A stretch of DNA of 64,000 bases from Macrostomum lignano (GCA_002269645.1 NIVC01001525.1:62001-126000), one strand, 5' to 3'. Shown: positions 1-64,000, counted from the stretch's first letter. Made by a program: numbers and translations. Notes: generated by a model not told the origin, from the sequence alone.

Positions 1-1258
1 GATGTAGTGGATTGCTAATCTATGCTGCTGAGGATGTAGTGGATTGCTAATCTATGCTACTGAGGATGTAGTGGATTGCTAATCTATGCTGCTGAGGATG
101 AAGTGGATTGCTAATCTATGCTGCTGAGGATTTAGTTAGTGGATTGCTAATCTATGCTACTGAGGATGTAGTGGATTGCTAATCTATGCTACTAAGGATG
201 TAGTGGATTGCTAATCTATGCTGCTGAGGATGTAGTGGATTGCTAATCTATGCTACAGAGGATATAATGGATTGCTAATCTATGCTACTGAGGATGTAGT
301 GGATTGCTAATCTATGCTGCTGAGGATGAAGTGGATTGCTAATCTATGCTGCTGAGGATTTAGTTAGTGGATTGCTAATCTATGCTACTGAGGATTTAGT
401 TAGTGGATTGCTAATCTATGCTACTGAGGATTTAGTTAGTGGATTGCTAATCTATGCTACTGAGGATTTAGTTAGTGGATTGCTAATCTATGCTGCTGAG
501 GATTTAGTTAGTGGATTGCTAATCTATGCTGCTGAGGATTTATTTAGTGGATTGCTAATCTATGCTACTGAGGATTTAGTTAGTGGATTGCTAATCTATG
601 CTGCTGAGGATTTAGTTAGTGGATTGCTAATCTATGCTACTGAGGATTTAGTTAGTGGATTGCTAATCTATGCTACTGAGGATTTAGTTAGTGGATTGCT
701 AATCTATGCTGCTGAGGATTTAGTTAGTGGATTGCTAATCTATGCTACTGAGGATGTAGTGGATTGCTAATCTATGCTACTGAGGATGTAGTGGATTGCT
801 AATCTTTGCTTCTGAGGATGCAGTGGATTGCTAATCTATGCTACTGAGGATGTAGTGGATTGCTAATCTATGCTACTGAGGATGTAGTGGATTGCTAATC
901 TATGCTGCTGAGGATGTAGTGGATTGCTAATCTATGCTACTGAGGATGTAGTTAGTGGATTGCTAATCTATGCTACTGAGGATGTAGTGGATTGCTAATC
1001 TATGCTACTGAGGATGTAGTGGATTGCTAATCTATGCTACTGAGGATGTAGTGGATTGCTAATCTATGCTACTGAGGATGTAGTGGATTGCTAATCTATG
1101 CTACTGAGGATGTAGTGGATTGCTAATCTATGCTACTGAGGATGTAGTGGATTGCTAATCTATGCTACTGAGGATGTAGTGGATTGCTAATCTATGCTAC
1201 TGAGGATGTAGTGGATTGCTAATCTATGCTACAGAAGATATAGTGGATTGCTAATCTA
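1..1258. repeat. Minisatellite, 32-bp unit with a central block of 36-bp variants; runs off the left edge
   Basis: Unit GATGTAGTGGATTGCTAATCTATGCT(A/G)CTGAG, period 32 (e.g. TGCTAATC at 961 and 993). At ~355-750 the variant GATTTAGTTAGTGG gives 36 bp and creates the spurious ORF 336..770. Confidence 0.97.
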
Positions 1259-1689
1259 TCCTTGCGAAAAAGTTTTGACCCCATTTGTGTATCAGTCAGA
1301 AAGGGATAAAAAAATCCTACAAGAAGGCATTCATACGCAGCAATCCGCCTAGCAGCCCACCCGTCAGCCTCGCCGTGGGACATTCGCCATAGCAACCAGT
1401 TTGCCTTGGGGATTCGCACGCTTGGGTGGCATTTTGTCTGCGCATTTCTTCAGGAGTTCTTCAGCGTAACGTCAACTACTGCTGCTGCTGCAGGGTCTAG
1501 TGCTGGACTGGCATAGTAGCATAGCGGAATGGGGGATTACTGGCTCGGTCCTTTACTGGGCGGCTGCAAATGAACGCAGTTTTTTCTTTTTTCTTTTCTG
1601 CATTTACCTGTCCAACTTAGCAGTTTCCCTCTGTGATGCCTATCTTTTATCAGACAGCCTGAATATGGTTATACCACTTGTGGCTGTCA

Positions 1690-2830
1690 GACTTTTTGAC
1701 AATATTAAACTACAGAAAATGTCAGACTTTATTGACAATTAAACTACAGAAAGTGCCTGACTTTATTGACAATTAAACTACAGAAAGTGTCAATTTTTTT
1801 GACAATTGAACTACAGAAAGTGTCAGACTTTATTGAGAATTAAACTACACAGAAAGTGTCAGACTTTATTGACAATTCAAGTATAGAAAGTGTCAGACTT
1901 TATTGACAATTAAACTACAGAAAGTGTCCGACTTTATTGACAATTAAACTACAGAAAGTGTCAGACTTTATTGACAATTAAACTACAGAAAGTGTCAATT
2001 TTTTGACAATTAAACTACGGAAAGTGTCAGACTTTATTGACAATTAAACTACACAGAAAGTGTCAGACTTTATTGACAATTAAACTACAGAAACTGTCAG
2101 ACTTTATTGACAATCAAACTACAGAGAAAAGTGTCAGAAGTTATTGACAATCATACACAGAAAGTGTCAGAAGTTATTGAGAATCAAACTACAGAGAAAT
2201 TGTCAGACTTTATTGACAATCAAACTACAGAGAAAAGTGTCAGAAGTTATTGACAATCAAACTACAGAGAAATTGTCAAGTTATTGACAATCAAACTAAA
2301 GAGAAAGTGTCAGAAGTTATTGACAATCAAACTACAGAGAAAAGTGTCAGAAGTTATTGACAATCAAACTACAGAGAAATTGTCAAGTTATTGACAATCA
2401 AACTACAGAGAAAAGTGTCAGAAGTTATTGACAATCAAACTACAGAGAAATTGTCAGACTTTATTGACAATCAAACTACAGAGAAAGTGTCAGAAGTTAT
2501 TGACAATCAAACTACAGAGAAATTGTCAAGTTATTGACAATCAAACTACAGAGAAAGTGTCAGACTTTATTGACAATCAAACTACAGAGAAATTGTCAAG
2601 TTATTGACAATCAAACTACAAAGAAATTGTCAGACTTTATTGACAATCAAACTACAGAGAAATTGTCAAGTTATTGACAATCAAACTACAGAGAAATTGT
2701 CAGACTTTATTGACAATCAAACTACAGAGAAAGTGTCAGAAGTTATTGACAATCAAACTACAGAGAAAGTGTCAGAAGTTATTGACAATCAAACTACAGA
2801 GAAATTATCAAGTTATTGACAATCATACTA
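1690..2830. repeat. Minisatellite, 34-36-bp unit
   Basis: TGACAATTAAACTACAGAAAGTGTCAGACTTTAT (34 bp) on the left changes to TGACAATCAAACTACAGAGAAAGTGTCAGAAGTTAT (35-36 bp) on the right. Confidence 0.95.
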
Positions 2831-3429
2831 CACAAATTGTCGGACCCTATAAATAGCTAAGCTACTGACTTTTCAAGCTCTTCAAACTGCAGGCTCAGTT
2901 TATTTACAGTTGCTACAGCCAGCCCAAATGCATGGGCAGTAGACTGGTTCTACCTCTGTACTGATACAGTATACAGATACTGTACTTTGATATCAAATAG
3001 AATTCTTTTTGCCACACTGAGGCAAACCAGCTGTACTTTTACCTCTCCAGACTTGCCCGTCTGCCTGCTTTCGTTGCTTTTAAAGTCTCTCTTTGATATC
3101 GGCAGAAATTTCTTTTTATCTATAGGGAGCCGATAAATTAGTAGGTTTGCTCAACGGGGGGTGGGGGTTATTTAGTCCCAGTCCTGGCCGCTTTCTGACT
3201 CAGTTATTAAACCCATTAGCTTGATTAAAGTGTCTTATTTGTCTGTGGGCAGCTGTGTGGTCAAACTGCAGTGCGAGCTCAGCTGGCTTTTAATTATTCT
3301 TATCTGCGCGATTACTGCCCGAGTTCCGCTTCGATGGCCAAGCTTTTCTCTTCTCTTGTCTGAGCTCGTTCGCTCTGCGCTCCTCTGCCCTGCCTCTTCA
3401 TCCCGATGTTTTTCTGCATCTGTCTCAGT

Positions 3430-5012
3430 GTCACTCTCACACCCTTCCCGTTTCTCCCCACACTCTCCCTGTTTCTCCCCACACTCTCCCCCCCGTTTCT
3501 CCCCACACTCTCCCTGTTTCTCCCCACACACTCCTCCCGTTTCTCCCCACACTCTACCTGTTTCTCCCCACACTCTCCCCCGTTTCTCCCCACACTCTCC
3601 CCCCCGTTTCTCCCCACACTCTCCCTGTTTCTCCCCACACTCTCCCCCCGTTTCTCCCCACACTCTCCCTGTTTCTCCCACACACTCCTCCCGTTTCTCC
3701 CCACACTCTACCTGTTTCTCCCCACACTCTCCCCCGTTTCTCCCCACACTCTCCCCCCCCGTTTCTCCCCACACTCTCCCTGTTTCTCCCCACACTCTCC
3801 CCCCGTTTCTCCCCACACTCTCCCTGTTTCTCCCCACACACTCCTCCCGTTTCTCCCCACACTCTACCTGTTTCTCCCCACACTCTCCCCCGTTTCTCCC
3901 CACACTCTCCCTGTTTCTCCCCACACTCTCCCCCCCGTTTCTCCCCACACTCCCCCTGTTTCTCCCCACACTCTCCCCCCGTTTCTCCCACACTCTCCTC
4001 CCGTTTCTCTCCACTCTCCCCCCGTTTCTCCCACACTCTCCTCCCGTTTCTCCCCACACTCTCCTCCCTTTTCTCTCCACTCTCCCCCCGTTTCTCCCCA
4101 CACTCTCCTCCCGTTTCTCCCCACACTCTCCCCCCGTTTCTCTCCACTCTCCCCCGTTTCTCCCCACACTCTCCTCCCGTTTCTCCCCACACTCTCCCCC
4201 CGTTTCTCCCCACACTCTCCTCCCGTTTCTCCCCACACTCTCCCCCCGTTTCTCTCCACTCTCCCCCGTTTCTCCCCACACTCTCCTCCCGTTTCTCCCC
4301 ACACTCTCCCCCCCGTTTCTCCCCACACTCCCCCGTTTCTCCCCACACTCTCCTCCCTTTTCTCTCCACTCTCCCCCATTTCTCCCCACACTCCCCCGTT
4401 TCTCCCCACACTCTCCTCCCTTTTCTCTCCACTCTCCCCCCACTCTCCCCACACTCTCCTCCCGTTTCTCTCCACTCTCCCCCCGTTTCTCCCACACTCT
4501 CCTCCCGTTTCTCCCCACACTCTCCTCCCGTTTCTCTCCACTCTCCCCCCGTTTCTCCCCACACTCTCCTCCCGTTTCTCCCCACACTCTCCCCCCCGTT
4601 TCTCCCCACACTCTCCTCCCGTTTCTCCCCACACTCTCCTCCCTTTTCTCTCCACTCTCCCCCCATTTCTCCCCACACTCCCCCGTTTCTCCCCACACTC
4701 TCTCCCCGTTTCTCCCCACACTCTCCCCCCGTTTCTCCCCACACTCTCCTCCCGTTTCTCTCCACTCTCCCCCCGTTTCTCCCCACACTCTCCCCGTTTC
4801 TCCCCACACACTCCCGGTTTCTCCCCACACTCTCCCCGTTTCTCCCCACGCTCCCCCCGTTTCTTCCCACACTCACCGTTTCTTCCCACACTCACCGTTT
4901 CTTCCCACACTCTCCCGGTTTCTCCCCACACTCTCCCCGTTTCTCCCCACGCTCCCCCCGTTTCTTCCCACACTCACCGTTTCTTCCCACACTCACCGTT
5001 TCTTCCCACACT
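3430..5012. repeat. C/T-rich minisatellite, 21-25-bp unit
   Basis: Core CCGTTTCTCCCCACACTCTCC repeated throughout. It explains all the long overlapping ORFs between 3221 and 5421. Confidence 0.96.
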
Positions 5013-6022
5013 CTCCTGCTCGTTTCGTTGTGCTGTTGTCCATCTGTTGTCCATTGTTCATCTCCCTCTCTCTGCCTGTCTCCACTCTCCCTCTCTGCCT
5101 CTTCCCTCTCTCCGTCTCCCTTTTCACCGTCTTCCTTCTGACCATCCCCTCTCCGCCTCTCCTCACTGTCTTTTGTATCCCAGTTTACACTGTTACACTC
5201 CCTCCCTGCGTCTGCGCCCTCACCGCCCCGCCTTTCGCATGCCTTCCCTGCTGTCCCCTCTGTGTAAACAGTCTTGTTTCCATTTGCCTCTCTTTCACCC
5301 TCTACGAGCGTATTTATTGCTGTCGGTCTTTCAATCTTCACTTCCAAGCTACGTGTACGCGACCCTTGGTCAGCGCTCAGTCCATAGAGATTTAACACAG
5401 CGGCTTAGCCTGCTTATGTAGCCTATAGCGCACTTTTTTGATGACCAGTTAAGTACACGTGGCTTCAGTAGCTGGCGTGTTTTGTATCTTGACCTAGTTT
5501 TACTGACTGGCTGGCCAAGCAAAGTTAAAAATTGTCAATAAATCAATGCCGACGATTTTCTCTGGGAGCTGGAGTGGGGGAGAGGAAGATTCGAGCCAGC
5601 CTGGGAGATAAAAATGCTTGATGAGCAGTCTCAAAGCATCCCATCCACTCTGTAGCGCTGCACTCAGGCCAAGCTCCGGGCCCGTTGAAAATGTCTTCTG
5701 GCATCGATTTTGTGTCTCTATTTCTCCCAGTTTTACGGCTCCGAGTCGGAGCTCAGCTTCCGATGTTGTAAACTGGCGAGGGATTTGAGAATGGCTGAAA
5801 TTTATGGATTGATATGTGTGTGCATAGAGAGAGGCTGATTGGGGAATCCGCGCTAAAATGATGTTATCTAAGAGTATGAATTTTGCGGGGCAACTTGCAC
5901 TCGGGTAGGGTCAACTGTCACTCAAAATATTTTATCATCAACAATACTATTTTTAAAATGTAGTTCCTCATAATTGCAGGATTTTAGGTGTGCTTTTCAG
6001 CCTTCTACCCCCTGTCACCGAT

Positions 6023-6450
6023 CATCCGCCCCTTCATCATCTATCCGCCCCCTTCATCATCTATCCGCCCCTTCATCATCTATCTGCCCTCTTCATCGTC
6101 TATCCGCCCCCTTCATCATCTATCTGCCCTCTTCATCGTCTATCGGCCCCTTTATCATCTATCCGCCCCCTTCATCATCTATCCGCCCTCTTCATCGTCT
6201 ATCGGCCCCTTCATCATATATCCGTCCTCTTCATCGTCTATCTGCCCCCTTCATCAGCCATCTTCCCCCTTCCTCAGCCACCCGCCCCTTCATCAGCCAC
6301 CCGCCCCTTCATCAGCCATCTGCCCCCTTCATCATCTATTCGCCCCCTTCATCATCTATTCGCCCCTTCATCATCTATTCGCCCCTTCATCATCTATCCG
6401 CCCCTTCATCATCTATTCGCCCCCTTCATCAGCCATCCGCCCCCTTCATC
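6023..6450. repeat. Minisatellite, 21-22-bp unit
   Basis: CCCTTCATCATCTATCCGCC(C) units ending ~30 bp before the Shal acceptor site. Confidence 0.93.
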
Positions 6451-6482
6451 CGCAGTAATTTGCATTCTCCCGCCGCCCGCAG

Positions 6483-7107
6483 GTACGGCGATATGGTCCC
6501 AATGACCATCGTAGGCAAAATCGTTGGCGGCATCTGCTCATTATCTGGCGTTCTGGTCATAGCCCTGCCAGTCCCGGTCATAGTGAGCAGCTTCTCAAGA
6601 ATTTACCATCAGAATCAGCGAGCGGATAAGCGGAAAGCTCAGAAGGTAAGAGAATTCTCGCATTCTGGAGATATATCTTACACTCATTTGGGAACCCCAA
6701 GGTACAGAGAGTGTACATGTCTAACGATTAGAAAGTCCTGTGCCGCTGTACACCCTCTTTGAGCAAGTGTTGGCGAGTCACTCCCCGAGTCTGTGCAACC
6801 CCCCCCCCCGCCACTGCAGAAGGCCCGCTTGGCGCGAATCAAAATGGCCAAAAATGCCTCCGGCGCCGCGTTTATCAGCAGCAAGAAGCGCGCGGAGGAG
6901 CGCCGCCGCGCCCACGCAGAGCTGCTGCAGGCCGCCGCTGCCGCCTCATCCGATGCTGACGGCCAAGGCGGACAGCTGGAGCTGCCGGACGAAACGGACG
7001 TGTTCGAGCTGCAGCACCATCACCTGCTCACCTGCTTGGAGCGGACTACGGTTGGTGCCTGTCTGTTTGTCTGTCTGTCTGTCTGTCTTAGTATCTGTCT
7101 GTGTGCC

Positions 7108-7188
<81 letters not shown>

Positions 7189-7219
7189 TAGTGTCTGTCT
7201 GTTTGTCTGTCTGTCTTAG

Positions 7220-7280
<61 letters not shown>

Positions 7281-7283
7281 TAG

Positions 7284-7328
<45 letters not shown>

Positions 7329-7331
7329 TAG

Positions 7332-7368
<37 letters not shown>

Positions 7369-7371
7369 TAG

Positions 7372-7420
<49 letters not shown>

Positions 7421-10386
7421 GTCTGCCTGTCTGTCTGTCTGTCTATCTGTCTGTCTGTCTGTCTTTCTGTCTGTGTCAGCCAGCCAGCCCACCACCTCTC
7501 CGCAGGACCGTGAATTCGTGGAAATCGACCACCTTCAGCCCCATCGGCTCGGTGCCAGGTCCGGCCGCCTCATCAGCGGCGGCAGCAGCGCGGGCGGCAA
7601 CTGCTCAAGCGACCATGCTGCTGCAGCGGCAGTCGCTGGCCGCAACGCCGTCTCCAGAAGCTCCGGCGGCAACAACGATTTCGACTTCAGCCCGCGAGAC
7701 GACGAAGAGGCTGAGGAGGCGGACGCCGCGGCGGCACTTGGCGAGGATGACGGCGCTGACGGCGCCTCCGGCTGCTGCCCGAAACGGCGCGGTCGACGTC
7801 GCGGTCATCGACGACACGACGAAGAAGTGAAAGAGGGCCGGGCGCACCTGGTGAGCTTGTTTTTTTTGTTAATTTAAGCATGGCTTGCTTTTCAAAAACT
7901 TCTCCTGACTCGGTATTATTTCTTTCATGACCTTGTCACAGACTTATTTGTGAGGTTATTTGATTATAAATCTCCAATCCCAGATCCCATATTCTAGATC
8001 CCATATCCCAGATCCCCGATCCTTGATCCCAGATCCTTGATCCCAGATCATTGATCCAAATCCTTGATCCCAGATCCTTGATCCCAAATCCTTGATCCCA
8101 GATCCTTGATCCCAAACCCTATATCCTAGATTCCAGCTCCTATATCCCATATACAAATTCCAGATCACATAACCTAAATCTTAGATCCTAAATCCCAAAT
8201 CCCAAATTCTAGATCCCAAATCCAAGAGTCCTAATTTTAGATCCAAAATCTCAGATCCTATATCCCAAATTCTAGATCCCAGATCCCAAATTCTGGATCT
8301 TAAATCCCAGTTTCCAGATAATAAATTCTGGATCCGAAATCCCAGAAACCTGATCTTAAATCTCAAATCCCAGAACCCGAATTCTAGATCCATCTGCGGT
8401 GTGATTTCTAACGCTAACATTTTTTTCTGCATCGAATATACTGAAACTTGCGCGTATTATCACTGGTTTTCGACAGATGCTACTTAATTATTATTTAGTT
8501 AGTAGAATAATGCGCTTCCTTGCTGGATTCAGTTGTTCATATTTATTCCATGCTTCAAATATTTTAGCTACGCCAGTTTCGGGTAAGTCATGTAAAGTAG
8601 TTATTTGACGTACGTACTTGATGCTGTTATAAATTTTATTTATTGATTAATTGTAATATGTGCCAATTGCGATGTTTTACGTTTAATAGATTCTTTTTTT
8701 CATCAATTGCCTATTGTATGGTGTCAGTTTTGCATTCGTCTCTTACGTGTGTTCACCTGGTCAAAATTGGTTTGCAGCCGTTGCGTAATTGGACATACTT
8801 GGGCACGTCTGTGTTGACAGATTTTGCAAGCTCAAACATGAATTTTTGGACACCTAATCTTCCAATACAAATGCTGCATTTGCAAGCTTCATCTTCGGAT
8901 ACTATTAATCTTCAGATATTCCATCTTTTTTCGGATCTTCGGAACTATCAATCTTCGGACACTATCAATCTTCGAATACTTCGGACACTTTCAATCTTTG
9001 GACGCTTCTAATATTTGGACACTCCATCTTCGGACACTATCAATCTTTGGACACTATCAGTCTTCGGACACTATCAATCTTTGGACACTATCAATCTTCG
9101 GACACTATCAATCTTTGGACACTATCAATCTTCGGACACTATCAGTCTTCGGACACTATCAATCTTTGGACACTATCAGTCTTCGGACACTATCAATCTT
9201 TGGACACTATCAGTCTTCGGACACTATCAGTCTTCGGACACTATCAATCTTTGGACACTATCAATCTTCGGACACTATCAGTCTTCGGACACTATCAATC
9301 TTTGGACACTATCAGTCTTCGGACACTATCAATCTTTGGACACTATCAGTCTTCGGACACTATCAGTCTTCGGACACTATCAATCTCCAGACACTATCAA
9401 TCTTCGGACACTATCAATCTTCGGACACTATCAATCTTCGGACACTATCAATCTTCGGACACTATCAATCTCCAGACACTATCAATCTTCGGACACTATC
9501 AATCTTCGGACACTATCAATCTTCGGACACTATCAATCTCCGTGCACTATCAATCTTCGGATACTTCGAACACTTTCAATATTTGGACGCTTCTAATATT
9601 TGGACACTCCATCTTCGGACACTATCAATCTTCGGACACTATCAATCTTTGGACTCTATCAATCTCCAGACACTATCAATCTTCGGACACTATCCATCTT
9701 CGAACAATATCAATCTCTGGATACTCCATCTTCGGACACTTTGGACACTCAAATCTTCGGACAGTCTATATTCGGACACGTACCTGAAACTTTTCTATAT
9801 GTAACTTTTGGGGCAGTGAAATTTCAAGCAATGCGCTCGTAATGCACAAGAAATGAACGCGAGAAATTTTAGTAAACTGATTTTTCAAGTCTTTTAGCGA
9901 GTTGACTTCTGTCTGTCTGTCAGTGTAAATTTTACTATTTAGCATCTCCCATCCCTACTTTTGCGCGATCTTAGCTGCATGACTACCTTTTCATGTTTCT
10001 TCTCTTAGTTCTCTAAAGTAGATCTCTAATAATTTCAACATTAAAGTGGATATTCAAATTTTAAAAAAAGACAATTTCATTAATCTGTAGCCGAATTTCT
10101 TCCATTTTCAGCCCGCAAAAGAGAATCTTGAAGGGCTCTCGGACTTCAATCAAGCCAACTCTAAGCGCCAAGGTAGGTTATAAAAGTGTTATTACACTAA
10201 TTATTACATAAAATGCTTAACCTCTACTAAAAGTATTTTAATGGAACATTGGCTGTGAAATTTTTTTGCCGAAAATTGTCAGGCTACGGCGGAGACACCA
10301 CGGTGGCCATCGTGAGCGCCCCGTCCGGCTCCCGGGCCAACCCGCCCCAGTATGACGACATTAGCAGGGAGAGCAGCTCTCTGTGA
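6483..10386 (+). CDS. Shal: Shal/Kv4 voltage-gated K+ channel, 3' five coding exons (5' exons lie upstream of the window)
   Basis: Exons 6483-6645 ([54 protein letters not shown]), 6820-7050 ([11 protein letters not shown]...[16 protein letters not shown]), 7506-7850 (DREFVEID...), 10112-10172 and 10283-10386 (...[10 protein letters not shown]). All have GT-AG boundaries and consistent phases. The pore/S6 and QHHHLLxCLExTT motifs are Kv4 hallmarks. The last two exons rest on phase and splice sites only. Confidence 0.93.
6691..6790 (+). mobile_element. Fragment of the tRNA-derived SINE family (core only) inside a 174-bp Shal intron
   Basis: AGTGTACATGTCTAACGATTAGAAAGTCCTGTGCCGCTGTACAC matches the core of the copies at 15320, 20525 and 39871. 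Confidence 0.65.
7058..7478. repeat. (TCTG)n microsatellite in a Shal intron
   Basis: Direct; has recurrent TTAGTG interruptions. Confidence 0.98.
7965..8392. repeat. Degenerate 7-bp satellite (GATCCCA/AATCCCA)
   Basis: Runs of GATCCCA, GATCCTT and AATCCCA. Confidence 0.88.
8940..9775. repeat. Minisatellite, 17-bp unit
   Basis: TCTTCGGACACTATCAA with TTTGG/CAG variants. It explains ORFs 8998-9842. Confidence 0.95.
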
Positions 10387-10527
10387 CCTTCTGACGTACC
10401 TTTTTGTGTTTTGCTTTTTTCTCGTTTTTAATTGATTTTTTTATTTTCAGCTTGGTTAGAACAGTGGCCTGGTTGGCAGCAATTTGATTATTATCACATG
10501 ACCCCACTTGGTCCAAGAAGTAGATAT

Positions 10528-11580
10528 CACAGATCCCAGATCCCAAATCCAAAATCCCAGGTCCCAAATCTCAAGTCCCAAATCCCCGATCTTAAATCCC
10601 CGATCCTAGATCTCAAATCCAAGATTCCAGATCCTAGATCCCAAATCCCAAGTCCCAGATCCTAGATTCCAAATCCCAAGTCCCAGATCCTAGATTCCAA
10701 ATCCAAGATCCCAGATCCTAGATTCCAGATCCCAGATCCTAAATCCCAGATTCTAGATTCTAAATCCAAGATCCGAGATCCTTGATTCCAAATCTAAAAT
10801 CCCAGATCTTTGATTCCAACTCCAAGATCCCAGATCCTAGATTCCAAGTCCAAGATCTCAGATCTCAGATCCCAAATCCCAGATCCCGAATCCCAGATCT
10901 CATATCCCAAATCCCAGGTCCTAAATCTCAGATCTCAGATCCCAAGTCCCAGGTCCCAGATCTCAGATCCCATATCACAGGTCCTAAATCTCAGATCTCA
11001 TATCCCAAATCCCTGGTCCCAGATCTCAGATTTCAAATCACAGGTTATAAATCTAATATTCCAAAGATCCCAAATCCGAGATCTCAGATCCCAAATCCCA
11101 GGTCCTAAATCTCAGATCTCAGATCCCAAGTCCCAGGTCCCAGATCTCAGATCCCATATCACAGGTCCTAAATCTCAGATCTCATATCCCAAATCCCTGG
11201 TCCCAGATCTCAGATTTCAAATCACAGGTTATAAATCTAATATTCCAAAGATCCCAAATCCGAGATCTCAAATCCCAAATCCCAGGTCCTAAATCTCAGA
11301 TCTCAGATCCCAAGTCCCAGGTCCCAGATCTCAGATCCCATATCACAGGTCCTAAATCTCAGATCTCATATCCCAAATCCCTGGTCCCAGATCTCAGATT
11401 TCAAATCACAGGTTATAAATCTAATATTTCAAAGATCCCAAATCCCAGATCTCAGATCCCAAATCCCAGATTCTAAATCTCAGTTCTCATATCCCAAATC
11501 CCAGGTCCTAAATCCCAGATCTCAGATCCCAAATCCCAGGTCCTAAATCCCAGATCTCAGATCCCAAATCCCAGATCCCA
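10528..11580. repeat. Degenerate 7-bp satellite with a 184-bp higher-order repeat x3
   Basis: AATCCCA/GATCCCA/GATCTCA runs. The marker TTATAAATCTAATATT recurs at 11045, 11229 and 11413 (period 184). Confidence 0.9.
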
Positions 11581-12429
11581 GAGTAAGATTTGAGCAGTTT
11601 CCTTAACCGCAGGTCACTTTTCCGCAGTCAAAATTCTGTGCTTTGTGTCGACGACTTTCTTTCAATTTTGTGTGCTCCAGTCGCTGAAATGCATTGTCTA
11701 GTCAGAGAGTTGGTCCTGTCAGGTTTATTTTCTGCATATTTTTGGTCCACATAGATTCCCCCCCGAGTCGTTTTAGTCTGCAGTGCAAATATGCGCCATT
11801 ATGTCGACCAGCTAATCCTGAAAAGTTATTTGTAAATTTCTTTTTTTTTCTTCTAGTCAGAGTTTTAACTTTTGCGGGTATTTTTTCAAATTCGAAATGT
11901 GTGTTGCAATGGTACAGTTTTACAAAAATAGAACTGTAAATTAATTTGTTATAGTACTTTTACCTGGAAAATATTTATTAATTTAGCTATCGCTAATAAC
12001 TGTCTGCATTTTAAAAGAAAACCTTCAATAAGCGCTATAGATGGATGATTTATTATCACTATGAGTTAACTAAAAGTTGAGTCAGTGTGTCTACAAAACA
12101 GGTTGTGATAGCAGAGCTTAGGTCCAAAGCTTCAAGGCTTCAGTATTTTATACTCATGCATATATTTGAAACATATTCTCAGACATGTTCTCCTCCGAAT
12201 GCGTTATTGTTTGCCATTTTGATAATTCTTGTTTCAGTTGCCCTCTTGTGATCAGCTGACTTGTAGTTTTGTTACCAATTTGTACTTTGTAGTGTCCATG
12301 ATTTTTGCTTATTAATATTTTTGAGTTGAACATGATCTCACCTACATTTCGAGTAACTTTAGTCTCATGGGAAATCATTGTTTATTTATCATCCCAAAAT
12401 TAATTCTCCTTGATCAACAAATCTATCAT

Positions 12430-13230
12430 TTGCCGTACAGAATTTACCATTTACCATCCCCAGAATCTTTCATTTACCATCCCCAGAATCTTTCATTTAC
12501 CATCCTCAGAATCTTTCATTTACCATCACCAAAATCTCCCGTTTACCATCCCCAGAATCTTTCATTTACCATCACCAGAATCGCTCATTTACCATCCCCA
12601 GAATCTCTCATTTACCATCCCCAGAATCTCCGATTTACCATCACCAGAATCGCTCATTTACCATCCCCAGAATCTCTCATTTACCATCCCCAGAATCTCC
12701 TATTTACCATCCCCAGAATCTCTCATTTACCATCCCCAGAATCTTTCATTTACCATCACCAGAATCTTTCATTTACCATCTCCAGAATCTTTCATTTACC
12801 ATCTCCAGAATCTCTCATTTACCATCCCCAGAATCTTTCATTTACCATCACCAGAATCTCCCATTTACCATCCCCATATTCTCCGATTTACCATCACCAA
12901 AATCTCCCATTTACCATTCCCAGAATCTCTCATTTACCATCACCAGAATATCTCATTTACCATCTCCAGAATCTGTCATTTACCATCCTCAGAATCTATC
13001 ATTTACCATCCCCAAAATCTCCTATTTACCATCCCTATAATCTCCGATTTACCATCCCAAAAATCGCTCATTTACCATCCCCAGAATCTCTCAGTTACCA
13101 TCCTCATAATCTCATTTACCATCCCCAGAATCTCCTATTTACCATCCCTAGAATCTCTCATTTAACATCCCCATAATCTCCGATTTACCATCCAAAGAAT
13201 CGCTCATTTACGATCATTTACCATCCCCAG
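12430..13230. repeat. Minisatellite, 23-bp unit
   Basis: ATTTACCATCCCCAGAATCTCTC units. Confidence 0.96.
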
Positions 13231-13709
13231 AAATTTTGCACCTTAGTTTGAATTTCAGGTTCTTATATCGTCTCTGCTAGCGATGCTCAAGTTTGTATTA
13301 TAATGCAATTCTTTACCTAAACATGATTTACCCTTTGTTAACTAAATTATTATGGGTCTTCTGTTTTTAGTAGAAATTCTAAAACCATAAATTACTTAAC
13401 TGAGTTACTGGCTAATTGAACGTCTATGTAAGTTTTTTGCTTGCAGATATTGTCATTACATGTAGGCCACTGGCTTGATTTTAGCGAATCTCATTTTGCT
13501 TTCCGGAAGTTTTTGATGCATATAGCAAATACATAATTCTTGAATTTGTCTGATGTGTTGAAGTGAATATTATTAGGTATTTTAACCTTTGTGTTTTAAC
13601 ATAATTATGTTAATGAGCATTTCAATTTAGGCTTACATTGTTTTTATTATTTTGCACACATCTTGACTGAAGTTACATAATGCATATAATCACTATGATT
13701 CTTCCCCTG

Positions 13710-14577
13710 GATCTTTGTTTCATCCTGATTCTCACTCTGAGTCTTTGATTCATCCTGATTCTCACTCTGAGTCTTTGTTTCATTCTTACTCTCACCCTGA
13801 GTCTTTGTTTCATTCTGATTCTCACCCTGAGTCTTTGTTTCATTCTGATTCTCACCCTGAGTCTTTGTTTCATTCTGATTCTCACCCTGAGTCTTTGTTT
13901 CATTCTGATTCTAACTCTGAGTCTTTGTTTCATTCTGATTCTAACTCTGAGTCTTTGTTTCATTCTGATTCTCACCCAGAGTATTTGTTTCATCCTGATT
14001 CTCACCCTGAGTATTTGCTTCATTCTGATTCTCACCCTGAGTATTTGCTTCATTCTGATTCTAACTCTGAGTCTTTGTTTCATTCTGATTCTCACCCAGA
14101 GTATTTGTTTCATCCTGATTCTCACCCTGAGTATTTGCTTCATTCTGATTCTCACCCTGAGTATTTGCTTCATTCTGATTCTAACTCTGAGTCTTTGTTT
14201 CATTCTGATTCTAACTCTGAGTCTTTGCTTCATTCTGATTCTCACCCTGAGTATTTGCTTCATTCTGATTCTAACTCTGAGTCTTTGTTTCATTCTGATT
14301 CTCACCCTGAGTATTTGCTTCATTCTGATTCTCACCCTGAGTATTTGTTTCATTCTGATTCTAACTCTGAGTCTTTGCTTCATCCTGATTCTCACCCTGA
14401 GTATTTGCTTCATTCTGATTCTCACCCTGAGTCTTTGTTTCATTCTGATTCTAACTCTGAGTCTTTGTTTCATTCTGATTCTAACTCTGAGTCTTTGCTT
14501 CATTCTGATTCTCACCCTGAGTATTTGCTTCATTCTGATTCTCACTCTGAGTCTTTGCTTCATTCTGATTCTCACCA
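13710..14577. repeat. Minisatellite, 30-bp unit
   Basis: CTGAGTCTTTGTTTCATTCTGATTCTCACC, highly homogeneous. It explains ORFs 13673..14578 and 13715..14596. Confidence 0.97.
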
Positions 14578-14704
14578 CAAATCAGTTTTATTCTGAGTCT
14601 TTGTCTTTGACTTTGAAATTCATCCGCCTTCATGATTTGTTCGAACCGCATTGGCAGTTTGAAAAATCAATAAAAAATTATTTTAACTCGCAAAGCTACC
14701 TGAA

Positions 14705-16925
14705 ATGTCTCTGCTGTGCTCCGTGTGCAGCATCCCGCTGTCCTGGGCCATCGCAGTCGCCTCGCTAGCCTACCTGGCTTATAAAATGTTCGATCGGAAG
14801 CGCAGAGCCGACCTGGCCGACATTCCCTCAGACTGGCTTTCGGTTCTGGTCACCGGTTGCGACACCGGCTTCGGTCACCAGCTGGCCCTGCGTCTGGCTG
14901 GCAAGGGCTGGTGCGTCCTGGCCGGCTGCCTCACCCAGGCCGCTGTGGACAAGTTCTCGGCCATGGGCAATCAAAATCTGGTCCCGATTCGGATGGATGT
15001 CACTGACGAGGAGTCGGTGAAGTCTGCCGTAGCGAAGGCGGAAGTGGCGTTGAAAGACCGCAAGCTGTGCGGCCTGTGGGGCGTGGTTAACAACGCTGGC
15101 ATCAGCGGCAGCAGGATCGGCCCGACAGAGTTCCTCAGCGCCGACGATTTTCATCAGGTGTTTGCCGTTAATGTCTTCGGAATCGCTAACGTGACCAGGT
15201 GAATGCTTGATCTAGCCAATGCAGCAATGTGCCAAAATGGTGCATGTAGGGTAACCCATGTGACTCCCTTACGCCACGACACCCGTAAATGAGTTTTCAC
15301 AGCTACATGTGTCTGGTGGGGGCCGCAACCCAGAGATCTAACGCGGAGCTTCTATGTGCCAGCGGCCCAGGCTCGATTCCAAGTGCAGTCACATTAATTT
15401 GGGGCTGAATTGGAATCTCGGCTTGGCTCTGTTCGTGCAATTAACGGCCTTGAGAGCCAACCCCCCAAGGCGCAGTGAAGTGTACATGTCTAACGATAAA
15501 TAAAGTTAGGGCCGCTGTACACTCCTGTGTGAGTGTGTGCCTGTACGTATGACTGCGTACGACATTGCCTGTCGCCGGTTGTGACAATGCGCCCTGCCTT
15601 TATTTGTAATAAAAACATGACTGATCTCTGTAAAACTTGCTCGCAGGTCTTTCCTGCCACTGATGAGGCGCCTGCCAGCAGGCCGGCTGGTGAACACCTC
15701 CAGCATCTTTGGCCGATTCGCCTCGCCCGGGGCTGCGCCGTATTGCGCCTCCAAGTTTGCTGTGCAGGTGAGCGAATCTGTGAGAATAGCCTTAGCCGGC
15801 AGCTGGTCATCATTGAACTCTGTATTAGTGTGAAGCTGTAAATGAAGATCTAGGAAATATTATTATTATTATTATTAATGATGCTAGCGAGCACTCGATG
15901 TTTGAAGAGGCTGGGGGAGCAGTCAGTGGCGGTCAAGGGGGTCAGGCCGATGCTCAGCAGGTCCTCCGTCAGAGTGGCCCGCAGGTGGTTGTGTGGGCGC
16001 TTGGCCTCGGCGTAGGGGCTCCATTGGGTTGGCATCAGCATCAGGGTTGGCCAGAGAGAATTAAGGCCACCCGCCGACCATGGCTACGGAGGCAGCGGCC
16101 CACCTGGAGCAGTCGGCGTCCAGAGCAGCAGAGCGAGTTTCCGTGATGGGGACCGCCTCCAGCCCATAGAGCAGGATGTGCTCCACGGCTACCCTGAACA
16201 TCCGGATCTCAGTGTTGCCAGTGGTGCTGAAGTTGAAAATCTGTTATGACAATTGGTCGCATGATCGGGACGCCCGGGGACTTAAACTCCTGGCAGACGG
16301 TATTGTCAGAGTCGAGGTAGTCTCAGATGAAGCACCTTGGTCTTTTTGACGCTAATCTGCAAAAGAGCGTCAAGATGTGATGTACGATTTTAGATGTGAA
16401 AAATGGTAAAAATTAGACAGGGTAGCTTTCAAAGCTTAAGTATTTGGATTCAGGAGCGCTTGCTGCTGATCAAGACGTCACTGCGGCTCCTTGAATGCCG
16501 ACGCCATCCCGCAGGCCCTCAGCGACTGCTACCGTCGCGAACTGCGCCAGTTCGGCATTCGGGTGTCGTGCATCGAGCCCGGCTTCCACCGGACGCCCAT
16601 CACCGACAAGGCCGCGCTGACCCGCGCCGTCAACCTCGGCTATCAGGACGCCCCGGCGGAGCTCAGGGACGCCTACGGAGAGTCGTTTCGTCGCGAGAGT
16701 GTCGACCGGCTTGACGACCTGCTTCGGTTCTGCTCGGACAGGCTGGACAAAGTTGTCGACGCGTACGAGGAGGCGCTGACTTCGAAGCATCCGCGCTGCC
16801 GGCACATGATTGGCTGGGATGCGAAGCTTCTCTATTGGCCTCTGGCTGTGTTGCCCGAGTGCATCGGAGATACCCTGTTGGCGTTGAGGCTGCCCAGGGC
16901 CGCCAAGGCGAGGAAAAGTGCTTGA
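14705..16925 (+). CDS. Short-chain dehydrogenase/reductase (retinol/17-beta-HSD6-like), complete, 3 exons, 341 aa
   Basis: Exons 14705-15198, 15647-15767 and 16515-16925 (1026 nt, phases consistent). Has an N-terminal hydrophobic anchor, VLVTGCDTGFG (NAD-binding), GLWGVVNNAGI, catalytic YCASK and IEPGFHRT. Confidence 0.93.
15320..15600 (+). mobile_element. tRNA-derived SINE copy in SDR intron 1
   Basis: B-box-like GGCTCGATTCC followed by the body shared with the 20525-20806 and 39871-40090 copies. Confidence 0.72.
15858..16330 (-). mobile_element. 5'-truncated, degenerate RTE-like LINE 3' end in SDR intron 2
   Basis: The minus strand translates NTEIRMFRVAVEHILLYGLEAVPITETR, resembling the post-RT KIRLFxAxVESxLLYGxExW motif of RTE-clade LINEs. 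It ends in a (TAA)n tail at 15858-15876. Confidence 0.68.
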
Positions 16926-17285
16926 GATGATTAGCTGTATGAAAATTCTATAGTGGACTACTTAAAGTAGAACGGTGCCGAACTGATTAAAAAATAATTT
17001 GACCTTGAATGAATGATTGGTAAAGAATTAAATGTGCTATTTTTTGCTGAAAGATTTTCTTCCATTGATTTTTAACTATAACTATTATTTTTATACCGCA
17101 AAACACGTTTTAACTACTGTTGTGTCTCTGTCAGATGATTCCTATTGAAATCAACGCTAATTCGCCAATCTGGTAGAATGGCTTGCCAAATTTTTCGTAG
17201 TAACTTTTTGAAGAACCCAAAAAAAACAAGAATGACTTTTGTATTTTGGTAATTATTTTATAACTAAGCTACTCAATCTAGAGAT

Positions 17286-17470
17286 TGCAGCCTAGTATTT
17301 AGAGTGTCGAATTCACAACTGAAAGGTCGGGGGTTCGATTCTCCCGACGACCCTTTCAGTCCTTGGACTGAAAAGCCGTATGCAGCCTTCAGATGCGCCG
17401 CGCAAAAGCTGCGGCTGAGCTGTCGGTTGCACATCTGGCCTTAAGGGCAGGTGTAATCAATTGTAATTAT
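17286..17470 (+). mobile_element. Possible second tRNA-derived SINE (or tRNA pseudogene)
   Basis: A-box-like GCAGCCTAGTATTTAG, anticodon-loop-like TTCACAA and B-box GGGTTCGATTCTCC. The acceptor stem does not pair. Single copy in the window. Confidence 0.45.
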
Positions 17471-17700
17471 ATTGATTCTTTATTAGGATACTCTTAAGAA
17501 CGCACAACCCTGATGGGGTTTCGCCATAGACAAATATGAGTTCCTTACCGGCGCTCGTTGCATAGCCGACTGCGCGCCGCCTTCAAGATCGGCGACGAGC
17601 GAGTTTTCAACGCTCCTGCCTGGTCCGTCCAAGCAGGGTACATGATCCGAGGCGAGTCCTGATTTTCTAAAAACCCTCACTATAATAGTGACAATAGTTA

Positions 17701-18549
17701 CGAGGGGTGTCCGGAAAATAGTGTTGCTTTTACTTGTAGCGGACGTTTTAAATTAATTTGCAATTACACAAGTTTGTTGTAGTTTGAAAGCAGAAAGTCT
17801 GTTCTTTAAAATGATTTAAACTGCGATCCATTTGGATGTGTACTTTAAGAGATGTGCGCTTAAATAGAAGGAGATCAGTCGTAGACTTACAGAACCTAGG
17901 AGATCGGTCCAGCTTCATGTCCCCAGTGAGCCGTCAGGGAACCCAACGGGCACTCAGCTTGACTTGAATCATCTTCTGCAGACAATTTTTAGCTCTGGAC
18001 TTCGAACAATCCGGTCTATCGGCTATATGTATTTCACAGATGCTTTGGCGGCAGCATTCATCGATCAAGTCGAGAATGAGATCCATTAGGCAGCTGCTGT
18101 TATGGATCTCATGTGGCGTCCTGACCTTATCATGTCGCTCAACGTCAGTTCTTTCACCCTTGAACTCGTTCACCCGCCTGTTCACCCTCATCTTGCTGAG
18201 CCAATGGTCGCCATGCCCAGTCTTTGAATGCGCACTCATTTGATGATTGACGGATGAAAATTGAGCAACAGATATTTTTCTGCTTAAATTGTGCAGCCGT
18301 GGTTTTGCGTGAGCTTTTCACTATGTCGCTTCTGACCAAAATCAACTCATTCACGCTAAAAATATCGCGATTGCATGTAAGTCTACAAACGATCTCCCTG
18401 TACTCAAGTACACATATCTCTTAAAATAAACACCCAAATCGATCGCAGTTTAAGTCATTTTAAAGAAGAGATTTGCCGATTTTAACGACATCAAACTTAT
18501 CATACGTCCGCTGCAAGTAAAAGTAACACTATTTTTCCGGACACCCTCG
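17701..18549 (-). mobile_element. Internally deleted mariner element with long imperfect TIRs and TA TSD
   Basis: TA|CGAGGGGTGTCCGGAAAATAGTG... at 17699 and its inverse ...CACTATTTTTCCGGACACCCTCG|TA at 18551. Minus-strand frameshifted remnants of the transposase N-terminus (FKGERTDVERHDKVRTP, LSARWVP); no catalytic domain. Confidence 0.88.
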
Positions 18550-19251
18550 TAGCATAAAAATCAACCGATCGTGAGAATATCTTAACGGCCTCAGCTATTC
18601 GTATAGCGGATCACATGGCAGCAGTTGTGTTTGCAAAAAGTTTAAATATTTCTAACCGGCGAAGTTTCCACCGAAGCATGGCAGTTTGTTGCAATATACC
18701 AGAGAAGCAATCTCCGGGTTGTGAAATGTGCTCAGTTGAGCTGATTCTGGTAGCTGCTCTAGCTGGATGGCTGTTGCATTTCTACTGCTGCTGCATGAGT
18801 GGCTTTAGTGAGACTGAACTGCCAGTAAGTATTGTAAAAACTTTTTTGCCTGTCGCTGACGCAGTCCAACGGTCAACAACAATGACTTGTTTTTCCATTT
18901 TTAACAAAAACGCAGCCGATGCTTTTTGTCAATTTTTGCGTGCCAGCAGATTCCTTCATCCCTGATTCCGGTGCCTGGGATAGAAGGCTTCCTGCCCTCG
19001 CACACTCTGCTCTTGCTCAAGTAGCCAATACTCGTACTCTCACCACTTGTACAGGTAGCAGAGTGCGCAAGCATCCGTTATCTCATCTTTCAAGCCAATA
19101 GAATAAACTGTTTTCGGTTGCTCCATAGCCATGGTAATTTGAGCATCTCAGATGGGACAAGTTTATAAAAACAAGGCACGAGTCGGCCGCTGCTGGTGAC
19201 GAGCTATCAAAATATTCACGAACTTCGACTGCCTTGACGGATGAATTGGAA

Positions 19252-20456
19252 ATGCGGCTGACGCAAACAAGGGAGTTCTGCAGCATCCTGGCAGCCATGC
19301 TGACGCTACCGCAGGTGGCGCTCTCTGAGCAGCAACTGCCAGCCCTGAAGCTGATCAGCAGGTGTCCATCCCACTCGAGCCTGCCAGAGTTGACCTCCGT
19401 ACCGTCTGCCAGCGACCTGTTCGAGTGCGCTATAAAATGCGCCATGTCGGAGCTCTGCTCAGTGATGTACCTCTCCGGAGCCCAGACTGTCTTTTACCAT
19501 GCCAACACCCAGCAGCTGAGCGCCATGCTGCAGAGCAACGGCTCTGGTGAGTCCAGCGAGTGCGCCAGCTACTCCAAGGAGCTGCCAATGCTATCTGAAG
19601 CTCCAACCACCGAGCCAACGACAACTGAAGCTCCAACCACCGAGCCAACAACAACCGAAGCTCCAACCACCGACCCAACAACAACTGAAGCTCCAACCAC
19701 CGAGCCAACAACAACCGAAGCTCCAACCACCGCTCCGACGGCTCCAGCTCAAACTGCGACAACCAGTTCTGCGGTCCCTCAAATTCCTGGCCTAAGCAGA
19801 AACCTAACTTCTAAACTGCTCATTCTGTTCGACTTCAGGCAGGGCTACACAAACCTGGTGAACCCAGATAAGTACCTGGCCACTCTGAACGGCTCTGTCA
19901 CTCGGGACTCTCAGGGTGCATATTTTCGAGGCCATCCTAGCGACTTCATCCATGTTGACAACGACAACGACACGCTTGTGTCCGGCTTTCTGACAGCTGC
20001 CAATGACTTTACCTTCTTCGCCAGGCTGACCCGTCAAACAACCAATGTGCAAAACTATCACTGTTTTTTGAGCGAGATGGGAGCGGTCGGCTCTGGTCTT
20101 TTCTTTGATCAGAATGGTCGTCTTGGCGTCGATCACCTGTCCTCCGCTTTTGTGAAGGTGTCCCAGTTGACCGGCTCAGCTATAATGTTAGCCGACAACA
20201 CTGTGCAGCTGGTTTTAGTTGGAGCCGTCTTCAATGCAGGAACTCTTACCACATTTTATTTCGATGGATCATTTATTGGCGACGGACTCGCTTCGACGAT
20301 GCACCCCCCAAGGTTTTCCCGTTAGCCTGCTACTCGGCTACTGGGTTGACAGTAGCGGTGCCCTTCGGGGGCCGCATGATCTGCTATGCCATCGCCAAGG
20401 AGGCGCTCACCGAGACGGATTTGCAGCAGCTGGACAGCTTCTGCCAGAGTGTTTGA
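19252..20456 (+). CDS. Secreted PAN/Apple-mucin-LamG-like protein, paralog 1 (two +1 homopolymer frameshifts near the 3' end)
   Basis: Intronless. Signal peptide MRLTQTREFCSILAAMLTLPQVALS, Cys-pattern domain, 4 EAPTTEPTTT units and a LamG-like domain. The paralog 2 C-terminus is recovered by removing one C (~20305) and one G (~20370). Confidence 0.78.
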
Positions 20457-20524
20457 ACTGATTGATTGTGATCGAGAGACTGAACAGTCCACCATCTCTG
20501 CGATTCTCTGACATGTTGACATGA

Positions 20525-20806
20525 GGCAGGAACCCTGACGAACTTTAGGCGACATTGTCGCACAACCGGCGAGAGGCATTACTGCCCATGCCGCCGACTC
20601 CTCTGAGCAGGCGCACACGCACACGGGAGTGTACAGCGGCCCTAGCTTTATTTATTGTTCGACATGTACACTTCACTGTGCTTTGAGGGTCGGCCCTCAA
20701 GCCGAGATTCCAATTTATCCCCAAATTAATGTGACTGCACCTGAAATCGAGCCTGGGGTCCCTGACACATAAGAGCGCCGCGTGAGACCACTAGACTACG
20801 GCGCTC
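20525..20806 (-). mobile_element. tRNA-derived SINE, most complete copy
   Basis: The minus strand begins GAGCGCCGTAGTCTAGTGGTCTCACGCGGCGCTC...GGCTCGATTTC (A box TAGTCTAGTGG, B box), then the body shared with the other copies. Confidence 0.75.
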
Positions 20807-20859
20807 AACTCCTTGACATGTACTTTTATGTTCTTTATCACTGCATCCCATAACCTTCT

Positions 20860-21690
20860 ACTGTCTTTTATTGCATCTCACCCTCTCTCAATGTCTCAAA
20901 TTGCATCTCACCCTCTCCCAATATCTCCCATTGCATCCCACCCTCTCCCAATGTCTCCCATTGCATCTCACCCTCTCCTAATATCTCCTATTGCATCTCA
21001 CACTCTCCTAATATCTCCTATTGCATCTCACCCTCTCCTTTTATCTCCTGTTGCATCTCACCTTCTCCTAATGTCTCCCATTGCATCCCACGCTTTCCTA
21101 AAGTTTCTCATTGCATCTAAGCCTCTCCCAAGTTCTCCAATTGTATCCCACCCTCTCCTAATATCTCCTTTTGCATCTCACCCTCTCCTAATATCTCCCA
21201 TTGCATCTCACCCTCTCCTAATATCTCCCATTGCATCCCACTCACTATCTCCCAACGTCTCCTTTTGCATCTCACCCTCTCCTGATATCTTCCATTGCAT
21301 CTCACCTTCCCCTAATATCTCCCATTGCATCTCACCCTCTCCCAATATCTCGCATTACATCTCACCCTCTCCTAATATTTCCTATTGCATCTCACCCTCT
21401 CTTAATATCTCCTATTGCATCTCACCCTCTCCTAATATTTCCTATTGCATCTCACCCTCTCTTAATATCTCCTATTGCATCCCACCATCTCCCAATATCT
21501 CCTATTGCATCTCACCCTTTCCCAATATCTCCCATTGCATCCCACCCTCTCCCAGTATCTCTTATTGCATCTCACCCTTTCCCAATATCTCCCATTGCAT
21601 CTTCATCTCTCCTAATATCTACCATTGCATCTCACCCTCTCCCAATATCTCCTATTGCATCCCACCCTTTCTCAAAGTCTACTATTGCAT
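20860..21690. repeat. Minisatellite, 30-bp unit
   Basis: TTGCATCTCACCCTCTCCTAATATCTCCCA units. Confidence 0.95.
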
Positions 21691-22159
21691 TCCATCAGCT
21701 CCTTCTGTCTCTTGTATCAAATAAATGCTCCAGCAGTGCAACAAACTTAGTCCAAGCAATCAATTGAGTAGTTATTAAACTCTTAAATGTCTGCTTGTTC
21801 AGTTTTTTCCTATTATCTTTCTACTAATTATCGTCTAGAATCGATACGAGTTGAAGTTTGTGACTGTAGAATAATCTGCTGCCTGATTCTCAATACAATT
21901 CGTGTGATTTGGTGTAATAAAGTAGATACTAGTAGTGAATACTTGCGAGAATCATATCTCTTGTTTCTAAATCTTACTCCTGTTTTATTATTTCAAAAAA
22001 TAACAGAATCATTCTCTATATATTTCCTAACTTTTTTGAGAATCTCAGAAGTTCACGTTTGTTCTCATCTCTAAAACTTGTTTCTGATGATCCCGAAGAA
22101 TGAGCCTAAAAAGCAAACAGTGCCTATAGCAGGTAGCTTGTCTGTAAGGTGGAAAGCGG

Positions 22160-23060
22160 TAGATGTTGCATGAGATTAGATATGGAATCATCTAGATGTT
22201 GCTTGAGGTTAGATATGGAATCATCTAGATGTTGTATGAGATTAGATATAGAGTCATCTAGATGTTGCTAGAGATTAGATATGGAATCATCTAGATGTTG
22301 CTTGAGGTTAGATATGGAATCATCTAGATGTTGTATGAGATTAGATATAGAGTCATCTAGATGTTGCATGAGATTAGATATGGAATCATCTAGATGTTGC
22401 ATGAGATTAGATATAGAATCATCTAGATGTTGCTTGAGATTAGATATGGAATCATCTAGATGTTGCATGAGATTAGATATGGAATCATCTAGATATATTG
22501 CTTGAGATTAGATATGGAATCATCTAGGTGTTGCATGAGATTAGATATGGAATCATCTAGATATATTGCATGAGATTAGATATTGAATCATCTAGATGTA
22601 GCATGAGATTAGATATAGAATCATCTGGATGTAGCATGAGATTAGATATAGAATCATCTAGGTGTTTCATGAGATTAGATATGGAATAATCTAGATGTTG
22701 CATGAGATTGAAAATGGAATCAGTCAGATGTTGCATGAGATTAGAGATGGAATCAACCATAGGTAAGGGGAGATTAGAGATGGAATTAACCAGATGTAGT
22801 GTGAGATTAGAGATGGAATCAGGAAGGTGTAGGGTGAGATTAGAGATGGAATCAGCCAGATGTAGGATGAGATTAGAGATGGAATTAGCCAGATGTAGTT
22901 TGGAATTAGACATGGAGTCAGCAAAGTTTAGGGTGATATTAGGGACGGAATCAGCCAGATGTTGTGTGAGATTAGACATGGAGTCAGCAAAGTTTAGGGT
23001 GATATTAGGGACGGAATCAGCCAGATGTAGTGTGAGATTAGGCATGGAATCTGCAAGGTG
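22160..23060. repeat. Minisatellite, 33-bp unit, diverging toward the right
   Basis: TAGATGTTGCATGAGATTAGATATGGAATCATC; the units after ~22700 are progressively more diverged. Confidence 0.94.
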
Positions 23061-23932
23061 TAGGGTGACCACTATTTTAGCTACTATGAGTAGTATTGAT
23101 ATAGTTTCATTTATAGCAATGGTTTTCTGTCAACACACTGGTCACCGGTCACTAAAAACAGTCGTGTTAGAATGAACGCCACTTTATACTACAGCATGCA
23201 ATACCTACTATTACACTACTGCAAAAATCATCAACTGAATCAGAAACTCAGCCACACTACACTCATATTGCGTGCAATTAAAAGTCAAACTGAATCGTAG
23301 CTTTCTGTCGACTTTTTGAGCTCATTTTTGACACCCTCTGTTCCCGACGACAAACAGCTTTTAAGGAGAGCAGAATGAGTCTTCTGCAACACTGGCACTG
23401 GGATACAGGCGTACGCACTTAAGCTCTCTCTCTCGACAAGCCAACCAACACTCAGCAGTAGCGAGAGACAATTACTAGCTTCATTGACTTCTCTAAAGAG
23501 TTAACTTTCAATAAGAAAAGCTGCATCCTACAGTCAGCGATAATTGATTTTTGTTACTTACCTCCTTCGCTTAGAGCCTGTGGTAAAACACTTTCAAAAG
23601 GTGTCTTCCCGTGCTACTTTTCCAAGAAAGACAGCTCTAACCCAGGTTCCATTGTTTGCAAGTTGCGCCACTTAGTGTACAGTACCGTCGATTCTACCTG
23701 TGTTTGATTAGAGCCCGCGCTACCCGTCTGTCTTCTCTCCAACCAATAAGAAGCCACTGTTATCAAACGCTTCATAGAAACCGGTTTGAGAATCTGAGAT
23801 GAAAATAATTCGTCACCCTACTCCAAAGACCACTGGAAGGAGTGACATCCCACACTAGGAAACAGACACCTTGCTCAGCGGCTTCTAAAAAAGTTTCTGA
23901 AAACCTATATTATTCTATTAACTCCGTTTACA

Positions 23933-25639
23933 ATGAGACTCAGGCTAAATAGCGAGTTCTACTTTGTCGTGGCAGCCATGCTGATGCTGCCGCAGGTGGC
24001 GCTCTCTGAGCAGCGACTGCCAGCCCTGAAGCTGATCAGCAGGTGTCCATCCGACTCAAGCCTGCCAGAGTTGACCTCCGTACCGTCTACCAACGACCTG
24101 TTCGAGTGCGCTATAAAATGCGTCATGTCGGAGCTCTGCTCAGTGATGCACTTCTCCGGAGCCCAGTCTGTCTGTTACCATGCCAGCACCCAGCAGCTGA
24201 GCGCCATGCTGCAGAACAACGGCTCGGGTGAGTCCAGCGAGTGCGCCAGCTACTCCAAGGAGCTGCCAATGCTATCTGAAGCTCCAACCACCGAGCCAAC
24301 GACAACTGAAGCTCCAACCACCGAGCCAACAACAACTGAAGCTCCAACCACCGAGCCAACAACAACTGAAGCTCCAACCACCGAGCCAACAACAACTGAA
24401 GCTCCAACCACCGAGCCAACGACAACTGAAGCTCCTACCACCGAGCCAACGACAACTGAAGCTCCTACCACCGAGCCAATGACAACTGAAGCTCCCACCA
24501 CCGAGCCAACAACAACTGAAGCTCCAACCACCGAGCCAACGACAACTGAAGCTCCAACCACCGAGCCAACGACAACTGAAGCTCCAATCACCGACCCAAC
24601 AACAACTGAAGCTCCACCCACCGAGCCAACGACAACTGAAGCTCCAACCACCGAGCCAACGACAACTGAAGCTCCAACCACCGAGCCAACGACAACTGAA
24701 GCTCCAACCACCGACCCAACAACAACTGAAGCTCCAACCACCGAGCCAACGACAACTGAAGCTCCAACCACCGAGCCAACGACAACTGAAGCTCCAACCA
24801 CCGAGCCAACGACAACTGAAGCTCCAACCACCGAGCCAACGACAACTGAAGCTCCAACCACCGAGCCAACGACAACTGAAGCTTCAACCACCGAGCCAAC
24901 GACAACTGAAGCTCCAACCACCGCGCCGACGACTCCAGCTCAAACTGCGACAACCAGTTCTGCGGCTCCTCAAATTGCTGGCCTGAGCTCAAACCTAACT
25001 TCGAAACTGCTCATTCTGTTCGACTTCAGACAGGGCTACACAAACCTGGTGAACCCAGATAAGTACCTGGCCACTCCGAACGGCTCTGTCACTCGGGACT
25101 CTCACGGTGCCCATTTTCCAGGAGGAAGTACTGATAACTACATTGAGGTGGACAATGATAACGCTACACTTGTATCAAATTTCCTGACAGCTGCCAATAA
25201 TGTTACATTCTATGCTAAGCTGACACGTCAAACAAATGTTTCCCAAGACTATCATTACTTCTATGACTGCATGTATAAAACACCTGCCGGACGATTTGGT
25301 GATCTGAATGGTAAAATTGGTGTTGGACACGTATTTTCTGCTTCAAACGTGGTTGCTCGCTTGAGCAACTCGGTTTTAATGTCAACTGACGACACACCCC
25401 AGCTGGTGTCAGTTGGGGGCGTGTTCAATACAGGAAATCTTACGACACTTTATTTCAATGGATCATTCATTGGCCCTGGAGTCGATTTTTATGCCAAACC
25501 TTCTGGATCCCCTGTCTGCCTGCGACTCGGCTTCTCGACTCAAAGTAAATCTGCTCTTCGCGGCCGCATGATTTGCTACGCCATCGGCAAGGAGGCGCTC
25601 ACTGAGACCGAGCTGCGGCAGCTGGACAGCTTCTGTTAG
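23933..25639 (+). CDS. Secreted PAN/Apple-mucin-LamG-like protein, paralog 2, intact, 568 aa
   Basis: Single ORF: signal peptide, PAN-like C..C...C...C pattern (ECAIKCVMSELCSVMHFSGAQSVC), 21 EAPTTEPTTT units, and a ConA/LamG-like C-terminus (LYFNGSFIG...LRGRMICYAIGKEALTETELRQL). Domain names are from motif recognition, not a database search. Confidence 0.88.
   Translation: MRLRLNSEFYFVVAAMLMLPQVALSEQRLPALKLISRCPSDSSLPELTSVPSTNDLFECAIKCVMSELCSVMHFSGAQSVCYHASTQQLSAMLQNNGSGESSECASYSKELPMLSEAPTTEPTTTEAPTTEPTTTEAPTTEPTTTEAPTTEPTTTEAPTTEPTTTEAPTTEPTTTEAPTTEPMTTEAPTTEPTTTEAPTTEPTTTEAPTTEPTTTEAPITDPTTTEAPPTEPTTTEAPTTEPTTTEAPTTEPTTTEAPTTDPTTTEAPTTEPTTTEAPTTEPTTTEAPTTEPTTTEAPTTEPTTTEAPTTEPTTTEASTTEPTTTEAPTTAPTTPAQTATTSSAAPQIAGLSSNLTSKLLILFDFRQGYTNLVNPDKYLATPNGSVTRDSHGAHFPGGSTDNYIEVDNDNATLVSNFLTAANNVTFYAKLTRQTNVSQDYHYFYDCMYKTPAGRFGDLNGKIGVGHVFSASNVVARLSNSVLMSTDDTPQLVSVGGVFNTGNLTTLYFNGSFIGPGVDFYAKPSGSPVCLRLGFSTQSKSALRGRMICYAIGKEALTETELRQLDSFC
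24278..24922 (+). repeat. Coding VNTR, 30-bp unit (EAPTTEPTTT) x21
   Basis: GAAGCTCCAACCACCGAGCCAACGACAACT. Only 4 units in paralog 1 (19597-19716). Confidence 0.97.
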
Positions 25640-28600
25640 AGCGCCTGAACTGCCTGCCGATGAGTTATTGGATCTTGTCTCTGTTCGAACACTCCTTCAG
25701 TTTATCGATTTTTTGTGTATCTCCCACCTTCCCTCGGCAAAAGTCTGTATCACACATGCTTTGACTGAATTGCCATCGGAGAATGCTTACTGAGGTTTTC
25801 TTCTAGGGAAACACTAGTAGGATGGACCAAGGGTACAGGCTAAGTGGGGAAACATTCTCGTATCAACTGCAAGTTACATGCCATGTTACCTTATTATTTA
25901 AGATTTCTGGAGTCAAAGACAGTGTGTCGATTAAGACGCCTGAAGGTTTTGTCGGCCAGTGAGGGTTGCATAAAGACGTGACACGTGACAGGTTACAAGT
26001 TTATAAGTGGGGAAGCTACCTGCGAATCAAGTTTTGCATTTCAAGAAAGCACTTGTATATTTACTTGACAAGTTATGGCCACACTGGACTCGACTGTTGG
26101 CCTGTTTTTTCAGTCTCTATAGACAGAAAAAAGGTTTTTAACAACTACTATAGTCAGTAATCACTCGTCATTTTTCAACTGTTTGTGGCTTGTCAAGCGT
26201 CTAACAATGGAAATCATGATTTGCGGTACTTGTCACTTATCACACTTGTAGTCGCGACAAGTTTTCTATGCAACACCCTTTGGACAAAAAATAATTTGTG
26301 AATATTATACAATTCTCTCCCGCATTGACAAAATATCTATTCAATCATTTACTTTAATTTTTTCGATCCATTCAAAAATGAAATTTACTCTTTTAACCAA
26401 CGCTATCAATGCTAATATTACTATCAGTAAGTACGGCATGTCAGAAATTTATCCCAACTATTGTTTTCTTTCTGCTTCACATACTTAATATTTTTAAATC
26501 TCTCGACGAAATTAGTTTTTGTTTCTATATTTTCTACTCTGTATTTTAAGCTTCATGTTTTCTGTCATGTTCTGGGTTCCTTCGTTACCGCGTTTCACTT
26601 GAAACTGCAAGCTGTCTCTCTGCTTCAATTTTTTTCTAAGCTTGGTAAAATAACAAATTCTGATTGACCGTAATAATTTCTGACTCAGTTGTCTGTTTCA
26701 AGGAATAGCTTAGAATAAACCAATCCTAATCCAATCAAATTCTAATCAATATTTACGTCTATTAATCCAGTTTCTCTCCTTCCAAATCTTTTGTTGACCC
26801 GTCCATTGAGCCAGGGGTGTTTAAAATGCAATAACCATATCTATATTTTGATACTGCTTAAGGATAATGAGTTTCAAAAGGAGACAAATACTACTTTAAG
26901 CAAACTGGGTTGCTTTGCGCATTGACACCATTGGTGTGAAGTGTGATTATGACGCACCCAGCTCGTAGGAAGAGCGACTCGTAGGATTCCGTGAGGGGCG
27001 CTTTCACAAGGTCCAAAGTTCACAACGTCGAAAAGTAAATTATTTCACAACGTCGAAAACTTAATATAACAAAAACTATGCAGTAGTTTTCTACGTTGTG
27101 AAATTTCGAGCTTATGTATTTTCGAACTTGTGAAAGTGGTTGTATTTGAGTTTTCGATGTTGTGAAATTTCGACGTTGTGAAATTTTGAGTTTGTGAACC
27201 CCCCCCCCAACCAAAGCTCCAACAACCACAGCATCAACGGTGCGAGGGTTGGACGGATTAAAGCCACCCCAATCAGTTTTCTCATATATCTTATTTCAGA
27301 ATAGTCCAAGAGAAATTGTTCACTGGCGCATAGAGTGGCGACTTTTCAATGTTGCTGAGTATAACATTGTTGATAAAGCTAGCTGTTAAAAGCTAGCTGT
27401 AACTGATTGTTATTCTTTTACAATTTTAAACTGTATTTCTATTAGCAGACATAAGCCCGTGCTCACAGGCTTCCGTGTCTCATAGTGGGTCACTTACTAA
27501 ATGGCGTTTTATTCGCGCGGCGCTTGTATGAAAATATGCCGTTTTGAAAGCGCTCGCAGAATTCTTTCGTCAGTTGGCTTGGCTACTTTCTGACAGAGAC
27601 GGCTTCAACTCACGCTTAGTTGTACGCAGCTGTGCTCTTGCATGTACGGCGCCGTTTTTACACGTACGCGACCGGCCCGCCGCTCAGCTCTTCAGCCAAT
27701 AAGTAGACACTGTTTTCAAGCGTCGCATTCAAGCGTCAACTCAAAGACCATTGAGAAGATTGACAGCCCATACAGAAGACTTTACAGGAAATTGAAGTAC
27801 TGCTGAACTTGAAGCTTCAAAGCATCCGCGTTGTCCGTTAAATAGAAATGCACCCGAGTCTTACGAGCGAATTCTGCCGCACGCCTTCTGTAAACTCCAT
27901 ATACTAAAAATGTGATGTTTGTTTGTTTGTACGAAATCGATTTTCTCCTGAATGGCTTGACCGATTTTGTTCGAATTTGCACTGTTCGATCAGAAATTTT
28001 CCCGTGACGGTACATGCATCGTGGCTAAGAAATTGCTCGATGCTAAAGGCATTAAATATTCGAAAAACATGCTTTTTTGCAAAGGTCAAGCAAAGTTTTC
28101 GACTTGAAATGCATTGTAAGAATGCTAGAGAATAATTGTACTAAATATACAACTTAAACTTTTCAGATCTCTATAGAAAACACCTAGTACATGTAAAACT
28201 TCCGCTAAAGAATATTCTATAATATATGACAGTGTTCATGAATTTATCATTTATAATTGAAGGTGCCGCAATCGCGAGGGGCGCCAATATTTGGCGCTTG
28301 GTGGGCGCCCCTACCTGACGTTTTGTTCGGTAACTTTGGAAAGCAAAAATTTCACACTGGATTTCGGGTTTCGGTTGCTGTTCTAACGTGCATTCCAAAC
28401 CTCCTGAAATTCCCCCAAGCTGTTAGGAAACGTAGTATTCAGATCGCTCGACAAAAGACACTCATGCCTCAGCTTCTGAGGAAGCCTTCCCTAAGAGGAT
28501 TTTTACTACTCAGAAAGGCGGCTGGCGCCGCAGGCACACGTCGCAAGCCCAAGCTAAGAAGGCTTCCCCAACAGCTGCTGAGAGTAAAGTTTTACTCACT

Positions 28601-28950
28601 CGCGTGTCTGCCTTGCTGACACGTCCCGATGGTCAGGAACAATTAAACTGCGTGTATGCATTCTTTTTAGAAACTCAGACGGATTTTTTTTTTCAAAAAA
28701 CGACTTTGCGAGAGGGAGCCATCCATCGTTAAAGACAATGACGACTTTCTATCATCGTTAAATGTATCTCAAGTAAGAGATAAGAATAGAGTGTCATCAC
28801 AAGTGAGTCACTGAAGCCACTTTCTCTCGTACTTGCAGCCCCTCGTTCCTTCTTCCATTTCTACTGGTGTACATTACCAGTACACTGTTTATATCCGCTC
28901 CATAGCAACAAGTTCAAGCAGAAGTATCCGAGATAGGACGATATTGATTT

Positions 28951-28956
<6 letters not shown>

Positions 28957-29001
<45 letters not shown>
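28957..29001. repeat. (GA)n microsatellite
   Basis: Direct. Confidence 0.95.
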
Positions 29002-29002
<1 letters not shown>

Positions 29003-29770
29003 TCAATCTAGTCTCTAAACACACGAAATCCCAGCCACTTCTTCTAAATGTTCAGTTGTCTAATAAGAGAACGATTTAATTTACCAAGAGGATTAACGTC
29101 ATCGAACTCTTTACTTGAACCAACCGCAACCGCAAGAGTGCGCCATAACAATTTGCTGACAGAAATCCGGGTGCTCAAAAATGGCGTCTTCTTCTATAAG
29201 TCTCAGAATCAGAATCTGTGTTGGGATAGTTGTTTCGTAATCAGAGTCAATGGAAAATCATTGAACTTATTAGGGTAAAATCTTCTTTCATGGATGTGTT
29301 CTTAGCTGTTCTATCCTTATCCAGCTCTTTTTTGTCAGGGATTTCGGCAGTTTGGGCTTGCATTTGTACACAAGTTGGCTTAACCTATAAGAACGAAAGT
29401 AATTTTGACGTCTGAGAGGTGGAGCTTTGTGAATGAGATTTAGGGTTATTGTTGGGTTAACATTTACCATATTTAGAATTCGCAAGAGAAGCTTACTGAA
29501 AACCGGTTACTTAACGATACGAGAATGATCTGCATTCTCTTTTTCACGTGGTATTACTATAAGTAGAGTATTGCTGACGAATGTGCTTTCTTTACATGCA
29601 AATAATAGCATGTAATATTCTGAAGTCATCAGCACTAGTACCGCATTAGACTCTGTATACTCCTGCGAGCTTTTTTGCGCGTCTCTACAAGAAGATCGGC
29701 AGCCCACACTTGGGTTTACAGGAGACTGATGCCTGTTATTCGTGTATATTTTGTTATGCCTAGCTTGACA

Positions 29771-30094
29771 ATGACCCTCAGGCTGAATATTAAGTTCTTC
29801 ATCGTGGTAGTCATGCTGATGCTGCCGCAGGTGGCGCTCTCTGAGCAGCGACTGTCGGTCCTGAAGCTGATCAGCAGGTGTCCATCCGACTCGAGCCTGC
29901 CAGAGTTGACCTCCGTACCGTCTGCCAACGACCTGTTCGGGTGCGCCACGAAATGCGTCATGTCGGAGCTCTGTTTAGTGATGCACTTCTCCCTAGCCAA
30001 GTCAGCCTGTTACCATGCCAACACCCAGCAGCTGAGCACCATGCTGCAAAACGGCAGCTCCAGCGAGTCCAGTGAGTGCGCCAGCTACTCAAAG
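29771..30094 (+). pseudogene. PAN-mucin-LamG paralog 3, 3'-truncated (signal peptide + PAN only)
   Basis: MTLRLNIKFFIVVVMLMLPQVALSEQ...ECASYSK is homologous to paralogs 1 and 2. Homology stops abruptly ~70 bp before the mariner. Confidence 0.82.
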
Positions 30095-30164
30095 GGCGAC
30101 ATAAAGTTGTCAACAACAACATCTTTGCTGGAGTGCTGCTCTTATACATTTGTCATACTCACTA

Positions 30165-31466
30165 AGACTCAGAAAGTTCTTAGCCTGAACAAGAAAACAG
30201 CAACAAATGAACTAAAAAACGACTACAAGTGCTCAAAATACTCTCCACCGGCATTGATACAGGCTTGCATCCTGTGAAACCAGCTGTCGAAGCAATGCCG
30301 CCAATCCTCATCCCGGAGCTCCTCGATGATGTTTTTGAACTCATTTACAGCTTCTCCCGGTGAAGAAAAGACCTGGCCCTTCAGAATCTCCTTGCACTTT
30401 GGAAACAGAAAAAAGTCGCACGGTGCCAGGTCTAGACTGTACGCAGGGTGAGTCATCAGCTGGACCCCATAGTCAGCCAGAAACTCGAAAGTTTGAGCCG
30501 CCGTGTGCGCACTGGCGTTGTCGTGGTGCAGAAGCACCCCGCGCATTCCGCACCTTGGGCGCCTCTGGCTCACAGCAGAAAAGACTTTGGGTAGGCAAAC
30601 CGTTGTGTACCAGTCAGCGGTGACTGTCTGGCGATCTTCAAGTGAAACGGAAGCCACATGCCCAGTGCGCATGAAGAAACAGGCCACCATCTGCTTGCCG
30701 ACACTCCGGCTGCGTCGAAACTTGGTGGGGCTGTCCTCGTCTCCAAAGATCCACATGGCTGACTGGCGCTTACTTCCGGGGTCGTATTGATAAATCCAGG
30801 TCTCATCGCCCGTGAGGATGTCCCAGATACGCTGGCTGGTCCCAGATTCGAATTTCTGCAGCATGAATCGGCACCAAGCCACCCTGGTGTCCTTCTGCAC
30901 GTCAGACAGCTGATGGGGGATCCACCGGGAAGCCAGCTTCCGCACTCCAAGGTGTTCATGCAGAATGGCGTGCGCACTCCCCGATCCAATACTGATCTCC
31001 TGCTGGATCTGCTGGTGGGTCACTCGCCGGTCAGCGGCAATCATGCTGGACACAGCGCAGATATTTTCTGGAGTCACTGCGTCACAGGGTCTCCCGGATC
31101 GATGTTCATCTTCGAGGCTTTCTCGACCTCGGCGAAACTCAGCAAACCAGTTTTTGACGGTTGCGTATGAAGGACATAGATGGGTGAAAACGTTCTGTAA
31201 AGTTTGATACGAATCGGCCGGCGACTTGCCTTGCTTGAAGTGCAAGTACATCATTGCTCTGAAGTCGCGATTTTCCAGCTTCATTGTTGAATTGAAGAAC
31301 TCAGGGGGTGAACTGACTTTAACTCGCTGCAGTGGACTCAAAAGTGGCTGCTTCTGTTTGAAAATTTTGCTACGATACTTTTAAAAGTTAGTCTTTACCA
31401 TAGACAAGTTTCATGCTTCTACGTCTCGTGGATCCTACTCAGGCTAAAGACTTTCTGAGTGACCCT
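30165..31466 (-). mobile_element. Full-length mariner transposon (~1.3 kb)
   Basis: 5' TIR TA|AGGGTCACTCAGAAAGTCTTTAGCCTGA (31468). 3' TIR TA|AG[ggtc missing]ACTCAGAAAGTTCTTAGCCTGA (30163). TA at both ends. Confidence 0.9.
30223..31284 (-). CDS. Mariner DD34D transposase, uninterrupted, 353 aa
   Basis: From the ATG at 31284: HTH region, WIPHQL (WVPHEL-like), TGDETW, HHDNASAH, YSLDLAPCD. Counted 34 residues between the 2nd and 3rd Asp. Confidence 0.95.
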   Translation of the reverse strand: MKLENRDFRAMMYLHFKQGKSPADSYQTLQNVFTHLCPSYATVKNWFAEFRRGRESLEDEHRSGRPCDAVTPENICAVSSMIAADRRVTHQQIQQEISIGSGSAHAILHEHLGVRKLASRWIPHQLSDVQKDTRVAWCRFMLQKFESGTSQRIWDILTGDETWIYQYDPGSKRQSAMWIFGDEDSPTKFRRSRSVGKQMVACFFMRTGHVASVSLEDRQTVTADWYTTVCLPKVFSAVSQRRPRCGMRGVLLHHDNASAHTAAQTFEFLADYGVQLMTHPAYSLDLAPCDFFLFPKCKEILKGQVFSSPGEAVNEFKNIIEELRDEDWRHCFDSWFHRMQACINAGGEYFEHL

Positions 31467-31607
31467 TAAGCTGCGACATAGTTGGTTAGGTGTGCCGACG
31501 TTAAAAGTGTTGTATGGCTACTTCTGCTGTCTCACCGAAGACCTTCATATCTGTCTAATACGATTAAACTTGTTTCCTGTTCAATATGACCTGTTAAATA
31601 CAGTAGG

Positions 31608-31870
31608 TGACACTGTGATTGGTGCAGGCGACACTGTGATTGTTGCAGGTGACACTGTGATTGGTGCAGGTGACACTGATTGGTGCATGCAGGTGACATT
31701 TTGTGATTGGTGCAGGTGACACTGTGTCTAGTGCAGGTGCGCTGTGATTGGTGCAGGTGACACTGTGATTGGTGCAGGTGACACTGTGATTGGTGCAGGT
31801 GACACTGTGTCTAGTGCAGGTGACACCGTGATTGGTGCAGGTGACACTGTGATTGGGTGCAGGTGACACC
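31608..31870. repeat. Minisatellite, 21-bp unit
   Basis: CAGGTGACACTGTGATTGGTG units. Confidence 0.93.
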
Positions 31871-32123
31871 CGCATTAATATGACTAAAAGTCAACCAATT
31901 CAAGTAAAAAATAAGTCTATTAGTCCTTGAAATTGCACTTGGTTTGTTAATCAGTGAAGAATAAAGCGAAGATGATGCAATGCAAGCACAAAACAATTTA
32001 TTGGGCATATTTACACGAACAGCTTCTGCATAAAAGTTGTTACAAAACATGTACTTACGAGTAAATAGAAAAGCCAGACTTTAAAATTCTATATAGGATG
32101 TAATGTTTCTATAGTCCTTAGGT

Positions 32124-33284
32124 TCACGACAGAACCACAGAGAGGACCAGAACCAGCACGAGCACCAGGGCTGCCAAAATGAGGATAATTATGATTTTTT
32201 TCTTTCTGCTGGAGCGCTGGTTCACCACGGCGTCTTCCAGCTGCTCTCGTCCTTTTTCCACGTCTTCAACGACGTGAATGACCTGGTCCTCGATCAGATT
32301 GATCGTCTCTCCCTGCTCGAGCACCATCTTGTTGAGCTCAGTGAAAATTTCTTCGAGATCTGTGGGATGGAAGGAGAGCAGAAAGCATTCTGTATAGTAT
32401 TCCAGATTTTCGAATTGGCACGTCTTGACTTATCTTTGGATTACCCACCTATCACCTTCTGATTGACTACCAGATTGTCTACCAATCAGCTTCTGATTGC
32501 CTACCAATCATCTCTTGATTGCCTACCAATCATCTCCTGATCGTTTATCAATCATCTCTTGATTGCCTACCAATCATCTCCTGATTGTCTACCAATCATC
32601 TCCTGATTGTCTACCAATCATCTCCTGATTGTCTACCAATCATCTCCTGATTGTCTACCAATCATCTCCTGATTGTCTACCAATCATCTCCTGATTGTCT
32701 ACCAATCATCTCCTGATTGCCTACCAATCATCTCCTGATCGTCTACCAATCATCTCCTGATCGTCTATCAATCATCTCCTGATTGTCTATCAATCATCTC
32801 CTGATTGCCTACCAATCATGTCCTGAGCCAGCTGGTCCATGGCAGCCTCCCTGGACTTCATCAGTTCCAGCTGGGCCTCCTCGGCCTGCTTTTGTGCCTG
32901 CATCGCCGTGCTCAGCTCAAACGGATTCTCAGCTTCCATGGTCAGACCACGGGACGCATCCGCCGCAGCTGCCTCAGATTTCCTCCGTCGCTTGTCGTCT
33001 TTCAGGCCGTCGTTGAGCTGCTTCAGCCGGTCGTGCAGCGGCTCAGCTCGAGTCCGTAGCAAAGTCTCATTTTTGGAGTTCTTGACCAGCTTCTTCAGCG
33101 AGCTGCTCACCTCGCCTGCTTGCAGTTCAGCTTGAGAAGTCTCGCCGGAGCTTGCTGAACACTCGGCAGCCGAGAGCAGCTGCTCAATTCGATTGATCTC
33201 AATCTCATCGTCTGCTCTTGCCGCTGCTGCTGCTGTTTTTGCTTCTGGGTATTGATTCAATGCTGCTTCTTGTTTGCCTGGCAT
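32124..33284 (-). CDS. Qa-SNARE syntaxin (STX7/12-like SNARE motif), 2 exons, 235 aa, tail-anchored
   Basis: Exons 33284-32813 and 32359-32124 (phase 1) give ...AMDQLAQDMIDLEEIFTELNKMVLEQGETINLIEDQV...QRSSRKKK plus a hydrophobic C-terminal TM. The central EQG is the Q layer. Confidence 0.88.
32450..32826. repeat. 22-bp minisatellite in the syntaxin intron; the unit spans the exon/intron donor junction
   Basis: Plus unit CAATCATCTCCTGATTGTCTAC; minus unit CAGGAGATGATTG|GTAGACAAT versus the true junction CAGGACATGATTG|GTAGGCAAT. Confidence 0.93.
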
Positions 33285-33929
33285 CTCTGCAGTTGGTCTT
33301 GCAAGTGTTAGCTAGTAACTGCAAGCTCAAGTGTTTTTAGAGTTCTCTGTGTTGCGAGTAATCCGTATGTAAGCGCGTGTGAGGTTGAGTACCGGTGAGG
33401 TTGGCAGCTGTCTCTCTCGTATTTGCACACTCCTGCCCGGCTCAGTACTTGAATGCACAAAAATTGACTGTACAACTCAGCACAATAGCGTGACCGCCTG
33501 TAGATAAGAGAAGGTTAAAAAAAGATTTTCGTCTCAATTCATGCATTGCCCTCTCTCTCTCTGTCCTGCTGTCCCGCACGAGCTCTCTCTACTCTCTGGG
33601 TGTCGCAATCGAATTCGGATAGTGCCGCTTTATACGACGTGCAACACCGGGCCGCGGAGGACAGTCACGATCCTTCTGAGCACAGGATACAACAGGTCAG
33701 TTTGCTAAATAATCATATTAAATTACTCATGCTCTTTTCTCAGTCGGTCAAAAAGATATAGTGTGGAACTGCTTAGATTTTAATTAGGATTATTAGGATC
33801 AATGACTACTCAGATGGTCATTGAGATTATGATAAATAAAACGGACGGTAATTGCTTTCTTATAGTCAAAATGTATATAACTTTTTGAGAAGCATTTTTT
33901 GACGGCTAAATTGTCAAGGTACACTAACT

Positions 33930-34983
<1,054 letters not shown>

Positions 34984-35373
34984 GCTTACGGGGGAATTGC
35001 TGAGAGGTCAAGGCTTACTGCATGGTGGGAATTGCTGAGATGTCAAGGCTTACGAGGGGAATTGCTGAGATGTCAAGGCTTACGAGGGGAATCGCTTTGG
35101 TGTTCAGGCAACTATCATTCACATAAATAATTTTTTCCCTTGCTTTTTGGGTGCCCAAAAGGGGGCATTAGATTGCTAGTACTTTAGCTAAAACCACAAA
35201 ATATATTTAGCCAATCAAAAGCGGGTCCCGAGTACGTTTTTTTTGTAAGTACTCCATCAAGTACTCCTAATTCTAATTAAATACAGCCGCCTCAACAGCT
35301 GGGCCGCTGCCCTGTCACCTACTGAGACACCGCCCGCTACTGCTAAAAAGCGATCGAAGTGTAATTCGACAAC

Positions 35374-38300
35374 ATGCTAAGTTCAGCAGAAGATTCAACA
35401 GCCTCAACGAAAACAGTTCCAGTTAATACAGTAAGTTTGGCAATGTTACATGTGCAATGATGCATATGTTTTTAGACATGAATAGACATGAATAGCATGA
35501 ATAGCATGTTTTTAGACATGAATTTTACACATAAATAATAGACATTTTTATAGGCACAAGACAAATGCTAAGTACTCCTCGCCGCTGCGTACAACTCAGT
35601 CTCTGCAGCCGCGCTTTCAGACCCTGAATTTCTCATGCCTTCACTGTACACCCAGCCTCCTCATGTCTCATTCTGTCTCTCGTGATGCTACATGCTCATT
35701 TACCCGTGTTATCAAGATAAAATTAAAGTTTGCGAAGTGATTTGATGCGATACCTTTCAGGGTGAGAACAAATCCAATAATCTAAGCAATCTTTCATTTT
35801 ACAAGGGACTTCAGTTTAGTTTTTAAAGTTCCGTTGCAAAATATTAAAACAAGAAAAGGGTCAGTTCGGGCAGTGAAATGATATCAAACTGTGGATGTTT
35901 CTACCAAAATGCCACTTAATCTAAAAGTAATTGATGATTCCAATGAGATTTGTTTTATTGAAGCACAATGTTTTGTGCTTACAGAGTTATTGGCAATTAA
36001 ACTCATTCCTTTTTTCTCGTGAAAAATGCATGAATGCAAATTTTTCTAAGAAATGCATGGTCGGTGTGCCCCCTAATAGGCTCTGAAATACAAATATTTG
36101 TTGTAAATTTCAGTACAGATGTCTCAGTTAAAGTTGCAGGAACTCACTCACATGTTTGAATGTGCAGCTTGGGTGCCTCAATTGCAGTTGCAGGAACTCA
36201 CTCACATGTTTGAATGTGCAGCTTGGGTGCCTCAATTGCAGTTGCAGGAACTCACTCACATGTTTGAATGTGCAGCTTGGGTGGCTCAATTGCAGTTGCA
36301 GGAACTCACTCAGCCGGACCCCAGCAACCGGGCAAGCGTCGGAGACTCACCAGCCGATCTCCAGACTCTCGCTCACGACGTCATCCGAGGTGACTTCGGC
36401 CAGGTGCGACGGCTGGCAACGCGCCAGCTGGTCTCCAGCGCTGATGCAGCTCGTCGGACCGTCCTCATGCAGGTGGCCGACGCTCCTGTGACTCCCGTGC
36501 AGACTGAAAAGTGCATCTTGTACTTATTTGAGCTGGGCGCGAACCCCAAGGCGGCTGACGCGAACGGCGACACGGCTGCGCACCTGGCAGCCCGGCGGGA
36601 CCACCTGTGGCTGCTGACGCTGCTGTCGTTCGATGCGAAGTGGCTGCGGAACGACAACGGCGCCATTCCGCTGATGGAGGCGGCGCGGACTGGAAGCTGG
36701 AAATGCGCCAAGCACCTGCTGCACCTGCTCAGACAGCCTAGATTTAATTTTTGCATGAAGCACGGAAACTGGAAAAGGTTACGGGAGCTCGAAGTGAAAG
36801 ATCTCAAAGGTCGGACGGCGTCGGACCTGGCGAGGCTCAGCGGCCACTCAGAGCTGGCCAGCTACATCGAGCGGTGAGTGAGCAGTTCGCTGCTGTGTCC
36901 ATTTTGCAGCATTGCGTGAGTGCTTTGTGAGTCATTGAGAGATGGAAGGAAACTCATGCTGCAGAAATGGAAAATGAGATTTCTGTCTGTGAAAACTTCC
37001 TTTTGCATCACAGAAAATTTCTGTCATTATTCTTCTAATTAGGCTTTTCAATGTTGCTCTTGCAGGGAGATACGGCTGGTTGTGGGCAAAGGTGGCTGGA
37101 TCTCCGGTCTGACAGCCCAGGTGAGCGGCATCTGCGGTGCCGATGCGGCTGCAGCTAAGCAGCTGTGCTCAAATTTCCCACTCGCCTTTGCAGGAGGAGG
37201 CGGATCGACATGAAGTGCAGCGGCTGGCCGAGGCGGGCGACTCGGCGGGGCTGCGGCGAGCGGCGAACCGCGGCAGTTGCGACCTGCCTGACGATGAGGG
37301 TCGTACCGCGTTGATGTGGGCAGCTCAGAACAGCTCGTGCGGTGATGAGGCTCTGTGGGAGCAGCTGGTGCAGCTGGGTGACCCCACCTGTGTGGATATA
37401 TGGGCAGCCAGTTGCTTGCACCAGGCGGCCAGTGCTGGCAATTCTGCCGCAGCCTCCGCTCTGCTGGCTGCCGGAGCCTCCGCCAATGCCAGGGGTCTGT
37501 GGGAATCCACGGCCCTCATGGAGGCAGCGATTTACGCTCCTCCCTCTGTCGCTTCCGCAGTCGGTCGGGTTCTGCTGGACTCAGGGGCGGATTGGAGCCC
37601 TAAGGACGGCCGAGATAGAACTGCCTTAGACTGGGCCACACAGAAGGGAAAGAGCGAACTTGCTGAGCTGCTGCGTGGGTGAGTTTCCTTGGCGACTGAG
37701 AACCGACACTGGTTAACACTATTTAATAAGTTTTCGAACACTTCAGCACCAAATATTAGGCAGCTATTTTGAATGCTTAATTATTCTAAGATTCTTCCAA
37801 GCTGTGGGCAGCGTAGCCTTTCAGTGCTACTTCTTCTGGCTATCAGAAAATCATAATAGTTTTAAAAAATATTTTAAGTGTTTTCTTTTGCAATTTACTT
37901 CAGATTCGACGGCGAAAACTTTTTTGTGGAGCTGCTGTGAGTTTTTTGTTTTTTTCAGCATACCAACAGAATTGATAGAAGAAACATATGGAGCGCACAT
38001 GTATGTAGCTAAGGCACACAGCTACAGCACACACAGCTACAGCACACAGCTACAGCCACACAGCTACAGCACACAGCTACAGCCACACAGCTACAGCACA
38101 CAGCTACAGCACACAGCTACAGCACACAGCTACAGCACACACAGCTACAGCACACACAGCTACAGCACACAGCTACAGCACACAGCTACAGCACACACAG
38201 CTACAGCACACACAGCTACAGCACACACAGCTACAGCACACACAGCTACAGCACACACAGCTACAGCACACAGCTACAGCACACAGCTACAGCACACAGC

Positions 38301-39493
38301 TACAGCACACACAGCTACAGCACACACAGCTACAGCACACAACTACAGCACACAGCTACAGCACACACAGCTACAGCACACAACTACAGCACACAGCTAC
38401 AGCACACACAGCTACAGCACACACAGCTACAGCACACAGCTACAGCACACACAGCTACAGCATGCAAATTATCCCTCATTGCCCAAAACTCGCATCCCCT
38501 CAGACCCGAAGGCCCCCCGTTCCTGGAGCGCTGGGACGCCGTTCGCCTCATCAGCCGTGGAGGCTTCGGCAAAGTCCACGAAGTTCGAACTGACACGGGT
38601 GTCACCTGCGCTGCCAAGACTCTCAGACTGCCTGTGCAGCTCGGTGATGAGCTGCCCTCTGTGAGCACAGAGATCCACAGAGCTGTCGAGAGCGAGAGAA
38701 ACCTGTGCCGACTGCGGCATCCCAACATCGTCAGGTTCTTGCACATCGCTCAGCCGGAGCCCGCCACAGTCGTTGTGTTCATGGAGCTGCTGGACGGCCG
38801 AAGCTTGGAGAGGTTTATCGACAACAAGCCGCTGGATGAGCTGACGATTCGAGACTTCAGCGAGCAGGTGAGCATTGTGCATCCTTGATGCTCCTGTTCC
38901 ATGATCCCATGAATGATGACTGCTCACTGACCGACCGCTCGCAGATCTGCCGCGCGCTGCTCTACCTGCACAGCCGGCAGCCGCCCGTGATCCACAGAGA
39001 CATCAACTGCTCCAACATAATTGTTTGTGCTGACAACACGCGAATCAAGCTGATCGACTTCGGCCTGTCAATCAAGCTGAAACAGTCAGTCAGCCACATG
39101 TCAGCCTCCACTCAGTCACCCAAAGGCACTCTGAACTTCATGGCGCCAGAGCTGCTCGGAGCGGGAGAGTCGGACAGCGTGCAGTACAGCAGAGAGTCGG
39201 ACATCTGGGCGTTCGGCTGCTCGGTCTTCCATATGGCCTCCGGCGCGAAGCTGTTCGCCAACGCCAGGAGCTTCTTAGAAATTGCCCAGATGATCGACAG
39301 GAGGGGCGCCCCCGCCCTGCTGGACGGCCTGTCCGAAGAGCTGAGGGATTTCTACAGCCGATGTACCGCTAAGGACCGGAGGGAGAGAAGCTCTGCAAAG
39401 GAGCTGCTGGAGCACGAGTTCCTGACGGTCGGGAAGCTGAAAAATGACAATGCTGCCTCGAATTTGGCTTACGGAATTCAGAAACAAAAATAG
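35374..39493 (+). CDS. Ankyrin-repeat Ser/Thr protein kinase (MAP3K/STE-like kinase domain), 6 exons, ~693 aa
   Basis: Exons 35374-35430, 36302-36873 (or an upstream in-frame acceptor at 36140/36194/36248), 37066-37120, 37194-37678, 38504-38867 and 38945-39493; phases consistent (2082 nt). ANK motifs GDTAAHLAA and GRTALMWAA; kinase motifs SRGGFGKV, AAK, HRDINCSN, DFG, GTLNFMAPE and SDIWAFGC. The first exon is the least certain. Confidence 0.85.
36130..36312 (+). repeat. 54-bp tandem repeat x~3.4 containing the splice acceptor
   Basis: GTTGCAG|GAACTCACTCA recurs, with the AG ending at 36139, 36193, 36247 and 36301. Confidence 0.93.
38026..38463. repeat. Intronic 13/15-bp repeat (CAGCACA(CA)CAGCTA)
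   Basis: Direct; lies in the ANK-kinase intron 37679-38503. Confidence 0.95.
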
Positions 39494-39870
39494 ACTTTCA
39501 ATTGATGACATCACTCTGAATAAAATTACATTTTTACACTTACAAAACTCCACTTTTAAACTAAAGTAAACACGAGCCAGTATATCAGATAAAAGCTACT
39601 AGATTAAGTCTATGACTGATCTTGCTCTACTGAAGTAACAGTATCTCTAAATTAAAACTAATAATGTGAAGCATTTGAAACTGAAGTGATTTTAGGCAGA
39701 GACTTGCCATTTTCTAGCGATACAAAATGCATGGGCCTGCGGTTTTGCTAGATGAGCTACGATCAAAAGTATCACTGATTTTTGGACACTCCTCGTAAAA
39801 TTTCGATTAACGAATTAATTGGATGAATATATTCGTTCAGATCTGCTTAGCTCCAGTGGGCTCTGTACAT

Positions 39871-40090
39871 GCACCCTGGCGCACTTCAAGCGACATTGTC
39901 ACACAACCGGCGAGAGGCATTACTGCCCATTCCGCCGACTCCCCTGAGCAGGCACAAAAGCGCGCGGAGACGTACGCAGTCATACAGGAGTGTACAGCGG
40001 CCCTAACTTATTTATCGTTAGGCGTGTGCACTTCACTGTGCCTTTTGGTTGGTCTTCAATGGCATTAATTGCACAACCAGAGCAGAGCAG
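39871..40090 (-). mobile_element. 5'-truncated copy of the tRNA-derived SINE family
   Basis: GACATTGTCACACAACCGGCGAGAGGCATTACTGCCCAT...GGAGTGTACAGCGGCCCTAAC aligns with the 20525 and 15320 copies; no tRNA head. Confidence 0.72.
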
Positions 40091-40830
40091 AATAACTTCT
40101 GACAAGTGGTTTAATTAGAAGCAATTTATTGAACCGTTTCTACCACTTTTTCTTTTTAACTTGGTGGAAAGTGTAGCAGATGTCCTTTTAACGTAGTAGT
40201 GTGCTCTCATTAGAGCATTTTATTTGGTTAAATTAAACAAAATATTATTCATTTAGGTTAGCAGTTGCGTCAAAATTTACGATTTCTAAAAAAATTAGAG
40301 AATTAGAGAGAGGCTAGCTCTCGGTGGAGCAGAATTCAAAAAAGGAATTATTTAGTAAAATGAGTTTAAAAGACAATCTGAAATGTCTAAGGAATAAAAA
40401 AAATTTCATGAACACCTTCGCAAGGCAATGTCCGCAGCAGGGAATGAAAAGCGGTCTGTTCAACGTTCGCTGATCGACTGGTGAAAAGGGGTCGCAGGTG
40501 GGTTGCGCCAGAAGTTAACGCGATGAAGTTGAGTGTCCGAAGCCCAATTTGGTTTCCATGATTCAAGGTCAAGAACCTCAGTTCCTGTCGCAGGCTGTCA
40601 GTGCATGGGCTGGTGTTTGAGTGCACTAAAGACTTCTACTGGTAAATAAAAAAGGTACAGTTGCAGTGTAAAAATATTATAGGATATACTCGTAAAAAGC
40701 CAGGATCACTGCTGACACTGCGGAAATTTCCAATAAAACTTACATGTGGGCAACCTTTCAGCAAATTCTTCCTCAATAAGATTTACAATCACAGGGACCA
40801 TGGGATAAAACATGGAACTCAATATAACAC

Positions 40831-42717
40831 TCAGGTGAGCATGAGAATCTCTAGCTGCTTGAAGATGTAACAGTACCCGTCTGTGATGTTCTTAGGAGCA
40901 TTTCCAGCCCGAACGATTCCCTTAGCTCGGTCTGCAGCTGGAAAATTCAGCGCTGTCGGGTAGTTAAAGTACTTGCCGAACGGACCTGAGGCATGGCAGC
41001 ATGCCTGCCACTGAGGCTGGTACACTTGGGCACAGTTCGATCCATGGAGGCATGTACTCAATCCACAATCTCGAGTCTGAAACTGGATGTTATCGCCAAA
41101 AAACAAGTTCCACTACAGACCTTCATCAGGTGCGAATGTAGAGTTAGACACCGTGTAGTTTGTGCTCTCGGCCAGAATGAGCACGTTTACGTAGTAGGCG
41201 TAGATGTTGGTGACGTTTCGGTTGCGAAACCGGATGTTGTTGGGCTGAGCGCTGGTGCGATTGTGCAGCCACTCCAGGCCTATGAAATCATCCCAGTTGG
41301 CAAGTCTTTCAGAACACAATTTGAAGTTATACTATTGAGTACAAATTTTTGTCTCACCTACCGTGATAAGTGCCGAAGCCCGTCTTGTACTCGGCCCAGA
41401 GCCGGTCGAAGCTCAGCGCGTCCGACACTCGCAGGTTGACGGTCTCGAAGCACTGCTTAGTGCCCACAGTATAGAACTCCTGCGGTTGGAAGTTTAATTT
41501 GCAACAAAGAAAAGTTTCTACAGTGACAGCACCGATCAGGCACTGCTTTCCCAACACTCACATAGACGGCCAGCTCAGAGCTGCCCGGCGGCTGCTTGAA
41601 CTAGCGGCACAGCGGGTAGTCGGTGAGCAGAGAGCAGTTGCTGGAGTTGAACACAATCCCGCGACAGGCCGGCACCTCGCTGCACTTGGCAACGCAGCCA
41701 ATGAGCGATGAGGCAGCCGGCTGGTGCTGAAGGAAGGAGGCGAAGATCTTCACGAGTTGTTGGGAATGTGGACCCGCTTGTGAGTCACGTTTCTAGGAGC
41801 CAGGTACTCTGTGAAATGAAGGATCAGGGTTTTGATCTCAAGCGGTAAATTTATCAATGAAAAACTATCAAAGCTTTAGCTGTATGCCCGCTGAGACGAT
41901 TGCGGACTCGTTTTTAAGCTTCAAATTCGTAGTAATTTTTTCTGTTATGTGATAAAATGACTCAAAAATCTGCTGCAAATCTTTTGCCACGAAAGATTAA
42001 ATGCATTATGCATATATTCTATCAACTTTAAATTGGTTACATGACTTATTTTGTGAGAACCCACTTCAGTTTGGTGATAGTGGCTGTAGAGCCATGTTCC
42101 GGCCTCTGCTTCCTACAAGAAGCTCATCTGGATTTGATTGTTTCTGGCTCCTCGCATTATGGCTCGTGGTAGCTTGTAATGAGTCCAAAGTGATCAAATT
42201 TCGTTACTCGTGAGGAACTAACCGAGTAGATGCTCGATGTCTGTCATTATTCATTTTCGCAAACTCACCGAGTAGGAGGCCGCTGTTAGTGCCTCTGAGC
42301 ACCTGCTGCTCAAAGTTGCGAGCCTTCCAGATCTTCACATGTGCTCAAGCCGAAACTCCCTAGCAACGAAGCTACCGTTGCTCAAGCCCGGCTCGCTCAC
42401 AGTGTTGATGACTAGCATTTGGCATTCGAGCATTGCCACTTCCTTGAGGACATCTCCGAGCACTTCATCAGGCAGTGCGAGTTCATGTGCAGGCCAGTCC
42501 CATTGAGAAGCTTGCTGCTCACGTAGTTGCCGATGCTGATGGAGTCGCTGGTCACCCGATCGTAGGTGCGAGCAGTTATGGCGCTGTTAGCGGAGGTGGC
42601 CACAACTAAAATGGGTGTTAGTAAGTAGTGAGCGCAGTGCCACATTAGCGAGCCTAATGTGAGCAGCTGGTACAGAAGCAGCAGCAGCAGCTCGGCCTGC
42701 TCAGCGTTCAGATTCAT
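40831..42717 (-). pseudogene. PAN-PAN-fibrinogen gene Y (copy A), full exon set but disabled
   Basis: Exon equivalents 42717-42269, 41808-41562, 41479-41362 and 41279-40831. Lesions: 16-bp deletion and a further 1-bp loss in exon 2; 1-bp deletion and TGG>TAG in exon 3; +1 frameshift in exon 5; first donor lost. Confidence 0.85.
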
Positions 42718-44361
42718 TGCATGCAGGAGTTGCTAGGCAAGATTTTTGTATTTGCAGACTGATGTTGCTAGCACAGCTGGTTTCTCTGCTCTGTATGAGG
42801 CTTCTAAATAGTTAAATTCCCTCTGCTTCTGTTTGGAATTCTCAATCCGTCTGTTCCTGAGTGACTGCAAAGCATTTTTTCTTCTTTTCGCAGCTGCTTT
42901 TCTTCGAGCCTATCTCCGGTATCACTGTAGCGGCTCAGCAAATTCTTCATCAGCAGTTGTAGTCTGTGGGAATTTTTCCACGCGTGTAAATGATAGACTC
43001 TGCTCAGATAGGCATCTGTTTCGTGCGTTTTAATAAAAGTCATTTTAGTGTATTTATTTCGTTGTTTCGTGAGAATAATTGCATGCCCGACAGCCGTTTT
43101 CTCTTACCTGTTCCTACATGTATATCGCCGAACGCCCAGCACCTGTTCGCAGCAAGCCTTCATCTAACAGATGAAGACTACCTTTTACGAGTAGTATTAC
43201 AGCTCATTATTCATAGAGAAATAAATTTGAAGTAGCTTTTGTGAATAAGCTGAGAACTTGTTTAGCGCTATAGTTGCTGTTGTGTGACCCAATGGTTATT
43301 TTTTCGAAACAACGGCCACACCAAGCAGCCATTGTCCAATGCAAGCTGAACCCAGCATTTGTTAATCTCTTCTGCAGAACCTCCAGGCCCGCGTTGATCT
43401 TTCGGACCCAAGTGAGTCGACAATGAAGAATACTCAGTTATGAGTGATGAATAATCCATCGCTTTCAGGTCTGGTTAAAAGACAGAATAAAGTTGACTAC
43501 GATGAAAAAATGTTCAGAGAGCGATCAGACAGTGCATAGAAAACAGCAGACCTCAGTGATTACTCAAAGTCGTATATTTAGAGATAAAAAGTTGACGAGA
43601 AAATTTCTGGAACTTTGTGAAAAGTAGAAAAGTAGAAAGAATCATTATGAATGACACCAGAGCTGTCAAAATCATATGTAACCAATTCAATATTCTAGAG
43701 GAACTTTCGAGTAAGTTACCTGAAAATATGCCGACAGCAATTAGTTAATTAGTTCCGTGATGCTGTCAGGCTGACTTAATTGACACACAGAAACAAGCAT
43801 GTACGGAAAGAGTACAAAAATCAGTTTGATAGCGGTCATTAAGGCCAGGGACTCGAGGGCAGACTGGTGTCCTCAGCTGCAGCAGGGCGCATGGACTCAG
43901 ACAGAATAAAAGTTTAAGAAGCTGACTTATACTTGAGTGTCTAAGGTACGAGAACTGGAAATACGAGTTACGATATCACCATGCCAACATAAATGGATAA
44001 TGGAAAATGTCAATGATATATAATCCCTGGTGAAGCCACAATAAGAGTATAAAACACAGGTACCGATTCAAATAGAAGGCACTGGAACAAAAAATTTGTA
44101 ATCATATTTTCATCAAGGGTAAGAGCTAGACAGACAATAAACAAGTGATAGCCCAAATGATTGACCAGAATTATTAAAAGTGCTCTGGAACTGAGATGTG
44201 GCAGCAGAACAGAAGAAGTATAGAAGCAGAAAAAAACAGACAGAACTCGGACAGACGAGCATACAGCAAGGGAAAGCGAGAATAGCGACATCAAAAATAT
44301 AAAATCTTTATGATACGCGTAGCACTGACTGCCAAGAGACCGATGATGTAGTTTAAAGAGA

Positions 44362-44715
44362 TCAGTTGAGCATGAGAATCACCAGCTGCTTGAAGCTGTA
44401 GTACCATCCATCAGTGATGTTCTTTTGAGCATTTGCAGCCCAAACAATGCCCTTGGCTCGGTCTACAACAGGCACATTCAGCGCCGTCGGGTAGTTGAAG
44501 TACTTGCAAAAGGGACCTGAGCTGTGACAGCACTTGTGCCAGTGAGGCTGAGCGTATCGAACTGCACAGTTGTGTTGGCAGTCGATCCATCCGCGATCTC
44601 GGGTGATGAACTGCCTGTTAACGCCATGGAACATACAGTCTCCGAGGCCACCAGTGGGTGCGTATGTAAGGTTTGTCACCGTCCGGTCCGGTCCGGTTGG
44701 GCAGCTACTCCAGGC
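44362..44715 (-). pseudogene. Orphan fibrinogen-domain terminal exon (copy A)
   Basis: Acceptor CAG|GCCTGGAGTAG (W>stop) and an internal deletion, then FITRDRGWIDCQHNCA...CCHSSGPFCKYFNY...LMLN*. No upstream exons nearby. Confidence 0.85.
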
Positions 44716-44829
44716 CTGGCGTTACGAAATTTCGTGGCACTAAAATAAAGGCGCAGCCATCGCGCAATAAAATGTTATTTAATTAACGCAATTTTTTGCC
44801 TTAAGTTCTCTATTTTGCAATGACGGAAA

Positions 44830-45350
44830 AAGCACTAACTTTTAGCCTTCATTTTGAATTTCGGAGCCAGCAACGACCAATGGGTTCTACCAACAGAATT
44901 TACCCTCAAGTGGGTTCCGGGACATGCGGGAATCCGATGAAATGATCTGGCCGACGCCCTTGTTAAAGTTGGCGAGTCCGGCTTCTTTTTCGGGTTCTAA
45001 AATGTGGATCAGGACTCAGCACCGGTCAACTTAGGAGGACTACCTGCAGGCAATCCAGAGGGGCACTACGAGTACATGTTCCCCAGCTCTCTCACCAGCT
45101 CCGGAAGTTCCTTTGGCGCCTCTCGTGAAGAAACATCCGTGCTGCCACCATGATCCTCTTAGGTCACGGCTTCTTCTCCAGGCACCAGTATCAGCAAGGC
45201 AATACCATCAACGACAGATGTAGTTTTGCAACTCAGATGTCGAAACTGCTGCTCATTTTGACAGCATCTTTTTGAAGTTCATGCAAGCCACACTCACTTT
45301 ATCTCGGGACGCACTTATCAATTACTGAAGCGTGCAAACACAAAGACATA
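44830..45350 (+). mobile_element. Degenerate 3' end of an RNase H-bearing non-LTR retrotransposon (copy A)
   Basis: LKWVPGHAGIR*NDLADALVK (RNase H C-terminal motif), then LLGHGFFSRHQY...DRCSFCNSDVETAAHF (CCHC-knuckle-like, frameshifted). Confidence 0.72.
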
Positions 45351-46556
45351 AATCAGTTCATGCACTACCTCAGAGACACCCGCAAGTGTGAATTTTCCAT
45401 TACAGAGAGCAATGTAGCTGATAGCAACACTGGGGACCTCCCTGAGCCAACTTCAAAGCGACGCGTCGGCCGATCACAGACTAACGGAGTGGGCGTCCGT
45501 GCCTTCACGTTGTGTCCCTTCCGGAACAGCTCTGCAGCTAAGTCTTAGCTCGTAGTAAGTCGGTGCCTTGTGGGTTGGCCCCGCACGGGTGTGAATCAGA
45601 ACGAATCAGTGCGAAAATGGCTGGAAAAATGTCTCCAAGCTCAATCAGAAGTCGATCCATGGATTCACGTCCTGTTTGCCACCCCCGGTCGCTTTCTTTT
45701 GACTGGCTGTTGGGTTTAGGGATGGGGGGGCAGCAGCATCTCACCTTAGTTCCTATTTGCTTTCCAGTAACAATGTACAAACACCACGTCCCTTGATGCT
45801 GCTGGAGCAGAAAAAATTAGAAATTTTAATGCCGAATCTACGGGGCTCAACCGGAACTGTGTAAGCACCGAAACTTCCGGTTTTTCCCACGTCAACAACT
45901 CTGCCGGACAACAGGGTAGCGGCAAAGCTCCCCTGGCTGACCGCAAAACTTCTAGTGCGGCTGGCTACTCCCTTGGAAGAACCTCTGCTCGTGAGAAAAC
46001 TCTCACGACTGCAGAGAGATCCAAAGCAAAGGCTGCCCGCCAAACCCACTAGGCTGAATAATGTATGGCTCAGAGCCAGCCAGCCCTAATTATTCAAGGC
46101 CAAGAGATGTCCTCCTTTCAGCTGAACAGCTCAACTAAATCTGGCGGACCCCGCTGCGGACACCGGCTGCACCGGATCTCCATGCGTGACACCGCAGCAC
46201 CAGCTGCCTGGGGTCGCCAGGGCTGAATGGTATGGGCGTCAACGCCTCCCCGCTGCATCCGGATGCCCGGAACACCTGTAGCTGAGTAAAGTAAGTAAAT
46301 TACAGACAGCGCGGTTACATTATTGACCAAACTTTTGAAATTTGAAATTTGAAAAATGTACAATTTTTTCGATTAAATTCAAAATTGATTATCAAATGAA
46401 CCGCAAAGGGTATATAAAAAATTCAAATTTCTGGCCCTAAATAAGTTAGCTCGAATTAATATTGCTCTGTTGTTTTACATTCTAACCCGTTGTCAAGTAG
46501 CCACGGAGAAAGCTCGGAAACCGCGTTACATGAAATGCTTAAAAAGCTATTTAAAG

Positions 46557-47146
46557 GCGCCCCTGGTGCTGGCGCCCCTGGTGCTGGCGCCCCTGGTGCT
46601 GGCGCCCCTGGTGCTGGCGCCCCTGGTGCTGGCGCCCCTGGTGCTGGCGCCCCTGGTGCTGGCGCCCCTGGTGCTGGCGCCCCTGGTGCTGGCGCCCCTG
46701 GTGCTGGCGCCCCTGGTGCTGGCGCCCCTGGTGCTGGCGCCCCTGGTGCTGGCGCCCCTGGTGCTGGCGCCCCTGGTGCTGGCGCCCCTGGTGCTGGCGC
46801 CCCTGGTGCTGGCGCCCCTGGTGCTGGCGCCCCTGGTGCTGGCGCCCCTGGTGCTGGCGCCCCTGGTGCTGGCGCCCCTGGTGCTGGCGCCCCTGGTGCT
46901 GGCGCCCCTGGTGCTGGCGCCCCTGGTGCTGGCGCCCCTGGTGCTGGCGCCCCTGGTGCTGGCGCCCCTGGTGCTGGCGCCCCTGGTGCTGGCGCCCCTG
47001 GTGCTGGCGCCCCTGGTGCTGGCGCCCCTGGTGCTGGCGCCCCTGGTGCTGGCGCCCCTGGTGCTGGCGCCCCTGGTGCTGGCGCCCCTGGTGCTGGCGC
47101 CCCTGGTGCTGGCGCCCCTGGTGCTGGCGCCCTAGGTGCTGGCGCC
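46557..47146. repeat. Near-perfect 15-bp VNTR (GGCGCCCCTGGTGCT), ~39 units (copy A)
   Basis: Direct. Stop-free in all frames, which produces the GAPGA/APLVL/APAPG ORFs. Confidence 0.98.
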
Positions 47147-48264
47147 ACGAACGTCCTTGCCCTTGCTTGGTGTTGAAGCCATCATTTTTATTCGCGATTT
47201 GTACAGACTACTTTGATTAGTCAATTTAAAAGCATTACTGCACTCTGCAATCTGCGTTGGCCGGCGTCTGTCGACGAATAACGACATCGTAAGTCGGTTG
47301 AACATCAGTGTAATGTAAATTTACCCCCTTTTCAGCAACGTTCATTCTTCTATAACTTTTTTTATTGACAGCCAAGACACTATAGTAGGCAGGTTGGTCC
47401 ATATCATACCTTATATAATAAGGCAATAGATTAAAACAAAACCTACTGTTTAGTGACAAAGGATCTGCTGACCTTTTCCAGTTACCCGTACTATGTGAAA
47501 TACTTTGCTTCGGGTTTAATAGTCTGGCCCACCCCTTAGTTTTCTCTCTCAGTGCGCTTGTGTACTTAAAGGTAAGTAGAAAAAAGCCTGAATGAGAAAT
47601 GGTACCACACAGCGGGTGTGTGTGCTTGTTTTGGGTTCAACGCTGATTAAAGTCTACGCTAGTATTATATGAATTTGCCGCTACATGTGCCAGAGAGTTA
47701 TTAGGCAGTGACTCGAAGTGCAGACTTCAGTGACTGTTCAAAGTATATTTAAAAATATCAAGTTGGTGCAGAATATGTGTAAGACTTTGCATATAGAGCC
47801 CAATAGGAAATAATCATTATATAATTTCGAGAAAGGCACCTAAAAATCTCGGCATACCGACAGCCAATAGATAAGTAGTTCCACAAAGCTGTCAGTCTGA
47901 CTCTATTGACACAGAAAGAAATGTACGGTACGAGCACAAAAAGCTGAATGACATCAGGATAGAATATGAAAATACAGGTACAAGGATTCAAACAGATGGC
48001 ACTGAAAATCATTTTTGTAAAGAGTAAGAGCTAGACAGGTGGTAAACAAGCGATAGCCAAAATAATTGGCCAGAATTTAAAAACAGCTGCAGCTGAAAAG
48101 TGACACCAAAGTATAAAAAGTATAGAAGCAGAAAAAGCAAACAGACGGAATTCGGGACTAAAGGACATCCAGAAAGTTATCCAAGAAAAATGAAATCGGA
48201 AAAAATAAAATCTTTGCGACCCGCGAAAAACCAGCTGCCGGTTGACCGATGTGGCTTAAAGAAT

Positions 48265-50885
48265 TCAGGTGAGCATGAGAAGCTCCAGCTGCTTGAAGCT
48301 GTAGTACCATCCATCAGTGATGTTTTTGGGAGCATTGCAAGCCCAGGCGATGCCCTTGGCTCGGTCTGCAACTGGCAAATTCAGCGCCGTCGGGTAGTTG
48401 AAGTACTTGCCGAACGGACCGGAGTTGTGGCAGCAACCGTGCCAGTGAGGCTGCTCGTATTTAACTGCACAGTTGTGATGGCAGTTGCTCCATCCGCGAT
48501 CTCGAGTGACGAACTGCCTGTTCAAGCCTTGGAACAGACAGTTTCCAAGGCCACCAGCAGGTGCGTATGTAGAGTTAGACACCGTGTAGTTGGTGCTCTC
48601 GGCCAGAATGAGCAAGTTCAGGTAGTAGGCGTAGATGTAGGTGTCGTTCCAGTACAGCAGGTCGACGCGGAACCGGTTGTTGTTGGGCTGAGCGCTGGTC
48701 CGGTTGTGCAGCCACTCCAGGCCTGGCGTTTTGAGATTTGAAGGTACGAGCTGAGAAATTTGCTGAACCCTTTCAAATGATGGAGCTTGCTGTTTTGTCT
48801 TAATGTTCTAACCAGTAGTTGGATGAGGCATGGGTTTGACTGAAATAGCACCTACTTTTAGCTAAAATTACTGATTCAGGGATTCGGGAATTAAAGACGA
48901 ATCAAGCATCATTTATTAAGACTTGATTAAGTAGCCCTTGATGGGAACAGGTACGATAGAAAGAGAAGAAAGGGGATTGCTGTTAGTAAATATATATGTA
49001 GATTTGGTAGTTGGTATGCAGAATTCCGTGGGACGCTTAGAGCTTTACTTTATTTGTATTGAGCTGACGCTCCCGCTTTGTTTACTCCAAGTAGCATGGC
49101 ATCTGCAATTAAGGCATTTGCGGTAACTGTAGCTTTGAGAGGCTAGACTAGGTCAATAAAGAATGAATCTATCGTAATTGCAAGCGGAGCAAAAGAACCG
49201 CTATAATACGCTTAAGCTAAAGGCTACAAAGTGTTATATCCTCTTTCTTCTTAAGTATTTGCGCCAGGAATTAACCAAAGATTCCATAGAATTAGAAAAC
49301 AGTTTGGGACCCGAGGGAATAAAACCGTGCGGCTAGTGGCGTTTCTTTGTGCGGGAGCAAATCAGCCCCAAATGGGCTCTCTGCCGCGGGTGCACCGCAC
49401 TGACCCAATGCCGGAACTGCGGTCTCAATGAGCGCAGGTACAAAAACCTCCCCTCAAGCAGGGTACAGCAAAGCAGCCAACGAGAGCCATTAATAAAGCG
49501 AACACAGGAGGTAGCGAACACTTGATCCAGCTCATGGGTAAAGAGACCATCCTTAAAGTGCAGAACACATGTTCCCAGCCTAGGATCCCCGAACTTCCGG
49601 TGGGTCTCACCAGAAGGGTACCAACTTCTGGGCTCCTGTCTTCCAGCTGTCGCTTATTATTATTCAAAAAACAGTAGCCCCAGACCAACTGACCAAAATT
49701 CCAGCAGTAAGGATCTGAAGCAATACCGGATCATCTTACCAGCAAAGTAGTTGCTGTGATAAGTGCCGAAGCCGGTCTTGTACTCGGCCCAGAGCCGGTC
49801 GAAGTTTAACGCGTCCGACACTCGCAGGTTGACGGTCTCGAAGCACTGCCGAGTGCCCACAGTGTAGAACTCCTGGATTAGCGATTTCGTGAAAACATTA
49901 AAATATTTTTTGTCATAGAAACCGTCGTGGACTGTCGGTGACATCGACCAACAGCGCTGATGCAGTATCCTGTGCAATACAGAATACACAGATACACAGA
50001 TACACATGCACACAGAAACGCACTCAAACACACGTCCACTCAGAGGCGTTGAATTTCTAAGCGTCAAGCATGTAACCTACTAGGCGTTGGTTCTCATCGA
50101 TGCGAGTTATAGAAAAGACCACACAGCTAAGTTTTTCAAAACTTGCTGTAAGTTTTGCCACAAAAGATTAATATGCATTATGCATATATTCTACCAACTT
50201 TGGTTACATGACTTATTTTGTGAGAACCCACTTCAGTTTGGTGATAGTGGCTGTAGAGCCATGTTCCGGCCTCTGCTTCCTACAAGAAGCTCATCTGGAT
50301 TTGATTGTTTCTGGCTCCTCGCATTATGGCTCGTGGTAGCTTGTAATGAGTCCAACGTGATCAAATTTCGTTACTCGTGAGGAACTAACCGAGTAGACGC
50401 TCGATGTCTGTCATTATTCATTTTCGCAAACTCACCAAGTAGGAGGCCGCTGTTAGTGCCTCTGAGCACCTGCTGCTCAAAGTTGCGAGCCTTCCAGATC
50501 TTCACACCGTGCTCAAGCCGAAACTCCCTAGCAACGAAGCTGCCGTTGCTCAGGCTGGGCTCTATCGCACTGTTGATGACTAGCATTTGGCATTCGAGCA
50601 TTGCCACTTCCTTGAGGACATCTCCGAGCACTTCATCAGGCAGTGCGAGTTCATGTGCAGGCCAGTCCCATTGAGAAGCTTGCTGCTCACGTAGTTGCCG
50701 ATGCTGATGGAGTCGCTGGTCACCCGATCGTAGGTGCGAGCAGTTATGGCGCTGTTAGCGGAGGTGGCCACAACTAAAATGGGTGTTAGTAAGTAGTGAG
50801 CGCAGTGCCACATTAGCGAGCCTAATGTGAGCAGCTGGTACAGAAGCAGCAGCAGCAGCTCGGCCTGCTCAGCGTTCAGATTCAT
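48265..50885 (-). pseudogene. Chimeric PAN-fibrinogen gene: Y-type exons 1-2 fused across the duplication junction to X-type exons 4-5
   Basis: 50885-~50437 is Y-like (carries the 16-bp deletion). 49872-49740 and 48722-48265 match the gene X exons. Exon 3 is absent, so phase-1 exon 2 meets phase-0 exon 4. Confidence 0.82.
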
Positions 50886-52512
50886 TGCATGCAGGAGTTG
50901 CTAGGCAAGATTTTTGTATTTGCAGACTGATGTTGCTAGCACAGCTGGTTTCTCTGCTCTGTATGAGGCTTCTAAATAGTGAAATTCCCTCTGCTTCTGT
51001 TTGGAATTCTCAATCCGTCTGTTCCTGAGTGACTGCAAAGCATTTTTTCTTCTTTTCGCAGCTGCTTTTCTTCGAGCCTATCTCCGGTATCACTGTAGCG
51101 GCTCAGCAAATTCTTCATCAGCAGTTGTAGTCTGTGGGAATTTTTCCACGCGTGTAAATGATAGACTCTGCTCAGATAGGCATCTGTTTCTTGCGTTTTA
51201 ATAAAAGTCGTTTTTGTGTATTTATTTCGTTGCTTCGTGAGAATGATTGCATGCCCGACAGCTGTTTTCTCTTACCTGTTCTTACATGTATATCGCCGAA
51301 CGCCCAGCACCTGTTCGCAGCAAGCCTTCATCAAACAGATGAAGACTACCTTTTACGAGTAGTATTACAGCTCATTATTCATAGAGAAATAAATTTGAAG
51401 TAGCTTTTGTGAATAAGCTGAGAACTTGTTTACTCGTGACCCATTGGTTATTTTTTCGAAACAACGGCCACACCAAGCAGCCATTGTCCAATGCAAGCTG
51501 AACCCAGCATTTGTTAATCTCTTCTGCAGAACCTCCAGGCCCGCGTTGATCTTTCGGACCCAAGTGAGTCGACAATGAAGAATACTCAGTTATGAGTGAT
51601 GAATAATCCATCGCTTTCAGGTCTGGTTAAAAGACAGAATAAAGTTGACTACGATGAAAAATGTTCAGAGAGCGATCAGACAGTGCATAGAAAACAGCAG
51701 ACCTCAGTGATTACTCAAAGTCGTATATTTAGGGATAAAAAGTTGACGAGAAAATGTCTGGAACTGTGTGGAAAGTAGACAAGTAGAAAGAATCATTATG
51801 AATGACACCAGAGCTGTCAAAATCATATGTAACCAATTCAATATTCTAGAGGAACTTTCGAGTAAGGTACCTGAAAATATGCCGACAGCAATTAGTTAAT
51901 TAGTTCCGTGATGCTGTCAGGCTGACTTAATTGACACACAGAAACAAGCATGTACGGAAAGAGTACAAAAATCAGTTTGATAGCGGTCATTAAGGCCAGG
52001 GACTCGAGGGCAGACTGGTGTCCTCAGCTGCAGCAGGGCGCATGGACTCAGACAGAATAAAAGTTTAAGAAGCTGACTTATACTTGAGTGTCTAAGGTAC
52101 GAGAACTGGAAATACGAGTTACGATATCACCATGCCAACATAAATGGATAATGGAAAATGTCAATGATATATAATCCCTGGTGAAGCCACAATAAGAGTA
52201 TAAAACACAGGTACCGATTCAAATAGAAGGCACTGGAACAAAAAATTTGTAATCATATTTTCATCAAGGGTAAGAGCTAGACAGACAATAAACAAGTGAT
52301 AGCCCAAATGATTGACCAGAATTATTAAAAGTGCTCTGGAACTGAGATGTGGCAGCAGAACAGAAGAAGTATAGAAGCAGAAAAAAACAGACAGAACTCG
52401 GACAGACGAGCATACAGCAAGGGAAAGCGAGAATAGCGACATCAAAAATATAAAATCTTTATGATACGCGTAGCACTGACTGCCAAGAGACCGATGATGT
52501 AGTTTAAAGAGA

Positions 52513-52866
52513 TCAGTTGAGCATGAGAATCACCAGCTGCTTGAAGCTGTAGTACCATCCATCAGTGATGTTCTTTTGAGCATTTGCAGCCCAAACAATG
52601 CCCTTGGCTCGGTCTACAACAGGCACATTCAGCGCCGTCGGGTAGTTGAAGTACTTGCAAAAGGGACCTGAGCTGTGACAGCACTTGTGCCAGTGAGGCT
52701 GAGCGTATCGAACTGCACAGTTGTGTTGGCAGTCGATCCATCCGCGATCTCGGGTGATGAACTGCCTGTTAACGCCATGGAACATACAGTCTCCGAGGCC
52801 ACCAGTGGGTGCGTATGTAAGGTTTGTCACCGTCCGGTCCGGTCCGGTTGGGCAGCTACTCCAGGC
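52513..52866 (-). pseudogene. Orphan fibrinogen-domain terminal exon (copy B)
   Basis: Duplicate of 44362-44715 (offset 8151). Confidence 0.85.
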
Positions 52867-52980
52867 CTGGCGTTACGAAATTTCGTGGCACTAAAATAAA
52901 GGCGCAGCCATCGCGCAATAAAATGTTATTTAATTAACGCAATTTTTTGCCTTAAGTTCTCTATTTTGCAATGACGGAAA

Positions 52981-53501
52981 AAGCACTAACTTTTAGCCTT
53001 CATTTTGAATTTCGGAGCCAGCAACGACCAATGGGTTCTACCAACAGAATTTACCCTCAAGTGGGTTCCGGGACATGCGGGAATCCGATGAAATGATCTG
53101 GCCGACGCCCTTGTTAAAGTTGGCGAGTCCGGCTTCTTTTTCGGGTTCTAAAATGTGGATCAGGACTCAGCACCGGTCAACTTAGGAGGACTACCTGCAG
53201 GCAATCCAGAGGGGCACTACGAGTACATGTTCCCCAGCTCTCTCACCAGCTCCGGAAGTTCCTTTGGCGCCTCTCGTGAAGAAACATCCGTGCTGCCACC
53301 ATGATCCTCTTAGGTCACGGCTTCTTCTCCAGGCACCAGTATCAGCAAGGCAATACCATCAACGACAGATGTAGTTTTGCAACTCAGATGTCGAAACTGC
53401 TGCTCATTTTGACAGCATCTTTTTGAAGTTCATGCAAGCCACACTCACTTTATCTCGGGACGCACTTATCAATTACTGAAGCGTGCAAACACAAAGACAT
53501 A
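52981..53501 (+). mobile_element. RNase H LINE fragment (copy B)
   Basis: Duplicate of 44830-45350. Confidence 0.72.
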
Positions 53502-54707
53502 AATCAGTTCATGCACTACCTCAGAGACACCCGCAAGTGTGAATTTTCCATTACAGAGAGCAATGTAGCTGATAGCAACACTGGGGACCTCCCTGAGCCA
53601 ACTTCAAAGCGACGCGTCGGCCGATCACAGACTAACGGAGTGGGCGTCCGTGCCTTCACGTTGTGTCCCTTCCGGAACAGCTCTGCAGCTAAGTCTTAGC
53701 TCGTAGTAAGTCGGTGCCTTGTGGGTTGGCCCCGCACGGGTGTGAATCAGAACGAATCAGTGCGAAAATGGCTGGAAAAATGTCTCCAAGCTCAATCAGA
53801 AGTCGATCCATGGATTCACGTCCTGTTTGCCACCCCCGGTCGCTTTCTTTTGACTGGCTGTTGGGTTTAGGGATGGGGGGGGGCAGCAGCATCTCACCTT
53901 AGTTCCTATTTGCTTTCCAGTAACAATGTACAAACACCACGTCCCTTGATGCTGCTGGAGCAGAAAAAATTAGAAATTTTAATGCCGAATCTACGGGGCT
54001 CAACCGGAACTGTGTAAGCACCGAAACTTCCGGTTTTTCCCACGTCAACAACTCTGCCGGACAACAGGGTAGCGGCAAAGCTCCCCTGGCTGACCGCAAA
54101 ACTTCTAGTGCGGCTGGCTACTCCCTTGGAAGAACCTCTGCTCGTGAGAAAACTCTCACGACTGCAGAGAGATCCAAAGCAAAGGCTGCCCGCCAAACCC
54201 ACTAGGCTGAATAATGTATGGCTCAGAGCCAGCCAGCCCTAATTATTCAAGGCCAAGAGATGTCCTCCTTTCAGCTGAACAGCTCAACTAAATCTGGCGG
54301 ACCCCGCTGCGGACACCGGCTGCACCGGATCTCCATGCGTGACACCGCAGCACCAGCTGCCTGGGGTCGCCAGGGCTGAATGGTATGGGCGTCAACGCCT
54401 CCCCGCTGCATCCGGATGCCCGGAACACCTGTAGCTGAGTAAAGTAAGTAAATTACAGACAGCGCGGTTACATTATTGACCAAACTTTTGAAATTTGAAA
54501 TTTGAAAAATGTACAATTTTTTCGATTAAATTCAAAATTGATTATCAAATGAACCGCAAAGGGTATATAAAAAATTCAAATTTCTGGCCCTAAATAAGTT
54601 AGCTCGAATTAATATTGCTCTGTTGTTTTACATTCTAACCCGTTGTCAAGTAGCCACGGAGAAAGCTCGGAAACCGCGTTACATGAAATGCTTAAAAAGC
54701 TATTTAA

Positions 54708-55029
54708 AGGCGCCCCTGGTGCTGGCGCCCCTGGTGCTGGCGCCCCTGGTGCTGGCGCCCCTGGTGCTGGCGCCCCTGGTGCTGGCGCCCCTGGTGCTGG
54801 CGCCCCTGGTGCTGGCGCCCCTGGTGCTGGCGCCCCTGGTGCTGGCGCCCCTGGTGCTGGCGCCCCTGGTGCTGGCGCCCCTGGTGCTGGCGCCCCTGGT
54901 GCTGGCGCCCCTGGTGCTGGCGCCCCTGGTGCTGGCGCCCCTGGTGCTGGCGCCCCTGGTGCTGGCGCCCCTGGTGCTGGCGCCCCTGGTGCTGGCGCCC
55001 CTGGTGCTGGCGCCCTAGGTGCTGGCGCC
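54708..55029. repeat. 15-bp VNTR, ~21 units (copy B)
   Basis: Same unit; 270 bp (18 units) shorter than copy A. Confidence 0.98.
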
Positions 55030-56147
55030 ACGAACGTCCTTGCCCTTGCTTGGTGTTGAAGCCATCATTTTTATTCGCGATTTGTACAGACTACTTTGAT
55101 TAGTCAATTTAAAAGCATTACTGCACTCTGCAATCTGCGTTGGCCGGCGTCTGTCGACGAATAACGACATCGTAAGTCGGTTGAACATCAGTGTAATGTA
55201 AATTTACCCCCTTTTCAGCAACGTTCATTCTTCTATAACTTTTTTTATTGACAGCCAAGACACTATAGTAGGCAGGTTGGTCCATATCATACCTTATATA
55301 ATAAGGCAATAGATTAAAACAAAACCTACTGTTTAGTGACAAAGGATCTGCTGACCTTTTCCAGTTACCCGTACTATGTGAAATACTTTGCTTCGGGTTT
55401 AATAGTCTGGCCCACCCCTTAGTTTTCTCTCTCAGTGCGCTTGTGTACTTAAAGGTAAGTAGAAAAAAGCCTGAATGAGAAATGGTACCACACAGCGGGT
55501 GTGTGTGCTTGTTTTGGGTTCAACGCTGATTAAAGTCTACGCTAGTATTATATGAATTTGCCGCTACATGTGCCAGAGAGTTATTAGGCAGTGACTCGAA
55601 GTGCAGACTTCAGTGACTGTTCAAAGTATATTTAAAAATATCAAGTTGGTGCAGAATATGTGTAAGACTTTGCATATAGAGCCCAATAGGAAATAATCAT
55701 TATATAATTTCGAGAAAGGCACCTAAAAATCTCGGCATACCGACAGCCAATAGATAAGTAGTTCCACAAAGCTGTCAGTCTGACTCTATTGACACAGAAA
55801 GAAATGTACGGTACGAGCACAAAAAGCTGAATGACATCAGGATAGAATATGAAAATACAGGTACAAGGATTCAAACAGATGGCACTGAAAATCATTTTTG
55901 TAAAGAGTAAGAGCTAGACAGGTGGTAAACAAGCGATAGCCAAAATAATTGGCCAGAATTTAAAAACAGCTGCAGCTGAAAAGTGACACCAAAGTATAAA
56001 AAGTATAGAAGCAGAAAAAGCAAACAGACGGAACTCGGGACTGAAGGACATCCAGAAAGTTATCCAAGAAAAATGAAATCGGAAAAAATAAAATCTTTGC
56101 GACCCGCGAAAAACCAGCTGCCGGTTGACCGATGTGGCTTAAAGAAT

Positions 56148-59100
56148 TCAGGTGAGCATGAGAAGCTCCAGCTGCTTGAAGCTGTAGTACCATCCATCAG
56201 TGATGTTTTTGGGAGCATTGCAAGCCCAGGCGATGCCCTTGGCTCGGTCTGCAACTGGCAAATTCAGCGCCGTCGGGTAGTTGAAGTACTTGCCGAACGG
56301 ACCGGAGTTGTGGCAGCAACCGTGCCAGTGAGGCTGCTCGTATTTAACTGCACAGTTGTGATGGCAGTTGCTCCATCCGCGATCTCGAGTGACGAACTGC
56401 CTGTTCAAGCCTTGGAACAGACAGTTTCCAAGGCCACCAGCAGGTGCGTATGTAGAGTTAGACACCGTGTAGTTGGTGCTCTCGGCCAGAATGAGCAAGT
56501 TCAGGTAGTAGGCGTAGATGTAGGTGTCGTTCCAGTACAGCAGGTCGACGCGGAACCGGTTGTTGTTGGGCTGAGCGCTGGTCCGGTTGTGCAGCCACTC
56601 CAGGCCTGGCGTTTTGAGATTTGAAGGTACGAGCTGAGAAATTTGCTGAACCCTTTCAAATGATGGAGCTTGCTGTTTTGTCTTAATGTTCTAACCAGTA
56701 GTTGGATGAGGCATGGGTTTGACTGAAATAGCACCTACTTTTAGCTAAAATTACTGATTCAGGGATTCGGGAATTAAAGACGAATCAAGCATCATTTATT
56801 AAGACTTGATTAAGTAGCCCTTGATGGGAACAGGTACGATAGAAAGAGAAGAAAGGGGATTGCTGTTAGTAAATATATATGTAGATTTGGTAGTTGGTAT
56901 GCAGAATTCCGTGGGACGCTTAGAGCTTTACTTTATTTGTATTGAGCTGACGCTCCCGCTTTGTTTACTCCAAGTAGCATGGCATCTGCAATTAAGGCAT
57001 TTGCGGTAACTGTAGCTTTGAGAGGCTAGACTAGGTCAATAAAGAATGAATCTATCGTAATTGCAAGCGGAGCAAAAGAACCGCTATAATACGCTTAAGC
57101 TAAAGGCTACAAAGTGTTATATCCTCTTTCTTCTTAAGTATTTGCGCCAGGAATTAACCAAAGATTCCATAGAATTAGAAAACAGTTTGGGACCCGAGGG
57201 AATAAAACCGTGCGGCTAGTGGCGTTTCTTTGTGCGGGAGCAAATCAGCCCCAAATGGGCTCTCTGCCGCGGGTGCACCGCACTGACCCAATGCCGGAAC
57301 TGCGGTCTCAATGAGCGCAGGTACAAAAACCTCCCCTCAAGCAGGGTACAGCAAAGCAGCCAACGAGAGCCATTAATAAAGCGAACACAGGAGGTAGCGA
57401 ACACTTGATCCAGCTCATGGGTAAAGAGACCATCCTTAAAGTGCAGAACACATGTTCCCAGCCTAGGATCCCCGAACTTCCGGTGGGTCTCACCAGAAGG
57501 GTACCAACTTCTGGGCTCCTGTCTTCCAGCTGTCGCTTATTATTATTCAAAAAACAGTAGCCCCAGACCAACTGACCAAAATTCCAGCAGTAAGGATCTG
57601 AAGCAATACCGGATCATCTTACCAGCAAAGTAGTTGCTGTGATAAGTGCCGAAGCCGGTCTTGTACTCGGCCCAGAGCCGGTCGAAGTTTAACGCGTCCG
57701 ACACTCGCAGGTTGACGGTCTCGAAGCACTGCCGAGTGCCCACAGTGTAGAACTCCTGGATTAGCGATTTCGTGAAAACATTAAAATATTTTTTGTCATA
57801 GAAACCGTCGTGGACTGTCGGTGACATCGACCAACAGCGCTGATGCAGTATCCTGTGCAATACAGAATACACAGATACACAGATACACATGCACACAGAA
57901 ACGCACTCAAACACACGTCCACTCAGAGGCGTTGAATTTCTAAGCGTCAAGCATGTAACCTACTAGGCGTTGGTTCTCATCGATGCGAGTTATAGAAAAG
58001 ACCACACAGCTAAGTTTTTTGAGCAAGCCCTGGGCAACTTAATGCGGCCACACTCGGAATCAAACCAGAAGTCGGTGGCGCAAGAGACACATGCGCGAAC
58101 ACCCAAGCTGCTCCGTTGCAGATAAACTAATCGCTGGCACGAAAACTAACTTGAAAATAACCGGTATCTTCGTCACCAATGCAGACACGCTTTACTCAGC
58201 ACTAACGTGACGCAAAAAGTGCTTTCCCATCACTCACATAGACGGTCAGCTCAGAGCTGTTCGGAGGCTGCTCGAACCAGCGGCACAGCGGGTAGTCGGT
58301 GAGCAAAGAGCAGTTGCTGGAGTTGAACACAATCCCGCGACACGCCAGCAACTCGCTGCACTTGTCAACGCAGCCAATGAGCGATGAGACAGCCGGCTGG
58401 TGCTGAAGGAAGGCGGCGAAGATCTTGACCGAATTGTTGGGAATGTGGACCCGCTTGTGAGTCACGTTTCTAGGAGCCAGGTACTCTGCGGAACGGATGT
58501 TTGGGGTTGGTTTCTATTCTACGCTCTTATACCTCAATTCATCTGCGTTTAGAAGCTGCTAGACAAGCAGATAAAACAGATGGAGTTTGAAATTCATCGC
58601 TTTAATCGGGTTCACCGTCCTGAACAGGAGACAGGCTGCCCGTTGTCTTTTCCCACGAAACCTTTCTTATATGGTAAAAAAGGGTGGCTGGTCTCAGGGT
58701 CGCCGCTTTAAGAGGCTCGATGACGACCAAGCCAGTACTTGTGGCGTCTTTGTTCTGTAATTTTTCTGCTTATTTAATCCACCCCCCGAGAAAATATCGG
58801 CGTTCCTAATCGCGGACACGAAACGCGAGCACCCCAACGAGTCTCAAGCACAGGCTCAGGATAAAACCTAGATTGAATTCCCCGTGTTTACAGTTCATTG
58901 GGGACCTACGAATTAATAAATTATGACAAGTTTGCTCGAAACCGTTTAGTACGAACGTGGCTATTACGTTTATAAGGCTGTAGACTACGACAAGCATAAG
59001 AAAACCAAATTTAAGCGGTACAGTCCTAACAACAATTACAGAAAAGTTAAGTGCGCTCGTTTCAAAAGCATGGAAAGTTCAGAAAACATAAGAGGCGAGC

Positions 59101-59836
59101 TAACAATAAATAGGCAGCCTTGATAATAATACAAAGAAAATTAAAAGGCTCGTAGCCAGTTCAACGCTGGCTAAACATTTTACCACGTCGAGTTTACATC
59201 TTAGTACATGATGTTTTCAGTAACGACGCCGTTGAACGTCAAGTCAAGAACTTTGCTTCACTGGTTGTTGGTTGGTTTCTTTTCATAAGATTCGATGAGA
59301 CTTCATTAGTAATTTTCCAAAACTCACCGAGTAGGCGGCCGCTGTCGGTGCCTCTGAGCACCTGCTGCTCAAAGTCGCGAGCCTTCCAGATCTGCGCCCC
59401 GTCCTCAAGCCGAATCTCCCTAGCAATGAAGCTGCCGTTGCTCAGGCCCGGCTCGCTCGCAGTGTTGATGACGAGCATCCGGCATTCGAGGATCGCGGCT
59501 TCCTTGACGATCGCGACAGCGCAGGACGTCGCCCAGCACTTCATCAGGCAGTGCGAGTTCGTGTGCAGGCCGGTCGCATTGAGCAGCCCGCTGCTGACAT
59601 AGCTTCCAATATCGACTGAGCCGCTGGTCACCTGATCATAGCTGCTGTCGATGACGCCAGCGTAGCTCACAGCTGCAATGGTTTTCAGTGAGTAGTGAGT
59701 GCGATGCATTTTGTGCACAATAATCACAAGTGTCTCCACCAAGGCGGCACTATTTACATGTACGTTCAGACTCACCCATGAGCAGCTGGCACAGAAGCAG
59801 CTGCAGCAGCTCGGACTGCTTTGAGTTCAATTTCAT
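56148..59836 (-). CDS. Secreted signal peptide-PAN-PAN-fibrinogen-related-domain protein (gene X), intact, 5 exons, 414 aa
   Basis: Exons 59836-59776, 59672-59328, 58485-58238, 57755-57623 and 56605-56148 (1245 nt, phases 1,1,0,1). MKLNSKQSELLQLLLCQLLM; HCLMKCWATSCAV; GCVDKCSELLACRGIVFNSSNCSLL; FDRLWAEYKTGFG, GLEWLH, HWHGCCHNSGPFG, GIAW, YSFKQLELLM. Confidence 0.87.
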
Positions 59837-60494
59837 TGCAGACAAGAGCTACTCGGAAGATTGTTGCAATTTTTGGTTGCTGCTGAGGCCAAAGGCGAGG
59901 TCTTCTGCAATGGCGCTCGTCCCTGAGTGGGGCTCCTAAAGTATAGCCGTTTGCATCCTCTCTCCTCAGTTTTCAACCCACGCGTTGCCAAGCAGTTTAG
60001 AAGCTGGCTTTATTCTCGTCGCTCCATCTCTCCCAACGGTTGGTCTGAAAATTCCTAATTAGCAAGCGGGCGCTCGGGAATTTCTTTGAGCAAGTTTTTG
60101 CGTGCATTGTTGGAGAGCTGGGCAAACATCTCTTTTTGGAATTCATGTGTGTTCAAGCTATTGCTTAGCTTGAAAGCTGACTGCCCTCAGTTCTGCTGCT
60201 TCATTAATACGGCATTGCTTAATACGCATCAGTAACTCATTAATAATGTACAGGCGAGGGCTTTTGCACGCAGAATGATTGCAAGCACCAGCCTGAGTCT
60301 CAGCTTTAAAAGAAGTTTTGACTTGTATTAGCTACTAGCAGTCTATTATATTCTGAAGCTTATAAAGAAAACACGGCACTATTTATGAGAACGGATACTT
60401 TTGACTTGTGTTAGTCTACTACTTAAAGTAGTGTTCAGTGCGAGCATTCCTTTTATTTAATGATGCATGTAAGTCTTTGCGCCCGCGCGATTGC

Positions 60495-61940
60495 ATTTAG
60501 AGCGACGTGATCATTTTTAGAGTGACGTGATCATTTTTAGAGTGACGTGATTGCATTTAGAGTGACCTGATTGCATTTAGAGCGACGTGATCATTTTTAG
60601 AGTGACGTGATTGCATTTAGAGTGACCTGATTGCATTTAGAGCGACGTGATCATTTTTAGAGTGACGTGATTGCATTTAGAGTGACCTGATTGCATTTAG
60701 AGCGACGTGATCATTTTTAGAGTGACGTGATTGCATTTAGAGTGACCTGATTGCATTTAGAGTGACCTGATTGCATTTAGAGTGACCTGATTGCATTTAG
60801 AGTGACCTGATTGCATTTAGAGTGACCTGATTGCATTTAGAGTGACCTGATTGCATTTAGAGTGACCTGATTGCATTTAGAGTGACCTGATTGCATTTAG
60901 AGTGACTTGATCATATTTGAGTGACGTGATTGTATTTAGAGTGGCTTGATCATATTTGAGTGACGTGATTGCATTTAGAGTGACCTGATTGCATTTTGAG
61001 TGACTTGATTGCATTTAGAGCGACGTGATCATTTTTAGAGTGACGTGATTGCATTTAGAGTGACCTGATTGCATTTTGAGTGACTTGATTGCATTTAGAG
61101 TGACGTGATTGCATTTAGAGTGACATGATTGCATTTAGAGTGACCTGATTGCATTTAGAGTGACCTGATTGCATTTAGAGTGACCTGATTGCATTTAGAG
61201 TGACCTGATTACATTTAGATTGACCTGATTGCATTTAGAGTGAACTGATTGTATTTAGAGTGAACTGATTGTATTTAGAGTGAACTGATTGCATTTAGAG
61301 TGACCTGATTGCATTTAGAGTGACCTGATTGCATTTGAAGTGACCTTACTGCATTTAGAGTGACCTGATTGCATTTAGAGTGACCTGATTGCATTTAGAG
61401 TGACGTGATTGCATTTAGAGTGACATGATTGCATTTAGAGTGACCTGATTGCATTTAGAGTGACCTGATTGCATTTGAAGTGACCTGACTGCATTTAGAG
61501 TGACCTGATTGCATTTAGAGTGACCTGATTGCATTTAGAGTGACCTGATTGCATTTAGAGTGACCTGATTGCATTTAGAGTTAACTGATTGTATTTAAAG
61601 TGAACTGATTGTATTTAGAGTGAACTGATTGCATTTAGAGTGACCTGATTGCATTTAGAGTGAACTGATTGCATTTAAAGTGAACTGATTGTATTTAGAG
61701 TGAACTGATTGCATTTAGAGTGACCTGATTGCATTTAGAGTTAACTGATTGTATTTAAAGTGAACTGATTGTATTTAGAGTGAACTGATTGTATTTAGAG
61801 TGAACTGATTGCATTTAGAGTGACCTGATTGCATTTAGAGTGACGTGATTGCATTTAGAGTGACGTGATTGCATTTAGAGTGACGTGATTGCATTTAGAG
61901 TGACGTGATTGCTTTTGAAGTGACCAGATTGCATTTAGAT
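60495..61940. repeat. Minisatellite, 20-bp unit, with a 60-bp trimer higher-order block at the left
   Basis: TGATTGCATTTAGAGTGACC. The 60-mers starting at 60541, 60601 and 60661 are identical. Confidence 0.97.
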
Positions 61941-62387
61941 CGACAAAGAGTTCAAAGCTACTCCTCTGAGTAGCATGGGCAGTATTTAACGCTCAGCATA
62001 TTTTATTCAACTAAAATTTCTAATGAACACACTTTCTAAAATAAGAACTTTTCAAAGCATCATGGAGGACGAACCTTTCAGACTAGCATTGATGGCTTAT
62101 TTAACTTGTGGGGTGGGCGGCGGAGTCTTCCAACACTGGACTGCACCTATGCATGCATTATTCACTCCCGCCTCATTCTCTTCTGCCCCGCTACATTGCT
62201 TTGTCCCTCCTTTTGCCTTGCTTCCTTCCAGAAGACAGCTGACTGAGCTTCATGGCGAACTAGAGTCACGGAATCTGGAATGGAGAGTGCAGTCAGAGCT
62301 GGGTTGCCTTTGCAATTGCACAAATATCAACTTCGCGATTTAGGAAAATTAAAAATTCTTTTTCATCGGAATTTTTTTCTTCATATG

Positions 62388-63032
62388 AGTACTGGGGCGA
62401 TTCTCACGTGATTACTAGGGCGATTCTCACCTGAGTGCTGAGGTGATTCTCACCTGAGTACTAGGGCGATTCTCACCTGAGTGCTGAGGTGATTCTCACC
62501 TGAGTACTAGGGCGATTCTCACCTGAGTGCTGAGGTGATTCTCACCTGAGTACTAGGGCGATTCTCACCTGAGTGCTGAGGTGATTCTCACCTGAGTACT
62601 AGGGCGATTCTCACCTGAGTGCTGAGGTGATTCTCACCTGATTACTAGAGCAATTCTCATCTGAGTGCTGAGGTGATTCTCACCTGAGTACTGGGGCGAT
62701 TCTCACCTGAGTGCTGGGGCGATTCTCACCTGATTACTGGGGCTGTTCTCACCTGAGTACTGGGGCGATTCTCACCTGAGTACTGGGGCGATTCTCACCT
62801 GAGTACTGGGGCGATTCTCACCTGATTACTGGGGCTGTTCTCACCTGAGTACTGGGGCGATTCTCACCTGAGTATTAGGGTGATTCTCACCTGATTACTG
62901 GGGCGGTTCTCACCTGATTACTGGGGCGGTTCTCACCTGATTACTGGGGCGGTTCTCACCTGATTACTGGGGCGGTTCTCACCTGATTACTAGGGCAATT
63001 ATCACCTGAGTACTGAGGCGATTCTTACCTGA
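62388..63032. repeat. 23-bp minisatellite (~28 units, part alternating as a 46-bp dimer); the unit contains CAG|GTGAG on the minus strand
   Basis: Plus unit GGGGCGATTCTCACCTGAGTACT. It begins exactly at CTGCTCAG|GTAAGAATCGCC at the end of ORF 63025..63276. Confidence 0.95.
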
Positions 63033-63305
63033 GCAGCTTCACGCACTCTTCATGTGCAGTAGTGGCTGCATCGCACGCTTGATGGATGGCTCCATGATGG
63101 GTGTCGCTCTGTAGCAACAGCACTAACCGGTTTCGAGTCCCAGTTGCTGTAGACTTCATTCTTGACTTTACTCGTTGAAACTGCTCGATGCGAAGCCACT
63201 CCTCGATGCTGATCTCTTTTTCTTTTTCGTTTTCTGAGCAGCCAGTCTTCTGCTGATTTGATTCGTGGCTGGCCATTTACCTCAACTACGCTCTGCTACT
63301 AAATG
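63025..63305 (-). mobile_element. Probable LTR-retrotransposon 5' internal region: LTR end, PBS and Gag N-terminus
   Basis: Minus strand ...ACA TT TAGTAGCAGAGCGTAGTT (63301-63284; resembles a TGGTAGCAGAG tRNA-iMet PBS with mismatches), then ATG at 63276 and an 83-aa helical ORF (RVKSRMKSTATGTRNRLVLLL...AHEECVKLL) reminiscent of BEL/Gypsy Gag N-termini. No second LTR is seen. Confidence 0.5.
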
Positions 63306-64000
63306 TGTTACCAAGAGAATCTTAAAAGAGAGAACTCAGCACTTGCCGGCTGGGCCCCCATTGACAATTGTAGTTTGACAACTAAAACCAGAAGCAAAGC
63401 GCGGTCTAGTTTTCAGCTACCGCTCGTAGAATATTTATTGATTTTCAATATAAAAGAAAGCGGGGTTGACAGAAGCTTTAGCGGTGGTTGGGGGGTTGTA
63501 AGTGTGCGGGACTTGCAATTCACGTTATAAAAAATCAGAATGGAGGAGAAGAGAAAAGGTGTCGTGAGGCTCTGAGGAGGTCAGGTGCAATAGGCGATCT
63601 TGAGTAAATAGTACAGACGTACTCTTACAATGAAAACCTTTACTCTTCAAACCAGAACAAAAACAACTAACGCCACGAAATATTGATGAAATGCCAAACA
63701 CTATAAAACATTCGAATGCAGCATCCGTAATTTGGGCTATTTGAAGAAAGGGTTTCATATTTTGTAGAAAAAAACACAAAATTAATGTTGTATCGCAATG
63801 TAAACGGCTAAAGTTTAGCGTAAAACGCGAGAGTGCGGTTGAAACACGGAGAGGCATCAGGCTAAAAAGGGGGGCGCATCGGGTCAGTGAGAAAAGGAGT
63901 TGAATAAATCGACTCAGCTGCGACTGCACAAGCAGCGACAAAAACTCTGTTTAAATGTAGCACTGAACCTATTCGAATCAGTGCTATTGAAGGTACCGAT

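Follow-up and report, generated by a model that had tools for sequence, protein, structure and literature searches.

The 64-kb window analyzed here (64,000 nt of Macrostomum lignano NIVC01001525.1, with coordinates counted from its first letter) carries on its plus strand three tandem paralogs, starting at 19252, 23933 and 29771, which probably specify a secreted, two-headed protein with a PAN-like and a ConA-like domain held apart by a minisatellite-encoded stalk. In this reading the stalk would be O-glycosylated, the protein would act as a spacer or cross-linker, and the copies are old duplicates that have since been homogenised. What the evidence so far describes is a modular secreted protein without a name, not a new kind of system.

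Copy 2 is the sole clearly intact member among the three, and consists of a single-exon ORF of 568 aa (23933..25639, stop codon included). When its N-terminal domain was used as a tblastn query, matches were returned at 19252-19593 (82% aa identity, E 3e-59) and 29771-30055 (80% aa identity, E 2e-47). Together with the ORF calls, these bear out the three tandem paralogs described in the first-pass annotation, although their signal peptides and PAN domains had been called near-identical, which overstates protein identities of this order and DNA identities to copy 2 of 93% (copy 1) and 88% (copy 3). Beyond copy 2, a C-domain search of the window gave a sole match, at 19765-20444 in copy 1. In copy 1 (19252..20456, plus strand) a signal peptide and PAN-like domain are followed by a short stalk and a diverged ConA-like domain, while copy 3 (29771..30095, plus strand) is a gene fragment confined to the first two of these parts. 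Copy 3 ceases to resemble copy 2 at about 30095, its ORF continues through unrelated sequence up to 30277, and a homology search of the window found neither a stalk nor a C-domain 3' of it, confirming that the third copy is without both. A mariner-like element with 22-nt inverted ends (30167..31460, minus strand; 372-aa transposase ORF at 30223..31341) starts about 70 bp beyond the end of the copy 3 homology; its insertion was considered as the direct cause of the truncation and was rejected because of this gap to the inverted end and the lack of a downstream remainder. Upstream of the cluster there is a tRNA-derived SINE (17278-17462), of which an 88-bp part is 90% identical to M. lignano DNA.

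Copy 2 begins with a predicted signal peptide (MRLRLNSEFYFVVAAMLMLPQVALS, cleaved before EQ; 23933..24007, plus strand, read from sequence) that has a basic n-region, a hydrophobic core and A-L-S at positions -3 to -1. Kyte-Doolittle maxima occur at residues 5-9 only, the N-terminus being the sole hydrophobic segment of the protein, which contains eight N-X-S/T sequons and ten cysteines. The next segment (24008..24274, plus strand) is a PAN/apple-like domain with cysteines at 38, 59, 63, 69, 81 and 104, a six-Cys framework in keeping with the 4-6 cysteines and roughly 70-90 residues of PAN/apple domains, and C38, C59, C63 and C69 are invariant or almost so across the family alignment. In Pfam scans, copy 2 scored below the cut-offs (PAN_3, 17.4 bits, E 0.004; PAN_1, 14.3 bits, E 0.037), copy 3 reached exactly the gathering cut-off of PAN_3 (21.1 bits), and PAN_1 matched six of ten family members (best E 1.2e-4). 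The AlphaFold model of this head is of medium confidence (mean pLDDT 65.5); almost all of its best Foldseek matches are PAN/apple proteins, but at E 0.07-1 and TM 0.36-0.51. The structural alignment drew on just 11-12 sequences. A second family of Cys-containing ORFs in the window, one of which lies at 59239..59775 (minus strand), was examined as possible kin of the PAN-like head and discarded (hhalign probability 1.6%).

The stalk of copy 2 (24278..24937, plus strand) is made of 21 EAPTTEPTTT-type units and one degenerate unit, and that of copy 1 (19597..19746, plus strand) of four EAPTTEPTTT units and one degenerate unit, counts that are read from one assembly and belong to a kind of array that is readily mis-assembled. 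TRF gave a period of 30 bp in both, with 21.9 copies in copy 2 (24276-24933, 96% matches, score 1197) and 4.6 copies in copy 1 (19595-19732). The 4 versus 21 units noted at first inspection are therefore upheld as 4+1 versus 21+1, as is the idea of a coding VNTR, since the stalk is a coding minisatellite that differs in copy number between paralogs. Units are almost identical between copies 1 and 2, and the 660-bp repeat of copy 2 is in frame throughout, with mostly synonymous differences between units. The full linker of copy 2 (231 aa: T 109, P 45, E 41, A 27, or 47% Thr and 19% Pro) is a tandem repeat of the Pro/Thr/Ser-rich kind by which mucin-like (PTS-domain) proteins are recognized. In the favored account, slippage or unequal crossover lengthened or shortened the stalk. 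Tandem repeats make up 26% of the 64-kb window.

The C-terminal head (24986..25636, plus strand), identified by AlphaFold2 and Foldseek, is a ConA-like jelly-roll domain with four cysteines. Its AlphaFold2 model (pLDDT 85.6, pTM 0.86) has 15 strands arranged in the two-sheet beta-sandwich of the ConA-like lectin/glucanase superfamily, and Foldseek returned 295 PDB matches at E <= 1e-3, the best of them lectin-like ConA-superfamily modules (probability 1.0, TM 0.5-0.66). At the sequence level, PDB chains gave chance-level matches only, for this head as well as for the PAN-like one. Its sole Pfam match is to Laminin_G_3 (E 0.007-0.015, 15.9-16.9 bits, the cut-off being 27.6), limited to profile positions 80-150 and the last 70 residues of the domain, and there were no Pfam matches to Laminin_G_1 or Laminin_G_2. 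Since the Laminin_G_3 match is sub-threshold, the domain is not a formal LamG member. The domain layout first proposed stands as far as the signal peptide, PAN-like head, Thr/Pro stalk and ConA-type head are concerned (Pfam, AlphaFold, Foldseek), and the Foldseek check suggested for the C-terminal fold did find the expected ConA-like fold, but the label 'LamG' is too specific.

Compared with copy 2, copy 1 has two +1 indels, one in a C6 run (20302-20313) and the other in a G5 run (20363-20375), because of which its frame-0 ORF stops at 20325; the conserved C-terminus runs on in other frames to 20456. A conserved PAN cysteine is changed to phenylalanine (TGT to TTT, within 19489-19503). The damage to copy 1 is probably recent, but both indels lie in homopolymers and could be assembly errors, in which case the gene may be intact. 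Cys446 and Cys529 are both present in copy 2, P0040, P0047, P0046 and P0043, and both missing from copy 1, P0049 and P0050. This all-or-none pattern points to a disulfide that was lost in a coordinated fashion and, at the level of sequence comparison, speaks for a copy 1 that stayed functional over a long period.

Over C-domain codons 65-185, copies 1 and 2 differ with pS 0.59 (dS > 1), dN 0.34 and a dN/dS of about 0.3, while dS falls to 0.14 over the first 65 codons of this domain and to 0.03 over the mature N-domain. Judged by these rates, the copies are shown to be old duplicates kept under purifying selection, not recent insertions. The 5' two-thirds, from the signal peptide through the PAN domain and stalk to about codon 65 of the C-domain, underwent a recent homogenisation, to which the almost identical stalk units also point; the likeliest mechanism is gene conversion, or else unequal exchange.

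Neighboring genes are spliced, as had been claimed: a short-chain dehydrogenase gene falls into two parts, 14705-15202 and 16491-16925, between which profile positions 117-158 are absent, and a Kv4-like channel gene and an ankyrin/kinase gene are also in pieces. M. lignano genes average 4.9 introns (PMC5730564), so a single-exon gene is atypical, and the copies resemble one another from within a few bases of the ATG to about 13 nt past the stop. Both observations fit a retrogene family, in which a processed mRNA was reverse-transcribed, inserted and amplified, and which would account for the absence of introns. We nevertheless consider such an origin improbable. A 93-bp block with a CCAAT motif, a candidate core promoter, lies upstream of copy 1 (19062..19154, plus strand), and a homologous block with CCAAT precedes copy 2 (23710..23801, plus strand) at ~68% identity, with a local alignment score of 24 against 11.3±1.3 (maximum 17) for shuffles; the block can be seen in another alignment as well. 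The presence of this significant block, 100-190 bp before the ATG of both copies, indicates duplication at the DNA level. The 1.2 kb downstream of each copy contain no A-run of seven or more, and on these two results retroposition of each copy was rejected. Saturated divergence of old duplicates, combined with conversion of the coding region, accounts for the confinement of similarity to coding sequence. Moreover, M. lignano relatives at unlinked loci are likewise intron-poor, one having a single-ORF coding region and another one intron of ~70 nt, so that any retroposition would be older than the family and not visible here. From these gene structures, low intron number is a family trait, and the retroposed founder put forward in the first-pass annotation finds no confirmation.

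An exhaustive phmmer search with the C-domain against 1.84 billion representatives (about 15 billion proteins) returned seven uncharacterised relatives, five of them named as M. lignano and two probably from it too, with UniParc accession numbers close to those of the named entries. They include PAA58135.1/PAA45948.1 ('Apple domain-containing protein'), A0A1I8H603 ('Lectin_legB domain-containing protein') and PAA86160.1, and identity among family members is 22-48%. The relatives have a signal peptide, a PAN-like six-cysteine module and a C-domain of ~230 aa in identical order, and the C-domain ends in ...L(R/K)LG(F/Y)S...C(Y/F)...L...C, as in copy 2. They differ in having a short, non-repetitive linker where copy 2 has its 231-aa repeat stalk, and in being singletons within ±10 kb at the two loci examined, as opposed to the tandem array seen here. 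Protein searches with copy 2 gave nothing above 41% identity; at full length they were dominated by the repeat, and all matches were Thr/Pro-rich proteins, bacterial or other. The family alignment, used as a profile, retrieved just one of its own members, a metagenome contig scan with a single C-domain gave no relative, and exact look-ups in public records of copy 2, the transposase, an ankyrin ORF, P0040 and P0042 found none on record. The Macrostomum literature and supplements searched contained no description of the family and no mention of the relatives' M. lignano gene identifiers. As far as these searches reach, the family is found so far only in Macrostomum flatworms, unnamed and uncharacterised, in agreement with the initial remark that it matched no named protein family.

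In the interpretation we favor, the copy 2 protein would be exported and its stalk densely O-glycosylated, which would turn the stalk into an extended, negatively charged rod. Mucin length is ~0.25 nm per residue, and at this value the stalk of copy 2 would extend ~50-60 nm versus ~15 nm for copy 1. The two heads are predicted to bind two ligands, glycan or protein, giving a possible spacer or cross-linker for a secretion or extracellular matrix. If this function is correct, the cluster offers a compact case of the assembly of a lineage-restricted secreted protein from two old binding folds, with a linker stretched to a mucin-like rod by a minisatellite-prone genome and tandem copies that exchange via conversion. 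Because transgenesis and RNAi both work in Macrostomum, a model for adhesion, regeneration and sexual conflict, an uncharacterised secreted family is directly testable there.

Other readings of the same protein are less probable. Glucanases belong to the ConA-like superfamily, and modular glycosidases typically carry O-glycosylated linkers rich in Pro and Thr, so that the C-domain might be a glycoside hydrolase, with the PAN domain as binding module and the Pro/Thr stretch as linker, in the manner of microbial carbohydrate-active enzymes. A secreted enzyme is very unlikely, however, as Pfam scans of ten members gave no glycoside hydrolase family at E <= 1, and the best 50 Foldseek matches are non-catalytic and lectin-like, namely toxin receptor-binding subdomains and sialic-acid-binding CBM40. 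The three lesions in copy 1, the truncation of copy 3, the richness of the region in repeats, plus a transposon, and the absence of the exact copy 2 product from public gene calls (with nothing above the identity limit given earlier) would all suit a decaying locus, where every copy is a relic and the copy 2 ORF has survived by chance. This too is highly improbable, given that copy 2 is intact over 568 aa with all six PAN and four C-domain cysteines kept, that dN/dS is about 0.3 over the saturated part of the C-domain, and that the 660-bp repeat has kept its frame, its unit differences being mostly synonymous.

A more specific role in Macrostomum (seminal fluid, egg coat, adhesive glands or pathogen recognition), instead of a general matrix or mucus component, is also unlikely, if less remote. 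Tandem duplication, conversion and length variation are common in reproductive and immune proteins; all three are seen in this family, which is confined to one lineage and very divergent (22-48% identity). Against this, the M. lignano seminal-fluid and adhesion screen literature searched contained no PAN/apple or ConA-like proteins, the relatives' gene identifiers were not found in the supplements searched, and dN/dS is never above 1 where it is reliably measurable. It is quite doubtful, too, that the minisatellite acts as a heritable dial by which individuals or paralogs come to differ in the distance between PAN and ConA-like heads (~15 to 60 nm), tuning a Macrostomum-specific secretion while conversion among the tandem copies spreads novel combinations of head and stalk. 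Such a dial would set the cross-linking of targets in adhesive, egg or seminal material or in a pathogen-binding layer, and would make this a lineage-born two-headed binder of glycan or protein without counterpart outside macrostomid flatworms.

Among known systems, the PAN-like head finds its best Foldseek matches in PAN/apple proteins (plasminogen and HGF N-domains, factor XI apple domains, leech saratin, and apicomplexan microneme lectins such as SML-2 and MIC4). It shares with them a length of ~80 aa, the six-cysteine pattern and, in its medium-confidence model, a predicted helix packed against a sheet, at 13-22% identity, but none of these joins a PAN to a ConA-like domain via a mucin stalk. 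The structures nearest to the C-terminal head are the lectin-like N-terminal subdomain of clostridial neurotoxin receptor-binding domains and CBM40, which share its two-sheet jelly-roll of ~215 residues (TM ~0.6 over ~230 columns); identity is 10-16%, indicating a common fold only, and the flatworm protein is without a toxin-like translocation or catalytic part. It lacks the VWD, C8, TIL and cystine-knot domains of gel-forming mucins (no Pfam match at E <= 1) and the SEA and transmembrane parts of membrane mucins. The likeness to mucins with coding VNTRs lies in the perfect, Pro/Thr-rich tandem repeats, encoded by a minisatellite and varying in copy number between gene copies, though compared with mucins the flatworm stalk is acidic (41 Glu) and the whole protein, at 568 aa, is small.

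Three paralogous coding regions occupy the + strand from 19.2 to 30.1 kb. Copy 2 (23933..25639, +) is a single uninterrupted ORF of 568 aa, and protein-versus-DNA matches of its N-terminal 114 aa to copy 1 (19252-19593, +; 82%, E 3e-59) and copy 3 (29771-30055, +; 80%, E 2e-47) confirm the tandem set of three paralogs noted in the first-pass annotation. The C-terminal 234 aa of copy 2 match only copy 1 (19765-20444, +). The feature is real, and its description as a predicted secreted two-domain family with a VNTR stalk is correct; the family is unnamed and lineage-restricted.

At the N-terminus, a basic n-region and a hydrophobic core precede an A-L-S cleavage-type motif, and the only hydrophobic segment of the protein lies here; read directly from the sequence, this indicates that the copy 2 product is secreted and soluble. 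The first head contains six cysteines, and in copy 2 gives weak Pfam matches to PAN_3 (E 0.004) and PAN_1 (E 0.037), while the copy 3 version scores exactly at the PAN_3 gathering score and PAN_1 matches six of ten family members (best E 1.2e-4). AlphaFold models it with medium confidence (pLDDT 65.5), and the Foldseek matches are weak (E at least 0.07) and almost all to PAN/apple proteins, among them saratin, the N-domains of plasminogen and HGF, SML-2, MIC4 and factor XI; the head is assigned with moderate confidence as a divergent PAN/apple domain. The second head has no match to PDB by sequence, and gives a confident AlphaFold model (pLDDT 85.6, pTM 0.86) with 295 Foldseek matches to PDB at E <= 1e-3. 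The top matches are lectin-like modules of the ConA superfamily (TM ~0.6, 10-16% identity), namely a sialic-acid-binding CBM40 and, from clostridial neurotoxins, the N-terminal subdomain of the receptor-binding domain; the likeness, as modeled, is one of fold only. The ConA-like part of the ConA/LamG fold originally proposed for this domain is upheld by the model and by Foldseek, but strict LamG membership is not, as the Pfam match to Laminin_G_3 is sub-threshold.

The linker of 231 aa between the heads (47% Thr, 19% Pro, 18% Glu) is built on a 30-bp minisatellite encoding EAPTTEPTTT, and O-glycosylation would be expected for sequences of such composition. The earlier counts of 4 units (copy 1) and 21 units (copy 2) were reproduced, with one further degenerate unit in each. 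The window holds about 27 tandem arrays (period 14-70 bp), among them the stalk array, which lies in frame within the linker, and TRF arrays make up 26% of this minisatellite-rich animal DNA. Many of them produce long, spurious ORFs on both strands (e.g., 3221-5421, 8998-9804, 13673-14596 and 20813-21767).

An exhaustive phmmer search of 1.84 billion representatives with the C-domain recovered seven proteins (E 6e-47 to 2e-4), five of them named as Macrostomum lignano and the other two with UniParc accession numbers near those of the named entries. In these proteins, too, a signal peptide and a PAN-like module are followed by a short linker and the C-domain, and the repeat stalk, which is absent from all seven, appears to be a local innovation. 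No relatives of the C-domain were found in metagenome contigs, and no description of the family was found in the literature searched. The automatic names 'Apple domain-containing' and 'Lectin_legB domain-containing' independently match the two fold assignments. Public M. lignano gene models for the family are often faulty (genomic DNA L001, 10001-11181; protein records P0043, P0048 and P0053): one has a spurious 5' exon, and in others the family gene is merged with unrelated ones (an ankyrin/TRP channel, a transporter, a sirtuin), a fusion that accounts for misleading names such as 'Fibrinogen C-terminal' and 'GON domain-containing'. When the window was compared with 42 kb of M. lignano sequence, the one stretch that matched as DNA was a tRNA-derived SINE-like element at 17278-17462; its counterpart (L001, 12101-12374), which shares 88 bp (89.8% identical) and a tRNA-like head, adjoins one family relative. 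The match places the window in M. lignano or a close relative.

Among the three copies, only copy 2 reads as intact. Copy 1 (19252..20456) carries three lesions relative to copy 2, the first a TGT>TTT substitution through which the fifth PAN cysteine, almost invariant across the family, is lost. The others are +1 indels in a C6 and a G5 run, because of which frame 0 stops at 20325, and the well-conserved C-terminus (...RMICYAIAKEALTETDLQQLDSFC) continues in another frame to 20456. Both indels sit in homopolymers and could be errors of assembly, of a type to which the cysteine change does not belong. Copy 3 retains the signal peptide and first domain only, with homology ending at about 30095, and neither stalk nor C-domain was found downstream, as had been reported. 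About 70 bp past this point begins a mariner/Mos1-type element (30167-31460, -) bounded by 22-nt inverted ends; its transposase ORF of 372 aa (HTH_48, Transposase_1) is uninterrupted, and the element is possibly still active. A dead locus is an unlikely rival reading of this cluster: the lesions of copy 1 and the truncation of copy 3 speak for it, the open frame of copy 2 against it.

Divergence between copies 1 and 2 is strongly mosaic. Across the mature N-domain dS is 0.03, and over the first 65 C-domain codons 0.14, while codons 65-185 of the C-domain give pS 0.59 (dS > 1) and dN 0.34 (dN/dS ~0.3); the duplication is therefore old, and for most of the time since then purifying selection acted on both copies. 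Recent homogenisation, likely by gene conversion or unequal exchange, affected the 5' two-thirds, including the stalk. Two C-domain cysteines (Cys446 and Cys529 of copy 2) occur only together across the family, and both are missing from copy 1 and from the protein records P0049 and P0050, which suggests that the two form a disulfide and that some working paralogs do without it.

The neighbouring genes, a Kv4/Shal-like potassium channel, a short-chain dehydrogenase and an ankyrin/kinase gene, are all multi-exon, as noted previously, and a retroposed founder had been suggested for the intronless cluster. Similarity between copies is almost exactly coextensive with the coding region. Against a retrogene origin, a CCAAT-containing block of 93 bp upstream is common to copies 1 and 2 (score 24, versus 11.3±1.3 and a maximum of 17 for shuffles), and no A-runs were found in the 1.2 kb downstream of the three genes. 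Moreover, of the M. lignano relatives one consists of a single ORF and another has one intron of ~70 nt, in a species averaging 4.9 introns per gene (PMC5730564); intron poverty, going by these gene structures, is a trait of the family, and the retroposed founder is not sustained.

Elsewhere in the window, Rfam model RF00485 ('Potassium channel RNA editing signal') matches 6479-6591 (+; 79.4 bits, gathering score 51) within an exon of the channel gene, and this may represent conserved coding sequence instead of an editing hairpin. A direct tandem duplication of ~8.1 kb (41962-50136 and 50136-58019, 98.7-99.9% identity) has units differing in a (GGCGCCCCTGGTGCT)n array, with 39 copies (46556-47146) versus 21 (54709-55029). 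A second family of small ORFs (59239-59775, -; 42412-42717, -; ~50411-50737) is ~81% identical in DNA, carries a Cys motif (...NSHCLMKC...) and has no Pfam matches; a relationship to the PAN-like head was rejected (hhalign probability 1.6%, not significant).

The protein would be secreted, with a stalk that, if densely O-glycosylated, would form an extended, acidic rod. Should both heads bind ligands, the molecule would hence act within a secretion or matrix as a spacer or cross-linker. Rival readings take it for a secreted enzyme or tie it to one particular system, be it reproductive, adhesive or immune. The family combines known folds with a mucin-like VNTR stalk gained here; what is new is the domain combination and the family itself, not the kind of system.
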